Below are positions 1 to 64,000 of a stretch of 64,000 bases of DNA, piece by piece. Origin of the DNA: Scyliorhinus canicula. Lineage: Eukaryota. Numbering within the stretch: the first letter of the stretch is position 1; every line of letters starts with the position of its first letter. The translations under genes and the position numbers were made by a program. The notes below the pieces were generated by a model, which was not told the origin of the DNA, searched no databases, and worked only from the letters and a program-made list of their open reading frames with translations. The stretch covers positions 115,839,316 through 115,903,315 of the forward strand of contig NC_052155.1 in NCBI RefSeq assembly GCF_902713615.1, in the 5' to 3' direction.

Positions 1-2946
1 TCTGGGAGGCGCTGAAGGCGGTGGTTCGGGGGAGTTGATCTCCATTTGGGCCCACAGGGAGAGAGAGGAGCAGAGAGAAAGGGAGAGATTGGTGGGGGAG
101 ATGGTGAGGGTGGACAGGAGGTACGCGGAGGCCCCGGAGGAGGGATTGCTGAGGGAGCGGCGCAGCCTTCGTGCTGAGTTCGACTTGTTGACCACCAGAA
201 AGGCAGAGGCTCAATGGAGAAAGGCTCAGGGTGCGGTGTACGAGTATGGGGAGAAGGCGAGTAGGATGCTGGCACACCAGCTCCGTAAGCGGGATGCGGC
301 TAGGGAGATTGGTGGAGTTAAGGACCGGGGAGGAAATGTAGTGCGGAGGGGGGTAGACATTAATGGGGTCTTCAGGGACTTTTATGAGAGACTATATCGG
401 TCCGAACCTCCGGCGGAGAAGGGGGGGATGGGGCGCTTTTTGGACCGGCTGAGATTCCCGAGGGTGGAGGAGGAACGGGTGGAGGGTCTGGGGGCGCCAG
501 TTGAGCTTGAGGAGCTGGTTAAAGGGTAAGGGAACATGCAGTCAGGGAAGGCGCCGAGGCCGGATGGGTTCCCGGTTTAATTTTACAAGGCGTATGCAGA
601 CCTGCTGGGCCCCCTGTTGGTTAGGACCTTTAACGAGGCGAGGGAGGGGGGGCTTTTCCCCTGACGATGTCTCGGGCGCTGATCTCTTTGATCCTTAAGC
701 GAGACAAGGATCCCCTGCAGTGTGGGTCATACAGGCCGATCTCACTCCTGAATGTGGATGCCAAGTTGTTGGAAAAGATCTTAGCCACGAGGATAGAAGA
801 TTGTGTGCCGCAGGTTATCCACGAGGATCAAACGGGGTTTGTGAAGGGGCTGGCAGCTGAACACTAATATACGGAGGCTCTTGAACGTTATTATGATGCC
901 AGCGGTGGAAGGGGAGGCGGAGATAGTGGTGGCGCTAGATGCGGAGAAGGCCTTTGATAGGGTCGAGTGGAGGTACTTGTGGGAGGTGCTGGAAAGGTTC
1001 GGGTTTGGGGAGGGGTTTGTCAGTTGGGTGAGGCTGTTGTATGAGGCCCCGATGGCGAGTGTGGCCACGAATAAGAGGAGGTCGGAGTATTTTCGACTAT
1101 ACCGAGGGACGAGGCAGGGGTGTCCCCTGTCCCCCCTACTTTTTGCGCTGGCAATTGAACCCTTGGCTATGGCGCTGAGGGAGTCGGGGGATTGGAGGGG
1201 GCTGGTCCGGGGTGGGGAGGGGCACCGAGTGTCGCTCTATGCGGATGACCTATTGTTGTATGTGGCGGACCCGGTGGGGGGAATGCCGGCGGTGATGGGG
1301 ATTCTCCGGGAATTTGGGGATTTCTCAGGGTATAAGCTTAACTTTGGGAAAAGCAAGCTGTTTGTGGTACACCCGGGAGACCAGGAGGGGGGGGGGGGGT
1401 TGGGAGGCTCCCACTGAAAAGGGCGGAGAGGAGCTTCAGGTACTTGGGGGTTCAGGTGGCCAGGAGCTGGGGGGCCTTGCATAAGCTAAACCTCACAAGG
1501 CTAGTGGAGCAAATGGAGGAGGAGTTTAAGAGGTGGGGCATGCTGCCGCTGTCTTTGGCGGGTAGGGTGCAGTCAATCAAGATAACGGCGCTCCCGAGGT
1601 TTCTGTTCTTGTTCCAGTGCCTCCCCATCCTTATCCCAAAGGCCTTTTTTAGGCGGGTTAACAGGAGCATTACGGGGTTTGTGTGGGCACACGGGACTCC
1701 AAGGGTGAGACGGGTGTTCTTGGAGCGGGGATGGGGGCTGGCATTGCCCAACCTCTGTGGGTATTATTGGGCTGCCAACTCAGCGATGGTGCGTAAGTAG
1801 GTAATGGACGGGGAGGGGGTGGCAGGGATGAGGCTGGAGATGGCATCCTGTGTGGGTACGAGCCTGGAAGCGCTGGCAACGGCGCCGCTGCCGCTCCCTC
1901 CGACGAGGTATACCACGAGCCCGGTGGTGGCAACTACCCTCAAGATTTGGGGGTAATGGAGGCGGCACAGGGGGGAGGTGGGGGCCTCGATGCGGTTCCC
2001 GATACGGGGGAACCACCGGTTTGTTCCGGGGAGAATTGATGGCGGGTTCCTGAGTTGGCACAGGGCAGGTGTCAGGAGGCTGGGGGACCTGTTCATAGAC
2101 AGGAAGTTTGCGAGGCCTGGGTGAGCTGGAAGGGAAGTTCAGGTTCCTCCCGGGGAACACCTTTAGGTACATGCAAGTAAGGGCGTTTGTCAGGCGGCAG
2201 GTGGCGGGGTTCCCCCTGCTGCCGCCGCGTGGGGTCCAGGACAGGGTGCTCTCGGGGGTATGGGTTGGAGAGGGGAGGATCTCGGAAGTGTACCAGGTGA
2301 TGCAGGAGGTAGACGAGGCCTCGGTGGAGGAGCTGAAAGATAAATGGGAGGAGGAGCTGGGTGTGGAGATTGAGGAGGGGACGTGGGCGGATACCCTAGA
2401 AAGGGTGAACTCCTCCTCTTCGTGTGCGAGGCTTAGCCTCATACAGTTTAAGGTACTGCATAGGGCTCATATGACCGGGACAAGGATGAGCCGGTTTTTT
2501 GGGACCGAGGACGGGTGTATTAGGTGCTCAGGGAGCCCAGCAAACTATGGCCACATGTTCTGGACATGCCCAGCGCTGGGGGAATTTTGGAAGGTTGTAG
2601 CAAGGACGGTATCGAGGGTGGTAGGATCCAGGGTCAATCCAGGCTGGGGACTCGCAATATTTGGGGTTGCAGTGGAGCCGTGAGTGCAGGAGGCGAAAGA
2701 GGCCGGTGTTCTGGCCTTTGCGTCCCTAGTAGCCTGGCGGAGGATTCTTCTTCAGTGGAAGGATGCGAGGCCCCCAAGCATGGAGGCCTGGGTCAACGAT
2801 ATGGCGGGGTTTATTAAATTGGAGAGGGTGAAATTTGCCCTAAGGGGGTCAGTGCAGGGGTTTTTCAGGAGATGGCAACCATTCCTAGATCTCCTGGCAG
2901 AACGGTAAAAACAAAAGGTCAGCAGCAGCAGGAACCGGGGTGGGGG
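1..2946 (+). mobile_element. L1-clade LINE, ORF2 (linker, RT, C-terminal Cys region), degraded; 5' part outside the window, 3'UTR cut off in a G-rich tract
   Basis: ORF fragments with GSYRPISLLNVDAK, DAEKAFDRVEW, GTRQGCPLSPLLF, LYADD and C-terminal CxRC...HMFWTCP; stop at 2908; multiple stops and frameshifts; near-identical to the copy at 45134-48996. Confidence 0.93.
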
Positions 2947-5900
2947 CGAAACCCCCGTGGTAGTACCCCTGGAAAAACCAAATAGCCGCTCGTGATGGGT
3001 CTGGTTGGTGGCCGTACATTGGAGGGACCTAAGAGCATGGAGCGCGTCGGGGAGGACCTCCTGCCAATGGGAGGTCGGGAGCTTCCTGGACCGGAAGGTC
3101 AGTAGGATGGTCTTCCAGACCATCGCGTTCTCCCTCTCCACCCGCCCGTTCCCCCTGGGGTTATAGCTGGTAGTCCTGCTCAAGGCGATGCCCTTTATGA
3201 GCAGGTACTGACGCAGCTCGTCACTCATAAAGGACGAACCCCTATCGCTGTGTACATAGCTGGGGAAACCAAACAGGGTGAAGATACTATGCAGGGCCCT
3301 AATGACTGTGGGAGGTCATATCGGGGCACGGGATAGCAAAGGGGAAGCGAGAGAACTCGTCTATTACGTTCAGGAAGTACACATTCCTATTGGTCGAGGG
3401 GAGTGGCCCTTTGAAATCGATACTTAGGCGTTCAAAGGGCCGGGAGGCCTTGACCAGGTGGGCCCTGTCTGGTCTATAGAAGTGCGGTTTGCACTCCGCA
3501 CAGATCGGGCAATCCCTGGTGATGGCTTTTACCTCCTCGGTGGAGAAAGGCAGGTTTCGGGCTTTGATGTAGTGGGCGGGCCGGGTGACCCCCGGGTGGC
3601 AGAAGTCATTGGGGATAGCTTTGAGGCGGTCGTCTTGTGCGCTGGCGCACGTGCCACGGGACAGGGCATCTGGGGGCTCGTTAAGCTTCCCCGGTCGGTA
3701 CATGATATCGTACTTGTAGGTGGAGAGTTCGATCCTCCACCGTAGGATCTTATAGTTTTTAATTTTGTCCCTTTGTGAGTTGTCAAACATAAAGGCAACC
3801 GATCTTTGGTCGGTGATGAGGGTGAACCTCCTACCTGCGAGGTAGTGCCTCCAGTGACGTATAGCTTCCACGATGGCTTGTGCTTCCTTTTCGACCGAGG
3901 AGTGTCGAAGTTCCGAAGCGGAGAGGGTTCGGGGGCAAAAGGGCAACTGGTCTCCCTGCCTTACTTAGTGTGGCAGCGAGAGCAACCTCTGAGGCATCGC
4001 TCTCTACCTGGAAAGGGACGGATTCATCCACCGCCTGCATGGCCGCTTTGGCGATGTCTTCCTTGATACGAGTGAAGGCCTGACGAGCCCATCCGATAGA
4101 GGGAAGAGTGTGGCCTTAAATAGTGGGCGGGCTTTGTCCGCATACTGAGGGACCCACTGGGCATAATATGAGAAAAGCCCCAGGTACCTTTTGAGGGCCT
4201 TGGGACAATGAGGGAGAGGGAGCCCAGGTCGGGGCCCAGGACTCCGTTTTCCATGACATAGCCGAGGATGGCTAGCCTGGTCATGCGGAAAATGCATTTC
4301 TCCGTGTTGTAAGTAAGATTAAGTTTCTGGGCAGTTTGGAGAAATCGATGGAGGTTAGCGTCGTGGTCCTGCTGATCATGGCCACAGATGGTGACGTTGT
4401 CCAAGTACGGAAACGTGGCCCGCAGCCCGTACTGGTCCACCATTCGGTCCATTGCTCGTTGGAACACTGAGACCCCATTCGTGACGCCAAAGGGAACCCG
4501 GAGGAAGTGGAAGAGGCGGCCGTCAGCCTCAAACGCCGTGAAGTGGCGGTCCTCCGGGCGGATTGGGAGCTCGTGGTATGCAGACTTCAGATCCACCGTG
4601 GAGAAGACGCGATAGTGGGCGATCTGATTCACCATGTCTGCAATCCTGGGGAGGGGGTACGCATCGAGGAGCATGAACCGATTAATGGTTTGGCTATAGT
4701 CCACTACCATTCGGAATTTTTCCCCGGTCTTGACGACCACCACCTGAGCTCTCCAGGGGCTATTACTGGCCTCTGTGATCCCCTCACGTAGGAGCCTATG
4801 GACCTCGGTTCTGATAAACACCCTGTCCTGCAGGCTGTACCGCCTGCTGCGAGTGGCTACGGGTTTGCAGTCCGGCGTGAGATTGGCAAAGAGTGGAGGG
4901 GGGTCGATTTTTAGCGTAGCAAGGCTGCAAATAGTGAGCGGGGGCAAGGGCCCGTCGAAGCTGAGTGTGAGTCTTTTCAGGTTACACTGGAAGTCGAGTC
5001 CCAGTAGAGTGGGGCGCAGAGTTCAGGGAGCACGTACAGCTGGAAGTTCGAGTAGCTAGTGCCCTGGATCGTTAGGGTCGCAACCGTGCGCCCTTGGAGG
5101 TGAACAGAGTGAGAGCCCGAAGCGAGGGAGATAGTTTGCCGTGCAGGGAAGATAGAGAGCGAACAGCGTCTTACCAGATCTGGGTGTACGAAGCTCTCGG
5201 TGCTCGGAGTCGAAGAGGCACGATGTCCTGTACCCGTTGATTTCAATGGTCATCATGGAGTTGCGGAGATGTTTCGGATGCGACTGGTCCAAAGTCACCG
5301 CGCTGAGTTGCGGGTAGTCAGCGGCTGGATCAACTGTGCTGGAGTGGCCCCGTGATGACTGCCCTCTGAATTCGTAGCCTTCGAGGCGATTTTCTGAGCG
5401 AGGAGAGGAAGGATACCAAGATGCCCGCCCCCGTGGATCGCACGTGGCGGGCGGCGAGGAAGATGGCGGCCCCCATGAGTCGCACGTGGCCGGCCGCGTG
5501 GAGGGGGGTTGCCAAGATGGCGGCCCCCATGAGTCGCATGTGTCGTTTGGGGGCGGAGTCGGAGTACAGGCCGCAGCATTTCGGGGCCTGCGGGCCTGTG
5601 GAGTTTGAAAACGAGTGCTCTGGGAGGCTGCGGAAGAGTTAGGAGATGGGGCCTGCTTTGCCAGGCAGACCCGGGCATAGTGTCCCTTGCGACCGCAGCT
5701 GCTGCAGGTCGCGTTACGGGCCGGGCAATACTGCCGTGGGTGCTGGGGCTGCCCGCAAAAATGGCATCCTGGAGCTGCGTGGTGGCTGGGTGGCCGCGCG
5801 GCGCAGGCCTGGGGAAGTCGCTGGTCGGGGGCCCAGGATGGGGTCGCTTGGTCCGCGGGGAATGAGGTGAGGCTGCGGAACGAGACCAATTCTACCGTGT

Positions 5901-6691
5901 CCTCTAGATTCTGGGCCCCTTTTTCGAGCAACCGCTGGCGTACATAGTTTGATCTGAGGCCTGCCACGTACACATCCCCGACGGTGAGCTCCATGTGCTG
6001 TTCGGCTGATACAGCCTGGTAATTACAGTCCCGAGCTAAAGTCTTTAAGTCCCGCAGGAATTCTTCCAACGACTCCGCGGGGCGCTGGCGGCGGGTTGTA
6101 AAAATATGGCGCGCGTAGACCTCATTGATGGGCCTCATGTACATTCGATCTAGCATGGCTAGGGCCCCCGTATACGAGTTAGTACTATTGAGTTGAGTAG
6201 ATATACGGTGGCTCACCCTTGCGTGCAGTAGATTGAGTTTCTGCTCCTCTGTAGTTTCTGGAGTACTTGGATTCAGCTAGGTAGGCCTTAAAACATCTGA
6301 GCCAGTGTTGAAAGATTTCTCTTGCCTCTGCAGCCTGCGGGTCGAGTTCTAGTCAGTCAGGTTTGAGGGCTGATTCCATAGTCGTTTTCTTCTAGTTTCC
6401 TAAGACTATTAAATTGATGTGACCATCAATTCACAAGACACGTGGTTGAAAGTGAACAGTGGTTTTAATAGTCTTACAACAGAACCTGCCTACGACGTGA
6501 TGAACTGGCAGGCAGGCTCACGACTGCAAAGCTTTATACTTCCGGTTAGTGGGAGGAGGCATGGGCGGAGCCCAGTACAAACTCATCTCCCCCAATGGGC
6601 AGAGCCACGCAACTGCTCGTATACCGAGCTAACATGAATACAGAACATCATATAACAACAGTGTGAATTACGCGGAATGTGATTCACCACA
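2947..6691 (-). mobile_element. Ty3/Gypsy (Mag-like) LTR retrotransposon A: 5' LTR, gag-PR-RT-RH-IN, 3' end missing
   Basis: Gag ATG at 6379; double CCHC knuckle CHFCGQPQHPRQYC..CSSCGRKGHYARVC; protease LFDS; RT YLDN; RNase H; integrase; frameshifted. Confidence 0.93.
6415..6691 (-). repeat. 5' LTR of element A (277 bp)
   Basis: TGTGGTGAA...CATCA termini on the minus strand; TATAAA and ATTAAA inside; immediately upstream of gag. Confidence 0.85.
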
Positions 6692-6748
6692 GGTAGCTTC
6701 CCCTTTTTCGGGATCAACAAAATCGTCACCTTGTCAACGTTGCTGGCA

Positions 6749-6780
<32 letters not shown>

Positions 6781-8526
6781 ACCCCCCCACTGAACATCCC
6801 CAACAGGCGGGGGCCAACTCTGTCGCAAACTACTTATAGAATTCTGCCAGAAAACTATCCGGGCCAGGGACCTTCCACAACTGCATTCCTGATTCTATCC
6901 ATCACCTCCCTCAGCCCCAGCGGCTCCTCCAATGCTTGCCTCTTCCCCTCCTCCAACACTGGGAACTCTAACCATCCAGAAACCATCCCATATCCCCATC
7001 TCTGCACCCGACTGAGCCTTATACAACTTCTCCTAGTACCCCTTGAACATCTCATTTATCTTTTCCAGCTCCGATACCATCTCCCCCTTTTCTGCCCTTA
7101 CCGTTAAAATATCCTTAGACGCTGCCTACTGCCGCAATTGGTCGGCTAGCATACCTTCTCTCCATACTCATACTGCAATCCCCTCGCCCTCCACAGCTGA
7201 TTTACCTATCATCAGGCTATCAAACTGCTTTTCAACCTCTTCCTCTCCACCAGCAACTTCTTGGTAGCCAAGTATCTTCTATCCACCTCCACTATCTCGT
7301 CCAACAGCCGCCTAAACTCTTCCTCCCTCCTCCTGTCTCTATGAGCATTAAACAAAATAATCTAATCTCGGACCACCACCTTTAAAGCTTCCAAAAACAT
7401 GGCTGCAACACTTCCCCATTCTGATTCAGTTCCACATAATTCCTAATCGCCACCCTCACCTACCCACAAAACGCCTTGTCCGCCAGAAGTCCCGAATCCA
7501 ACCTCTGCACCTGCCCCGAACTGAGCCTCATATGTAGCCAACGCGGCCTGTGGTCCGAATCACAATTCCCACATATTCCACCCCACCACCTCCATCAGCA
7601 TCGCCCGACTCACAACAAATAAAATCAATTCTAGAATACACCTTATACACGTGTGAAAATAAATACTCCCTGCCCCCAGGTTTCTAAACCTCCGCGGATC
7701 CACCCACCCCATGCTCTCCATAAATTCTCCCAGCTCCTTCGCCATCCTGGACCTTTCCACCTTCAGTTCTATTACACAGTTAAAATCCCCTCCCATGATC
7801 AACTGGTGCGGGTCTAGGTCTGGAATCACCTCCAGTAGCTTCTTTACAAACCTCCGCATCATCTCAGTTATGCGCATATATGTTGACTAACACTACCGGC
7901 GCCCCCTCTAACACCCCACTCACTATTACAAACCTTCCCCCCGGATCTCTCACCTCCCTGGCCCTCACAAACTCAGTTTTCTTGCTTAACAAAATGACCA
8001 CCACCTTGACTTCAAATCAAACCCCAAGTTAAATACCTGTCCCACACATCCCTTCACCCAGATATGAGTCTTCTGCAAGAAGATCACCTCCGCTCTCAAA
8101 CCCCTCAGGTGTGTGAAAACCCTGGACCTCTTGACCGGTCTGTTCAACCCATGGGCATTTCATGCGGAGGCTTGCGACTCCCCTCCCCCCGGCTATCATC
8201 CGCCATCGTCCCTCTTCGATTCTGCTTCTCCCAATTCCCCACTCCATCCATGACCACTCTCATCCACCAAATCTGCCGTGGTGCACCCCCATTCCTCCTC
8301 CCCGCCACACTTTCGTTCACCGGCATTCCTTGCTAGCGTGGCATCTCCGGCCCAAAGGTCCTCCTGCATCCCTCCCCCCACCAATCCCACCTTGGCCTAC
8401 CCAACCGGCCCCCAACCACCTTGAATAACGGCCAAACCATTAACACCACCCAAGGAGCCCCAACAAACACACCCCTGACATGGAAAAAACACTGCAATTC
8501 ACAAATAACCTCCTCCCCCAAAAAGC

Positions 8527-8577
<51 letters not shown>

Positions 8578-9490
8578 GGGAGAGAGTGATCGCTCCTCTT
8601 CCAAACTTACAGCTTCCATCAAGAAAAGAACCGCCCTCCAAATCGGCAACCTAAAACTTTAATAAGTCCCAGTTTTCACAGACTTAATCTTCTATCCCAT
8701 ACCACTCCTCAGCTTTCCCCCAACTTATGGTCCCTTATAAAGTCATTCGCCTCCTCTGGCATTTCAAAATAATACTCCAGGCTGTCATGAATCACCCAGA
8801 GTCTGGCCGGGTACAACACCCGAACCCGTAACCTGTACAGCATCGCCTTGGCCTTGTTGAAACCTGCACGCCTCTTCACCAGCTCCGCGCCAATGTTCTG
8901 GCAAATTCAGACTCGACTACCCTCCCATTACAGACTCATTTCACCCTGGTACACATGAGGATCTTTTTCTTGTCCAAAAACATGTGCATCCCCACAATTT
9001 CTGCCCGTGGCGGCTCCCCTGTTCTCAGCTTCTGCCTTAAGGACCTACGGGCCCAATCCACCTCTGGGGCCATATCCAGCACCTTCTCCTGCACTAACCT
9101 GGCCAACATCCTCGAGACGTGCTCAATGGCACTGGTTTCCTCCACACCCTCCAGCAGACCCCAATTTGCAAATTCTGTCGTCTGGACCGGTTCTCCTGCT
9201 CTTCCAACTTCGACCGCAGTGACTTGCACAGATCCCTACCTCTGTCTCCAATGACACAATCTTGTCACTCTGGTCAGACACCATCTTCTCCACCTCGCAA
9301 ATCGTCGCCCCCTGCGCTTCGAGGCATTTTTCCACCTGATCCAGAGACCCGTGAAGAGGTGCCACTGCATAATCAATCGCCTTCGACCAGTCACAGTGCA
9401 TCTCCTTCCCCTGTTGTCAAAATTTCTCGTTGATGAATATCATCAATTGCTCCATCTCAGACTTTGCCACCGATGAGTCCTTCCTCCTGT
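6692..9490 (-). mobile_element. Old L1-clade LINE (ORF1, endonuclease, start of RT), interrupted by element A
   Basis: ORF1-like fragments (EVDWARRSLRQK..PPRAEIV), endonuclease motifs IMGGDFNCV and SDH, VTILLIPKKGK abutting the LTR of A. Confidence 0.8.
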
Positions 9491-9494
9491 GCCA

Positions 9495-9848
9495 CAGGTC
9501 TCCTCTAGCTGAGGTGATAAAGTACTTCAATCAGTATTGCTCTCTGAAAAAGGATGAAACTTAAACATGGCACATGGCGTATCCAGAAAGAACAGCTTCA
9601 AATAGAAAGCCATATCAAAATGTCTCATACAAGTGAGCGGGTTGCACAGCAGACCAGCATGCTCAACAAAATTTTTTTTGACACCAACAAGAAAGAAGCA
9701 CTGGCGCCATAAGCACTGTCACGCAATAGAAAAAGAAATGTGGTCAGCGTGGGCAGCCATTTTGAGAGCACTGTGACGCAGTCGAAAAAGAAACGTTGTC
9801 ACAGAGTGGGTGGCCATTTTAAGTGGCCAACCAGAGCCGTCATCCTAT
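9495..9848 (+). mobile_element. Probable gag remnant of an older Gypsy element (E), putative host of element B
   Basis: Gag-like peptide EVIKYFNQYCSLKKDET and a ~55-bp imperfect tandem repeat; a matching 3' remnant and LTR lie at 17790-18873. Confidence 0.4.
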
Positions 9849-10501
9849 TGTGGTGAACGTATTGTACTAACCATTCACCACTGTATTACATTGTATCACG
9901 CTGTTGCCCATGTGGGCTCCATCTATGGACCATTGTATTGTACTACAGAGAATGTATCATGTTGGTGCCCTTGTGGGCTCCGCCCCCTTGAGGGGACATA
10001 TAAAGAGCAGCTGCCCTGTAGGCGGCTCTCACTAGCAGAGCAGTCGCAGCCAGGCACTGTTCTCGTCGATTAAAGTCACTGTTCACTTCAACTCTCTGTC
10101 TCGCGTGAATTGATGGTCGCATCAATTTAATCGAATACAACATCGCTATGGAAGCAGCCGTCAAACCTGACTGACTGGAACTCGACCCACAGGAAGCCAA
10201 AGGAATTTTTCCACACTGGCTCCGATGTTTTGAGGCCTCCCTCGCCGCCTCCTCCTTGCCCACCATTACCAATGAACAGAAGCTGAGCCTCCTCCACGCT
10301 CAGGTGAGCCATCAAATCTCTGTACAACTACGTGAAGCCGATGAACGAACTGTACGCGCGGCATCTCCTCACCACTTGTTGCCAATGCCCCGGAGAATCG
10401 CTTGAGGAGTACCTACGCGACCTCAAAGTCCTCGCGCGAAGCTGCAACTACCAGGCCGTCACGGCCTCTCAACATATGGAACTCACCTTCCAGGACACCT
10501 A

Positions 10502-10606
10502 ATGTAACGTAATGTAAATCGCTTATTGTCACAAGTAGGCTTCAATGAAGTTACTGTGAAAAGCCCCTAGTCGCCACATTCCGGCACCTGTTCGGGGAGG
10601 CTGTTA
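10502..10606 (-). mobile_element. 5'-truncated SINE inserted in gag of B
   Basis: Reverse complement of the 3' half of the SINE at 18438-18626, with a short repeat tail. Confidence 0.8.
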
Positions 10607-10781
10607 CGTGGCTGGAGTCAGGTCCAACTACGTCAGACAGCGCCTGCTCGAGAAAGGCGCCCTCGACCTAGAAGAGACGGTAAAACTAGCCACCTCCCTA
10701 GAAGTAGTGTTCCAAAGCCTCAACGCATTCCCGTCGGATCACCCGACCCCCCTCGTGGACCCCCGACTAGAGAGTACCTCA

Positions 10782-11165
10782 GGCCTGTGCCACGTGGCTG
10801 CCCGCCCAACCCAGGGGGCTACCCTGCTATTTCTGCGGCTAGCACCAGCACCAAGGCAAGGCCTGTGCCGCGCGGCTGCCCGCCCAACCCAGGGGGCTAC
10901 CCTGCTATTTCTGCGGCTAGCACCAGCACCAAGGCAAGGCCTGTGCCGCGCGGCTGCCCACCCAACCCAGGGGGCTATCCTGCTATTTCTGCGGCTAGCA
11001 CCAGCACCAAGGCAAGGCCTGTGCCGCGCGGCTGCCCGCCCAACCCAGGGGGCTACCCTGCTATTTCTGCGGCTAGCACCAGCACCAAGGCAAGGCCTGT
11101 GCCGCGCGGCTGCCCACCCAACCCAGGGGGCTACCCTGCTATTTCTGCGGCTAGCACCAGCACCC
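10782..11165 (+). repeat. 78-bp tandem repeat, about 5 copies, within gag of B
   Basis: Unit GGCCTGTGCCGCGCGGCTGCCC...CACCAAGGCAA; 26-aa periodicity in the ORF track. Confidence 0.95.
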
Positions 11166-12335
11166 CAGGCAGCACTGCCCGGCTCAGAATGCGAACTGCA
11201 GCGACTGCGGCAAAAAGGGAGACTTTGTCAAAGTTTGCCTGGCCTGGTCCAAATCCTCCAAATCGCAGGCCCGACTCTTGGACTCAGGCCCGCAGACCCC
11301 GCAGTGTGGCTGCGTGCCAGTCGGCTCTGCCCCCTCCGGACGCGTCATCTGCCTCGTGTTGTCCGTGGGGGCAGTCATTTTCAACTCCGCACAACACGTG
11401 TAACTCATGGGGGCCCCCACCTTGGACGTCATCTTCCTCCCTGCCCGACACGTGCGGCCAACGGGAGCTGCCATCTTGGCCGCCATCTGCAATGCCGCCT
11501 GACACATGTGACCGACAGGGGCAGCCATCTTGGGACCACCCCATCACCTCCGACCACGCCGGCTACCCGCAACTCGGCACGGTCACTCTTGACCAGTCAT
11601 GGCCAAAACACCTCCAGAACGCCATGATGACCGTCCGGGTCAATGGACACGAAACGCCTTGCCTGTTTGACTCTGGGAGCATGGAGAGCTTCATTCACCC
11701 AGATTCGGTAAGGCGCTGTTCGCTCCAAATCTTCCCTGCACTTGAAACAATCTCCCTCGCTTCCGGATCGCACTCAGTGCAGATCCAGGGGTACACTGTC
11801 GCGAACCTTGCAATACAGGGCGCTGAGTATGCCAATTTTAAACAATATGTACTCCCCGATCTCTGCGCTCCTCTCCTGTTGGTACTGGACTTCCAGTGCA
11901 ACCTCAGGAGCCTAACCCTGAAGTTTGGCGGGCCCCTACCCCCACTCACCGTATGTAGCCTCGCGACCCTGAAGGTCGACCCTCCCCCGCTCTTCGCAAA
12001 TCTCACCGCCGACTGTAAACCAGTCGACACCAGAAGCAGGCGGTACAGTATCCAGGACAGGACTTTTATGAGGTCCGAGGTCCAGCGATTCTTGCGGGAA
12101 GGGATCATCGAGGCCAGTAATAGTCCCTGGAGAGCTCAGGTGGTGGTCATCAGGACTGGGGAGAAGAAGCGGATGGTTGTAGGCTACAGCCAAACCATAA
12201 ACCGGTACATGCACCTCGATGCGTACCTCCTCCCCCGGATAGCGGACATGGTTAATCAGATCGCACACTACCGAGTCTTTTCCACGGTGGATCTGAAGTC
12301 CGCATACCACCTGCTCCCAATCCGCCCAGAGGGCT

Positions 12336-15300
12336 TGTGGTGAGATAACCACTGTAGTTATGTGTACTGCAGTAGGGGGATGTATGCCTGTACCTGTAAT
12401 ACAGGTTCCTCTGGTCAGCCCCTGCCGGCTAGCTCCGCCCACAGGGAGCTTATGTATAAATGTATGAGAGCTGCTCAGACCCTCAGTCTACAGTTGCGGA
12501 TGGAGGGACAACATCGTACAGCAATAAAGCCTCTATTGTACTAGTCTCCCGGCTTTGAGTATAATTGTTAGCGCCACAATTTATTGCTGTACGATTTCCC
12601 AGCCACCATGGACATCAGAATCAAGCCTGACCGTCTGCAGCTGGATCCACATTCGCCTCACGCCAGAAAAGACTTTGATCACTGGCTCGCAGTCTTCGAG
12701 GCCTACATCTCTTCAGCACACCCTCCCCCGACGGAGGCTCAGAAAAAGCAACTCCTGTACTCCAGACTTAGCTCCAGCGTCTTTCCGTTCATTCGAGATG
12801 CGACCGACTACACCGCAGCTATGGAACTGCTCAAGGAGAATTATGCACCATCGACGAACACCCTGTTTGCGAGGCATCAACTTTCTACTCGCGTCCAGCA
12901 GCCGGGTGAGTCGATTGAGGACTTCTGGAGGGCCCTTATACCTCTGGTACGAGACTGCGACTGCCGGGCCCTCAGAAGCCGCGGAACATTCGGATTTACT
13001 CATGCGCGATGCCTTCGTTACAGGCATTGCATCGGACCCCATCCGGCAACGACTGCTGGAAGGGGTCGCCCCCGACCTCGCGGCCGCAAAGGCCCTGGCG
13101 CTCTCCATGACGGCCGCCTCCCGTAGTGCGCACACTTACTCCGCTAGCCACTCGGCCCACCCGTCCTACCCCTCGTGGACCCCGCAAACGGCTCCCCAGG
13201 CCCATCCGTCCCACCCCTCGTGGACCCCGCAAACGGCCCCCCCAGCAGCCGCCCCCGCGCACTATGCCTGCGCTGCCCGCCGCACCGCACCCCCTGGGGG
13301 TCCCCACTGTTACTTCTGCGGCCAACAGAAGCACCCTCGCCAACGCTGCCCGGCCCGCACAGCGACCTGCAAAGCTTGTGGAAAGAAAGGCCACTTTGCA
13401 GCGGTGTGTCAGTCCCAGACGGTCGCCGCTATCGCGCCGCCGGTCCCCACGCCTCAGCCGCTCCCTCAATGGGCCCCGCCGTCCGCTTCCCCCGACCCCA
13501 CGTGCAATCAGTGGGCGCCGCCATCTTTTGCTGCCCCCGCCACGTGCGCCCCATGGGCGGCGCCATCTTCATCCACCACAGCCATGTGCGTTCCATGGGC
13601 GCCGCCATTTTGTTCCGACCCCACAACGTGCGCTCCATGGACGCCGCCATTTTACCCACAGGTACTGCGGATGCCGCCATCTCGTCTCCAGGGGCCGCCA
13701 TCACGGGACACGGGTCGCTACCGCTCCTCGTCGGACTCATCTGACTCAACCGCCGACCAACCACTGCTCGCCTCCGTTACGCTCGACCAGTCCCGTCCTC
13801 GCAACCTGGCACCCTCTTCCACATCGGTGCTGGTCAACGGCCATGTGACCTCCTGCCTCATCGACTCCGGGAGCACCGAGATCTTCGTCCACCCGGACAC
13901 GGTAAGGCGCTATTCCCTTGCGATCCATCCCGCCGACCGGCAGATCTCCCTTGCCTCCGGTTCCCACTCTGTCCCGATCCGGGGTTTCTGCCTGGTTAAA
14001 CTCACTGTACAGGGTGTTGAATTCGACCGTTTCCGTCTGTACATTCTCCCCGACCTCTGCACTTCACTCCTACTAGGCCTGGATTTCCAGTGCAATCTCC
14101 AGAGCCTCACCCTCAAATTCGGTGGACCCCTACCTCCCCTCACCGTTTGCGGCCTCGCGACCCTCAAGGTCGAGCCCCCCTCCCTCTTTGCCAATCTGAC
14201 TGTGGATTGCAAGCCCGTCGCCACCAGGAGCAGATGGTACAGCACCCAGGACAAGGCCTTCATCAGGTCCGAAGTCCAGCGGCTGCTTCGGGAGGGTATC
14301 ATCGAGGCCAGCAACAGCCCTTGGAGAGCCCAGGTGGTAGTGGTTAAGACCGGGGAGAAGCACAGGATGGTCGTGGACTACAGCCAGACCATCAACCAGT
14401 ACACGCAGCTCGACGCGTACCCCCTCCCCCGCATTTCTGATATGGTCAATCAGATTGCACAGTACCGGGTCTTCTCTACTATTGACCTGAAATCCGCCTA
14501 CCACCAGCTCCCCATCCGTAAATCTGACCGTCCCTACACTGCCTTTGAGGTGGACGGTCGTCTGTACCAATTTCTGAGGGTTCCCTTCGGCGTCACGAAT
14601 GGGGTCTCGGTCTTTCAGCGAGAAATGGACCGAATGGTTGACCGGTACGAATTGCAGGCCACCTTCCCGTACCTCGACAATGTCACCATCTGCGGCCATG
14701 ACCAGCAGGACCATGATGCCAACCTTTATAAATTCCTCCACACCGCATCTCTCCTTAATCTCACGTACAACAAGGAGAAATGCGTGTTCCGCACAGACCG
14801 CTTAGCCATCCTTGGCTACGTAGTCCAAAACGGACTACTGGGGCCCGATCCCGACCGCATGCGCCCCCTCATGGAGCTCCCAATTCCCCACTGCCCCAAG
14901 GCCCTCAAACGCTGCCTTGGGTTTTTCTCTTATTACGCCCAGTGGGTCCCGCAATACGCAGACAAGGCCCGGCCACTTATCCAGTCCACACATTTTCCCC
15001 TCTCGGCCGAGGCACAACAGGCCTTCGCCTGCATTCGATCTGACATAGCCAGGGCGGGGATGCACGCCGTAGACGAGACTCTGCCTTTCCAAGTAGAGAG
15101 CGACGCTTCAGATGTCGCCCTTGCCGCCACGCTGAATCAGGCCGGCAGACCCGTGGCATTCTTTTCACGCACCCTCCACGCCTCCGAAATTCGGCATTCC
15201 TCTGTCGAAAAGGAAGCCCAGGCAATCGTTAAAGCGGTGCGGCACTGGAGGCATTACCTGGCCGGCAGGAGATTCACTCTCCTCACTGACCAACGGTCGG

Positions 15301-16949
15301 TAGCCTTCATGTTCAACAACACGCAGCGGGGCAAGATCAAGAATGACAAAATCTTGCGGTGGAGAATCGAGCTCTCCACCTTTAACTACGAGATCTTGTA
15401 TCGCCCCGGCAAGCTCAACGAGCCCCCAGACGCCCTCTCCCGAGGTACATGTGCCAGTGCACAAGTGAACCAGCTCCGTGCCTTGCACGACAGCCTTTGC
15501 CATCCGGGGGTCACCCGCTTGTACCATCTGATCAAAGCCCGCAATCTGCCTTACTCCGTCGAGGAAGTACGGATAGTCACCAGAGACTGCCAGATCTGTG
15601 CGGAGTGCAAGCCGCACTTCTACCGGCCAGATCGCGCGCGCCTGGTGAAAGCATCCCGCCCCTTTGAACGCCTCAGCGTGGACTTCAAAGGGCCCCTTCC
15701 CTCTACCGACCGCAACACCTACATCCTTAGTGTGGTCGATGAATTTTCTAGGTTCCCCTTTGCCATCCCATGCCCAGATATGACGTCTGCCACCGTCATC
15801 AAGGCCCTGGATTCCATTTTCGCCCTGTTCGGTTTCCCCGACTATATCCACAGTGACAGGGGATCCTCATTCATGAGCGATGAGCTGCGTCAGTTCCTGC
15901 TCAGCAGGGGTATCGCCTCCAGCAGGACGACCAGCTACAACCCCCGGGAAACGGGCAGGTAGAGAGGGAGAACGGGACGGTATGGAGGGCTGTCCAGCTG
16001 GCCCTACGGTCCAGGAACCTCCCAGCCGCTCGCTGGCAGCAGGTCCTCCCTGACGCGCTCCATTCCATTCGGTCGCTACTGTGCACCGCAACTAACAGTA
16101 CACCCCATGAACGTGTTTTTGCCTTCCCTAGGAAGTCCACATCCGGAGTGTCGCTCCCGACTTGGCTCACGACTCCGGGCCCAGTCCTTCTCCGTAGGCA
16201 TGTACGGCACCACAAGGCGGAACCCCTGGTGGACAAAGTACGCCTTCTCCAGGCCAACCCTCAGTATGCCTACGTGGAGTTCCCCGACGGCCGCCAGGAC
16301 ACAGTCTCGCTCCGGGACCTGGCTCCCTCAGGTGCCGATCCCATGCCCACACCCCTTCCTGCGCCAACCCCAGCGCCCCCCTATTCGTCCCCATCAGGTC
16401 CATCCCTCATGCCCCTGCCCACCCTGGAGGACATGGAAGATTTTGGCTTGCTCTCGGAGTCATCCCGCCAGCAGCCAGCACCAACACCGCCAGCACCTGC
16501 ACCATCGGGGCCATCACCGCCTGTGCCGACGTCACCACCACAGCTACGCCGCTCACAGCGGAACGTCCGACCACCGATTCGGCTCAACCTGTAACCTGCT
16601 AACCGGATGGACTCTTGATTTTCCTTGTTGGACCCTCTTGTAAATAGCATCCTTTGTATTAGAGTTACATGTCACCCCCGCCGGACTCATTTTTACAGGG
16701 GGTGAATGTGGTGAGATAACCACTGTAGTTATGTGTACTGCAGTAGGGGGATGTATGCCTGTACCTGTAATACAGGTTCCTCCGGTCAGCCCCTGCCGGC
16801 TAGCTCCGCCCACAGGGAGCTTATGTATAAATGTATGAGAGCTGCTCAGACCCTCAGTCTACAGTTGCGGATGGAGGGACAACATCGTACAGCAATAAAG
16901 CCTCTATTGTACTAGTCTCTCGGCTTTGAGTATAATTGTTAGCGCCACA
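12336..16949 (+). mobile_element. Full-length young Ty3/Gypsy (Mag-like) element C
   Basis: 243-bp LTRs at 12336-12578 and 16707-16949 with 2 substitutions; TG..CA ends; 5-bp TSD GGGCT (12331-12335, 16950-16954); PPT ACAGGGGGTGAA at 16695-16706. Confidence 0.97.
12608..16594 (+). pseudogene. Single gag-pol polyprotein of element C (~1328 aa reconstructed), broken by two 1-nt indels
   Basis: gccaccATGg at 12608; frames switch near 12975 and near 15948; CCHC x2, LIDSGS protease, RT YLDN, RNase H, HHCC plus DDE integrase. Confidence 0.9.
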
Positions 16950-17789
16950 GGGCTGCCACTACACGGCCTTTGAGGATGACGGCCACCTCTTCCACTTCCT
17001 CCGGGTCCCCTTCGGCATCACAAACGGGGTCTCTGTCTTCCAAAGAACGACGCACCGAATGGTGGACCAGTACAGGCCGCGGGCCACATTTCCGTACCTG
17101 GACAACGTTACCATCTGCAGCCACGACCAGCAGGACCATGACGCCAACCTCCAGAAATTTCTCCAAACCGCCCAAGCCCTCAACCTCACTTATAACAAGG
17201 AGAAATGCGTTTTCCGCACAACCAGACTAGCCATCCTTGGCTATGTCATGGAAAACAGAGTTCTAGGGCCCGACACCATGCGCCCCCTCCTGCAGCTTCC
17301 TCTTCCCCACGGCCCCATTGCCCTGAAAAGGTGCCTCGGGTTCTTTTCCTATTATGCCCAGTGGGTCCCCAACTATGCGGACAAAGCCCACCCACTGATC
17401 AAAGCTACCATCTTTCAATTGGTGGCTGAGGCCCGCCAGGCCTTCAGCCGCGTCAAGGCAGATATTGCCAAAGCCGCGATGCACGCGGTGGACGGGTCCA
17501 TCCCCTTCCAGGTGGATAGCGACACGTCAGAGGTCCCACCCTCAATCAGGCGGGCAGGCCAGTAGCATGTTTCTCCCATATCCTCAACGCCTCCGAAATT
17601 CAACACTCCTCAATTGAAAAAGCCCAAACCATCGTGGAAGCTGTACGGCACTGAAGGCACTACCTCACTGGTAGGAGTTTCATCCTCGTCACCGACCAAC
17701 GGTCAGTAGCCTTCATGTTCGATAATACACAGCGGGGACAGCGCCCTGTCTGGCACATGCGCCAGCGGGCAAGATGACCGCTGCTCATG

Positions 17790-18873
17790 GAATTATGTGT
17801 TCATGCAGGAATTTACCTATTTTCAAACCAGCAGTGAGTCTTGCTGCAGAGCTTCCATCTGACACTCCATACTCTGGAACCTCAGGGGGAGTGAAAATTT
17901 GAAAATCATTCCTTTAGTACAGTTTTTGGAATTGCTTTACGAGTAGACCAACCCTTATGCGACTGCTTCATTTTAATGGTTTTCAGTGTGACATTTCTTT
18001 TCATTCTTCCAGTCGATATGACAGCCTGTGCGCCACGTGATTGTAAATACAAAGAAGCCTGCCCATCAGGCCGTGACTCCATTTGGAGTAACGCAGAAGC
18101 TGATGATGCTGGCAAGGCCAACAAGGATATCAGTCTTCAGGATGTATCGCGTTAAAGGCTAAGGCACAAAAGACTGGCACAGAAACTAGTCTTCCAGAAA
18201 GCTGACAAGAACCCAGACAATCAGCGGGGTGATCCCGTCGGAGATGCACAATGAGCTGTGCACAAGGGACCTATTTAACAGGTTTATGATTTTAATTGAA
18301 GCAGTGAAATCTGTATACACATTTGCCGCATATGTTTAAAAGAATACAAATAATGTTTCTGTATATAAATGTTAACATATCCAAAGGACGGGGGATGTGG
18401 TGATATGCCTGTGAATAGTATTATACAAGTATTGTAAGGGCTGGTTTAGCTCACTGGGCTAAATCACTGGCTTTTAAAGCCGACCAAGCAGGCCAGCAGC
18501 ACGGTTCGATTCCCGTACCTGCCTCCCCGGACAGGCGCTGGAATGTGGCGACTAGGGGCCTTTCACAGTAACTTCATTGAAGCCTACTCGTGACAATAAA
18601 CGATTTTCATTTCATTTCATTTTTCACATAGTTAGCAATGCAACCTCCAATCAGCTGGTGGCGTCAGATCTTGGTCACGTGATGTGGGACACTTGCTAGT
18701 TGGTCGTAAGGCATACAGCAGGACATTCGTACATCGAGGAGTTCCAGAGCAACCTAGTCTGTATTGTATTGTGTATGTTATCCTTCCACGTGTTCATCAA
18801 TAAACGTCATTGTAGTTAAGTCACCAGGAGTTCTATGTGCATCATTGCAACAGCAAGACAACAGAACACAACA
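17790..18873 (+). mobile_element. 3' remnant and LTR (18396-18873) of an older Gypsy element (E)
   Basis: Purine tract AAAGGACGGGGGA followed by TGTGGTG...CACAACA, with internal AATAAA. Confidence 0.6.
18438..18626 (+). mobile_element. tRNA-derived SINE inserted in the LTR of E
   Basis: A box (TTAGCTCACTGG), B box (GGTTCGATTCC), (CATTT)n tail. Confidence 0.85.
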
Positions 18874-19292
18874 GAGTACAAAAGGCTGGTTCAACACCAG
18901 TTACATCCCTCATAGGTCTGTAACCTCCTGGAAATTTTTTGGCCACTTTGGAGATCATAAAGGAACTTCCCAGAATTTACTCTCTCAATTAGCCGAATAT
19001 CAATATTCAAAATCCATTTTGCTGCCTCTTGAAAAAAATTACATAACTATGAAGAGGAGGGTACATTAGGAGTAATGATGTTTATGGACTTAATTGTCCT
19101 TTTCCTGTCCAGCTCTTCATATGTTTTATGTTCATTTCTTATATTTACATACTGTGCTCTGCAAAGATTAGATATGGAAATATGCAAAGTGCTGTCCCCT
19201 CCTCCTGCTGGTTGTCTGATTGGTCACCACAAATCTCAATTTGGTAGGCCGCAGAGCTTTGCTCTGATCTTCAGATTTTTAAAAAAAAACAA

Positions 19293-19504
19293 ATTTAGAG
19301 TACCCAATTCTTTTTTCCAATTAAGGGGCAATTTAACGTGGCAATTCACCTACCCTGCACATCTTTGGGTCGTGGCAGTGAGACCCACGCAGTCACAGGG
19401 AGAATGTGTGAACTCCACACAGGCAGTGACCCGGGGCCAGGGCCAAATCCAGGTCCTCAGTGCTGTGAAGCAGCAGTGCAAACCACTGCACCACCATGCT
19501 GCCC
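19293..19504 (-). mobile_element. tRNA-derived SINE
   Basis: GGGCAGCATGGTGGTGCAGTGG head and GTGGAGTT..CATTCTCCC core on the minus strand. Confidence 0.75.
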
Positions 19505-19539
19505 AAGATGATGTTTTTAAAATAATATAAATTTCCAAT

Positions 19540-22500
19540 GGACTTCCAGTGGCGGTCATGAAGGTGTGGTCGCACACAGGGTGGCTCCTCCTACTTGAAG
19601 GTGTTGGTTTTGGCCCCTTCTACCCGAACTTTGGGAAATTTTGGCAGAAAGGTTGTGCGGAGAGTGGAGGGGGATTAGTTCTCCCCTAGATGGGCATGTC
19701 AGCGGGTTATCAAACCCGACAGCGAGAGCCCTGTCTAAGGAGCTTGAGGAGATTCATGGCGCAGCATCAATTGCGAAAATTTGGTGGGGGGGTCATTGAC
19801 TGGAAAAATGCCAATGGAGCAATTGATGGCTTCATTAAGGATGAATTTCAACAGCAGTGTGAAGAAATGTAGAGTGACTGGTCAAAGACAATTGAGGGGG
19901 CAGTGGCACCTGTTCGAGGGCCTTTGGAACTGGTGGATAAGTGTCTGGAGGTACAGGGGTTGACGATCCAGGAGGTGGAGAAGGTGGTGTCTGACCAGAG
20001 TGACCGGATTGTGAGGGTGGAAGCAGAGATGGCGATCCTGGAGGACATGCGTAAAATTCTGCGAGCAACGGTCCAGGCAACAAAATCTGAGGTTTGTGGA
20101 GGGAGGGGAGGGGACGAGTGCAATTGGCTATGTCGTGAGGATGCTGGCCAGGTTTGTGGAAGAGAAGGTGCTGGACAAGGCCTCAGAGGTAGATCTGGCC
20201 CATAGGTCCCTGAGGCAGAGGCCAAGATGGGCAGCAGCGGCGGTGATTGTGTGTAGTGAAGTTCCAGGGCAAGGAAAATATTCTGAGGTGGGCCAGGGCG
20301 CAGCAGGATTGTGATTGGGAAGGAGACCAAATCCAGATTTTAAAGGATATTGGTGTGGAGCTGGCCAAGAAATGGGCAGGGTTCAACAAGGCCAAGAGAG
20401 TGTTGTCCCTGGCCAGACTTTAGGTCACTTGAGAGCCAGGAATATTACTTTTGGAAACCAGGAGAGGTGAATGGCTTTATTAAGAAGCATAAACTGGAAG
20501 CTGGGGGAGGGCTGAAGGGGGATTGTGAGTGCAAGTTCTGTCTTCTCAGAAGTGGGGGGGAGGGGGGGGTGGAAGAGCAGGCGCTGGAGGAGCCATTAAG
20601 GCTAAAGGAGGTGATGGAATGAATTGGTATGACGCAGTCGTGTAAGGCGCAGAAGCCGGATGGCTTCCTGGCAGAATTTTAGGAGCAGTTCACAACGGAG
20701 TTGCCCCCCCCCCACTTTTTGGGCATGTTTAATGGTGGAGAAGGCGTAGGCGTCAGTTTCGCTGATCGCGAAAAAGGGGAAGGATCCATTGGAGTGCGGG
20801 TCCTATAGGTCCATCTCACTGTTGTAAATCGACGTGAAAGTTCTGGCAAAGGTATTGGCGAGAAGGCTGGAGGGATGTTTGCTGGAGGTGATCTCAGAGG
20901 ATCAGATAGGGATTGTGAAGGGGAGGAGCTCTCTATTAATACTAGGAGGTTGTTAAACGTAAATAAGACCCCGTCGGCGGGGTTGGAGGGCTGGAGGTGA
21001 TTGTGTCAGTGGACACAGAGAAGGCCTTTGACCGGGTAGAGTGGAGGTATTTGTTTGAAATTCTGTGGCGGTTTGGGTTCGGACGAGGTTTGTGGCGTGG
21101 GTTCAGTTGCTATATGCCTCCCGCATTGCAAGTGTGGTAATGAATGAGATGAACTTGGGTATTTTGGGCCGCACAGGGGTCGAGGCAGGGGTGTCCACTG
21201 CCCCGCTATTGTTCACATTGCCGATTGATCCCCAAGCGATGGTACTTTGGGCCTCGGCTGAGTGGCGGGGAATTGAGAAGGTGGGGGCAGGGAGCCCCGA
21301 GTGTCATTGTATGCCGTTTACCTGTTGCTGTTCGTAACGGACCCATTAGAAAGCATGGGCAGAATCATGAGCTTACTGGAGAGATTAGAGGCCTTTTCGG
21401 GCTATGAATTTAATGTAGGGAAAAGCGAGATGTTCCAGGTGAGTGCAGCAGGGCGAGGAACGACCCTGGGGACACTGCATTTAAGGTGGCACGGTGTGGT
21501 GAATGAGATTCACATGGTATTATAAGTTACCAATGTCACTCTGTTCCAAGTATATATATATGTATCAATATTGTAAGTGCAGTTGCACTACCTGACCACC
21601 AGGGGGAGTAGCTCTGGGAGTACTCGAGAGTTTGTACTGGGCTCCCCCCTTGGCTCCGCCCAGAGCTCCTCCCCCTGGAGCTGCTGTATAAAGATCCGTG
21701 CCACAGAGTCAGCCAGCCAGTTCACCGAAAGTTCAACGGCTAACAGGCTGGCTCTGTTGTAAGTATATTAAAACCACTATTCTAATCCTACAAGCACGAG
21801 TCCGTAGAATTAATGGTTCCATCACAAGGGAGTGGTTCTGGTACCTGGGGATTCAGGTAATGCACGGGTGGGCCACGATGCACAAGTGGAATTTGACGGG
21901 ATTGGTGGAGGAGGTTAAGGGGGATGCAGAGGCTAAAGAAATTTTTTCCCACTGACTGAGATGTTTTAAGGCCTACCTGGCAGAAGCCAGCACCGCGGGA
22001 ACAACGGAGGAACAAAAACTCAGCCTACTGCACGCGAGGGTAAGCCACAGAATCTCCACACAGCTAAATCTGGCCGGTTCTTACACCGCAGCGCTGGAGA
22101 TATTGGACAAATTTACGTTAGGCCCATTAACGAGGTTTATGCACGCCACGTGTTTACGACTCGCCGTCAGCGGCCTACAGAAACGCTTGCCGAATTTGTT
22201 AGGGAACTGAACAATCTCTCCAATGACTGTAATTATCAAGCCGTTACCGCGGCTGAACATAAGGAGCTTGCTGTGCGGGACGTTTTCGTAGCGGGCCGTA
22301 GATCGAACTACGTGCGCCAAAGATTGCTAGAAAAGGGGGCCCAGGACTTGAGATACTACTGTGGAGGCTGCTACCACTATGGAAGTCTCCTTGCGCAGCC
22401 TCACCTCCTTTCCCACGGACCCCGCGACCTCATCGTGGACCCCCGACCAACAATCCCCCCAGGCCTGTGCCGCACGGCCCCCCAGCTACCGCGCTGCCAA

Positions 22501-25500
22501 AGCCAGTTACTCTGCTGCCCCAGCCAGCTACTCAGCCTGCCATTTCTGTGGCCAAAGCCAGCACCCGCGGCAGCACTGCCCAGCCTGATCCGCGACCTGC
22601 AGCAGCTGTGGGAAGAAAGGCCACTATGCCAGAGTGTGCCTCGCGAAAAGGGCCCCAGTTTCTAACTCCCCAGTAGAGAGAACAAATCGCTCCCAACACC
22701 AGCGGGCCCGAAACGCTGCGGCCTACGCCCCGACTCCGCCCCCTCCCGCCACGTGCGATCCATGGGGGCCGCCATCTTGGCAAACCCCCACCACGCGGCC
22801 GGCCACGTGCGACTCATGGGGGCCGCCATCTTCCTCGCCGCTCACCACGTGCGATCCACGGGCCCCATCTGCATCTCCATGCTCAGATAGCTCATCTGAA
22901 GACTACGACTTCCCCGGGCACTCATCACGCGGCCCGCAACTCAACGCGGTCACCCTAGATGAATCCCGCCCCAAGCACCTACGAAGTTCGATGGCGGAGG
23001 TCCAGATCAACGGGTACAGCACGCCATGCCTCTTTGACTCCGGGAGCACAGAGAGCTTTATACACCCAGAGCTGGTAAGACGCTGTTCGCTTCCTATTTT
23101 TCCTGTGAGCCAAACTATCGCCCTCGCTTCGGGCTCCCACTCAGTCCAAATCCAAGGACGCACCGTCACTACGCTCACAATTCGAGGCGCTAGTTATTCA
23201 AAATTTAAACTTTATGTCCTGCCTGACCTCTGCGTGCCACACTTATCAGGCCTGGAATTCCAGTGCAACCTCAAGAGTCTCACCCTCAGCTTCGGCGGGC
23301 CCCTGCCCCCTCTCACTATCTGCAGCCTAGCCACGCTGCGCATCTCCCCCCCATCTCTCTTCGCCACTCTCACTCCAGATTGCAAACCAGTAGCTACACG
23401 CAGCAGGCGACACAGCCTACAGGATAGGGTCTTTATCCGATCGGAGGTCCGACGGCTGCTCAGTGAGGGGATCATAGAGGCCAGTAATAGCCCCTGGAGA
23501 GCTCAGGTGGTGGTCGTCAAGACTGGGGAAAAGTTTTGCATGGTCGTCGACTATAGTCAGACCATAAATCGCTTTACGCTCCTAGACCCGTATCCCCTCC
23601 TCAGAATTGCATACATGGTTAACCAAATCGCCCAATATCGGCTATTTTCCACGGTGGATCTGAAGTCTGCATACCACCAACTCCCAATCCGCCCGGAGGA
23701 CCGCCACTACACAGCGTTCAAGGCCGATGGCCGCCACTTCCATTTCCTCCGGGTTCCCTTCGGCATCACTAACGGGGTTTTGGTGTTCCAACGAGCAATG
23801 GACCGAATGGTAGACCAGTACCGGCTGCGGGCCACGTTTCCGTATCTGGACAATGTTGCCATCCGCGGCTATGACCAGCAGGACCACAAGGCCAACCTCC
23901 ACCGTTTTCTCCAGACGGCACAGGAATTAAACCTAACTTATAACAAGGAGAAATGCGTTTTCCGCACAAACAGACTGGCCATCCTCGGCTACGTCGTGGA
24001 GAACGGAGTCCTGGGCCCAGACCCGGACCGCATTCGCCCCCTCTTAGAACTCCCCCTCCCTCATTGCCCAAGGCCCTCAAACGGTGCTTGGGGTTCTTTT
24101 CATACTACGTCCAGTGGGTCCCTCAATATGCGGACAAAGCCCGCCCACTCTTTAAGGCCAAACGATTTCCCCTGTCTGCTGAGGCGCGCCAGGCCTTCAG
24201 CTGCATCAAGGAGGACATCGCCAAAGCAGCCATGAGGGCGGTGGATGAATCCACTCCCTTTCAGATTGAGGGCGACGCCTCAGAGGTAGCTCTAGCAGCC
24301 ACTTTAAATCAGGCAGGGAGGCCCGTTGCATTTTTCTCCCGTACCCTATCCGCTTCAGAACTCCGACACTCCTCTGTCGAGAAGGAAGCACAAGCCATCG
24401 TGAAGGCTGTTCGTCAATGTAGGCACTACCTCGCAGGTAGGAGGTTCACCCTCATCACCGACCAACGATCGGTTGCCTTTATGTTTGACAACTTGCAAAG
24501 GGGCAAAATAAAAAATGATAAAATCCTTCGGTGGAGGATCGAACTCTCCACCTATAGTTACGATATTAAATATCGACCGGGGGAGCTCAACGAGCCCTCG
24601 GATGCCCTATCCCACGGGACATGCGCCAGCGCGCAGATCAGCTGTCTGAAAGCCATCCACGATGACCTCTGCCATCCAGGGGTCACCCGGCTCGCCCACT
24701 ACATCAGAGCCCGAAACCTGCCTTTCTCCAACGAGGAGGTAAAAGCGGTCACCAGGGACTGCCCGATCTGTGCAGAGTGCAAACCGCACTTCTATAGACC
24801 AGACAGGGCCCACCTGGTCAAGGCTTCTAGGCCCTTTGAATGCCTTGCGATCAATTTCAAAGGGCCACTCCCTTCCACTAACAAGAACATTTATTTCCTC
24901 AACATCATCGATGAGTTCTCCCGATTCCCTTTTGCCATTCCGTGCCCCGACATGACCTCCCACACAGTCATTAGGGCCCTGCACAGTGTCTTCACCCTGT
25001 TCGGTTTCCCCAGCTACGTGCACAGCGACCGGGGTTCGTCCTTTATGAGCAACGGGCTGCGTCGGTACCTGCTCGACAAGGGTATCGCCTCGAGCAGGAC
25101 TACCAGCTACAACCCCAGGGGGAACGGGCAGGTGGAGAGGGAGAACGCGACAGTCTGGAAGACCGTCCTACTGACCCTCCGGTCTAGAAAACTCCAAGTC
25201 TCCCAATGGCAAGAAGTCCGCCCAGACGCGCTCCACACAATCAGATCCCTCCTCTGTACAGCGGCAAACCAACCCCCTCACGAGCGGCTCTTCATTTTTT
25301 CTAGGGGCACTACCACGGGGGTCTCACTTCCGGCGTGGCTGAGGACACCCGGCCCGGTTCTCCTGAGGAAGCACATCAGGGGGCACAAAACTGACCCCCT
25401 TGTTGAAAAGGTGCGCCTCCTCCATTCCAACCCCCAGTACGCATTTGTGGAGTTCCCGGACGGTCGCCAGGACACAGTATCCCTTCGGGACCTGGCACCC

Positions 25501-27615
25501 GCTGGATCCAGACCCCCCCCCCCCCACCCCCACTGAGGAACCCCTTACCCCGTTCCCTATGCTGCCGCCCCCTCGCGCCCCTGATTCCGCAAGCTCGCCC
25601 CACCTGTTCCACGTGCCTGCACCAGCCCGCCCCCAGAGCCCCCAGCCTCTGGTCGAGCCAGAGGTGTATGAAGTTTGGACGAGACCCGCCCCAGAGTCTG
25701 CCATCGTACCCCAGCTCTCAACACCCACCCAGCCACCGCAAGAGGCTGCAACCCCGATGCTCCGCAGATCGAAACGAACAATTCATCCACCAGACAGACT
25801 AACTCGGTGAGCCACCACCCCCGCCAGACTCGATTTTTTTCACAGGGGGTGAATGTGGTGAATGAGATTCACACGGTATTATAAGTTACCAATGTCACTC
25901 TGTTCCAAGTATATATATGTATCAATATTGTAAGTGCAGTTGCACTACCTGACCACCAGGGGAGTAGCTCTGGGAGTACGCAAGAGTTGTACTGGGCTCC
26001 CCCTTGGCTCCGCCCAGAACTCCTCCCCCTGGAGCTGCTGTATAAAGATCCGTGCCACAGAGTCAGCCAGCCAGTTCACCGAAAGTTCAACGGCTAAAAG
26101 GCTGGCTCTGTTGTAAGTATATTAAAACCGCTATTCTAATCCTACAAGCACGAGTCCGTAGAATTGATGGTTCCATCACAAGGGAGTGGTTCTGGTACCT
26201 GGGGATTCAGGTAATGCACGAGTGGGCCACGATGCCCAAGTGGAATTTGACGGGATTGGTGGAGGAGGTTAAGGGGGAACCTTAAAAGGTGGGATGCGCT
26301 ACACCTCAACTTGGCAGGGTGGGTGCAAGCGGTGAAGATTTTCCTCCCCAAGGCCTATTTTTGGGGAGTAACTGCATTAATCTGCAATAATTTGTGTGGG
26401 TAGGGAAGGTGCAGAGGGTGAAGAGGGCTCTGTTGCAAAGGCAGAGGCGGGAAGGGGGTGGTGCTCCCGAATTTGTTGCATTATTATTGGGCAGCGAATG
26501 TAGAGAAGGCGAGATGATAGTGAGAGAGACAGGGGGGTCAGATTAGAGGAGTCTTGCAAGGGTATGAGCCTGATGACCCTGGTGACAGCCCCACTGTTGT
26601 TCGCCCTGAGGAAGTAAACGAGGAGTCGGGTGGTGCAATCTAGGAGGCCTTTTAAACTGGGTCACATGTCGATGATGACTCCACTGGGGCGGGAGAGGGG
26701 GCGATGGGATGTATAGGAGATGGAGGGAGGAGGGATTTGCAGGGCTAGAGGAGCTGCAGGAGAGTTTAGAGCTACCAAGGGGGAGTGAGTTTAGATATTG
26801 GCAGGTGCAGGACTTTGCGATTAAGGAGCTGCCTTCGTTCCTTCAGGTGCCAGAGTATATGCTTCTGGAGAAAATGTTCCTGGTTGGGGGGGGGGGGGGG
26901 GAATGGTAGGATTCGAGATATATATGGGTGGTTGGGGGAGCAGCCTTAGTGAAAAGAATCAAGTGGAAGTGGGGAGGGAGATAGGAAGGGGACTTTGGTG
27001 CAAAGTAATGTGCCAAGTCAACTCAACCTCCTCCTGAGCAAGGATGAGTCACATACAATTTGAGATGGTACACAGGCTCCAGGTGAGTGTTTTTGTTCCC
27101 CCAGAGGTAGCAGGCGGGTGCGAGAGGTGTGGGAGGGGACCGGCGACCATGTCCATATGTTCTGGGGGTGTGAGGAATTGGAGAACTTTTGGGAGGCGGT
27201 GTTCAGGAACTTATTGAGGATTGTAGGGGGTTGAGATGAAGCCGGATCCTATGGTATCGATTTTTGAGATGTTGGAGATGCTGGAGCTGCAGAAAGGAGC
27301 CGATGTCATGGCCTTCGCCTCTCTGATTGCCCGGCGACGGATAATTTTGAATCGGAGGTCGGCTGCGGCGCTGGGGCTTGCGCCATGGATGGGAGACTTG
27401 TTCGAGTTTCTCAGGTTGGAAAAAATTGAATTTGCCCTAAGAGGGTTGGAGGACAGTTTCAAAGCACGGTGGAGGCCGTTCATGGCTATGTTTGAGGAAC
27501 TGTTTGGAGAGTGGAGGGGGCAAATAGGGGAAAAAATGTACAAACTGTATACTCTGTTGCAAGTTAAGGTTGTGTTATTATGTTGAATATGTTTGGAATA
27601 AAATATTTTTTAAAA
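19540..27615 (+). mobile_element. Old L1 with 5' end and ORF1, internal deletion of the endonuclease region, degraded ORF2; host of element D
   Basis: ORF1 fragments 19800-20490; RT fragments 20570-21494 continuing after 26179; C-terminus ...EKIEFALRG...WRPF; AATAAA tail; AATTTCCAA at both flanks (19530-19538, 27619-27627). Confidence 0.82.
21495..26178 (+). mobile_element. Ty3/Gypsy (Mag-like) element D, two LTRs, primer site and gag start replaced
   Basis: LTRs at 21495-21824 and 25854-26178; TSD CACGG/CAAGG; PPT ACAGGGGGTGAA; gag-PR-RT(YLDN)-RH-IN with stops and frameshifts. Confidence 0.95.
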
Positions 27616-27646
27616 CTTAATTTCCAACAGTTATGCTGATGATGGG

Positions 27647-27930
27647 GGATGCAGTGGCATAATGGTATTGTTGCCGGGCTAGTAATCCAGAGACCCAGAG
27701 TCATTCTCTGAGGACCCAGGTTTGAATCCTGCTATGACAGATGGTGAAATTTGCATTCAATAAAAAAAATCTGGAATTCAAAGTCTAATGATGACCATGA
27801 AATCATTGTTGATTGTTGAAAAAAACCATCTAATGTCCTTTAGGGAAGGAAAACTGACGCTTTACGTGGTCTGCCCTACATTTGACTCCGGGCCCACAGT
27901 AATGTGGTTGACTCATAATTTCCCTCAGCG
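27647..27930 (+). mobile_element. Ancient SINE-like repeat; a related inverted copy lies near 55970-56350
   Basis: tRNA-like head (CAGTGGCATAATGG...GGTTTGAATCC); CTAGTAATCCAGAG motif shared with other copies in the window. Confidence 0.55.
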
Positions 27931-28539
27931 GGGCCACGAGAGGCAGAGCGGCGGGAAGCTAGTGGCACTCCCGCTCGCTACCACACTGAGAAATCTTTCT
28001 GGAGAATTGCACCCTCTTGTGTACTATTCTTTAATATTCATTCTCTGAATGTGTGCAATTCATCGCCCCAATCTACTAGCACTATGGGAGTACCTACACC
28101 CCCAGATGTTCTGCAGCAGTTCAAGGAGGTGGCCCATTACCTCCTTCTCAAAGGCAATTAGGGGATAGTAAACAAAACAACATCCCAATAAAACTTTTAA
28201 AAAGAGCTGCCTCCTTGAAAAACAAACTGCCTGGGAGGGTGCTAAATTGCCGCTTAGTGTCCAAAAGGTTAGATGGGGTTACTGGGTTGCGGGGATAGGG
28301 TGAAGGCATGGGCTTAAGTAGGGTGTTCTTTCTAAGGGCCGGTGCAGACTCGATGGGCCAAATGGCCTCCTTCAGCACTATAAATTCTATGATTCTAAGG
28401 TTACCAGTTCATCTACCACCATTGTGTCTCATATATTTGGGGTCAGCAAACAGTAAAAGTACCATAAACGTAAAGAGTCAAATGGAAGCTCCCTTCGTAT
28501 GATTTGCTTCAGGAAACAAGAAAAGCCATAAAAGAGTCA

Positions 28540-29580
28540 CATGGCACAGTAGGAGGCTATTCAGCCCACCATGTAGCAACCTGTGCAGGCCCTTTCCCCT
28601 CTCTATCATGCCAATTTATTTTCCGTCAAATTAGTTGCAAAATAATTGATCTCTTCTTTCCGTTTCCACTTTCCTCATGGACTGCAAGTTACAAGTTATT
28701 TCCACTCATGTAAAAAAAAACTTCCTTACATCCCTCTGATTCTCTTGCCCAAAATCTTTTTATTTGTGCTCCTAGTCCTTGCACTATCAGTTAACACTTT
28801 TCCCTGCCTACTTGCCATAATCTTGGACCCCTTTATCAGATTTCCTTTGCTCCAAGATCAAATACAGCTTCTCCAACATAATATTGTAGTTAAAAATCAC
28901 CCATCCCTGGAACCATTCTCATGTATCCCCTCTAGAGTCTCTCAAGGACCCTCACATTCTTCCTAAAGTGTGGTGACCAGAAGCAAATACAATAATCTGG
29001 CCGAACCAGGGCTGTTTTAAAGGTTCAGCATAACTTTCCTGCTTTTGTATTCAATGCCTACATTTTATAAGGGCATGTGGTGTCCACACCAAGTAAAGAA
29101 AGAAACAAAATTTTATTCACACAAACTACCCAGTAGATCCCTACCGGGTTCCAACTTGGTCAGTGCCTTACTGGCCGATCATACACTCTTTTCTGCTCTT
29201 AAAACTATTTTTTCTTAAACCTAAGCCAACACTGACCCTCCTATTCCATAAGCCTCAATTTTGTTAACAAGCCTTCATATTTTGTCAAACACTTTCTTAA
29301 AATCCATAGCGACAATATCCACTGTATTCCTTTCATCAACCTGTTACTTCATCAAAAAAAATCAATTAGATCAGTTACGTACAATCTGCCTTTTGCAAAT
29401 CCGTCTAGTTATTCTTAAATAGCTCTAATCTCTCAGAGCGCCTGTTGATTTTTTCCTGATTATTGTTTCCCAGCACTGATGTTAAACTAACTGGCGTGTA
29501 ATTATTCGGACTGTACTTACAACCTTTCTTGAATAAGAATGTTTTATTTGTCACTCTCCAATCCTGACACCTCCCCTGCA
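28540..29580 (-). mobile_element. Highly degraded CR1-clade LINE fragments
   Basis: Recognisable CR1 RT and 3' motifs on the minus strand (GTTCTGGTCACCACAC-like, VDIVxMDFKKxFDK-like). Confidence 0.55.
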
Positions 29581-30365
29581 TCTAGGAAGGGCAAGCCTTT
29601 CAGCTATCTCTACACCTACATCCTTCTGAACAAAGCAATTTGTCTATTCAAACACAGCCAGTCTTTCCAGTACCTGCTCCCTCTCAATTTTCATCAAATC
29701 GATTATCTCTACTACCTCCACTTCTAATGATACATGTCAGATTCATCATCCTTATAAAACACTTTAATAATTCCAGCTTTGCCCTGTGCCTCTATATCAC
29801 CCTCTTTGTCCGAATAGCACCTTCTCCACATCTTACTACCCACTAACCATTTACATGCTGTTAGAAGACGTTTAGGTTCTGTTTTATGTTGACTGTGATT
29901 CGCTCTTTACTGGTTTTATTTTCCTCTTCACTTCCCCAATCAGCCTACTGTATTTGACCTGGTTCTTGCTTGAAGAAATCACCTGATATTCAACATACAC
30001 CCTCTTTTTTGTTTCTTAATATCTCTAACTCTGTCTCATCTAAGGAGCCCTGCTCTTGGTTCTACTATATTTTAAACTTGTTGGAATGGACTTAGCAAAC
30101 ATAACTCCTATACAAGATAGCAAATGCAATTCCTTTATTCCAAAAAGGGAGAAAAGACTGAAAGCAGGAAATCACAGCCAAGCTAGCCACATATCTGTCC
30201 TATAAAAAAATGTTAGAAACCATAATTAAAGCTATTATATCAGGGCACTTGGAATCTTTCAGGGCAGTCAGGCAGAATCAACATGCTTTGTGAAAGAGCA
30301 ATCTCGTCGAACCAATTTATTGGAGTTCTTTGAAGAAGTTACATGTGCTGTTAATAAAGGGGTAC

Positions 30366-31005
30366 CTCAGGCTCAGTATGATACAATTTAAGGTCGCTCA
30401 TCGGGCTCACATGACAGTGGCCTGGATGAGCAGATTCTTTGGGGTGGAAGACAGGTGTACAAAATGAGCGGGAGGATCAGCGAACAATGTCCACATGTTC
30501 TGGGCATGTTCGATGCTTAGGGGATTTTGGCAGGGGTTTGCAGATGTCATGTCCACGCTGTTAAAAACAAGGGTGGCGATTTTCGGGGTGTCGGAAGACC
30601 TAGGAATCCAGGAGGAGAAAGAGGCCGGCGTTCTGGCCTTTGCTTCCCTGGTAGCCCAGAGACGGATACTAGGGTATTAGCTTGGAGGGACTCAAAGCTC
30701 CCGAAGTTGGAGACCTGGCTATCGGGCATGGCTAGCTTTCTCTGTTTGGAGAAAATCAAGTTCGCTGTGAGAGGGTCACTGTTAGGGTTCGCCCAGAGGT
30801 GGCAACCGTTCGTTGACTTCTTCACGGAAAATTAATCGGCAGAAGAAGGAGGGGGGAGGGGGGGAAGCTAGTTTAGCTTACAGTAGGGGGTTAATAAAGG
30901 TGGGACTGTGAGGGGGATGGCTTTTGCACTATGTTTATAGTTTCATGTACATTGTTTATTGTGTTGTTATAATACAAAAAAAAACCATAAAATGTTTATT
31001 AAAAA
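30366..31005 (+). mobile_element. 5'-truncated L1 (ORF2 C-terminus and 3'UTR) inserted in a CR1 fragment (about 30120-31065)
   Basis: HMFWAC, EKIKFAVRGS..RWQPF; A-rich tail; imperfect TSD AAAGGGGTACC/AAAGGAGTACC; CR1 peptide VNKGVP|MDVLYLD split by the insertion. Confidence 0.8.
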
Positions 31006-32356
31006 AATAAAGGAGTACCAATGGATGTACTGTACTTAGACTTGGGCATTTGATAAGATGCCATGAGTGAGTCAGGAGTCAAGATGCCAGCAGTCAATCA
31101 TTCAGGAGTCAAAAGATTATATTAGGAATGATAAAGCCTCTAATAGCTACACTTAAAAATGGGACTTCCTCGAGTAAGGCCAACCAGGAGTTTTCCTTCA
31201 ACACATCTTAGCTTTCTTCCTGTCCTGCTTATCCATGCAAAATCCTCTTCCTAACCATATTGTCACCCGTGAATATTCAAAGACTAAAAGTAGTCACTTG
31301 GCTTGTTTTTTGAGCTGAAAATCTCTAACCATGGTCAATTCTTTACAAATCATTCATGTTTTCATTAATTTCTTAATCTGGTGGTAGCTAATCATGACCA
31401 AACTCAGCTATGTCCAGAAAGTGAGAGTTCTGTCCCATCAATTAAAAATGTTGGCCAATCCTCTTCAGTATTCCACAATTACAATTTAGTATAAACAAGA
31501 TCTTATCATCACCAACAGTCTAAACAGCATCTCGAACAACTAATGAGAGCCCTACAACTCAACTATTCAATGGGTAAAAATTGGGTGATTCTGATGGATT
31601 CCAACACCCGATGGCTTAAATAGCAGTACTTTGCAAAATAAGTAGTTGTTGCCTTCACATCCTGAAACAGAAAGCTGAACATAAATACACTGCACAATGT
31701 GAAACAACATATAGACCTGGAAGCTTCCAAGTTCAATACACACACCATACTGGGTTAGCTGATCTTGACAAAGAGTCATCCAGACTTCTCTCTCCACAGA
31801 TGCTGTCAGACCTGCTGAGATTGTCCAGCATGTTCTGTTTTTGTTTCAGATTCCACCATCCGCTGTAATTTGTTTCTATCAGATAGAGCACTGCTTTCCT
31901 ACCTTGGGGAAAGAGGAAAGTCATTAAGGATTTCTATTTCTGATAGCTATCCTCTGACTTCAAAGGGATGGGGGAAAGACGGGTAGCTGTCAGTGCGAGA
32001 AGAGGTAATTAGGAGAGGAGGCTTGTATGGGGTGTGGAGTGTAAAGCCCAGCACAAACCAGATATGTCAAATGATTTGTGAGCTTTTGATTCTATGTAAT
32101 TTCATATCAAGAGGACAGGATCAAGCACCACATCAAATAATATAGTAACACTCACTGCTTGGATCCATACAAAAATAATTACCATTGGGAAGGGTAATCA
32201 GTATTTGGGCAACCACCGTTCCGTTGGGCAGCTCACTACCCTTGGCCTCTGGGGGCGCAATAGTCGGACAGAAGCGATCTGCCGATGCACAATGGCAGAG
32301 ATGCTTTATCCTACACTTCTTAAAGCATAGAGGACTGGCAATTGCTCCGCACTTAC

Positions 32357-32643
32357 TCGCGCAACTGTTCCACTTCGTACATATCCTCTCGTTCTTGTGT
32401 ACTCTTGTCGTTGTCCCGCAATGGCCTGGCTTTGTGTCGAGTTGGAGTCTGAAGTCCAGCTTCAGGACTCAGGTCTGAGCCGAGGCCAAGCTGCAAAGGT
32501 GAGAGGGCCGGCGCCAGGCCGCCAACTTTAAACACACGTCGGGGTGGAACTGTCGGTCCACGTCGCCAATTCTCAGAAACCTCTTCCAGGAGCTGGTAGT
32601 CGTCGTCCTCTTCATCATCGTCGTCCGCATCCAGCCACGACAT
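32357..32643 (-). CDS. Candidate first coding exon of an unidentified gene with an acidic N-terminus; syntenic position of C8orf89
   Basis: Non-repetitive CpG-rich ORF MSWLDADDDDEEDDDYQ... ending at a consensus donor GA|GTAAGT; X-box about 160 bp upstream; no homology recognised. Confidence 0.6.
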
Positions 32644-32805
32644 TTAGCGTCCGCATTTATGTTAAGAGATCAGTAGGCAGATTATGGGAGCAAAGGCACT
32701 GAGCGCACTCTCTCGCGCTCAGCGCTTCCATTGTTGTGAGCGAGGCGGGCCGTTACCCCACCCAACACCCGCGCACCTTCTATAACCGCCATTGTGCCCC
32801 GCGCA

Positions 32806-32818
32806 GTCGCCTAGCAAC
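32806..32818. promoter_or_regulatory. RFX X-box-like motif in a CpG-rich promoter
   Basis: GTCGCCTAGCAAC (reverse complement GTTGCTAGGCGAC). Confidence 0.65.
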
Positions 32819-33291
32819 GGGTGGAAAGGTGTTCCACCCAGCAGGGAATAGGGGGCTTTCTTAATAGCAGATATGTCTTCCCGCTGTCATTAAAATAAGT
32901 AGCTCCTTTCGAGGGGCACAACTAAAAAAGAAATTAGGAAACAATAAACTTATACAAACAGTTGTAGATTCAGTTCTTAAGATTAGAGAGACGGGCAAGC
33001 AAATACCATGGAAGTATTTGAAGTAATGAGAATGTTAAAACGTAGGCACTGGTGGACAAGAAGGCATTTATTGTAGGGATTGGATTGGATTATTGTCACG
33101 TGTACCGAGGTACAGTGAAAAGTATTTGTCTGCAAGCATTTCAACAGATCATTCAGTACATGGGAAGAAAAGGGAATTAAACAAAATTCACAAAAATACA
33201 TAATAGGGCAACACAAGATATACAATGTACTACATAAGCAATGTAAGAAGTCTTACAACACCAGGTTAAAGTCCAACAGGTTTGTTTCAAA

Positions 33292-33328
33292 CACGAGCTT
33301 TCGGAGCACGGCTCCTTCTTCAGGTGAA
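33292..33328 (-). ncRNA. Second hammerhead copy in the inverted arm
   Basis: Exact reverse complement of 34364-34400. Confidence 0.75.
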
Positions 33329-34363
33329 TGGAAAGGCTTGTTCCAGAAATGTTTATATAGACACAGTCAGAGATGCCCGGAATGCGAGCACCTGCAGGCA
33401 ATCAAATCATCAAAGATGCAGAGAGAGAGGTAACTCCAGGTTAAAGAGGTGTGAATTGTCCCAAGCCAGTTCAGTCGGTAGGCCTCTGCAAGTCCAGGCT
33501 TGTTGGTGGGGGCCGAATGTAATGCGACATGAATCCCAGATCCCGGTTGAGTCCGCATTCATGCGTGCGGAACTTAGCTATAAGTTTTTGCTCAGCAATT
33601 TTGCGTTGTCGCGTCTCCTGAAGGCCTCCTTGTAGAATGCTGACCCGGAGATCAGAGGCTGAATGTCCTTGACTGCTGAAGTGTTCCCCAACTGGAAGGG
33701 AACAGTCCTGCCTGTTGATAGTCGCACGATGCCCGTTTATTCGTTGTCGCAGTGTCTGCATGGTCTCGCCAATGTACCACGCTTCGGGACATCCTTTCCT
33801 GCAGCGTATGAGGTAGACTACATTGGTCGAGTCGCACGAGTATGCGACTCGTGCGACTCGACCAATGTAGTCTACCTCATACGCTGCAGGAAGGATGTCC
33901 CGAAGCGTGGTACATTGGCGAGACCATGCAGACACTGCGACAACGAATAAACGGGCATCGTGCGACTATCAACAGGCAGGACTGTTCCCTTCCAGTTGGG
34001 GAACACTTCAGCAGTCAAGGACATTCAGCCTCTGATCTCCGGGTCAGCATTCTACAAGGAGGCCTTCAGGAGACGCGACAACGCAAAATTGCTGAGCAAA
34101 AACTTATAGCTAAGTTCCGCACGCATGAATGCGGACTCAACCGGGATCTGGGATTCATGTCGCATTACATTCGGCCCCCACCAACAAGCCTGGACTTGCA
34201 GAGGCCTACCGACTGAACTGGCTTGGGACAATTCACACCTCTTTAACCTGGAGTTACCTCTCTCTCTGCATCTTTGATGATTTGATTGCCTGCAGGTGCT
34301 CGCATTCCGGGCATCTCTGACTGTGTCTATACTGTATAAACATTTCTGGAACAAGCCTTTCCA

Positions 34364-34400
34364 TTCACCTGAAGAAGGAGCCGTGCTCCGAAAGCTCGTG
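34364..34400 (+). ncRNA. Minimal type I hammerhead ribozyme motif of the Penelope terminal repeat
   Basis: CAC-CUGAAGA-A-GGAGC-cgu-GCUCC-GAAA-GCUC-GUG: core boxes, stem II, palindromic AGCU stem III. Confidence 0.75.
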
Positions 34401-35229
34401 TTTGAAACAAACCTGTTGGACTTTAACCTGGTGTTGTAAGACTTCTTACTGTGCTCACCCCAGTCCAACGCCGGCATCTCCACATCATACATAAGCAATG
34501 GCATTGGATGAAGCATACAGGGTGTAGTGTTAATGAGGTCAGTCAATAAGAGGGTCATTTACGAGTCTGGTGACAGTGGGGAAGATGTTTTTGAGTCTGT
34601 TCGTGCGTGTTCTCAGACTTCTGTATCTCCTGCCCGATGGAAGTTGGAAAAGTGAGTAAGCCGGGTGGGAGGGACACTTGATTATGCTGCCCGCTTTCCC
34701 CAGGCAGCGGGAGGTGTAGATGGTGTCAATGGATGGGAGGCAGGTTCGTGTGATGGACTGGGCGGTATTCACGACTCTCTGAAGTTCCTTGCAGTCCTGG
34801 GCCGAGCAGTTGCCATACCAGGCTGTGATGCAGCCCAATAGGATGCTTTCTATGTTGCATCTGTAGAAGTTGGTACGGGTTAATGTGGACATGCCGAATT
34901 TCCTTAGTTTCCTGAGGAAGTATAGGCGTTGTTGTGCTTTCTTGGTGATAGCATCGACATGAGTGGACCAGGACAGATTTTTGGTGATGTGCACCCCTAG
35001 GAATTTGAAACTGCTAACCATCTCCACCTAGGCCCCGTTGATGCTGACAGGGGTGTGTACAGTACTTTGCTTCCTAAAGTCAAGGGCAGCTGGACAAGGA
35101 GACTAGGTGTGAGTTCAGGGATCCTGCAGTACTTTGAATGAGCAACCTTTTGTCCATATCTAAGGTTGATTCTTGCGATGGTGGGGCTGTCATGAGCAGA
35201 GATTAAATCGATTAGATTATATTAATTGG

Positions 35230-35600
35230 AGTTCAGAAGTGTGAGAGGGCATCTCAGGATTAGATATAGTAGATTCTGAAAAACTTCCCAGTGGTGGGGG
35301 AAGTCCAAAACTAGAGGTCATAGTTTGAGTATAAGAGCTAAAACTTTTAGGACTGAGGTGAGAAATGTCTTCACCCAGAGGGTGGTGAATCTGGAATTCA
35401 CTACCACAGAAAGTAGTTGAGGCCAAAACATGTAATTTCAAGAAGTAATTATATATAGCTCTTGGGGCTAAAGGGACATGGAGGTTGGGAGGAGAAGAGG
35501 CAGAATCAGGGTATTGAACTTAACAAATCAGCCAAAATCATAATAAATGGTGGAGCAGGCTCAAAAGACCATATTTTCTATGTATATTTCTATGTGTACA
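35230..35600 (+). mobile_element. CR1 LINE 3' fragment
   Basis: ACTAGAGGTCATAG...TTCACCCAGAGGGTGGTGAATCTGGAATTC, typical of a CR1 ORF2 end. Confidence 0.7.
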
Positions 35601-38600
35601 GTGGTAAATTGGAGGGCCTCCAGGACAGGGTTTCAACAGTTGAGTTAACAAGTTCACAACAATATGCATGAGCCTATTCACCAGCATATAAATTGAGTCA
35701 GTCAAGTCAGCAAGAATCCACTTCAAGCCGCTGGCGATAACGGCACCAAATCGCATTCCATAACACATGTAAGAATTAATTTATGAAACATTTCAAGTTA
35801 ATGTTGCACATTAAAGACAGACAGCTAACCGTCAAATCAAACTTATTTGATTCTAACCCAAACCAATTAGGATTACATAGGGGTGTAGATAGATGGCTAA
35901 AGACTGATGATTTAGTGTAACCATGATAGATCATCCATGATAGATTTTTCATTCATGAATCATCTATACCTTGATCTAACTTACTCGCTGTCTGTTTTTC
36001 ATATTTTCACTTTTCCACTCGAATTCTTGAAGTAAATGCAAGCTGTTTGCCGTAAGCAAGAAAATCATTTCTGTATTATTTGAAAGTTATGTTGTCCACA
36101 AATTGCTTCTCTTCGAGTCCTTTTGCTAGCTGGACTTATTAGAGAATAAGATTTAAGTGATTCTCAATTGTAATCAACTAGAGTCAATAAAACAATTCTT
36201 ATTTGCACCCAAGAAGTACTAACTCAAATTTCTACTGAGTTTTAGTGTTCGCAAGTGCCACTAGATCCACATGGTTGATCTCGACAGAGGGTTGGGTGGA
36301 AGTAGCAAGTCTTAGTGCTGATGCAGATAAGGGATTGGTAAATTCATCTTGGCGTCAAAATTGCAAACACTCTGGTACAGTTCACGGTAATTAAATGGGA
36401 AGAAATACAATCTGTGGCTTAAGCATGTCTATTAAGAGGTGGGAAAATAAATGGCAATTAATATTTTCATTGTACAAGTAGACAATTTATTCAGTTTAAG
36501 AATTTAAAAACGATCAGCATACACATTAAATAACAACTTCCAATAGCAGCTTGGTTTTTGTGAAAACTGCAAATATTCGTGAACCAGTTTTGTCATACCA
36601 ATCCACAGCTTCATAGTCATTCTTACTAATACCAGCTCTTCATTTCACCTTTTTAATTTTCCTCTTGTCCTGCTTGTAGCTAATCCTACCAAAGCTGATG
36701 TCATGGTATTCACACCTGTCCTGTGCCATCTTCACACATCTGCTGTATTTCATCTGCAACTGTGACATCCATCATAAACCTCAGGCTGCCCTTTTTAACA
36801 ATTCAAATTCTAAAATTGGCTATGGTGGGGATTTGAACTCTCATTTTCTGCATTTGTCCAGGCCTCAAGATTGCTAGTTTATTAAGATCAGCATTACAGT
36901 ACCATAAGATATATGAAATTACTTTCCATATTTCAGTTAGAATTCTAGTCTGTTAGCCTCGCAACACTAAAGACACCAATTGTACAATTGACCAAAATTA
37001 CACGTGATGCTGCCACTGGGTTAAGTAGCTTATAGTGCCAGCCAAGATTTTTTGAAACGGTCTCGCCGAGGTACTGGTCCAGTATGCCACGCTGAAAAGG
37101 TCATTGTTGAGCATCATCCTTAAAGATTGTCTTGCTTCAACAACTCATTCCTATAAGACATTAGGAGGAATCCTGTACCCTTCAAATCGTATACAAAAGC
37201 CTCTGGTGAGCTATTAGGTAGTCTGCACCGGTTTGCAATAAGTACAATTAAGGAAAGGTAATGGTTTCAGTGCAATCGAGGGAGTGAATTAAAAAGGAAG
37301 ATGATCAGTAGCCTCAAGTGACCCCAAAGGCTCTACAGCACAAGCCTGACAATTATTGGGAGACAGTATCACACCAAACAAGTCATCACCATGGAATTGT
37401 CCATCAGGTGCTTTAACTGCCTGTGTCTTATGGATTTAAAATATCTAAACAAGAGCCTAGAGCACTGGATCATCAGCAATAATGGATGAAATATGTTTAG
37501 TGATTCCAGGAAATGAATTTTAAGTGAACCTTAATGCAGCAAGCTGAATACATTTTAAGGATCTGTTTATATCTCCTAATTCCAACTTTATATGGGAAAC
37601 CTTCCACGAGCATTGTAGGTCCATAAGTAAAGTTGCCATAGTCCCAAATGACCCAAGGCTCCCCCCACCCCCCCCCTTGGAGGGGGAGAACTGACTGGTG
37701 GTGATTTAACCTGAGGGTCACCACACCTCAGGTGAGGAGCAAGGTTGAGAAGGCAGAGCCTTCATGAATAACCTCAGCCAGTACAGGAATTGAACCCGCA
37801 CTGTTGGCCTTGCACTGAATCACAAACCAGCTGTCCAGCCAACAAGCTAAACCGACCCCCACGTCCATAAGTATAATCGTGCAGAAAGAGAATTAAGTTA
37901 CATTATTGAGACAACAGGCCGCAACACAATATATTAAAAGAATAAATTGTTTCAGATACAGCATGGTTGCTTTGATATTCATTTAATGATCAACATAAAA
38001 GAGTTGAATTTCCCAGTGGCGCCAGGAAAGAGATGTTGGGATTGTTCCCAGGTCCAATATCCACCCCTGGGGAAAGTCACTCATCTATGATTTTCCCAGT
38101 GGCAGCTAATCCATGTCCCGAGGGCAAGAGCACCTTTCATTAGGGACGGTGAGCAGGCTCACAAAGTTGTTGGGCTAATCAGAGGCCTTCCAGTTGGAAA
38201 TGAGCAGCAGCCTGCAGTGGAAGGTAAGAGAGAAGGTACTTCAAAACTTAAGCTTCAACATCCAGCCATTATCTTGGAATGGGGTACCCTCTCTGCAAGG
38301 CAGCCTTTGGTTGCTCCTTCACCCAGGCAAGCAAGCAGAGATAGCCTCGAGACCACCCTGGAGTGTGGGGTACAAGCATCCAGGCAACTAAGCTGGCCCC
38401 TGCTGCCTGCAGGAACCTTTTGGCTTCAATTAGGCTCTTGTTCATGTCTAGTTTTGAGCTCATCTTTCAGTGTTTTATAAACAGTATTAAAGTGCTCTAC
38501 TCAAGTCAAATCAATATTTAGCTTTTCATCAGAGCTCTACTTCTGCTACAGCAACCAAACTATTCAAAGTCATTGGGATCTGGTCACCCATCAAGAATTT

Positions 38601-38612
38601 ATAAAGAAAAAT

Positions 38613-38783
38613 GGACGTGATTCTCCGCCCCGTCACATTTCTGCCCCGACCCACCGGCAGGATTCTCCGTTACGCCGGCCGGTCAATGGGGTTTCCCATT
38701 GTGGGGCAGCCCCAAAAAACCGCCGGGAAACTCTCGGGCGCTGGCAAAACAACAGGGAATCACACCGGCGGAGAATCCCGCCC
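38613..38783. mobile_element. MITE-like non-autonomous DNA transposon, possibly Harbinger type
   Basis: Imperfect ~17-bp TIRs GGACGTGATTCTCCGCC / GGCGGAGAATCCCGCCC; GC-rich island in AT-rich DNA; TSD unclear. Confidence 0.6.
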
Positions 38784-39324
38784 TAAATTCTTTCAGCAAT
38801 TATAATTGATGAGGTAATTATTACATTTTATTACAGTCATTCGCCTCTTTAGAGTTCAGTAAATCCAAAACATCTGTACATTTTAAAAATTCATTTATGT
38901 GGGCATTACTGGATCGGCCAGCATTTATTGCCCCGCCCTAACTGCCCCTCAGCGGAGGCTTGCGAGACAATTTCAGAATCAACCATATTGCTGTGGATCT
39001 GAGTCACATGTAGGACAAACCAGGTAAGAATTAGTGAACCAGATTAACAAGATGTTAATATAACATTTTGTGTTGTGTAATTAAGGAGTACCAGTGAAGT
39101 ATTGATTTAAATTTAAAAAAAGGTTAAATGTTATTTTTTTCTCGGAAATTTACAAGTGCATTTTTGTAAAAATTTCTTTTGCCGATTTCAAATCACAAGC
39201 TTTCCAGTTTCATTCCCCATATTTATAATACAAGAGCTTTGGTGGTTGGATGGCATGCCTCTCGATTTAGAATTAACTATTTAAAATTCTACTGTACTTG
39301 CAAACAAGAGTCCAGGACAAAAAA

Positions 39325-39389
39325 AATCATGTTCTAAATAATTTCTTTATTTAACAGAATCTCGTGGAAATCTCACGTCTGTGGTTTAC
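39325..39389 (-). other. RPL7: Predicted non-coding last exon (exon 7, 3'UTR) of RPL7
   Basis: Strong acceptor TTTTTTCTCTTCTAG| followed by AATAAA at 39346-39351; donor GTGAG 2 nt after the stop codon; 3' end approximate. Confidence 0.7.
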
Positions 39390-41250
39390 CTAGAAGAGAA
39401 AAAACAACAACTTTTAAAGAGTGGAAAAAATTAACAAACTCACTGACAGTATTTCTTGGGTTTTGGACATAAACTGGAGTATACTGGCATCTGGCAAAGA
39501 TCTAGAAATCCCTTTTGTCGAAAACAGTCACCAGTCAATTTTAGTTACATGGATAATTTGCTCAAAAATTATACACCGTGCCTTTTCTCTATTTCCTTCT
39601 TTTCCTCCGAAGACTCATGAACTTCCTTTTACATGAGAGATAACAAGAACAAGCTGTTTTTGCCCTTTAGGGTACCATTAAATCTCATTTTTCCCCACCC
39701 CAATCCTATAAAACAATTGTTTGTTTCATTCTTTATTTTAAATCGTATTAAGTCATTGCATACAGTGCCTATCTACTCTATTGCGATTGTAAATATGCTA
39801 TTTCTTGAATATGCAACACTAGTGCAATTTTGTTATATATGCTTGCTTACGTGGGTATTATGAAATCCTTCTGTTAAAAAAAACTTCAGAATGGCATAGA
39901 CTTGAGTGGCATAGAAACTGACATTTTACTCAAAATTATGAACTCCATCTAGTCAAAAATTGTGCAGCAATAATCAAATTGTACACAAATTCCTGATCAA
40001 CCGAATCACTGTTACAAAAGTTCACTAGCTATAAAAAAAATCACTGTTATCATGATAACATTCTAATCACTACCCCGTACTCCTCAGCTGCGCTAGCATT
40101 TTGCTGCCAACCAAGTCAGTTATACATTTTGTACCAGATGGCCTCTTGTCATGCAACTGGACCAGAACACACTTATTACAGTGTGGCTTTGAAAATTGCA
40201 AAATATGTTCAACATTACCAACATTGTTGGCCAAGCAAGAATTGAAAATTCTTAATGGAGGAATAGTGGTAAAGATTTTTTCTATTAGGTGGGTGTCTCA
40301 ATTCCCCTCCAGGCTCACCAATATCCACCCACCCTCGAAAATAATAGGTGGTGCTACAAAATGAACATGTCCAGCAATACTGCTGCCTGTGCAGAAAATG
40401 TTCTGTGGCCACTTATGAGAAGACAGTTCCTCCCCAGTCTCCAAACTAACTGAAAAGAACACGCCAATAAGCTAGCGTCAGACTCAACCGAATAAGTTAT
40501 AATTGCAGCCAGATGAAGAATAATCCTTTCCCATACTCTGCCCTAACAGCTTTGCAGCTATTCCCAGATTTCTGGATACGATAGACAACCTAATCTCAGC
40601 CTTCACCTACCCCAGCAAGTTTAGCTTTCACAGTTAATTTATTTAATCACAAAACCAGCACTTGTTTTGTGAATACTTAAAATGTAAGCACAATTGTACA
40701 TTTATTCAGCTCCTATAAATTAGAATCAAATTTTTCAGGACATAGCTGTAGGCGCTCAGAGCACCTATGCAAAGATCTCCAGAAAATATACTTATTAGAT
40801 TTTCAATTTACAATCCAAAATCTGCACATGTGCAATACCATAATTCCTGGCATTTATCTTTCCAATATACATTCCTAGAACTCAATTATTTTTTCGTTGA
40901 TTATGTTTTATAAAGATTTTATACTAGGCAATTTGATGCCAACATGAAAAGATTCGTAAAAAGGATGAGAAATTTCATGTAGCTTTATTCACACATTTAA
41001 TTTGCTACCAAAGATAAATCACTCTTTCAAAAATGATATCCAGTATCACATGAAATTCCAGAAAGCTTTCCCAGCACGCATTGTTACTTAGTACTTATTC
41101 ATACCGATTTTTATTTGTGATAAAACTATGAGTACTAGTACATTCATGATTAAATTCACTAAGTGAAAGACATGTTTCAATATGAATTGCAACTTTTCTA
41201 TTTCTTGTCACAAAGCCCCCTCAAAAAAAGCATAAATGAGCAGCTCACCT

Positions 41251-41496
<246 letters not shown>

Positions 41497-42095
41497 TTAT
41501 CTGGAAATGTTTCTCAAGTGTTTCATTAAAAGTGGGAACTGTAGTAGAGACCTTCCTATCTGCCTCCTACACTGGTTCAGGCCATGCAGTAATGGACAAA
41601 ATGGACTGCAAACCACATAAAAGGGGAAATCAGTTTAAAACCAGGTTATCATTCCCCATCTGGAAGAGGAAAAAACCATCTTTTTCATGATTCCAAATTT
41701 CCCCCCCATTCTGACCAAAGTGCATTGATTTTAAATGTTAATGCCTTTTCTCTCTCCACAGATGCTGTTTTATTTGCTGAGTACTTCCAGCATTTTTTTT
41801 AAAACTATGAAAAATAGATTAAGATTACTGTCGAGTGTCCATATGCAAAAAAAGTATAAATAAAGGATTATGTCCAAAAACAGCACAAACATTTTTAACA
41901 ACATCAGATACTGGAAATGGATGTTCAACTGAAATGTTAGCCTGTCTTTTAACAGGCTACAGACCAAGTGCTGGAAATGGGATTAGAATAGATAGATGCT
42001 CGATGTTGGCGCAGACACGATGGGCATAAGGACCTCCTTCTGTGCTGTAAAATTCTATGGTTCTATGTGTTTTTCCACTTTTTTTTTAACAATAT

Positions 42096-42397
42096 AGTCA
42101 TAGAATCAATACAATGCAGGAGGCCATTCGGCCTTTCGAGTCCACACCGACCCTTCAATTGAGCACTCTACCCAATTCCTGTAACTCCATAACCTAACCT
42201 AAACATCCCTGGACACTAAGGGCAATTTATGATGGCCAATCCACCTAACCTGCACCTAATCTTTGGACAGTGGGAGGAAACCCACGCAGACACGGGGAGA
42301 ACGTACAAACTCCACACAGTGACCCAAGGCCGGAATTGAACCCGGGTCTCTGACACTGTGCAGCAGCAGTGCTAACCACTGTGCCATCCTGCTACCC
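42096..42397 (-). mobile_element. tRNA-derived SINE with CR1-like tail; related copies near 51895-52130 (+), 56985-57275 (+), 28240-28395 (+)
   Basis: TGGCACAGTGGTTAGCACTGCTG head, GGTTCAATTCC B box, GGCCGAATGGCCTCC...ATTCTA tail. Confidence 0.8.
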
Positions 42398-43266
42398 TAA
42401 GAAATGTATCTAATAACTGTAATATACAAGTTGTACTGTGACAGAGGTAGTTGGTGTTTTGAGGCAAGATTTGTCCTTACCACTACTAGAAACTGACAGG
42501 ATGACAATCCCCTGCCAGAGTGGCTCCCAGAGATAAAATATTTAATCAGCACATAAAGCAGATATTCCGCTGGAAGGTTCTCTCCTCACAGCCTCCCTCA
42601 AAGATACACAGTTCCAGTAACTGACTTTAGGATGCCTAACCCTAAACTAGTTAGAAAACAAGCCTTTGTCCCAGACAATCACCACTAACCAAATGATTGC
42701 AGTGGGCTGACCTGTTTCTTTACTTAAGCTCCAAAACTATTGACGTATTGGCACTGGTTTCATTCACAGAAATATTTTTTGTCCCGTTGTTTTCGCCTCG
42801 GGCTGTTCATTTATTTCCTGACGGCTCAAGCAGAATCATCAATAAATTAACACCATCTCCTGCTGAGAGACACAAATCCACCCTCAAATAGTGATAGCTT
42901 CTTTTCGGTAGTCTTCAAATTTTTAATTGCCCATGTATCCTCAAAAGGATTTATACCACACAAAAAAAGCATCACGTGGACCGTCCCTCTGAACTAATGG
43001 CTGGTCTGAAATCTCAAACAATTTCACACTTCCCGAGCGCCGCGGCAAATGGGCACTTGGGGCAAAGCAATTTCCGTGTCTCTTCTGCATTCTCTCTCCC
43101 CAGCCATTTTTTTTGACAGTTCATCATCACATGTGTCATTTTAATTTGGAGTTGGGGGCGAGGATGGATGGATGGAGTGACTCACATTAGCCACTTCCTC
43201 TTTCGAGCCCTGGGGGGGTTTGGGGTGAACTATGGATAGAGGGGATTGTTAAAAGTATCACAGTGA

Positions 43267-45432
43267 GAGGGGGGAAGAGGGTCGAGAGGGAGAGGCTGGT
43301 GGAGGAGATGGTCAGGGTGGATAGGAGATATGCAGAAAACCCGGAGGAGGGGCTTCTGAGGAAGCGGTGCTGTCTCCAGGCGGAGTTCGACATTTTAACC
43401 ACCCGTAAGGCGGAGGCGCAGTGGAGGAGGGCACAGGGGGCGGTGTACGAGCACGGGGAGAAGGCAAGTCGGATGTTGGCTCACCAGCTCCGGAAGCGGG
43501 AGGCAGCTAGAGAAATTGGGGGAGCCACGGATGCAGGTGGGAACTTAGTGCGGGGTTGAAAGGACATCAATGAGGTGTTCAGATCCTTTTATGAGGGGCT
43601 GTATCGGGCGGTACTCCCCGGGGAAGCAGGTGGGATGGACCACTTTTTGGATAAGCTGGAGTTCCCAAGAGTAGGGGACGAGCGGGTAGAGGGCTTGGGG
43701 GCCCCAATTGAGTTGGAGGAGCTGGTGGAGGCGTTGGGGAGCATGCAGACAGGGAAAGCGCCGGAGCCTGACGGGTTCCTGGTGGAATTTTACAAGAAAT
43801 TTTCAGATTTGCTGGGCCCGCTGCTGGTGAGGACCCTGAATGAGGCTTGGGGGGGGGGCTCTGCCCCCGACAGTGTCCAGGGCAATTATCTCTTTGCTCC
43901 TGAAGCGAGACAAGGACCCCCTTCAGTGTGGGTCTTATAGGCCGATCTCGCTCCTTAACGTAGATGTCAAGTTGTTGGCAAAGGTGCTGTCCAGGGGGGT
44001 GGAGGATGTGGTCCCCACAGTGATTCATGAGGACCAAACGGGTTTGTGAAGGGGAGACAATTGAATGCCAACGTGCGGAGGCTCCTGAATGTCACGATGA
44101 TAGCGCCGGTAGCTGGGGAGTCAGAAATAGTGGCGTCCATGGATGCGGAAAAAGCTTTTGATAGGGTGGAGTGGAGTTACCTGTGGGAGGTGTTGCGGAG
44201 GGGTTCATCAGCTGGGAGAGGTTGCTGTACAACTCCCCGGTGGCGAGTGTGGTGACGAATGGGAGGAGGTTTTCCAGAGGGACGAGGCAGGTGTGCCCCT
44301 TGTCGCCCCTGCTCTTCGCGTTAGCAATTGAGCCCCTGGCCATAGCGCTGAGGGACTCGAAGAGTTGGAGGGGGATTGTGCGGGGGGGGGGGGGCATCGG
44401 TTGTCACTGCATGCGGATGATCTGCTGCTGTATGTCGCGGACCCGGCTGAGGGGATGCCAGAGGTGCTGAGGATACTTGAGGAGTTTGGGGACTTTTCGG
44501 GATATAAGCTCAATGTGGGAAAAGCGAGCTGTTTGTCCTGCATTCGGGGGGTCAGGAGAGGGAGATAGGGGAACTCCCGTTGAAGAGGGCTGAGAGGAGC
44601 TTTAGGTATCTTGGGGTCCACGTGGCTAGGACCTGGGGGGCTATGCATAGGCTTAACTTTTCGCAGCTGGTGGGGCAGATGGAGGAGGAGTTCAGGAGGT
44701 GGGATGTGCTGCCGCTCTCGTTGGCGGGCAGGGTCCAGTCGGTTAAAATGACGGTGCTCCCGAGGTTTTTCTTTCTTTTCCAGTGCCTCCCCATATTGAT
44801 CCCGAAGGCTTTTTTCAGAAGGGTGAATAAGTCGATTCTGGAGTTTGTGTGGACGCGGAAGGCCCCGAGAGTAAGGATGGTATTTTTGGAGCGAAGAAGG
44901 GATTTAGGGGGCCTGGCGTTGCCCAACCTGTGCGGATATTATTGGGCGGCGAACGTGGCGATGATTCGCAGGCGGGTGACAGAAGGGGAGGGTGACGCAT
45001 GGAAGAGATTGGAGGTAGCGTCCAGTGAGGGTACGAGTCTGTAGGCTTTGGTGACGGCCCCACTTCCACTCCCCCCGGCAAAGTACTCCAGGAGTCCGGT
45101 GGTGGTTGCGTCCCTCAAAATCTGGGGACAGTGCTCCAAGAGACACACCTGAAAGTGACGGACCAGGTTCGGCTGAGGAAGGGATGGGCGGGCCAAGTAT
45201 TTCACTCAGGGCGGGATGAGAAGAATCGGGGGGTGGCGATCCTGGTTGGAAAGAGGGTGTCGTTTGAGGCGATAAATGTGGTGGCTGACAGTGGCGGGAG
45301 GTATGTGATGGTGAGTGGTAAGCTGCAGGGGGAGTGGGTGGTGTCGGTGAATGTTTACGCCCCAAATTGGGACAATGCGGGGTTTATGCGACGTATGTTG
45401 GGCCGCATTCCGGACCTGGAGGTGGGGGGCCT

Positions 45433-45465
<33 letters not shown>

Positions 45466-48400
45466 AGAGAGAGAGAGAGAGAGAGTTCAACACGGTGCTG
45501 GACCCCCCCCATTGGATCGATCCAAGTCCCGGACGGGTAGGAGGCCGGCGGCGGCTAAGGTGTTGAGGGGATTTATGGACCAGATTGGGGGGGGATGGAT
45601 CCCTGGAGGTTTGCGAGGCCAAGGGCCAGGGAGTACTCGTTTTTCTCCCACGTGCATAAGGCCTATTCGAGGATTGATTTTTTTGTTCTGAGCAGGGGGC
45701 TGGTTTCGAGGGTGGAGGATGTTGAATACTCCGCCATTGCCATTTCAGATCATGCCCCGCACTGGGTGGACCTCGGGCTGGGGGAGGAGAGGGACCAACG
45801 TCCACTCTGGCGCTTGGAGGTGGGGCTGCTGGCAGATGAGGAAGTGGCCGAGGGTTCGGGGGTGTATTGAGAGGTACCTTGAGGCCAACGACAACGGGGA
45901 GGTCCGAGTGGGGACGGTCTGGGAGGCATTGAAGGCGGTGACTAGAGGGGAGTTGATTTCCATCCGAATCCATAGGGAGAGGGGGGAGCAGAGGGAGAGG
46001 GAGAGACTGATAGGGGAGATGGTGAGGGTGGATAGGAGATATGCGGAGGCTCCAGAGGAGGGATTGCTGGGGGAGAGGTGTAGCCTTCAGGCCAGGTTCG
46101 ACCTATTGACTACCAGAAAGGCAGAAGCTCAGTGGAGGAAAGCACAGGGGGCGGTGTATGAATATGGGGAGAAGGTGAGCAGCATGCTGGCACAGCAGCT
46201 CCCAAAGCGGGACGCGGCCAGGGAGATTCGGGCAGTGGCGGATAGAGCTGGGAAGGTGGTGCGGAGGGGGGTAGATGTTAATGGGGTCTTCAGGGACTTC
46301 TATGGGGAAATGTACTGGTCTGAACCCCCGGTGGAGGGGGGTGGAATGGGGCGCTTCTTGGACAAGCTGCAATTTCCGAGGGTGGAGGAGGGGCAGGTGG
46401 AAGGACTGGGGGCGCCGATCTAGCGGGAGGAGTTGGTTAAAGGGATAGGGAGCATGCAGTCGGGGAAGGCGCCGGGGCCGGATGGGTTTCCGGCGGAATT
46501 TTATAAAAGGTATGCGGACCTGTTGGGCCCCTTGTTGGTCTAGACCTTTAACGAGGCAAGGGAGGGGGGGGGGGGCTTTGCCCCCAACTATGTCACGGGC
46601 GCTGATCTCCTTGATCCTGAAGCGGGACAAGGACCCTCTGCAGTGTGGGTCATATAGGCCGATCTCGCTGCTAAATGTAGACGCCAAGCTGCTGGCAAAG
46701 ATCCTAGCCACAAGAATAGAGGATTGTGTGCCGGGGGTCATTCATGAGGACCAGACGGGGTTTGTGAAGGGAAGGCCGTTGAATACAAACGTACGAAGGC
46801 TCCTCAACGTTATTATGATGCCGGCTGTGGAAGGGGAGGCGGAGATAGTGGTGGCATTAGATGCGGAGAAGGCCTTTGATAGGGTTGAGTGGGGGGTATC
46901 TGTGGGAGGTGTTGGAGAGGTTTGGGTTTGTCCGTTGGGTGAGGTTGCTCTAGGAGGCCCCGATGGCGAGTGTAGCCACTAGGAGGAGGTCGGTGTACTT
47001 TCGGCTGTACCGGGGGACGAGACAGGGGTGTCCCCTGTCCCCCTTGCTCTTTGCGTTGGCAATTGAGCCCCTGGCCCTGGCGTTGAGGGAGTCAGGGAAC
47101 TGGAGGGGCCTTGTGCGGGGTGGGGAGGAGCACAGAGTGTCGCTTTATGCCGACGACCTGTTGCTGTATGTGGCGGACCTGGTGGGGGGATGCCAGAGGT
47201 GATGAGGATTTTTAGTGAATTCGGGGGCTTCTCTGGGCAAGAGCGAGTTGTTCGTGATACACCCGGGGGATCAGGAGGAGGGGATTGGTAGGCTCCCACT
47301 GAAGCAGGCAGGGAAGAGCTTCAGGTACCTAGGAGTCCAGGTGGCTGGGAGCTGGGGGGCCCTGCACAAGTTCAACCTCACAAGGTTGGTGGAGCAGATG
47401 GAGGAGGAGTTCAAAAGGTGGGATATGTTACCGCTGTCACTGGCGGGGAGGGTGCAGTCCGTTAAGATGACGGTGCTCCCGAGGTTTTTGTTCCTGTTCC
47501 AGTGCCTCCCCATTCTTATCCTGAAGGCCTTTTTTAGGAGGGTCAACACGAGTATTACGGGATTTGTGTGGGCGCATGGGACTCCGAGGGTGAGAAGAGT
47601 GTTCCTGGAATGGGGCAGGGATGGGGGGGGGGGGGCTGGCGTTGCCCAACCTCTGTGGGTACTACTGGGCTGCCAACGCAGCGATGGTGCGTAAGTGGGT
47701 AATGGACGGGGAAGAGGCAGCATGGAAGAGGATGGAGGTGGCGTCCTGTGTGGGCACGAGCCTGGAGGCGCTGGTAACGGCGCCGTTCCCGCTCCCTCCA
47801 ACGAGGTATACCACGAGCCCGGTGGTGGCGGCTACCCTCAAAATTTGGGGGCAATGGAGACGGCACAGGGGAGAAGTGGGGGGGCTCGATGGAGGCCCCG
47901 ATACGGGGGAATCATCGGTTTGTCCCAGGGAGCATTGATGGCAGATTTCTGGGCTGGCACAGGGTAGGGATTAGGAGGTTGAGGGACCTGTTTGTGGAGG
48001 GGAGGTTCGCGAGCTTGGGGGAGTTAGAGGGGAAGTTTGGGCTCACCCCGGGAACATGTTTAGGTACATGCAGGTTAGGGCGTTTGCCAGGCGGCAGGTG
48101 GAGAGGTTCCCCTTGCTGCCCCCACGTGGGGTACGGGACAGGGTGCTCTCGGGGGTGTGGGTTGGAGGAGGGAGGATTTCGGACACATACCGGGTAATGC
48201 AGGCGGTAGACGAGGCCTCGGTGGAGGAACTGAAGGGGAAATGGGAAGATGAGCTGGGTGAGGAGATTGAGAAGGGGACGTGGGCGGATCCCCTGGAGAG
48301 AGTGAATTCCTCCTCTTCCTGTGCGAGGCTTAGCCTTATACAGTTCAAGGTGCTGCATAGGGCCCACATGACTGGGACGAGGATGAGTAGGTTTTTCAGG

Positions 48401-50062
48401 GGTGAAGACAGGTGTGCTAGGTGCTCGGGGAGCCCAGCGAATCACGCCCATATGTTTTGGGCGTGCCCAGCGCTGGGGGAGTTTTGGAATGGGGTAGCAA
48501 GGACGGTGTCGAGGGTGGTGGGATCCAGGGTCAAGCCAGGTGTTCTGGCCTTTGCATCCGTAGTAGCCCGGCGGAGGATCTTGCTTCAATGGAAGGATGC
48601 GAGGCCCCCAAGCGTGGAAGCCTGGATCAATGATATAGCGGGGTTCATTAAATTGGAGAAGGTGAAATTTGCCCTGAGGTGTTCAGTACAAGGGTTCTTT
48701 AGGCGGTGGCAGCCTTTCCTGGACTTCCTGGCGGAACGGTAGGGAAATAGGCCGGCATCAGCAGCAACCCGGGGGAGTGGGGGGTGGTCTGGTTCGGTGG
48801 GAGGGAGAACTGTGTACATGGGTTTGTGGGATGTGGCGGGTGTTATCTCTTTCCCCTTTGTTGTTTGGGTTTTCTTCTTCTTTTGTTTGCAGTTGCTTTT
48901 GTAGTTGGGTGGGTGTTGTTCTTGGGTTTTTACCATGGTTGTTTTGTTGTTTATATTTTGTGAAAATCTTAATAAAAATTATTTTTTAAAAAAAATAATC
49001 TGGGGACAGTGGAGGCACCATAGGGGGGAAGTGAAGGCCTCAGTTTGGGCCCCGATACGGGGTAATCACCGTTTTGCGCCGGGGAGAACGGGTGGGGGAT
49101 TTGGGAGTTGGCACAGGGCAGGCATCAGACAGTTTGGGGACCTCTTCCTGGATGGGAAGTTCGCGACTCTGGAGGAGCTGGTGGGGAAATGGAACCTCCC
49201 CCCTGGGAACGCTTTTAGGTATATGCAGGTCAGGGACTTTGTTAAAAGGCAGGTGGCGGAGTTTCCGCGGCTGCCGCCAAGGGGGGTGCAGGACAGGGTG
49301 CTTTCGGGGACGTGGGTCGGGGAAAGGAAGATCTCAGCTATCTACCAGCTGATGCAGGAGGAGGAGACCTCAGTAGATGAGCTCAAAGCGAAATGGGAGG
49401 AAGAGCAAGGGGAAGAGATTGAGGATGGGACGTGGTCGGACGCCCTGGAGAGGGTGAATTCTTCCTCCTCTTGCGCACGGCTCAGCCCAATTCAGCTGAA
49501 GGTGCTGCACAGGGCTCACATGACGGGGGCAAGGATGAGCCGGTTTTTCGGAGGGGAAGACAGGTGTGGGAGGTGTTCGGGTGGCCCGGCAAACCACACC
49601 CATATGTTTTGGGCATGTCCGGCCCTGGAGGGGTTTTGGAAGGGGGTGGCGGGGATTTTGTCGGAAGTGGTTGGGTCCTAGGGTCAGGCCGGGCTGGGGC
49701 TCGCGATCTTTGGGGTAACTTCGGAGCCGGGAGTGCAGGAGGCGAGAGAGGCTGGCATTGACCTTTGTGTCTCTAGTAGCCCGGCGCAGGATTCTGTTAC
49801 AGTGGAGGGATACGCGGCCCCCGAGTTCGGAGAACTGGGTCAACGACATGGCTGGGTTCCTCAAGTTGGAGAGGATGAAATTTGCCCTGAGGGGGTCAGT
49901 ACAGGGGTTCTTTCGGCGGTGGCAGCCCTTTCACGATTTCCTGGCGAAGGGGTAGAGAGTGGTCGGTCTCGGCAGCAGCCTGGGCGGGGAGGGTTTGTTT
50001 TTGGCGGCAGTAGGTTTGTTATGTTATTTTCTTCTTTCTTGTATTGCTATTTGTTATTATTT

Positions 50063-50096
<34 letters not shown>

Positions 50097-50208
50097 AAGA
50101 GTTATTTTCTTGTTTTGGTGTGGAAACACGCCTTGTTTGTTTTAAATTGCGGGGAGAAAATTTGTTATTGTTATTAAAAAACTTGCATAAAAATTTTTTT
50201 TTTTTTTT
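43267..50208 (+). mobile_element. Outer 5'-truncated L1 in RPL7 intron 5, antisense to the gene, split at 45133/49012
   Basis: ORF2 fragments; 15-bp TSD AAAGTATCACAGTGA (43252-43266, 50209-50223) at a TT/AAAA site. Confidence 0.93.
45134..48996 (+). mobile_element. Inner L1 (nearly complete ORF2 plus 3'UTR) nested in the outer L1
   Basis: LQETHL, NVYAPN, SDH endonuclease motifs, RT, C-terminus, AATAAA and A tail; 15-bp TSD AATCTGGGGACAGTG (45119-45133, 48997-49011). Confidence 0.94.
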
Positions 50209-53200
50209 AAAGTATCACAGTGATGCTGCCAGTGCTGCAATATTTGAAATTCTATGGCTATTGTGGACCGTGCATGCACCCTGCGCCACAGCCCAAAAAG
50301 ATGATGGCGGCACATATGACTGCAGCTTCAGCGGTAGCAGCTAATGCAACCATGAATTAATGTTTATATAGCATGGTACATCGCAGTTGACATGTGAAAA
50401 ATCAATAATGGGCTTCTTCCCATTGCATGCAGCAAGTTACTATGTTTTACAGTCAATTACTTCAGATTCATTCATACATTCCTTTGAGCAACTTGCAAAA
50501 GCAAAATTACTCCAGAATGTTAAGACTCAACTGTTCCATTTACTCCCGTCTAGTTTCTCACTTGCTGCCTGTGGCCTTATTCCAAGTCCTGTTCATCCAT
50601 CACTTCTGTGCGTATCAATCTAGACTGGTTCTGGACCAAGATTTTAAAATCCTCATTCTGTTTCTAATCTCTCCATGCCTCTATAATCGTCTCCAGCAAT
50701 TCCGGCCTCCTAAGCACCCCTGGTTTTAATTGCTTATCGCTAGTGGTCACGCCTTCAATCGTCAAGCCCCAAGCTCTGGATGGGATTCTATGCTTCTCTT
50801 TCCTCCTTTAAGATACACCTGAAAACCTAACTCTTCCACCAAGCTTTTGGCTATCTGCTCTGATATCACAAAATGTTACTCAATGTCTAATTCTGCTTTA
50901 TAAACACCACAGAACATTATATTTATAATGTCTTTAACATAATCAAAGTAATTAAGATGTTCTGCTTATTTTAAGGTGGAAATATAACCAGAAGGTTTAC
51001 CATCACACAATCAAGTCAAAAGGTAATGGTTTGGCCTATTCAGATATTACAAGATTTCATGAGATCAACTTCATATTAAACATTACTTCCTGGCATTCAT
51101 TTATATTGAATAAAACAATCATTTTGCATCTACCCCAGCAACTTATTTGTACATTCATGTAACATTACCCACTTCCCAGAATATTAAACCAATTGCCTTT
51201 AGGAGCCTGATGAGTGAAATATATGATAGCAAGGTCAACAGATAATCAATTCCAGACTCTGGCAGTGGAGAAAGGCAGCAAGTTGAGAAACATAAGCGCA
51301 GTTCCAACAGTCAACACGGTTTCTTGCAAGTAGACATCCAGGACATACACAGTTGAAATGATAAGAGCAGACAATTCTCCACCAAATAGCTTCCTTCTCA
51401 CCAAAAAGCAGTACTCGGGTTTATGTTGGAACTTTCAAAGAACTCTCCATATTTAAAATGCGGAGAGCAGAATTTTAATGTCAACAGACCAAGCGAAAGA
51501 GTCCAGGGATACACTTATCCAAATCACTAAAAGTAATGACTTACGATAATGAGCCTATTTTTAAAAAATAGAGCACTGGGGGTTAATTTCCAATGGAATA
51601 GAACTAAAAAGCCGACAAGTCATGTTAAACTTGTAAAAGCCTTGGCTGGATCACACTTGGGAGTAGACGTGTATCATACTATAGATATAGAGGCATTAGG
51701 GAAGGTGAAAAAGATTTCCAAGTAAGACACCAGAACTGGGGCTGTGGGTTCTTTCTCCAGGAAAGGGTGAACTGAAAGAGGGCTTTAAAATTATGAAAGG
51801 GATGGACAGAGAAAAAGCTTCCACTTGTGGAGACACCAGAATTCAGGGAAATATCAAATTGTCACCAATAAAACCAAACAAAGGAGAAAGGAAGGTGGCA
51901 CGGTGGTTAGCAGTGCTGCCTCATAACACCAGGGACCCAGGTGGCTGTCTGCATGGAGTTTGCTCATTCTCATGACTGCATGGGTTTCCTCCGGGTGCTT
52001 CGGTTTCCTTCCAGCCCAAAGATGTGCAGGTTAGGTGGATTGGCCATGATCAATGCGTGGGGTTACAGATCTTTCGGAGGATTGGTGGAGACTCGATGGG
52101 CTGAATGGCCTCCTGCACTGCAGGGATTCTACGAAAACTTATTTACATGCATAATGCTTTTATTACTGGACTAATAATCCAGAGGCTGGTGAAATGATCC
52201 AGGGACAGACATTCAAATCCAACCAGAGTAGCTGGGAAAGTTAAGTTCAATTACCTACATGAAATATGGATTTTTAAAAAGAAAATAGCAATGGTGACTA
52301 TGAAATAGCAGATTCTCATAAAAGCCAAATGGCTCATTCATGTCCTTTGGTAAAAGGAAACCCACCATCCTTACCCAATCCAGCTTCCAGACCCAGAGTA
52401 ACATGATTGATTACTCCCTGCCCTCCAAGCAAGTCACTCAGTTGAATTCAATAAGGCAACACACTACCACCATAGGTATGCACAGTAAATCCTGAGCTTG
52501 CCAGTGATGCATACATCCCATGGATGAATTAAAAATTACCCAGAGTAGTAGGAACGTGGATCTTGTTACCGCGAAAGGGAGTTGAAGCAAATAGCATATA
52601 GGCATCAAAAGTAAGGCTAGAGAATCATGTGTAGGATCAAGGAATAAAAGTACATGCTGATGAGGTTAGATGACAGTCAACAGGAACTCACATGGGAACA
52701 AAAAGGAAAATTTGCATTTATATTGTGCCTTCTAGATCAATCAAGCATCCCAAAACACTGAAATCACTGTTGTAATATAGTAAACGTGGCAGCAAATTTG
52801 CACACAGCAATGAAATAATGATCAGATAGTCTGATTTTATGTTAATTGGATTTTATGTTGATTGGTCACAACACCAGAACTTCCATACTCTTCTTAAAAG
52901 AGTGTCATGGGATCTTTAACATCCACATGGGAGAACAGACAGGACCTTGGTTTAAGGTCTCATCTGAAAGATGGCATTTCCACTAGTGCAGTGCACACCT
53001 TCAGTACTGCACTGGAGTGTCAGCCACTCCTGAATGGGCTTGAACCACTCCTGAATGGCTTGAACCCACAACCATCTGACTCTGGCGAGAGTGCTATCAA
53101 CTGAGCCAAAGCCAACATAGGCCAGTTGGCAAATGCCTTAAAGAGTCTGAATAAACGGCACCCGAGGGATAACTAGCTTGCAGAGAAATAGTATTGTGAA

Positions 53201-53476
53201 CTGACTCATTTCTGTCCCTTTGAAACATATCATTGGCATAAAATATAGAGAAATAGCCCAGCCGAACCAATCTACAAACTTCCAATAGCACATCTAAAGG
53301 CCTGTGTATTAAAATACTCAACTACCCACTTGGTCGAGGAAATTCTGAGTTTGTGCAGTGGTACAAATTTCACAAAGACAAGCGCTGAACTGAAAAGACA
53401 CTTGTATAATACGTAAAATCCTAACAAACATATTTATCAAAATAGCCCAGTACCAACTAAATGAAAATAACCTTAC

Positions 53477-53586
53477 CGAGCTGTTTTTCAATCAATGCAT
53501 TTTCAGTAAGACCAATACGCTGATGCTTGATCTTGCCAAAGCCACGTTTGTAGATCAATTCACGGACAGATTTTAGATTTGGATAT
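53477..53586 (-). CDS. RPL7: RPL7 exon 5 (110 nt)
   Basis: [36 protein letters not shown]; AG/GTAAG boundaries. Confidence 0.97.
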
Positions 53587-54918
53587 CTAGAAAATTAATG
53601 GCAAGTAATAACATTTGTTTAAAAATGTCACCATTCCATCACAAACTACTTCCCAGAGCACATATTAATAAATCTCAAAAGGACAAATAATTTCAATTTA
53701 GTCTCTGGCCAAAGCAAATCAATCAATATTCTGGTCCATTTTGATAAGCATGTTTAACCAAAGGCTGCAAGTTGTATCCCCTTCACCAGAAGTACATATT
53801 AATAGTGATCTCCAATGTTTACCTGACAATCTGACCAACAAAGCCCAGCAATTCAGTTCTCATTTGTATTTATGTCTCACTTGAAAATACTTGTTAGTCA
53901 TGCTGGAGCAAAATTCAAACATAAACACAATGAGATGTTCCCTAATGTTTCAACATGCCATAGATTTTAGCCAGGGCAGAAGAGAAAATTAAAGCAAGAA
54001 AAGGGCAAGTATGTTGCTATCCCTTTTACAACCTTAGATTATCCAAAATTGTTTCACAGTTAATTAGGTATTTCTGATGTTTCACCAGTATTGTAATGAA
54101 GAAAAGATATGCCAGTTAATTTCTGCAAAGGTCATATAAATGGGAGCAATATCAAGGCATTGGTGATTTTGGCTGATAAATATTGAATCGAACACCAAGG
54201 AATATTTCCCTTGTTCACCAAGTAATGCCATGGCATTTTTGAAATCTACCCTAAGGGTAGAATGTCTCAATCGAAAGATCAACGACCACCCAACAACGCA
54301 GCAGTCTCGGTGTGGAATTAAAACCTGAGACTGGATTATGTGTTAGTTACAGTGGGGCTTGACCTCACAACCTTCAGCTTCAGAGGCAAGAGTGCTCCCG
54401 CTGAGCTAAGACTGACACCTGTGGCACGGCCAATGGCCTCAGCACCCTGGTATGGGGAGTGGGAATCAAACCGCAATGGTCCTTATTTCTTAAGTGTTAT
54501 CCAGTAACCTCCACTAGAAGGGAACTTATGAATTTTTTAGCAGTGAAATAACCAGGGTCTGTTTGATAGCAGGCTATTAACAGCTGAATTGCACCGTGGC
54601 TTTCTGACTACCAGATTACCAATGTACCTAGTAACATGCAAATTGTCAATACCTTCAGGAAAGCATTTTATTTTAAATATAAAAAGTGTATTATCTAGTC
54701 ATCACAGCTGACTAGAATGTCTTCCAATCAAAAACAGTGAAATAAACTTTAAAAAAGAAATAAGTGTTGTTATTGTAGACCGCTATCCATGTCTGCCTGA
54801 GGGTTTGTTAATAAATCACCAACTGCATCCATTCAGAAAATACCATACCTAGTTTCATACTGACAGCATGCTACATTTTAGTACTCTACCAAAATACAAT
54901 TTCACCGGTAATTGCTTA

Positions 54919-55119
<201 letters not shown>

Positions 55120-55208
55120 TTAAAAAAGGTAGTTATTTATTCGCTTTGTAATGGCTTGAAAATGTAACCCATCCTTACATTGATGAATTATTATGCAAAA
55201 ACACTTAC

Positions 55209-55375
55209 CCCCTGATACGGATCACAAAAGCTAGCCTGGGTTCCGCAGGAACATAATAATTATTAGCTTTGCGTGCCATTCTGGCAAGACGGATCTCACG
55301 TCTATACACTTGCTTGTACTCCTTGTGGTAGCACTCAGCCCTCTTGTAGATTAGTTTTCTCTTCACTCTATTCAT
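55209..55375 (-). CDS. RPL7: RPL7 exon 3 (167 nt)
   Basis: [20 protein letters not shown]...[16 protein letters not shown]; AG/GTAAGT boundaries. Confidence 0.97.
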
Positions 55376-56546
55376 CTTGAAAAGAAAGGGTACATTTGCT
55401 TAAAATGTACAAAATAGATGGCTGATATTGTACTTAATATTAGAAAATAATCAAATTGATCATATAATATAAACATTTTCTCATCATTCCATTCCCAGAA
55501 AAAAAGGATGAGAAGTACTTATGGTACCCATATGCGGACAGTTTAATAGAGATGTCCAAAATCATGAGCAGACTGAAGAGAGTAGAGACAAACTGTTCCT
55601 GCTCGTAAAAGGATCGAGAATGAGAAGGCAGACTTCAAGTGATTTGCAGAAGAAAATATGATATGAAAAAATTATTTTTCACACAGCGAGTAGTTCAGAT
55701 CTGGATTGCATTGCCTGAAGTGTGGTGGAGGCAGATACAATCAAGGCATTTAAGAGGGATTTTTTGAATAGAAACAATGTGCGAGGATACAGGGAAAAAG
55801 CAGGAGAATGGCTCGAAGTCACAATGTTCATTTGGAGAACCAGTGCAGACAATGGTCAAATGGCCTTCTGCGCCGCAACAATTATCTGATATGCAAACAG
55901 TGTGATTTCACACTATAATTTTACAGCCATATAAACTAAGACATGCGTAGTGCCCAACAATTATTTTTTAATCTACTCTTTCATGGGACGTGGGCATCAC
56001 TGGCAAGGCCAGCATTGGTTGCACATCCCTAAATGCCTTTGAACCAAGTAACTTTCCATTTCAGAAGTTAAGAGTCAACCACATTGCTGTGGACCTGGAG
56101 TCAAACACTGGCCAGGCCGGTTAACTACAGTCGATTTCTTTCCCCAAGGGACATGATTGAACCAGGTGGGTTTTCACAACAATCATTCATAGCCATCACG
56201 GTCACCATCACTGAGACTAGCTCTATATATTCCAGATTTTATCATTTGAATTTAAATTCCTCCAACTGCTGGGATGGGATTTGAATCCAAATCTCCAGAG
56301 CATTAACCTGTGCCTCTGGATTACTAGCCTGGTGATGTTACCATTGCACCATGATCTCCCCATAAATGCATTCATTATCATTTACTACTCACCTGAAGTC
56401 AAATGTAAAAATTTACTTGTGGAAATTAACCTGAACAACTCTTTGCAGACCATTAACTTACCATATTGAATTTAAATACTGACTATTTAAAATGACAAAT
56501 TAATCTGATATGGAAAAGACAACAAAAAGACATGCATTTATATAGC

Positions 56547-56722
56547 TGAAATTAAAACAGAAGATGCTGGATAGACTCAGCAGATCTAACAGCATCTGTG
56601 GAGAGCGAAACAGTTAAGGCTCATTATGTTTCATGGGTCATATGGACTCAAAATATTAACTTTGTTTTTCTCTCTCCAGATGCTGTCAGACACGTTTATC
56701 CAGCATTTTGTTTGTATTTCAA
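56547..56722. repeat. Short degenerate inverted repeat, probably Penelope-derived; related pieces near 31760-31880 and 41745-41800
   Basis: GATGCTGGATA..CAGCATCTGTGGAGAG mirrored by CTCTCCAGATGCTG..TATCCAGCAT. Confidence 0.55.
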
Positions 56723-57387
56723 CTATTGTCTTTTCTACTAAGCATGACATCTGCTTTTAATACCAACCCTCTGAAAGGATGCAATCCTCAGATCCTTCGT
56801 TTTTGTACCATGTATAATTTATCATGATTAACTAGCCCTTTTAATTAAGTTACTACACTGGTAAACTGGTGAATAAAAGATTACCCTTATAAAAGATGAA
56901 GACAATGAATGCCCACAAAAATAATATAGTATTTATGGTTAGGAACGTTTAGAGTCTTTAATAGTTAAGTACTTGGGCATAAACAGTGGTTAGCCCTACT
57001 ACTTCACAACACATGGGACCCGGGTTCAAACTCAGCCTTGGATGACTGCAGAGTTTGCATGTTCTCCCCATGTCTGCGTTGGTTCCCTCTGGGTGCTCCG
57101 GTTTCTTCCCAGTTCAAAGATGTGCAAGTTAGGTAGATTGACCATGCTTGAATTTCCCCTTAGCGTCCAGGGATGTGTAGGTTAGGTTACGGGGCTATTG
57201 AGATCGGGTGCTCTTTCAGAGGTCGGTGCAGGCTCGATGGGCCGAATGGCCTCCTTCCGCATTGTAGGAATTCTATTAAATTATTATGTAGTAGAAGACA
57301 AAGGCAATTAAAATTGTACCATCACACATTCATTAAACATGGATTAAAGCACAGGTATAACCAGACAAGTCGGAATGTTTCACAAAC

Positions 57388-57490
57388 CTTCTTTTCTACC
57401 AACAAACGCTTGTCACGCTTGGCCTTCATCAATGCAAACGCCTGGCGCTTTTTCAAAAGACTTTCTGGGACAGATGGCACCTTCTTCGCT
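57388..57490 (-). CDS. RPL7: RPL7 exon 2 (103 nt)
   Basis: AKKVPSVPESLLKKRQAFALMKAKRDKRLLVEKK; AG/GT boundaries. Confidence 0.95.
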
Positions 57491-57780
57491 CTGGTTAAAA
57501 AGGAAACAGATGGAGATGGTGAGGTTATTTTATCATAAATTATTCTCGGTACCAAATGTCATCTCAGTCCCCGTGATTTGATGCAGATGTTAAACAACGT
57601 GCATACATCCAGATATAACTATTTTCTTGTTAGGTCTGGTAGGCCACAGCCTGATCGTGAAGACACTGAACGAATATCTACAGCGAATACGCCCGCTCGT
57701 GCAAACATTTTGTGAAATAACTATTTCTAAGATCTTGGTCAGTTAATCGGATCATTTGCACGAAGTGAAAGTTTCAACTT

Positions 57781-57851
57781 GAGCACAATGTAACCGGAGG
57801 AGAGATTCGGGACTGTGAGCACAATGTAACCTGATGAGAGATTCGGGACTG
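57781..57851. repeat. 36-bp tandem duplication in RPL7 intron 1
   Basis: GAGCACAATGTAACC....GAGAGATTCGGGACTG present twice. Confidence 0.85.
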
Positions 57852-58006
57852 GACAAGCACATCATCATAACACTGCATCCAACCGTTAAACTAAAAATAT
57901 ATATATAACAAGCTAGCACATCACACAAGAATACCCCGTAGGTAAACAGTGTTGAAAACTGAAATTTAACTACGGATGGATTTGGATTTTAATGCGCCTC
58001 ACTCAC

Positions 58007-58020
58007 TTTGTGTCCGCCAT
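58007..58020 (-). CDS. RPL7: RPL7 exon 1 coding part (14 nt, MADTK)
   Basis: ATGGCGGACACAAA|GTGAGT; total CDS 741 nt = 246 aa plus stop, in frame. Confidence 0.92.
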
Positions 58021-58033
58021 TATCGCCACGACC

Positions 58034-58060
58034 GAGAGGGGTGGGGGAGGGAAAAGGGAG
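58034..58060 (-). promoter_or_regulatory. RPL7: TCT initiator / 5'TOP tract of RPL7
   Basis: CTCCCTTTTCCCTCCCCCACCCCTCTC just upstream of the ATG; predicted +1 near 58056. Confidence 0.85.
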
Positions 58061-58492
58061 CGACGCATGCGCGGAGGGCATTTAAAACCTGCCTTTGGAG
58101 GAAGGTGCCCCTGTCGTTGCCTGAGCCGATGCAACAGGAGGGGTTTGAATGCCTTTAATAATATTTGCCTGTTTCTTTGAACTGGCATCTACCATACAAA
58201 ATAAAAAAATGAGGAATAACATCAGACGGCGACAGTTGCAGTCAGGGATGGCAGCAGTGAAGTAGGCCGCCTTTGCGAGGTCCTAGTGCGCGGGGAGGGT
58301 CGTTGCAGGTTCCTTATTTAAAGGGTGACGCGGATTGAAGATGATCAGAGTCTCCAGGAGGCGGCAGTGGCTGGACGGAGGCTGGAGTCCCCAAGGGAGG
58401 CATAAGCATAGCATTGCTATCATTCAGACGCCTCTGGACAACGCTCTTCGCCGCAGCCGGGCACACTTCCCCGCCCCACCTCGGCACTGGCC
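58061..58492. promoter_or_regulatory. Divergent RPL7/RDH10 promoter region
   Basis: ATGs about 470 bp apart; NRF1-like CGCATGCGC near 58065; TATA-like TTTAAA near 58081 and TATTTAAA near 58315. Confidence 0.7.
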
Positions 58493-58942
58493 ATGAATAT
58501 CGTGGCGGAGTTTTTCGTTGTCACTTTCAAAGTGCTCTGGGCTTTCGTGTTGGCCGCCGCCAGATGGCTGATCAAGCCCAAGGAGAAGAGCGTGTGCGAT
58601 CAGGTGTGCCTGATCACTGGAGCCGGCAGCGGGCTCGGCCGGCTCTTTGCGCTCGAGTTCGCCAAGAGGAAAGCCAGCCTAGTGCTGTGGGATATCAACC
58701 AGGAGGGTAACGAGGAGACGGCCGAGAAGGTCCGGCAGCTGGGCGCCCGAGTGTACACCTACACTTGCGACGTGAGTAAAAGGGGCAGCGTTTACCGGAC
58801 GGCCGACTTGGTGAGGAGAGAGATCGGCGATGTGACGGTGCTGGTCAATAACGCAGGTGTGGTGTCCGGACACCATCTCCTCGAGTGTCCGGATGAGCTG
58901 ATCGAGAGGACCATGATGGTCAACTGCCACGCTCACTTTTGG
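58493..58942 (+). CDS. RDH10: Retinol dehydrogenase 10, first coding exon (150 codons); no later exons recognised in the window
   Basis: [62 protein letters not shown]|GTGAGT; head-to-head with RPL7 as in other vertebrates. Confidence 0.96.
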
Positions 58943-61900
58943 GTGAGTGTGAAAAGCTGCGAAAGTTTGCGTTTCATTGTTTAGCTGCTGTTCCTCTTGC
59001 TCGTCGAAAATACTTGGTTTTCCCCATAAGCAAACTGAAGCTTACTCATTGACACACGTCTTGTGTCAAAGTCAAGGCATCAAGTCAAATTTATTTGTTA
59101 CCATGCGATTATTTTCTGATCCAGGTGCATTCTTAAGTTGCGCGACAGAAGTTTTTTTAGATGGAGTTAGCCATCCATCCCGGTACATGGCGCAAGGAAG
59201 ACTGCTGCCAAATAAAACTTTTACATGACAGCAATGATCCCGCTCTGAGTCGCAGTGCGGATGGTAAGATTTCTAAGGGAAATATGAATCAGTCCCGGTT
59301 ACTAGACATTGGTGTACACTTCGGTATTAATGATTAATGTGATTAATTGTTGCTGCTACTGTACCAAAGCACTTTGATTTTAATACTGATGATCTTAGTG
59401 ATTCATAGCGGTTCCTGGTGATTCGATGTCTCGAGTGTCTTCCGGTCCTCCACTGCTATCCCTAACGTGGGTTACTTACTGTAAGTTCAGTGTTATCCCT
59501 GTGGAAATGGGGATATCTGTCTGGTCTCTGGATAGTTTGCTCCCAGCCAATCGCCTCGCTTACCGGGGGGGGGGGGGGGAGAGTGAATCAAAAGGTGTGT
59601 TGTATACGAAATGAATACATTAGCTGCGGCTGTTGCGTGTCGCTTCACACTATATAAATGCAACTTTGTTAATGCTGGAGCAACTCCACACACTTGCTAC
59701 TTGATTTTTGGAAGTGGGAGTGCTGCTATCTATGTAAATTGTGGGAAGGACTTTTTGACTTTTTTCTTCGCAATTCCGTCATCCGCTTAGACTTTGAGCC
59801 ATTCAAAATATTCGAGCTTAATCGACGCCTCTGGTAATCGATATTTGTAGGTAATTTCATTTATACGAACGCAATTTTTAAAAGGAAGCAACTCTGTAAC
59901 GTAACCGTACCTGTTGTAGGCTTATTCCAAAACAGGGTGACGAAGATTAATACCTTTCGCTGTTCTCGACTACGAACACAATTACAGACCTAAAGGAATG
60001 GAATTATGCCCACTTTAGATGGTGTATTTTGAGGTGCATAAGGGCCAGATGTACGTTTTGGGGAAGGAAAATGAGTTTTTAGTTCATTTATAAAACTTTG
60101 ACCTTTAGTGTTGAGCAGAATTCTGTTTTATTGTGAACAAATGCTGAAGACCTCTGCTCCATAAAGAGTGCAGAAGGAATTGTTAAGTTATCTACTGAAT
60201 TAGTTGTTCATTCCATACTTGTGGGGTGAGGAATACTTGTCAACAATGCCCCAAGAGTATGGTGGTGGGCCTTTCAACGTCCATCATTAAGACTGCAGCT
60301 GATCAGTTGTTTGGCAGTACTGCTGTTGAGTTATCACATTTTTGTATTGAGTGGCCTTTCTTTTTCACCATCTACATCTATCATTTTCAAGAAATAAAAT
60401 AAAAAGCTAAATCAGTTTTTGATTTCACTTGAAGAATTGACACCATTTCTAAAGTGCACCCTCCACAGAGACATGGTGCTTGTATGAGGGAATGCACCCT
60501 CCACAGAGACATGGTGCTGCACTGTCAAAATAAAGACTTTCTGGAAGACTACAAATTACCTGATATCTGGAGCTAATCAATAGTTGGTACAATAAATCTG
60601 CATGTAAATATAAACTCCATGCTTGTATAGCAGAAACAACATCTTTATGCTTGGGAAATATTAAACTGACCAAATTCTACATTAATGTACAAAGAAACAT
60701 AATTCTGAAATTAGTGATCTTGAACATAGTTCAGGCTACAGGCTTCTCTTACCTCGACCAACTGATCAGTGGAGTATCCTATCGGATGCGACTAGTGACA
60801 TTTTCTTCACTGAAGTCTATTCTTTTCTCCCCCCCCCTCTCCATAACTCCATGCCTTCCACAGAAGCAATGTGACCCACAACACACTGAATTACAGGTGG
60901 AAAGAGGTGCCAACATGGAGCTGAATATCCTGCATCATATTTATTTTCCCCATCCAAAGAAATGTGGTTTACTGAGTCATGGAGAAGTACAAGGCTGCTG
61001 CAGCACAATCTGTTTTGAAAATTCCAGTAGATTGCTCTCCAGGTACAGCATGAACTAATAAACATTATATACCATGCATAGTGTTTTCTTCAACCATCAC
61101 CCACTGATCAAAGTGTGACAACATACTAAATTGTGTTACCTATGAGTGCAATCCTCCTGCTTCCCCTCCCTTGCATTGCAAAGAGCACATATCATAACCC
61201 CCATGCTTTCCAGACCACAACCGAAAAATTAAATTTGAAGAGGTGCTAGCATAGAGTGGAAAGCATTGGTAGGTGGCGCTGTGTTAACTGGAGCAAAGAT
61301 TCAGCCAAAACATATTTTGGTCTGTATCATTGTATATATTTTTGCATATCCATGCAACTACATACCCTGACCATTGAGTGGCACTGCTGCAGTTTTTCTT
61401 TTCGACTGAAGCTCCATAACCATTAAATTTGTTTTCTCAAACTAATCTTCGTTCTTACTAAAACACCCTTTTGTATGTTTTTGATTTAATGAAAACATTA
61501 ACTTTCACATTCCAATTGTTTCTCCTTTTTAAATCATCAATGTAACTACATTTATGAATAAAATGTGCCAAAAGGTACCCATCATCTATAGTTTGAAAAG
61601 AGTCTGAACAATACCATTCTGACGAGCAAACTGATTGTACCAGTAGTATTTGCAATACTAGATTGAAATTATTTGATCTTTCAATTTTTGACTAATCTCT
61701 TGTGCAAAGTGGTGCTCTTATTCATGTACTGCTTCAAAATTGAAATACACAGAAATCCTTGTACGGTAGTTTGAGAATCATTTTAAATTTCCCGTAGTTG
61801 ATTTTAGATGACTGGAGTTACTAGTTTAAGTTCACTTTTGCTTGTAGGAAATTCTGTGATACTTATTAGTTCCTACTTGAGGAGCAGACATTTACTTTTC

Positions 61901-63113
61901 ACAAATCAAATGGGTAAATAGCTTGTCCAGGTTGGAAGTACACTCCATATATTGTAAATAATTGTGGCTACAAACTGCTTTCAACAGGGAGTATTACTGT
62001 TCTGAGTGCATTAGTATTTATTTTCTTTGGACCATAAAAGTATTATTTTGAAATGGAGAAATTTGCTGGCGTACAAAATGAGTGGGCCACTCAGCTCTTC
62101 GAGCCTGTTCCACCATTCAATAAGATTGTGGTTGTTCGGCCATCAGCTCCCTGTAAATGTTAGCGGTTACTGGTATGATGGGCTGAATGGCCTCCTGCGC
62201 TCTTTGAAGATGGTCATTGTGGTTGCATGGCTCCTTAAGTGTTGGGGGTGGGGGGAAAGAGGGTGTGGACTACATAGAATGTGACTGTCTTGGCGCCAAT
62301 TGCTCGTATGTGTGTGAGCCATGGGCAGTCTGCATGGGGCCCTGGGAGCAGTACCCTGGGCAGTGTGGACGAAAGTGACTGGCTCGAGGCCAATTGCTCA
62401 GGTGTGTGTCTGTGTGAGTGTGAATCCTGGCATAGGCAGTTTATGTGCAACTTGGGGAGCAGTACCATGGGCAGTGTGGACCAGGAAACTAAATTGTTAA
62501 AACCTGTACTATGGTGTGCCTGTTACGTAACTGCCCTTTTGTCTTTCATCATTAAATCCCTTGGTGAGTGTCGAGCATTCACAGTAATACTTGCAAGAAT
62601 ACCAAGGAATAGATGAAAATTTCTAGTGCCATGTATGTTCTCTGGTATAAATATTCTTATTCATTTTTGTCCTATATATCTGAAAGAAGCATTGACCCAT
62701 GATGATGCGTGGCAAACAGTTTGGATGTTACCATGAATGCTACACTACCCTGCTCTGTAGGAACTGGTGCACCACATTATAAATTGATAATGCACATCAT
62801 ATTTAGCCTCTTGCTTAAAATTGCGCTTGTGATCTGGGCAGTAGGAATTCTAGTATCTTGCAAGTTGAAAAATTGATTTTCTTGGTTCTAAGCATTAACA
62901 GGCCCCAGTGCATCTAGCAAGGGGATTCTGATGTCATTCTTGACTTTGCAGAGACTAGTTTGATTTTTGATTCTTTCAATATGTACTTGAGGTTGAGATC
63001 TTTTTGTTCCAGCTAAACTTCCACATCTTGTATCTTAATCAAAATTACCTATTACATGTGACTGCTGATTTCTTTGCATGGTTTTAATCAAGGAAGAAGA
63101 TGCTGTCATAGGG

Positions 63114-64000
63114 TTTTTGTGAAGGGACAGGAATGGTTGTTGCAGGTTCCAGGATTTAGATGTTTCTGAGAACAGAGAAGATGGTAAAAGAGGGGGGGGG
63201 ATTGTGGCATTGTTAATCAAGGAAAGTATTACGGTGATAGAAAGGACGTTTGAGGACTCGTCAACTGAGGTAGTATGAGCCGAGGTTAGGAACAGGAGAG
63301 GAGAGGTCACCCTGTTGGGAGTTGTCTATAGACCTCCGAATAGTTCCAGAGATGTAGAGGAAAGGATTGCAAAGATGATTCTCGACAGGAGCGAGAGTAA
63401 CAGGGTAGTTGTTATGGGGGACTTTAACTTTCCAAATATTGACTGGAAATACTATAGTTCGAGTACTATAGATGGGTCAGTTTTTGTGCAGTGTGTGCAG
63501 GAGGGTTTTCTGACAGTATGTAGACAGGCCAACAAGGGGCGAGGCCACGTTGGATTTGGTACTGGGTAATGAACCCGGCCAGGTGTTAGATTTAGATGTA
63601 GGTGAGCACTTTGGTGATAGTGATCACAATTCGGTTATGTTTACTTTAGCAATGGGCAGGGATAGGTATATACCACAAGGCAAGAATTATAGCTGGGGGA
63701 AAGGCAATTATGATGCAATTCGGCAAGATTTAGGATGTATAGGATGGGGAAGGAAACTGCAGGGGATGGGTACAATCTAAATGTGGAGCTTTTTCAAGGA
63801 ACAGCTACTGCGTGTCCTTGATAAGTATGTACCTGTCAGGCAGGGAGGAAGTTGTCGAGCAAGGGAACCGTGGTTTACTAAGGAAGTTGAAGCACTTGTC
63901 AAGAGGAAGAAGGAGGCTTATGTTTGGATGAGACATGAAGGCTCAGTTAGGGTACTTGAGAGTTGCAAGTTAGCCTCGAAGGACCTAAAGGGAGAGTTAA
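63114..64000 (+). mobile_element. CR1-clade LINE ORF2 endonuclease region in RDH10 intron, running out of the window
   Basis: GVVYRPPNS, VVMGDFNFPNIDW, DLVLGNE, GDSDHNSV motifs; frameshifts. Confidence 0.88.

Follow-up and report, generated by a model that had tools for sequence, protein, structure and literature searches.

Self-priming of reverse transcription has reportedly been demonstrated in the retrotransposon Tf1; the other elements for which it has been proposed are mainly chromoviruses related to Tf1. In the tRNA-primed HIV-1, AAUAAA at the genome's 5′ end is concealed by pairing within a poly(A) hairpin; this hairpin is local and is present in both LTRs. Tf1 and Tf2 of S. pombe, Tj1 of S. 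japonicus and the Tf1/sushi group are Ty3/gypsy elements without a tRNA primer-binding site (PBS), in which the PBS directly behind the CA of the LTR pairs with the element's own LTR, over 11 nt in Tf1 (PMC7175516, PMC10085805, PMC4600332). According to PMC7175516, the first 11 bases of Tf1 are paired with the PBS, and cleavage by RNase H falls between bases 11 and 12; according to PMC10085805, chromoviruses usually carry a chromodomain. In plants, self-primers have been predicted for Tcn1 (gypsy) and for TAR, Houba and Osr-1 (copia) from a complement to the LTR of at least 10 bp that starts 0–5 bp behind the 5′ LTR (PMC6317226). Tcn1 is a chromovirus and TAR a copia element, both from plants, and the available portions of PMC6317226 do not mention a link to a poly(A) signal.

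The window analysed here, a stretch of 64,000 nt from Scyliorhinus canicula, contains four Ty3/gypsy elements (A to D) of a clade in which a self-complementary primer-binding site is a real and clade-wide feature. As in the Tf1 group, a tRNA PBS is absent and the PBS right behind the LTR pairs with the LTR; a complement of the kind used to predict the plant self-primers is found as well. Unlike Tf1, the clade has no chromodomain and mostly a YxDN RT motif, its pairing has a core of 12–13 bp that usually ends at the poly(A) hexamer, and its predicted primer is an internal segment some 30 nt from the cap instead of the first bases of the RNA. Unlike in the HIV-1 hairpin, the partner of the hexamer lies outside the LTR, at the PBS.

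The inverted repeat of element A and its counterparts

The features of element A, all on the minus strand, are the following.

6415..6691, minus: 5′ LTR, TG...CA, 277 bp, with homologous ends in sister copies
6533..6538, minus: TATA box (TATAAA), 74 nt ahead of the arm end
6503..6508, minus: initiator-like CCAGTT, from the sequence; from TATA spacing, transcription is predicted to begin near 6506, roughly 30 nt upstream of the arm
6464..6476, minus: 5′ arm, the predicted self-primer; its final six letters form the poly(A) signal ATTAAA
Between 6464 and 6463, minus: predicted cut
6414..6463, minus: loop of 50 nt, which opens with ACC and contains an inner hairpin, the end of the LTR and the spacer of 1 nt; minus-strand strong-stop DNA is predicted to be copied from it
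Near 6447, minus: predicted poly(A) site, by analogy with C
6401..6413, minus: 3′ arm, the PBS; begins with TTT, not TGG
2948..6379, minus: gag-pol remnant, with RT, RNase H and integrase core by Pfam

On the plus strand, 6401–6413 reads TAAGACTATTAAA and 6464–6476 reads TTTAATAGTCTTA. The two arms make up an inverted repeat, perfect over 13 bp, that encloses a loop of 50 nt. A sequence-only reading of this DNA had reported a 13-of-13 complement between the LTR segment that ends in ATTAAA and a segment 1 nt past the LTR, and the letters confirm it. In the sense direction, the LTR runs from 6691 to 6415 and is followed by the spacer A (6414) and the 3′ arm; a leader of 21 nt then separates the arm from the gag ATG at 6379. 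As the arm adjoins the 5′ LTR's end with a spacer of 1 nt, the 3′ arm occupies the primer-binding site, a point that the earlier reading did not make. Element A is decayed, with an in-frame stop at codon 9 and several frame breaks, and stops near 2948 without a 3′ LTR. No tRNA was found by a scan of the window, and a search of 6300–6750 against Rfam gave a single match, below the cut-off (E 0.88).

The whole window was scanned for perfect arms less than 200 nt apart. Besides a palindrome at 33.3–34.4 kb, the only inverted repeats of at least 13 bp were that of A and a 16-bp repeat in C. The chance of a perfect complement to the A 13-mer anywhere in an LTR of the same length and composition is 2.8e-6. 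The 13 pairs have predicted probabilities of 0.54–1.0. For the region of 137 nt as a whole, the folding energy is marginal (z −1.93, with 8 of 200 shuffles as good), so that energy alone would not have decided the matter.

The other three elements lie on the plus strand.

9849..10137, plus: element D, 5′ LTR 9849–10124, PBS from 10126
12336..16949, plus: element C, LTRs 12336–12578 and 16707–16949, 5-bp target-site duplication (TSD)
12513–12528 and 12580–12595, plus: arm and PBS of the 16-bp helix of C, with a 51-nt loop
21495..21924, plus: element B, 5′ LTR 21495–21824, arm 21760–21772

Element C has both LTRs, a purine tract and the 5-bp TSD, whereas A retains the 5′ LTR only; copies of family C are about 99% alike, as in a young family. 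That A shares the register of C with different letters, as claimed earlier, holds for both elements. The helix of D is 9 bp long in the window copy, which is decayed, and is absent from its minimum-energy fold (z −0.54); most sister copies have 12 bp, a C.C mismatch and 4 further bp. Sister copies of B carry a helix of 13–14 bp, and the window copy has lost its leader and PBS. The distance from the TATA box to the arm end is 74 nt in A, 73 in C, 75 in D and 85 in B. Together with initiator-like sequences, this spacing predicts that transcription begins upstream of the arm by about 30 nt in A, C and D and by about 40 nt in B.

Several rearrangements were seen around these elements. In B, the PBS, leader and first gag codons are replaced by 100 bp (21825–21924) resembling the 3′-LTR flank at 26179–26278 with 2 differences; the leader is normal in 29 of 29 sister copies, and gene conversion, recombination or an assembly fault are possible origins of the flank copy. 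Positions 9849–17740 form a nested stack in which D is interrupted by element C (12336–16949) and by a 108-bp repeat (10501–10608), a second copy of which lies at 18514–18621. The gag of D contains a 78-bp tandem repeat (10703–11170), and no 3′ LTR of D was seen in the window.

Pairing among copies and relatives

From the own genome, 285 loci were gathered. After removal of 10 that did not align over the junction (the window copy of B among them), 1 with a gap at the anchor and 21 duplicates, 253 copies were kept: 144 of family A, 29 of B, 50 of C and 30 of D. They are the best-scoring hits of much larger families and thus a non-random sample. The PBS begins with TTT in 246 of the 253 copies and with TGG in none (0/253).

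In family A, positions 1–13 pair in 131–144 of the 144 copies and position 14 in 0 of 144. Complementarity across the family had been expected by the sequence-only reading; scored as copy-by-copy pair counts and not via a consensus, it is borne out, all 13 pairs being intact in 96 of 139 copies (the 144 minus five picked by PBS pattern, with the window copy as reference). These 139 copies hold 88 double Watson-Crick changes against 3 double mismatches, while single-side changes number 22 in the arm only and 31 in the PBS only. The 110 copies found by Gag protein alone contain 85 of the 88 double changes. As the 88 fall into six types, at positions 6, 7 (two types), 8, 12 and 13, they stem from related copies and represent about six inherited events. 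When the PBS was permuted among the 144 copies, in a control that ignores their relatedness, the maximum was 35 and none of 2000 rounds reached the observed number.

The other families agree with A. The first 12 pairs are perfect in 26/29 B, 47/50 C and 15/30 D copies. Position 12 changes from A-T to G-C in 4 of 29 copies of B, where position 14 changes on the PBS side alone; in D, 28 of 30 copies have a mismatch at position 13, right after the 12 pairs. The earlier notion of compensatory change is upheld by double changes inside families A and B, the comparison of A with C providing only two points. Across four arm variants, PBS letters 6–13 follow the arm in 27/28, 15/17, 33/36 and 9/11 copies. 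The coupling is incomplete: the arm is unchanged in 5 of 5 copies picked for one position-6 PBS variant, and arm changes at position 12 remain G.U in 3 of 6. Shared variants per site, in 131 copies, amount to 0.62 at arm positions 6–13, 0.50 in the 32 nt upstream, a figure that includes CpG sites, and 0.20 in the loop. Among the 13 predicted pairs of the inner hairpins, no double change occurred in more than one of these 131 copies, the five commonest pair types per pair being considered.

Outside the own genome, an alignment-driven scan yielded 80 metagenome and 10 MAG loci. The gag start was located in 46, of which the 42 with sufficient upstream DNA were scored. All 42 have a helix of 9–19 bp; it is at least 13 bp long in 36, in the same register, and the commonest length is 13 bp (15/42). 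Shuffled sequences gave at least 11 bp in 5 of 840 cases and 13 bp in 1 of 840. In a control gypsy lineage of the own genome, of which 3 of 6 fetched stretches could be scored, TGG stands behind the LTR and self-pairing is limited to 4–6 bp. Outside relatives with both LTRs have a repeat that ends just ahead of the 3′ arm, and TSDs of 5 bp.

A large part of the 42 stems from a single assembly. The 42 reduce to 24 families, each represented by the member with the longest helix, which biases the lengths upward. G.U pairs are absent from positions 1–13 (0 of 312 cells) and appear from position 14 on. The motif RCC stands directly behind the arm in 19 of the 24 families and often opens a second hairpin; this count and those for positions 1–2 are lowered by three families (L125, L132, L164) anchored 1–2 nt off. 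The hexamer A[A/T]TAAA lies inside the 5′ arm in 14 of the 24 families and in the loop in 3 (L094 and L107 among them), while the register is kept in the 10 families without a hexamer in the arm, such as L126 and L153. The anchoring on the hexamer proposed from the sequence thus holds in all four own families, and in only 14 of 24 outside. What is invariant is the register and not the hexamer: across the 24 families, the 3′ arm is right behind the LTR end. Eight close relatives (L171–L178) lie on contigs filed in bacterial MAGs and are probably host DNA binned by mistake.

Priming and the poly(A) signal

The reading preferred here, at a probability of roughly 0.7, is that the PBS pairs with the element's own LTR instead of with a tRNA, and that the segment ending at the hexamer is the primer, in a Tf1-like and tRNA-independent manner. 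It builds on the pairing, its fixed register, the lock-step change within and between families, the lack of a TGG site and the use of the hexamer in C-type RNA. The last letter of the arm faces the first letter of the PBS, 1 base from the LTR end, which is the spot required for the 3′-OH of a primer. This geometry is common to elements A to D and the outside relatives.

Transcription would start about 30 nt upstream of the arm. The arm would then pair with the PBS and so cover the hexamer; as the PBS is located outside the repeat, this would affect the 5′ LTR alone. The RNA would be cut at the 3′ end of the arm, probably by the RNase H of the RT as in Tf1, and the RT would extend the cut end, copying about 50 nt. 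The strong-stop product would jump to the 3′ end of the RNA via the approximately 17 nt between the hexamer and the poly(A) site, an overlap that would account for the frequent coincidence of the arm's end with the poly(A) signal. Plus-strand synthesis would copy 12–13 nt of the attached primer, whereby the PBS would be rewritten as the complement of the arm. Since the TATA box precedes the arm end by 73–75 nt (85 in B), the primer is predicted to be internal, unlike that of Tf1.

Arm positions 6–13 vary as fast as the upstream sequence and yet stay matched, and the inner hairpins have no shared double change, which favours primer copying over selection on the hairpin alone. Copying of the primer into the PBS is also favoured by the end of the match at 12–13 nt, near the figures for Ty3 RT, whose two active sites are about 13 bp apart and which copies 12 nt of primer (PMC5371799). 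According to the same source, inheritance of the PBS from the primer does not occur in Ty3 or Ty1, so that PBS rewriting is not general for gypsy elements; the variants left unmatched here also speak against such copying.

RNA was examined in one public single-cell poly(A) run, of which about 1 in 100 reads were mapped onto C. The mapped reads derive from many copies of 88–93% likeness, among which 5′, 3′ and solo LTRs are not distinguishable. Sense depth peaks in the LTR and drops from 75 to 30 at 12543. Poly(A) tails of C-type reads are found near 12545, and an A-tail begins about 17 nt behind AATAAA in 22 reads; tailed reads and depth drop together indicate that in C-type RNA the hexamer is used for polyadenylation. 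Fourteen reads continue past the LTR end as far as the PBS. In this single run, of a library type not built to show them, neither a start site nor a pile-up of 5′ ends was seen.

With a functional hexamer, the helix might serve solely to mask that signal in the 5′ LTR and so prevent a short RNA, priming being achieved by another means. Folding predictions go in this direction: the unpaired fraction of the hexamer is 0.01 in the 5′ context versus 0.82 in the 3′ context for C, and 0.12 versus 0.35 for A. The 14 reads that pass into the PBS and the hexamer in the arm of all four own and 14 of 24 outside families also agree with it. Hiding as the only function is nevertheless unlikely. It leaves the element without any primer site, and does not account for the register retained in the 10 of 24 families without a hexamer in the arm, including two with the hexamer in the loop (L094, L107). 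It would allow G.U pairs and a sliding register, neither of which is seen at positions 1–13, and paired sites change as quickly as unpaired ones. As the register survives without the hexamer and no other primer site is present, hiding the hexamer cannot be the whole story; judging from the predicted folds, it is likely a side role of the helix.

Self-priming could also proceed in trans. A short or full-length RNA polyadenylated in the LTR would be trimmed by host 3′-end processing to the helix edge and used as primer on an uncut template. Such a primer would account for the tendency of the arm to end at the poly(A) signal and need not be the 5′ end of the RNA, and polyadenylated ends 17 nt behind the arm do exist. 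This route is also improbable, as the template's own arm competes in cis, with pair probabilities of up to 1.0, and the RCC conserved behind the arm in 19/24 families, where a second hairpin often opens, agrees better with a structure-guided cut.

Copia elements include cases with half-tRNA primers (PMC6317226). Likewise, a fragment of a host tRNA or some other small RNA might bind to the PBS here, and the complementarity to the LTR would then be secondary. This is very unlikely, given that the PBS does not start with TGG and that its letters 6–13 vary by subfamily and track the arm in the proportions given above. A chance inverted repeat in AT-rich sequence, with which the marginal folding energy of A would agree, can be dismissed, as the earlier reading had already argued, in view of a P of about 3e-6 and of helices of at least 13 bp in 36 of 42 relatives versus 1 of 840 shuffles.

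A broader proposal is put forward tentatively, at less than even odds. The clade would represent a second origin of gypsy self-priming, in widespread animal elements devoid of a chromodomain and with a mostly YxDN RT. An internal primer in R would end at the poly(A) signal, its 13 nt would be dictated by the distance between the polymerase and RNase H sites, the PBS would be rewritten in each round, and the helix would block 5′ polyadenylation.

Placement among Ty3/gypsy elements

The order protease, RT, RNase H, integrase was identified by Pfam in C and B, and RT, RNase H and integrase in A. The closest relative of solved structure is Ty3 RT (E 5.5e-48). A Chromo domain was not matched at E ≤ 0.1 in the C-termini of C or B nor in 6 of 6 full homologues, none was listed among the precomputed domains of 120 homologues, and of 20 Chromo loci of the own genome, none lay near a pol match. 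In all four window elements and in 85 of the 120 homologues, the catalytic motif of the RT is YxDN instead of YxDD, and YxDD members of the clade are dispersed over the tree. Ty1 RT with the D211N change retains polymerase activity in vitro, according to PMC2148107. A literature search for YxDN motifs gave no paper on this clade among the entries listed.

The nearest named homologues are from rays. The RT-RNase H-integrase region is 57–65% identical to proteins from an anemone, a tunicate, molluscs, whipworms and a psyllid, an identity across distant animals that may reflect horizontal transfer. Ten pattern matches in viral contigs included no relative.

A gypsy element of the same genome, taken to be Mag-like from its motifs, was used for comparison. 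Its Gag is weakly similar to that of the clade (E 0.02–0.14) and its RT-RNase H is about 31% identical. In a tree of 37 rows with this Mag-like lineage as the only outgroup, the clade is set apart by a fully supported split and a long branch. With the Mag lineage, the clade shares a compact size of 4–4.6 kb, short LTRs, a mostly 5-bp TSD and one long ORF (PMC3286476). Mag elements prime with tRNA-Leu, -Ser or -Arg according to this source; assignment to the Mag lineage was rejected, the PBS here beginning with TTT and not being a site for these tRNAs.

Saci2/lennie and CsRn1 are likewise animal gypsy elements that are not chromoviruses. The LTR start TGTGGTG fits the CsRN1 motif TGTGGYG (PMC3601003, Table 3), in a comparison by motif alone. 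Saci2/lennie have a 4-bp TSD and a tRNA PBS (PMC12471100, PMC4558846) and were rejected, as the TSD is 5 bp in C and the outside elements and a tRNA PBS is absent. Membership of the Tf1/sushi group was rejected for lack of a chromodomain. The three-duplex pretzel of Tf1 was not clearly found: in 5 copies, only runs of 2–5 bp were seen between PBS-adjacent sequence and the loop. In its place, a hairpin opens directly behind the arm.

A literature search, outside which lay Butler 2001, Goodwin and Poulter 2001, Levin's papers and Repbase, returned no description of such pairing in non-chromovirus animal gypsy elements. Nor were the clade motifs found in the available supplements of PMC6238403 and PMC8556966 or in two tables of PMC13524379. 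What is new from this window is the lock-step change within families with its 13-nt edge, and the mapped poly(A) site. If an internal self-primer in a separate and abundant animal clade is correct, independence from tRNA would have evolved more than once and would not require the capped end of the RNA, and there would be no tRNA site for tRNA fragments to block. The lock-step change would be a genomic record of the number of primer letters copied by the RT. Annotation based on a tRNA PBS would miss or mislabel such elements. As family C is young and its RNA is present in a public run, the cut site and the strong-stop length are testable on native material.

Two further features of the window were noted. 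A long near-perfect palindrome at 33237–34455, with 441-bp arms and a weak GIY-YIG match, is presumably Penelope-like. An open frame at 58412–58984 matches short-chain dehydrogenases (E 3e-24) and is probably a host exon or a retrocopy.

What the first reader, a model, noticed from the sequence alone, without database searches (positions are those of the whole stretch)
12513..12595. tRNA-independent primer site that pairs with the LTR poly(A) signal (element C; recurs in A and B)
Seen: one nt after the 5' LTR there is no TGG (tRNA CCA complement). Instead TTTATTGCTGTACGAT (12580-12595) is the perfect 16-nt reverse complement of LTR bases 12513-12528, ATCGTACAGCAATAAA, which end exactly with the poly(A) hexamer. 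The duplex geometry would place an RNA 3' end right next to U5, as minus-strand priming needs. The same arrangement with different sequences occurs in A and B. Known: self-priming is established for Tf1/sushi chromoviruses, where the primer site pairs with the first ~11 nt of the transcript; Mag-like elements with two CCHC knuckles are usually described as tRNA-primed. Inference: this clade self-primes from an RNA cut at the AAUAAA, either from the 5' R or the 3' R copy. The same stem would hide the 5' LTR poly(A) signal while leaving the 3' one free. I cannot confirm that this is unreported.
Basis: partly seen in the sequence, partly recalled or inferred. Interest (0 to 1): 0.9.

Follow-up and report, generated by a model that had tools for sequence, protein, structure and literature searches.

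The report
Self-priming site in shark Gypsy retrotransposon
A shark jumping gene, and its relatives from sea anemones to rays, seems to start copying itself with a piece of its own RNA instead of a host tRNA, and that piece usually ends at the poly(A) signal. This looks like an unreported variant of a mechanism known from fission yeast.

Summary
In element C (12336-16949), one base after the 5' LTR's terminal CA, TTTATTGCTGTACGAT (12580-12595) is the perfect reverse complement of LTR bases 12513-12528, which end in AATAAA. There is no TGG tRNA-type site.

It is not chance and not private to this copy. The layout recurs in two other copies in the window. It also recurs in about 35 relatives fetched from a ray, a sea anemone, a whipworm, a woodlouse and metagenomes.
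- The letters differ between families, but each site matches its own LTR: 94.7% of cells paired against 63% after shuffling, with 54 two-sided changes and essentially no G:U.
- The site always starts one base after CA.
- The LTR segment is followed by GCC or ACC, often the foot of a hairpin.

Best reading: Tf1-like self-priming in a Ty3/Gypsy clade without a chromodomain.
- The end at the hexamer is common but not obligatory (L008, L053 and L017 are exceptions).
- TATA and initiator motifs put the start of the shark and ray RNAs 29-44 nt upstream of the segment. That differs from Tf1, but no RNA data support it.
- The element at 21495-26278 lacks the site.

I found no report of this in the searchable literature. 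I rate it a new variant of a known kind.

The parts
12336..12578 (+). 5' LTR of element C (TG...CA, 243 nt)
   Evidence: It is a direct repeat with 16707-16949 at 99% identity. A target duplication GGGCT flanks the element.
12455..12460 (+). TATAAA box in the LTR
   Evidence: Read. An initiator-like TCAGTCT has its A at 12485, 30 nt downstream. The same TATA-to-initiator spacing (30-32 nt) is seen in the other shark and ray copies.
12485..12485 (+). Predicted transcription start (not shown by RNA data)
   Evidence: Inferred from the TATA/initiator geometry. It puts the paired segment at +29 to +44 of the RNA.
12513..12528 (+). LTR segment ATCGTACAGCAATAAA, the proposed self-primer (3' end = last A of AATAAA, 12523-12528)
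   Evidence: It is the perfect reverse complement of 12580-12595. The segment-to-site stem is in the minimum-energy fold of the leader.
12529..12575 (+). Rest of R plus U5, folding as an irregular hairpin whose foot is the GCC right after the segment
   Evidence: -40.9 kcal/mol, z = -3.6. A hairpin starting at loop base 1-2 occurs in 13 of 22 relatives, against 5.2 expected from shuffled loops.
12579..12579 (+). Single spacer A between the LTR's CA and the primer site
   Evidence: The layout is ...CAA|site in almost all relatives.
12580..12595 (+). Primer binding site TTTATTGCTGTACGAT (not tRNA-type)
   Evidence: Complementarity stops sharply after 16 nt.
12608..15962 (+). gag-pol coding region of C: two CCHC knuckles, then PR-RT-RNase H-IN. 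The ATG at 12608 is in a different frame from the long ORF 12555-15962, so there is a frameshift in gag. The ORF stops inside the integrase.
16695..16706 (+). Polypurine tract acagggggtgaa
   Evidence: The tracts of relatives also end in GAA or TAA just before the TG of the LTR.
16707..16949 (+). 3' LTR of C. It holds a second copy of the segment at 16884-16899 with no primer site after it.
6401..6691 (-). 5' LTR (6691..6415), segment TAAGACTATTAAA (6476..6464) and site TTTAATAGTCTTA (6413..6401) of a second family on the minus strand
9849..10134 (+). 5' LTR (9849-10124), segment TCGATTAAA (10066-10074) and decayed site TTTAATCGA (10126-10134) of the older element that C is inserted into
21495..26278 (+). 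Related element WITHOUT the site. Its LTR ends ...CCATCACA at 21826 and contains TAAGTATATTAAA (21760-21772), but a 98-nt foreign piece follows both LTR copies (21827-21924 and 26181-26278).

Best explanation
This is the minus-strand primer site of a self-primed LTR retrotransposon.

**Proposed steps**
1. In the genomic RNA, a 13-17 nt segment inside R of the 5' LTR folds back onto the sequence that starts one base after U5.
2. This closes a 21-56 nt loop made of the rest of R plus U5. The loop usually begins with a hairpin footed on GCC/ACC.
3. The element's own RT/RNase H cuts the RNA at the junction between the segment and that GCC/ACC.
4. The new 3' OH is in most families the last A of the poly(A) hexamer. 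It is extended across U5 and the remaining R.
5. This short cDNA moves to the 3' R, and synthesis goes on as in Tf1/Tf2.
6. Plus-strand synthesis copies the primer, so the site is rewritten from the LTR segment in every cycle. That would explain perfect Watson-Crick matches with different letters in every family.

**Shown:** the anatomy, its conservation and its covariation.
**Inferred:** the cut, its position, the enzyme, use of the 5' copy, and the RNA start. The start is predicted 29-44 nt upstream of the segment in the shark and ray copies.
For: - **Exact match in C.** 16-nt complement, 3 occurrences in the window against 0.01 expected.
- **Where a primer must sit.** The site lies one base after the LTR's CA, with no TGG.
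- **Breadth.** 20 of 26 LTR-flanked relatives have the same layout, plus two more copies in the window and L007. A scan for inverted repeats upstream of gag, or reading by eye, found about 14 more. Hosts include Narcine, Actinostola, Trichuris and Armadillidium.
- **Own LTR versus another family's.** The mean exact run is 13.3 nt with an element's own LTR and 3.4 nt with another family's.
- **Covariation on 15 elements.** 94.7% of cells are paired against 63.1% shuffled. There are 54 cells changed on both sides against 14.3, reached by 0 of 500 shuffles. Sliding the partner by 1-3 columns gives 32-48%. Only one G:U cell was counted.
- **A compensatory pair in close copies.** L015 has ...GTTTATTAAA with TTTAATAAAC...; L016 has ...GTTGATTAAA with TTTAATCAAC....
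- **Folding.** The stem is in the minimum-energy fold of all 23 leaders.
- **Junction hairpin.** Enriched, 13 of 22 against 5.2 expected.
- **Precedent.** In Tf2 a self-primer in R pairs with the site, the RT cuts it off and cDNA synthesis follows (PMC5341516). Tj1 works the same way (PMC4600332).
Against: - No RNA or cDNA data exist: the RNA start, the cut and the primer are all unobserved.
- If the RNA really starts about 30 nt upstream, something must stop plus-strand synthesis from copying the rest of the primer. In Tf1 that stop is the RNA's 5' end, and nothing here explains it.
- L008 has only 40 nt of LTR upstream of its segment, so an upstream start cannot hold for every lineage.
- Several copies lack or have lost the site: the element at 21495, L020, L026 and L084.
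- Many sampled loci come from a few metagenomes, so they are not all independent. About 29 distinct segment sequences remain.
Confidence: 0.75

Rival explanations
1. This is ordinary Tf1 geometry. The RNA starts at the first base of the paired segment, so the primer is the very 5' end of the transcript. The TATA and initiator motifs further upstream are then not the working promoter.
For: - The 5' edge of complementarity is sharp. That is what is expected if plus-strand synthesis runs off the primer's 5' end.
- L008 has only 40 nt of LTR before its segment.
- Tf1 and Tj1 primers are the 5' end of the mRNA.
Against: - Six shark or ray copies (C, the minus-strand copy, the outer copy, the copy at 21495, L001, L007) carry a TATA-like box with a YCA initiator 30-32 nt downstream. 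That places the start 29-44 nt before the segment.
- No initiator-like motif sits at the segment starts.
Confidence: 0.25
2. The stem is structural only: poly(A)-signal masking at the 5' end, packaging or dimerisation. The real primer would be something else.
For: - In most families the stem buries the hexamer, and only at the 5' end, because the 3' LTR has no site after it.
- A 5' poly(A) hairpin is known from HIV-1 (my own knowledge).
Against: - No other candidate primer site exists. gag starts 0-40 nt after the stem.
- The site sits exactly one base after CA.
- There are no G:U pairs, which a purely RNA-level stem would tolerate.
- L008, L053 and L017 keep the stem although their hexamer is outside it.
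Confidence: 0.08
3. The primer comes from the 3' R copy of the same RNA, or from the co-packaged partner RNA, rather than from the 5' leader.
For: The segment is also present in the 3' LTR (16884-16899). Pairing in trans cannot be told from pairing in cis by sequence.
Against: Cutting the 3' copy after the segment removes the downstream R and the tail that the first jump needs. The product would be cDNA joined to the genome's own 3' part. This is my reasoning; no data bear on it.
Confidence: 0.1
4. A host tRNA, tRNA fragment or other small RNA primes at this site.
For: Half-tRNA and internal-tRNA priming exist in copia-type elements (Neumann 2019).
Against: - The site differs in every family, even among three families in this one window, and always matches the element's own LTR.
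- It starts with TTTA or TTTT, which no CCA end can pair with.
- No tRNA gene and no Rfam family was found in the window.
- The host's full tRNA set was not available.
Confidence: 0.02

Closest known systems
Tf1/Tf2 (S. pombe) and Tj1 (S. japonicus) self-primed retrotransposons
   Same: There is no tRNA site. The sequence just after the 5' LTR pairs with a segment of the same LTR's R region. The RT/RNase H is thought to cut the RNA duplex to make the primer, and extra RNA structure lies next to the duplex (PMC5341516; PMC4600332).
   Different: - In those elements the primer is the very 5' end of the mRNA. Here it is predicted to be internal (+29 to +44) in the shark and ray copies.
- Here the primer usually ends in the poly(A) hexamer.
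- The duplex is longer, 13-17 nt.
- The hosts are animals.
- The polyprotein has no chromodomain.
sushi-type vertebrate chromoviruses (Butler et al. 2001, cited; paper not held)
   Same: They are vertebrate Ty3/Gypsy elements for which self-priming is predicted.
   Different: They are chromodomain-bearing relatives of Tf1. I could not read the paper to compare the geometry.
Predicted self-priming in plant Tcn1 (Gypsy) and TAR (copia) lineages (Neumann et al. 2019, PMC6317226)
   Same: The inference is purely computational, from complementarity between the LTR and the site after it. It shows that self-priming is not confined to one lineage.
   Different: These are plant lineages. No link to the poly(A) hexamer and no conserved junction is described in the passages I read.
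HIV-1 poly(A) hairpin (my own knowledge, not tested here)
   Same: A stem that buries an AAUAAA lying in R.
   Different: In HIV-1 the hairpin is local and present at both ends, and the primer is tRNA-Lys3. Here one arm of the stem is the primer site itself, so the stem exists only at the 5' end.
Dictyostelium Skipper elements (PMC5006619)
   Same: They lack TGG, and unconventional priming is suspected.
   Different: Skipper has a polypyrimidine stretch and no complementary LTR segment.

Membership tests
Self-primed LTR retrotransposons (mechanistic class defined by Tf1) | No tRNA-type (TGG...) primer site next to the 5' LTR | tested here: met
   the site starts TTTA or TTTT (TCAA in L008) in all elements.
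Self-primed LTR retrotransposons (mechanistic class defined by Tf1) | The sequence right after the 5' LTR is complementary to a segment of the element's own LTR/R | tested here: met
   mean exact run 13.3 nt against 3.4 nt with another family's LTR; 94.7% of cells paired; 54 two-sided changes.
Self-primed LTR retrotransposons (mechanistic class defined by Tf1) | The complementary segment is the very 5' end of the mRNA | tested here: inconclusive
   TATA and initiator motifs predict a start 29-44 nt upstream in six shark or ray copies. L008 leaves only 40 nt upstream. No RNA data were available.
Self-primed LTR retrotransposons (mechanistic class defined by Tf1) | RNase H-dependent cleavage of the RNA duplex releases the primer | not testable with these tools
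   This needs biochemistry or genetics.
Self-primed LTR retrotransposons (mechanistic class defined by Tf1) | Additional RNA structure next to the duplex (U5-IR-like stem-loop) | tested here: inconclusive
   A hairpin stacked on the stem occurs in 13 of 22 elements against 5.2 expected. The loops cannot be aligned, so covariation could not be tested.
Tf1/sushi chromovirus lineage (phylogenetic membership) | Chromodomain at the integrase C-terminus | tested here: not met
   four full-length polyproteins (P0004, P0003, P0024, P0071) show PR, RT, RNase H and IN only.
Tf1/sushi chromovirus lineage (phylogenetic membership) | RT/IN groups with Tf1 and sushi in a tree | not tested
Ty3/Gypsy (Metaviridae) LTR retrotransposon | PR-RT-RNase H-IN order, TG...CA LTRs, short target duplication, polypurine tract | tested here: met
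   The closest solved structure is the Ty3 Gag-Pol (E = 1e-64).
   One search shows two CX2CX4HX4C motifs. LTRs are 96-309 nt and elements about 4-4.6 kb. These features are not exclusive to Mag.
   No reference sequences. LTR end motifs are ambiguous: C's TGTGGTG fits the CsRN1 motif TGTGGYG, while others resemble the Mag C motif TGTNATRT (PMC3601003 Table 3).
tRNA-primed LTR retroelements | Site complementary to a tRNA 3' end (or half) shared by related elements | tested here: not met
   Sites differ in every family and track the element's own LTR. No tRNA gene in the window.

The most novel reading that the evidence does not exclude
A chromodomain-less Ty3/Gypsy clade found across animals, from cnidarians to sharks, has done without host tRNA primers. 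It primes from an internal piece of its own R region whose 3' end doubles as the poly(A) hexamer.

One stem would then (a) make the primer, (b) mask the 5' poly(A) signal, and (c) be rewritten from the LTR at every cycle. If so, self-priming is older and more widespread in animals than the Tf1/sushi lineage, and it has a cleavage rule (segment|RCC next to a stacked hairpin) different from Tf1's 'first 11 bases'.
Probability: 0.35. Interest if true: 0.75.

Novelty: new variant of a known kind. Interest (0 to 1): 0.62.

Why it matters
- **Reach of self-priming.** It is experimentally established only for fission-yeast Tf1/Tf2 and predicted for their chromoviral relatives and a few plant lineages. 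A second, large animal clade with a different geometry would show that independence from tRNA is a recurrent strategy. It might also help explain how close relatives live in hosts as far apart as sea anemones, nematodes, crustaceans and sharks.
- **A natural experiment.** Dozens of families carry different primer/site pairs. They could be used to study how an RT/RNase H picks a cut in an RNA duplex and what stops plus-strand copying of the primer.
- **Annotation.** Pipelines that look for tRNA-complementary sites will mark these elements as lacking a primer site. A simple rule finds them: the reverse complement of an LTR segment, one base after CA.

Tried and rejected
1. **Locating the RNA start from assembled contigs.** L009 (Logan) starts inside the segment and ends 14 nt after the hexamer, which looked like a transcript. 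But its ends overlap by 30 nt, as in an assembly cycle, and the sample is a metagenome. It says nothing about the start.
3. **Key older papers.** Levin 1995, Lin & Levin 1997, Atwood-Moore 2006 and Wilhelm & Wilhelm 2001 are not held. I did not try to fetch Butler 2001 or Volff 2001. 'Unreported' therefore rests on eight full-text searches and on memory.
4. **Placing the RT among named Gypsy clades.** No reference sequences could be obtained, so I did not try to force a tree.
5. **Rfam.** The only hit over the stem is a sub-threshold match to a plastid 3' UTR hairpin (25 bits against a cut-off of 48). It is chance.
6. **The element at 21495.** I searched it for a site after either possible LTR end. 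The longest complement is 7 nt.
7. **A cut by the polyadenylation machinery.** Rejected, because that cut falls 10-30 nt after the hexamer, not at it (my own knowledge). L008 and L053 also keep the layout without a hexamer at the segment's end.
Full report
**1. The observation**

Element C is a complete, young LTR retrotransposon at 12336-16949.
- Its LTRs are 243 nt and 99% identical (12336-12578 and 16707-16949).
- They begin TG and end CA. A 5-bp target duplication GGGCT flanks them, and a polypurine tract acagggggtgaa sits before the 3' LTR.
- After the CA at 12577-12578 come one A (12579) and then TTTATTGCTGTACGAT (12580-12595).
- That 16-mer is the exact reverse complement of 12513-12528, ATCGTACAGCAATAAA, whose last six bases are AATAAA.
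- With up to two mismatches it occurs in the 64-kb window only at those two places and in the 3' LTR copy (16884-16899). Shuffles give 0.01 expected matches.
- There is no TGG. ARAGORN finds no tRNA gene in the window, and no Rfam family reaches its threshold over the region.

**2. What the element is**

The long ORF encodes protease, RT, RNase H and integrase, in that order. Two CX2CX4HX4C knuckles lie upstream. This copy has a frameshift in gag, because the ATG at 12608 is in a different frame from ORF 12555-15962, and a stop inside the integrase.

The closest solved structure is the Ty3 Gag-Pol. The best protein relatives are in cartilaginous fishes: Scyliorhinus 84%, Hypanus 80%, Narcine 70%. 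Relatives at 50-60% identity are seen in a sea anemone, whipworms, a woodlouse and many metagenome contigs. Four full-length polyproteins have no chromodomain.

C is inserted into the RT region of an older related element, which runs 9849-12335 and continues from 16950.

**3. Recurrence in the window**

| Element | Segment in the LTR | Site after the LTR |
|---|---|---|
| Minus-strand element (LTR 6691..6415) | TAAGACTATTAAA | A, then TTTAATAGTCTTA (13 nt) |
| Older outer element (LTR 9849-10124) | TCGATTAAA | A, then TTTAATCGA (9 nt, then decayed) |
| Element at 21495-26278 | TAAGTATATTAAA | none |

In the last element the same 98-nt foreign piece follows the CA of both LTR copies, and the best complement is 7 nt.

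**4. Relatives from elsewhere**

I fetched DNA around nine homologous proteins and 80 metagenome loci found with a protein alignment.
- Of 26 elements with both LTRs, 20 have the same layout.
- With the two extra copies in the window and L007, that makes 23 elements and 20 distinct segment cores.
- A separate scan for inverted repeats upstream of gag, or reading by eye, added about 14 more, some with one or two mismatches.

| Host or locus | Segment in the LTR | Site after the LTR |
|---|---|---|
| Narcine | CTTTTGCTAATAAAA | TTTTATTAGCAAAAG |
| Actinostola | TTATCAGAATAAA | TTTATTCTGATAA |
| Armadillidium | TTTAGTGGAATAAA | TTTATTCCACTAAA |
| Trichuris | 16 nt | 16 nt, one mismatch |
| L086 | ATTTTTGTTGATTAAA | TTTAATCAACAAAAAT |

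The site always starts one base after the LTR's CA (...CAA|site). gag's ATG follows within 0-40 nt.

**5. Statistics**

- An element's own LTR and site give a mean exact run of 13.3 nt. Another family's LTR gives 3.4 nt, with a maximum of 10. At positions 7-13, outside the shared TTTA/TAAA, the values are 6.65 of 7 paired against 2.69 of 7.
- On an alignment of 15 elements (A2), the 14-pair stem has 94.7% of cells paired against 63.1% after shuffling. It has 54 cells changed on both sides against 14.3, reached by 0 of 500 shuffles. Sliding the partner by 1-3 columns gives 32-48%.
- Only one cell is a G:U, and it comes from the misaligned L008 row.
- Two close copies from one metagenome differ by a compensatory pair: L015 has GTTTATTAAA with TTTAATAAAC, and L016 has GTTGATTAAA with TTTAATCAAC.

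Watson-Crick-only change is what is expected if the site is copied from the primer as DNA in each cycle, as with tRNA primers. It would not be expected if the stem were merely selected as an RNA helix. That last step is my inference.

**6. What is conserved, and the link to the poly(A) signal**

The segment ends in NNTAAA(A) in 22 of the 23 elements. The hexamers seen are AATAAA, ATTAAA, GTTAAA, GATAAA, AGTAAA and CATAAA. GCC or ACC follows it. In most LTRs a U/GU-rich stretch follows, so the hexamer is probably the working signal.

The link is not obligatory.
- L008 reads GTTTGTGATGTTGA|GCCTAATAAA, with the hexamer after the junction.
- L053's segment ends GAAGA|GCC.
- L017's segment ends GTTAAA, while a canonical AATAAA with a GT-rich tail lies in the loop.

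The invariant point is therefore the junction segment|RCC. That RCC is often the foot of a hairpin stacked directly on the stem: 13 of 22 elements against 5.2 expected from shuffled loops. Polypurine tracts in this clade also end in GAA or TAA just before the cut. A preference of the RNase H for cutting after an A run is thus an alternative reason for the A-rich primer end (inference).

**7. Folding**

The stem between segment and site is part of the minimum-energy structure in all 23 leaders. The predicted C leader 12485-12612 folds at -40.9 kcal/mol with z = -3.6. The minus-strand copy gives -33 kcal/mol with z = -1.65.

**8. Where the RNA starts**

Six shark or ray copies carry a TATA-like box with a YCA initiator 30-32 nt downstream. 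In C these are TATAAA at 12455 and the A at 12485. That puts the segment at +29 in C and at +31 to +44 in the others, so it would not be at base 1 as in Tf1. This is a motif-based prediction only.

Two points argue the other way.
- The 5' edge of complementarity is sharp.
- L008 has only 40 nt of LTR before its segment.

If the primer has a 5' tail, something must stop plus-strand synthesis from copying it. I have no explanation for that.

**9. Mechanism**

The best-supported reading is Tf1/Tf2-type self-priming. A segment of R pairs with the site, the RT's RNase H cuts it free, cDNA is made across U5 and the remaining R, and that cDNA moves to the 3' end (mechanism as described for Tf2 in PMC5341516, and for Tj1 in PMC4600332). 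After the cut, the homology used for the jump is only the stretch from the junction to the poly(A) site, about 15-45 nt. In L042 and L089 the whole loop is just 21 nt.

- A primer from the 3' copy is less likely, because the cut would detach that homology.
- Masking of the 5' hexamer is possible but cannot be the general function.
- A host RNA primer is excluded in practice, because the sites differ between families in one genome and track each element's own LTR.

**10. Known or new**

The searchable library describes self-priming for these groups:
- Tf1, Tf2 and Tj1;
- the plant Tcn1 and TAR lineages (PMC6317226).

No paper in eight searches links it to Mag, SURL, Jule or any chromodomain-less animal Gypsy clade, or to the poly(A) hexamer. 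The largest LTR-structure survey does not discuss priming for Mag or CsRN1 (PMC3601003). Key older papers were not readable, so prior description cannot be excluded.

I rate it a new variant of a known kind. The mechanism class is the same. The differences are the lineage, the conserved junction with its stacked hairpin, the frequent overlap with the hexamer, and probably a primer that is internal to the RNA.

Noticed in passing
window 21495-26278: A related element whose two LTR copies are each followed by the same 98-nt unrelated piece (21827-21924 and 26181-26278). That piece replaces the primer site and the first ~65 nt of the leader. The flanks on both sides share TTAA(AA)GGTGG. It may be an LTR lengthened by aberrant priming, or a rearrangement.
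   Followed up: partly
window 12331-12335 and 16950-16954; 9849-12335 with 16950-17741: Element C is nested in the RT region of an older related element, with a clean GGGCT target duplication. No 3' LTR of the outer element was found in the window.
   Followed up: partly
window 10703-11170: Five tandem copies of a 78-nt unit (95-97% alike) lie inside the gag region of the outer element.
   Followed up: no
window 12608-13126 against 12555-15962, and 15960-16107: Copy C is slightly broken. The gag start codon is out of frame with the long ORF, and the ORF stops within the integrase. The rest of the integrase continues in ORF 16107-16643.
   Followed up: partly
window 1-3000 and 43236-50344 (minus strand): Several copies of a different, GC-rich repeat family (70-89% alike) that does not match the Gypsy polyprotein used here.
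   Followed up: no
window ~6745-6790: A run of about 35 G (as read on the minus strand) lies just outside the 5' end of the minus-strand element.
   Followed up: no
L015:5925-5999 against L016:5925-5999: Two near-identical copies differ by a compensatory pair in the segment and the site (G/C against T/A). The neighbouring copy L014 carries a single uncompensated change in the site.
   Followed up: yes
L002:2882-5801 and 9767-10404: A long array of a 53-nt tandem repeat flanks the Actinostola element on both sides.
   Followed up: no
Polypurine tracts, e.g. window 16695-16706, L001 ~10436-10447: Across the clade, polypurine tracts end in GAA or TAA right before the LTR's TG. This resembles the A-rich 3' end of the proposed self-primer, so both RNase H cuts would follow an A run.
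   Followed up: partly
L084:300-420: In this relative (52% identity), gag's ATG seems to follow the CA directly (ttcttacaATGGCGGCG), and no complementary segment was found. It may use another priming mode, or the LTR end may be misjudged.
   Followed up: no

What the first reader, a model, noticed from the sequence alone, without database searches (positions are those of the whole stretch)
14670..14681. Non-canonical RT active site YLDN conserved in all four Gypsy elements
Seen: FPYLDNV in A (4396-4407, minus), C (14670-14681), B (17095-17106) and D (23843-23854), with synonymous variation (AAC/AAT; CTC/CTG/TTG). Asn is therefore inherited and maintained, not decay. C has nearly identical LTRs, so an RT of this type was recently active. 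Known: RTs almost always have YxDD, and changing the second Asp to Asn in Ty1 leaves some polymerase activity but blocks transposition. Inference: a natural two-aspartate RT with compensating changes, possibly linked to the unusual priming.
Basis: partly seen in the sequence, partly recalled or inferred. Interest (0 to 1): 0.75.

Follow-up and report, generated by a model that had tools for sequence, protein, structure and literature searches.

The report
Jumping-gene copier with YLDN active site
Four jumping-gene copies in this catshark DNA, and their relatives in rays, corals and sea anemones, carry asparagine in place of one of the three "essential" acidic residues of their DNA-copying enzyme, yet were evidently still jumping recently, which gives a natural test of what that residue does.

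Summary
FPYLDN occurs four times (0.04 expected by chance), once in each of four Ty3/gypsy-type elements. The Asn aligns with the second Asp of Ty3's YLDD.

It is not decay:
- The four copies are saturated at synonymous sites, yet RT-core dN/dS is 0.06-0.16.
- The other two catalytic Asp are invariant in 223 relatives.
- Intact N-type elements with identical LTRs, and in two cases 5-bp target duplications, exist in an electric ray and in coral-related contigs.

Among 225 relatives the site is D (116) or N (108), apart from one Lys. The state is uniform within each 90% cluster and switched at least 8 times; N monophyly is rejected (p-AU 1e-47).

I found no substitution that travels with N. The self-complementary primer site is shared by D-type insect relatives.

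Natural YVDN is already known in nematode BEL/Pao elements. Ty1 D211N and Ty3 D214N keep polymerase activity but lose transposition. I found no paper describing YxDN in Ty3/gypsy.

None of the window's copies is intact; C has two frameshifts.

The parts
14670..14681 (+). YLDN codons of element C (TAC CTC GAC AAT). First motif-C Asp at 14676-14678; Asn at 14679-14681.
   Evidence: aligned to Ty3 YLDD
14484..14486 (+). Motif A catalytic Asp of element C (the D of S-T-I-D-L)
   Evidence: translation; invariant in 223/223 relatives
14346..14822 (+). RT core (Pfam RVT_1) of element C
   Evidence: residues 598-756 of the 12555-15959 ORF, E 9.7e-24
12336..16949 (+). Element C, complete LTR retrotransposon nested in element B. 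gag start ATG at 12608. Domain order gag knuckles-PR-RT-RNase H-IN. Broken by two frameshifts, in gag at about 12964-12978 and in the IN core at about 15905-15962.
12336..12578 (+). 5' LTR of C (TG..CA termini). Holds TATAAA and the AATAAA-containing stretch 12513-12528 that is complementary to the primer site.
16707..16949 (+). 3' LTR of C, 241/243 identical to the 5' LTR. Preceded by the polypurine tract ...GGGGGTGAA. Target duplication GGGCT at 12331-12335 and 16950-16954.
12580..12595 (+). Primer-binding-site position of C: 16 nt exactly complementary to 12513-12528 within the LTR
4396..4407 (-). YLDN codons of element A
2941..6690 (-). Element A (decayed). pol homology 6006 down to 2941 with 2 stops and frame changes. 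5' LTR about 6690 down to 6415, followed by a self-complementary primer site. No 3' LTR found.
17095..17106 (+). YLDN codons of element B
10605..17741 (+). Element B (decayed and truncated). gag-PR-RT homology 10605-12325, split by the insertion of C, resuming at 16960-17741.
23843..23854 (+). YLDN codons of element D
21495..26278 (+). Element D. LTRs 21495-21924 and 25854-26278 (96.7% identical). pol 22249-25536 with one stop and a frameshift near 24013-24100.

Best explanation
YLDN is the native, working polymerase motif of an old, widespread and recently active lineage of Ty3/gypsy-type LTR retrotransposons. The lineage occurs in sharks, rays, stony corals and sea anemones, with D-type kin in arthropods and a nematode.

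Shown: the Asn occupies the position of the second Asp of YxDD. The other two catalytic Asp (motif A and the first Asp of motif C) are invariant. The RT is under strong purifying selection. Intact copies with identical LTRs and target duplications exist. Within this clade the position takes only Asp or Asn, and it has switched between them many times at the level of whole families.

Inferred: catalysis runs on the two invariant carboxylates, which bind the two metal ions. The third residue plays a supporting role (positioning, second-shell contact or weak contact to a metal, pyrophosphate handling) that an amide can fill in this clade's active-site context. That context is unusual in both D and N forms: motif B reads PFGVTNGV, where Ty3 has PFGLVNAP, and motif C reads Y-L-D-[D/N]-[V/I]-T-[I/V]-C-G.

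Also inferred: a single GAY-to-AAY transition makes the change. In all 8 N-type copies read as DNA the preceding Asp codon is GAC, so the D-to-N change would be a CpG transition, which gives a plausible high mutational supply.

The four window copies are themselves dead or damaged.
For: Position: phmmer alignment to Ty3 RT 4OL8, Pfam RVT_1, and an AlphaFold model with the pair at the hairpin turn and best Foldseek matches to CaMV, MLV and Ty3 RTs.

Selection: Nei-Gojobori dN/dS in the RT core is 0.06-0.16 among A-D with dS 0.6-2.5. Between hosts, pS is 0.66-0.92 against pN 0.10-0.28 over 400 RT-RNase H codons.

Breadth: 96 of 120 nearest database relatives carry Y[LMIV]DN, including all 13 elasmobranch-type proteins (they form a 14-row clade with C) and Actinostola. 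The clusters include Pocillopora, Acropora/Montipora and Porites proteins, with many full-length 1150-1200-aa members, and the state is uniform within each of 10 clusters.

Invariant partners: motif A Asp in 223/223 and the first motif-C Asp in 223/225.

Recent activity with intact ORFs and N: Narcine L002 (LTRs 100% identical, target duplication ATCTC, 1457-aa ORF), L007 (LTRs 99.4%, target duplication CTCTT), L008 (LTRs 100%).

Switching: 13 changes by parsimony on 225 sequences, at least 8 forced by well-supported branches. The AU test rejects one N clade (p 1e-47).

Biochemical plausibility: Ty1 D211N keeps polymerase activity (kpol down 223-fold, prefers Mn2+; PMC2148107). Ty3 D214N and D214E keep activity with reduced processivity (PMC5371799). 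Birnaviruses and Mononegavirales naturally carry Asn at this motif-C position (PMC4634563). Nematode BEL/Pao elements naturally carry YVDN (PMC554778, PMC9094657).
Against: No enzyme was assayed, so activity of the Asn form is inferred from evolution only. In the two tested yeast elements the same substitution abolishes transposition (PMC2148107, PMC5371799). None of the four window copies is intact. The database sample was seeded with an N-type and then a D-type query and shows only the best 120 hits each, so the D:N proportions are not unbiased. Hosts of many metagenomic contigs are unknown. The trees are quick LG+G4 searches without an outgroup, so the direction of change is not established. 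The CpG argument rests on 8 N-type and 3 D-type DNA copies.
Confidence: 0.85

Rival explanations
1. The YLDN elements are non-autonomous. Their RT is catalytically dead and they are copied in trans by related YLDD elements in the same genomes.
For: Ty1 D211N and Ty3 D214N block transposition (PMC2148107, PMC5371799). D-type relatives exist in the same broad clade. All four window copies are damaged.
Against: A dead RT would drift, but the RT core has dN/dS 0.06-0.16 at saturated dS and the two other catalytic Asp are invariant. All 13 elasmobranch-type database proteins plus C (a 14-row clade) are N-type, with no D-type member. N-type families hold many full-length intact copies with identical LTRs. 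The nearest D-type families are only about 60-65% identical in RT-RNase H.
Confidence: 0.05
2. One reading: Asn is made viable by specific compensating substitutions that accompany it, and it is functionally tied to the tRNA-independent, self-complementary primer site.
For: Ty1 D211N is partly rescued by second-site changes in RNase H (PMC2148107). Raw frequencies differ between the N and D groups at several columns, for example Pro against Ala three residues before the Asp-Asn pair. The whole clade that tolerates Asn has the unusual primer site.
Against: Across 8 phylogenetically independent D/N contrasts, no RT-RNase H column changes consistently. The best of 840 tests moves in 3.7 of 8 pairs, which is not significant. 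Sister families differing in D/N are otherwise very close, for example P0101 and P0105. The self-complementary primer site over the LTR poly(A) signal is present in 3 of 3 D-type elements (Ischnura, Pieris, P0075) and in 6 of 6 N-type elements checked. Power is low, and gag, PR and IN were not scanned.
Confidence: 0.1
3. The genomic Asn codon is read as Asp after A-to-I editing of the transcript (AAY read as GAY), so the protein has a normal YLDD.
For: None direct. It would be a single-base recoding, and copying an edited RNA would create D-type progeny, which could mimic N-to-D switches.
Against: If the template RNA were edited efficiently, new copies would be GAY. Yet young copies with identical LTRs keep AAY, and every 90% cluster is uniform in state. 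No transcript data were examined.
Confidence: 0.03
4. The Asn is post-insertion damage (CpG decay or deaminase-type G-to-A change) that happened independently in dead copies.
For: GAC|GAY to GAC|AAY is a CpG transition.
Against: The four copies differ at most synonymous sites yet share the Asn. The state holds across phyla and within clusters of intact copies.
Confidence: 0.01

Closest known systems
Ty3 reverse transcriptase of Saccharomyces cerevisiae (PDB 4OL8) and its D214N mutant
   Same: Best solved-structure relative by sequence (E 5e-44), with the same RT-RNase H fold. The window's Asn aligns with Ty3 D214. D214N and D214E keep polymerase activity in vitro, so D214 is not the metal-binding essential residue (PMC5371799).
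   Different: In Ty3 every change at D214 is lethal for transposition (PMC5371799). Here Asn is the natural state of families that have kept transposing. Motif B and the residues after motif C also differ (PFGVTNGV and DN-VT-IC-G against Ty3 PFGLVNAP and DD-IL-IF).
Ty1 (copia-type) RT mutant D211N
   Same: The same substitution of the second Asp of YxDD. [quoted passage not shown]
   Different: It is a laboratory mutant of another superfamily. Transposition is lost and only 5-10% is recovered by RNase H suppressors (PMC2148107). No matching co-varying RNase H change was seen here.
Nematode BEL/Pao (Belpaoviridae) elements Cer7-Cer13 and Atlas virus, with natural YVDN
   Same: A natural, lineage-wide Asp-to-Asn change at the same RT position in LTR retroelements with intact copies (PMC554778, citing Bowen and McDonald 1999; PMC9094657).
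   Different: A different family. The window's elements have Ty3/gypsy-type PR, RT-RNase H and IN Pfam domains and no BEL/Pao protease or DUF1758/1759 families. The hosts here are vertebrates and cnidarians. Repeated D/N switching was not reported in the passages of those papers that I read.
Motif C 'xDN' of Mononegavirales L proteins (GDNQ) and birnavirus VP1 (ADN)
   Same: Right-hand polymerases that naturally use Asn in place of the second motif-C Asp. For birnavirus, PMC4634563 reports a lower-activity enzyme that can use Mn2+ and becomes more efficient when Asn is changed to Asp.
   Different: These are RNA-dependent RNA polymerases, not reverse transcriptases. The resemblance is in mechanism only, not in family.
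'K02A2.6-like' gypsy elements of arthropods (NCBI naming), possibly the Mag lineage
   Same: D-type relatives at 51-58% RT-RNase H identity include a protein that NCBI calls 'uncharacterized protein K02A2.6-like' (P0180). They share the compact 4-5 kb single-ORF layout, short LTRs, the ...GGGTGAA polypurine tract and the self-complementary primer site.
   Different: Mostly YLDD (92 D against 12 N in that sample). Assignment to a named GyDB lineage such as Mag was not tested, because no reference sequences were on hand.
Tf1-type self-priming (Schizosaccharomyces pombe)
   Same: The primer-binding position is complementary to the element's own LTR-derived RNA rather than obviously to a tRNA.
   Different: Here the complementary stretch covers the LTR poly(A) signal about 40-50 nt from the LTR end, not a mapped 5' end of the transcript. 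No chromodomain was found in the IN tail of D. Priming was not tested, and it is the subject of another finding on this window.

Membership tests
Ty3/gypsy (Metaviridae) LTR retrotransposon | Direct LTRs with TG..CA ends and a short target-site duplication | tested here: met
   C has 243-bp LTRs, TG..CA termini and a 5-bp duplication, GGGCT. Narcine, Pieris and Acropora-cluster relatives also have 5-bp duplications.
Ty3/gypsy (Metaviridae) LTR retrotransposon | pol domain order PR - RT - RNase H - IN | tested here: met
   Pfam on the C ORF: aspartyl protease 424-511, RVT_1 598-756, RT_RNaseH 841-943, Integrase_H2C2 974-1020, rve 1034-1130
Ty3/gypsy (Metaviridae) LTR retrotransposon | RT most similar to Ty3-type RTs | tested here: met
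   Ty3 RT is the top PDB sequence match (E 5e-44). Foldseek's top matches are CaMV, MLV and Ty3 RTs.
Ty3/gypsy (Metaviridae) LTR retrotransposon | Canonical catalytic triad D ... Y-x-D-D | tested here: not met
   The motif A Asp and the first motif-C Asp are present. The last position is Asn in all four copies.
Ty3/gypsy (Metaviridae) LTR retrotransposon | Primer binding site complementary to a host tRNA 3' end | tested here: inconclusive
   The 16 nt after the 5' LTR are exactly complementary to the element's own LTR. No comparison with the host tRNA set was run.
BEL/Pao (Belpaoviridae) YVDN group of nematodes | BEL/Pao-type protease and gag Pfam families (Peptidase_A17, DUF1758/DUF1759) | tested here: not met
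   Only gag-asp_proteas and Asp_protease_2 plus Ty3-type RT_RNaseH domains were found
BEL/Pao (Belpaoviridae) YVDN group of nematodes | Asn in place of the second Asp of YxDD | tested here: met
   YLDN. This is a shared character, not shared ancestry.
Tf1/sushi chromoviruses (self-priming gypsy elements) | Chromodomain at the C-terminus of integrase | tested here: not met
   D's ORF through the end of IN (23953-25533) has no Chromo hit
Tf1/sushi chromoviruses (self-priming gypsy elements) | Primer site complementary to the first bases of the element's own transcript | tested here: inconclusive
   Complementarity to the LTR was found, but the transcription start is unknown and the partner covers the poly(A) signal
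Mag lineage / 'K02A2.6-like' gypsy elements | Placement with Mag, SURL or Jule reference RTs in a phylogeny | not tested
   No reference sequences were available. The only support is the NCBI name of relative P0180 and the compact single-ORF layout.

The most novel reading that the evidence does not exclude
The D/N position is a selected 'rheostat', not a neutral toggle. In this gypsy clade, families switch between a fast Asp enzyme and a slower Asn enzyme that may prefer Mn2+ or be less processive. Such tuning is reported for birnavirus polymerase (PMC4634563). The clade's shared peculiarities (self-complementary primer over the poly(A) signal, altered motif B) form a distinct replication strategy that makes the third carboxylate dispensable.
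Probability: 0.2. Interest if true: 0.7.

Novelty: new variant of a known kind. Interest (0 to 1): 0.5.

Why it matters
Textbooks treat the three aspartates of reverse transcriptase as a catalytic triad. Work on yeast Ty1 and Ty3 showed that the third one can be Asn for polymerisation but not for transposition, and left its role open. This clade offers natural, closely related pairs of transposition-competent elements that differ at exactly that residue, in several independent replicates. The role of the third carboxylate (metal choice, processivity, pyrophosphate release, RT-RNase H coupling) can therefore be measured on enzymes that evolution has already validated.

There is also a practical point. 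Annotation pipelines or curators that use 'YxDD intact' as a criterion for an active RT would wrongly call a large group of shark, ray and cnidarian elements dead.

Tried and rejected
1. A gag-seeded protein search (P0005 residues 1-560) was meant to collect only elasmobranch family members and look for D-type helpers. It failed: repeat-rich words swamped the candidates, and it returned only the query and a Narcine gene model containing a gag fragment. It says nothing about helpers.

2. The first dN/dS run was wrong because MAFFT dropped stop symbols and shifted the codons. It was redone with X at the stops.

3. Literature searches for YLDN, YVDN, YMDN, YIDN and YxDN as words or inside sequences, and for gypsy plus asparagine plus YXDD, found only the BEL/Pao reports. 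The original Ty1 and Ty3 mutagenesis papers (PMC114356, PMC546138) are not held, so I cite PMC2148107 and the review PMC5371799 instead.

4. No LTR pair was found for A or B in the window. No primer-site complement was found downstream of D's 5' LTR.

5. Decay, hypermutation and trans-mobilisation were considered and rejected on the selection data (see the rival explanations).

6. Assignment to a named GyDB lineage and a superfamily-wide census of YxDN were not possible with the libraries on hand.

7. The large representative-protein search, the complex prediction and the Atlas searches were not used, because the protein is not 'open' and no binding claim is made.
Full report
**Observation.** The six-codon pattern for FPYLDN occurs four times in the window: 4396-4413 on the minus strand, and 14664-14681, 17089-17106 and 23837-23854 on the plus strand. 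Chance would give 0.04 matches. The codons differ synonymously between copies: Leu is TTG, CTG, CTC and CTG; Asn is AAC, AAC, AAT and AAT; Tyr is TAC or TAT. A tblastn search with C's pol finds exactly four related elements and no fifth.

**What the elements are.** The open frame 12555-15962 carries aspartyl protease, RVT_1, RT-type RNase H, the integrase zinc domain and the integrase core, in that order. Two CX2CX4HX4C knuckles lie upstream. This is the Ty3/gypsy layout.

- Element C spans 12336-16949. Its 243-bp LTRs differ at 2 positions, have TG..CA ends and are flanked by a 5-bp duplication, GGGCT. C sits inside the RT of the older element B.
- C is not intact. Its gag starts at ATG 12608 in a perfect Kozak context and changes frame near 12964-12978. 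The integrase core changes frame between 15905 and 15962.
- D (21495-26278, LTRs 96.7% identical) has a stop and a frameshift.
- A (minus strand) has two stops and frame changes.
- B is split and truncated.
- The host is a catshark. The nearest protein is from Scyliorhinus canicula at 85% identity, and this scan's notes on the same genome say the same.

**Which residue is changed.** phmmer against all PDB sequences puts Ty3 RT first (4OL8, E 5e-44) and aligns 'yldn' with Ty3 'yldd'. The Asn therefore corresponds to Ty3 D214, the second Asp of motif C. An AlphaFold model of RT-RNase H (45-sequence alignment, mean pLDDT 84.6) places the Asp-Asn pair at the turn of the motif-C hairpin. Foldseek returns CaMV, MLV and Ty3 RTs as best matches.

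**Decay or selection.**
- The four copies are not recent duplicates. Synonymous divergence in the RT core is 0.6-2.5 substitutions per site, while dN/dS is 0.06-0.16; gag is looser at 0.25-0.40.
- Between hosts (catshark, electric ray, coral-type contigs), synonymous sites are saturated (pS 0.66-0.92) while pN is 0.10-0.28.
- A retrotransposon RT is conserved like this only if it is needed for propagation, so the Asn-bearing enzyme has been functional throughout.

**How widespread it is.**
- A word-indexed search with C's RT-RNase H region returned 120 best relatives, of which 96 have Y[L/M/I/V]DN and 24 have YxDD or YMDD. One, with Lys at the Asn position (Y-L-N-K), is likely dead.
- All elasmobranch-type proteins (Scyliorhinus, Hypanus, Narcine, Mobula) are N-type. 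With C they form one strongly supported clade of 14.
- N-type clusters also contain named proteins of the anemone Actinostola and of the corals Pocillopora verrucosa, Acropora, Montipora and Porites. Many members are full length, at 1150-1200 aa.
- In each of ten 90%-identity clusters checked, every member has the same state. The state is therefore a property of families, not of single mutated copies.
- A second search seeded with a D-type relative (Ischnura elegans) returned mostly arthropod elements: 92 D and 12 N.
- Over all 225 sequences the site is D in 116, N in 108 and K in 1. The motif A Asp is invariant (223/223) and the first motif-C Asp nearly so (223/225).

**Recent activity of N-type elements.**
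- The Narcine bancroftii locus L002 holds a complete element. Its LTRs are identical over 242 bp, the target duplication is ATCTC, and one uninterrupted 1457-aa gag-pol frame carries FPYLDN.
- A contig of the Acropora-type cluster (L007) has LTRs 99.4% identical, a target duplication CTCTT and an intact frame.
- A Tara Oceans scaffold of the Pocillopora-type cluster (L008) has identical LTRs and an intact frame.
- D-type relatives in Ischnura, Pieris and an unnamed host are equally young and intact.

**Repeated switching.** Maximum-likelihood trees of RT-RNase H were built without the D/N column. They need 12 changes of state on 121 sequences and 13 on 225; at least 7 and 8 of these are forced by branches with SH-aLRT of 95 or more. 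Holding all N-type sequences together costs 1147 log-likelihood units (p-AU 1e-47). Examples are the sister families P0101 (D) and P0105 (N), and the YMDD pair P0024/P0045 nested among N-type families. The trees have no outgroup, so the direction of each change is not shown. D is the state of Ty3 and of most arthropod relatives.

- Compensation: in 840 column-by-residue tests over RT-RNase H on phylogenetically independent D/N pairs, the best column moves with the state in only 3.7 of 8 pairs. Most columns do not move at all. Power is low, and gag, PR and IN were not scanned.
- D and N forms share a clade-wide unusual active-site context: motif B reads PFGVTNGV and motif C reads Y-L-D-[D/N]-[V/I]-T-[I/V]-C-G (Ty3 for comparison). 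This fits a permissive background better than N-specific compensation.
- Priming: in C the 16 nt after the 5' LTR are the exact complement of an LTR stretch that includes AATAAA. The same design, with different sequence, is in A, Narcine and the Acropora- and Pocillopora-type elements. It is also in the D-type elements of Pieris, P0075 and Ischnura. It is therefore a trait of the clade, not of the Asn. All these elements also share the polypurine tract ...GGGTGAA before the 3' LTR.

**A possible mutational route.** In all eight N-type copies read as DNA, the first Asp codon is GAC, so the ancestral GAC|GAY would contain a CpG and D-to-N would be a CpG transition. Two of three D-type copies read GAT GAT. 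The third, whose nearest relatives are N-type, reads GAC GAT. The sample is small and confounded with GC content, so this is only a lead.

**What is already known.**
- Natural YVDN was noted in C. elegans Cer7-12 by Bowen and McDonald, as cited in PMC554778, which left its activity open. It is listed as a distinguishing feature of nematode belpaoviruses in PMC9094657.
- Ty1 D211N keeps polymerase activity with kpol down 223-fold and prefers Mn2+. It loses transposition and is partly rescued by RNase H changes (PMC2148107).
- Ty3 D214N and D214E keep activity with reduced processivity, but all active-site changes are lethal for transposition. D214 is thought to support rather than perform metal binding (PMC5371799).
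- Birnaviruses and Mononegavirales naturally have Asn at this motif-C position. In birnavirus, Asn-to-Asp makes the enzyme more efficient (PMC4634563).
- My searches found no paper describing YxDN in Ty3/gypsy elements or D/N switching. The library lacks most subscription journals and Repbase, so this absence is weak evidence.
Notes on the same window concern the primer site.

**Verdict.** The most likely mechanism is two-carboxylate, two-metal catalysis, with the third position filled equally well by Asp or Asn in this clade's context (shown by evolution, not by assay). This is a new variant of a known kind: a Ty3/gypsy RT lineage with a natural YxDN motif, parallel to the BEL/Pao case. Its value is as a set of natural D/N enzyme pairs.

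The broken copies are described only by where they break.

Noticed in passing
window 12331-12335 and 16950-16954: Element C is inserted inside the RT coding region of the older element B, with a clean 5-bp target duplication, GGGCT. B's reading frame resumes directly after C's 3' LTR.
   Followed up: yes
window 12513-12528 with 12580-12595; 6400-6470 (minus); L002-L005, L007, L008: The primer-site position is an exact 13-16 nt complement of an LTR stretch covering the poly(A) signal. The design is kept, with different sequences, from insects (Ischnura, Pieris) to corals, rays and the catshark, in both D-type and N-type elements. The polypurine tract ...GGGTGAA followed by TG is also shared.
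   Followed up: partly
window 10703-11170; L002:4842-5381: Tandem repeats inside gag: five 78-bp units in element B and nine 45-bp units in the Narcine element. They fall in the proline-rich part of gag between the N-terminal domain and the zinc knuckles.
   Followed up: no
window 1-2900, 43259-45127, 45918-48540, 48998-49945: A GC-rich (0.57-0.59), strongly G-skewed (+0.35) repeat family, 74-82% identical between copies and unrelated to the gypsy pol. Its longest ORFs have no Pfam match.
   Followed up: partly
window 21495-21924 and 25854-26278: Element D's LTRs run about 95 bp past the point where the LTRs of A and C end. No complement of D's LTR poly(A)-signal stretch was found downstream of its 5' LTR, so D may lack the self-complementary primer site.
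   Followed up: partly
P0348 (Narcine bancroftii 'breast cancer type 1 susceptibility protein homolog isoform X2'): This gene model contains a stretch 99% identical to the gag region of the Narcine gypsy element. It is probably a transposon fragment annotated as an exon.
   Followed up: no
P0012, P0033: Full gypsy gag-pol proteins of this animal clade are filed in NCBI as proteins of bacterial metagenome-assembled genomes ('Rhizobiales bacterium', 'bacterium'). They are most likely eukaryotic contigs mis-binned.
   Followed up: no
window 12602-12611: The gag start codon of C lies in a perfect Kozak context (GCCACCATGG), 30 nt after the 5' LTR. The mechanically listed ORF that starts at 12555 is in another frame there.
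   Followed up: yes
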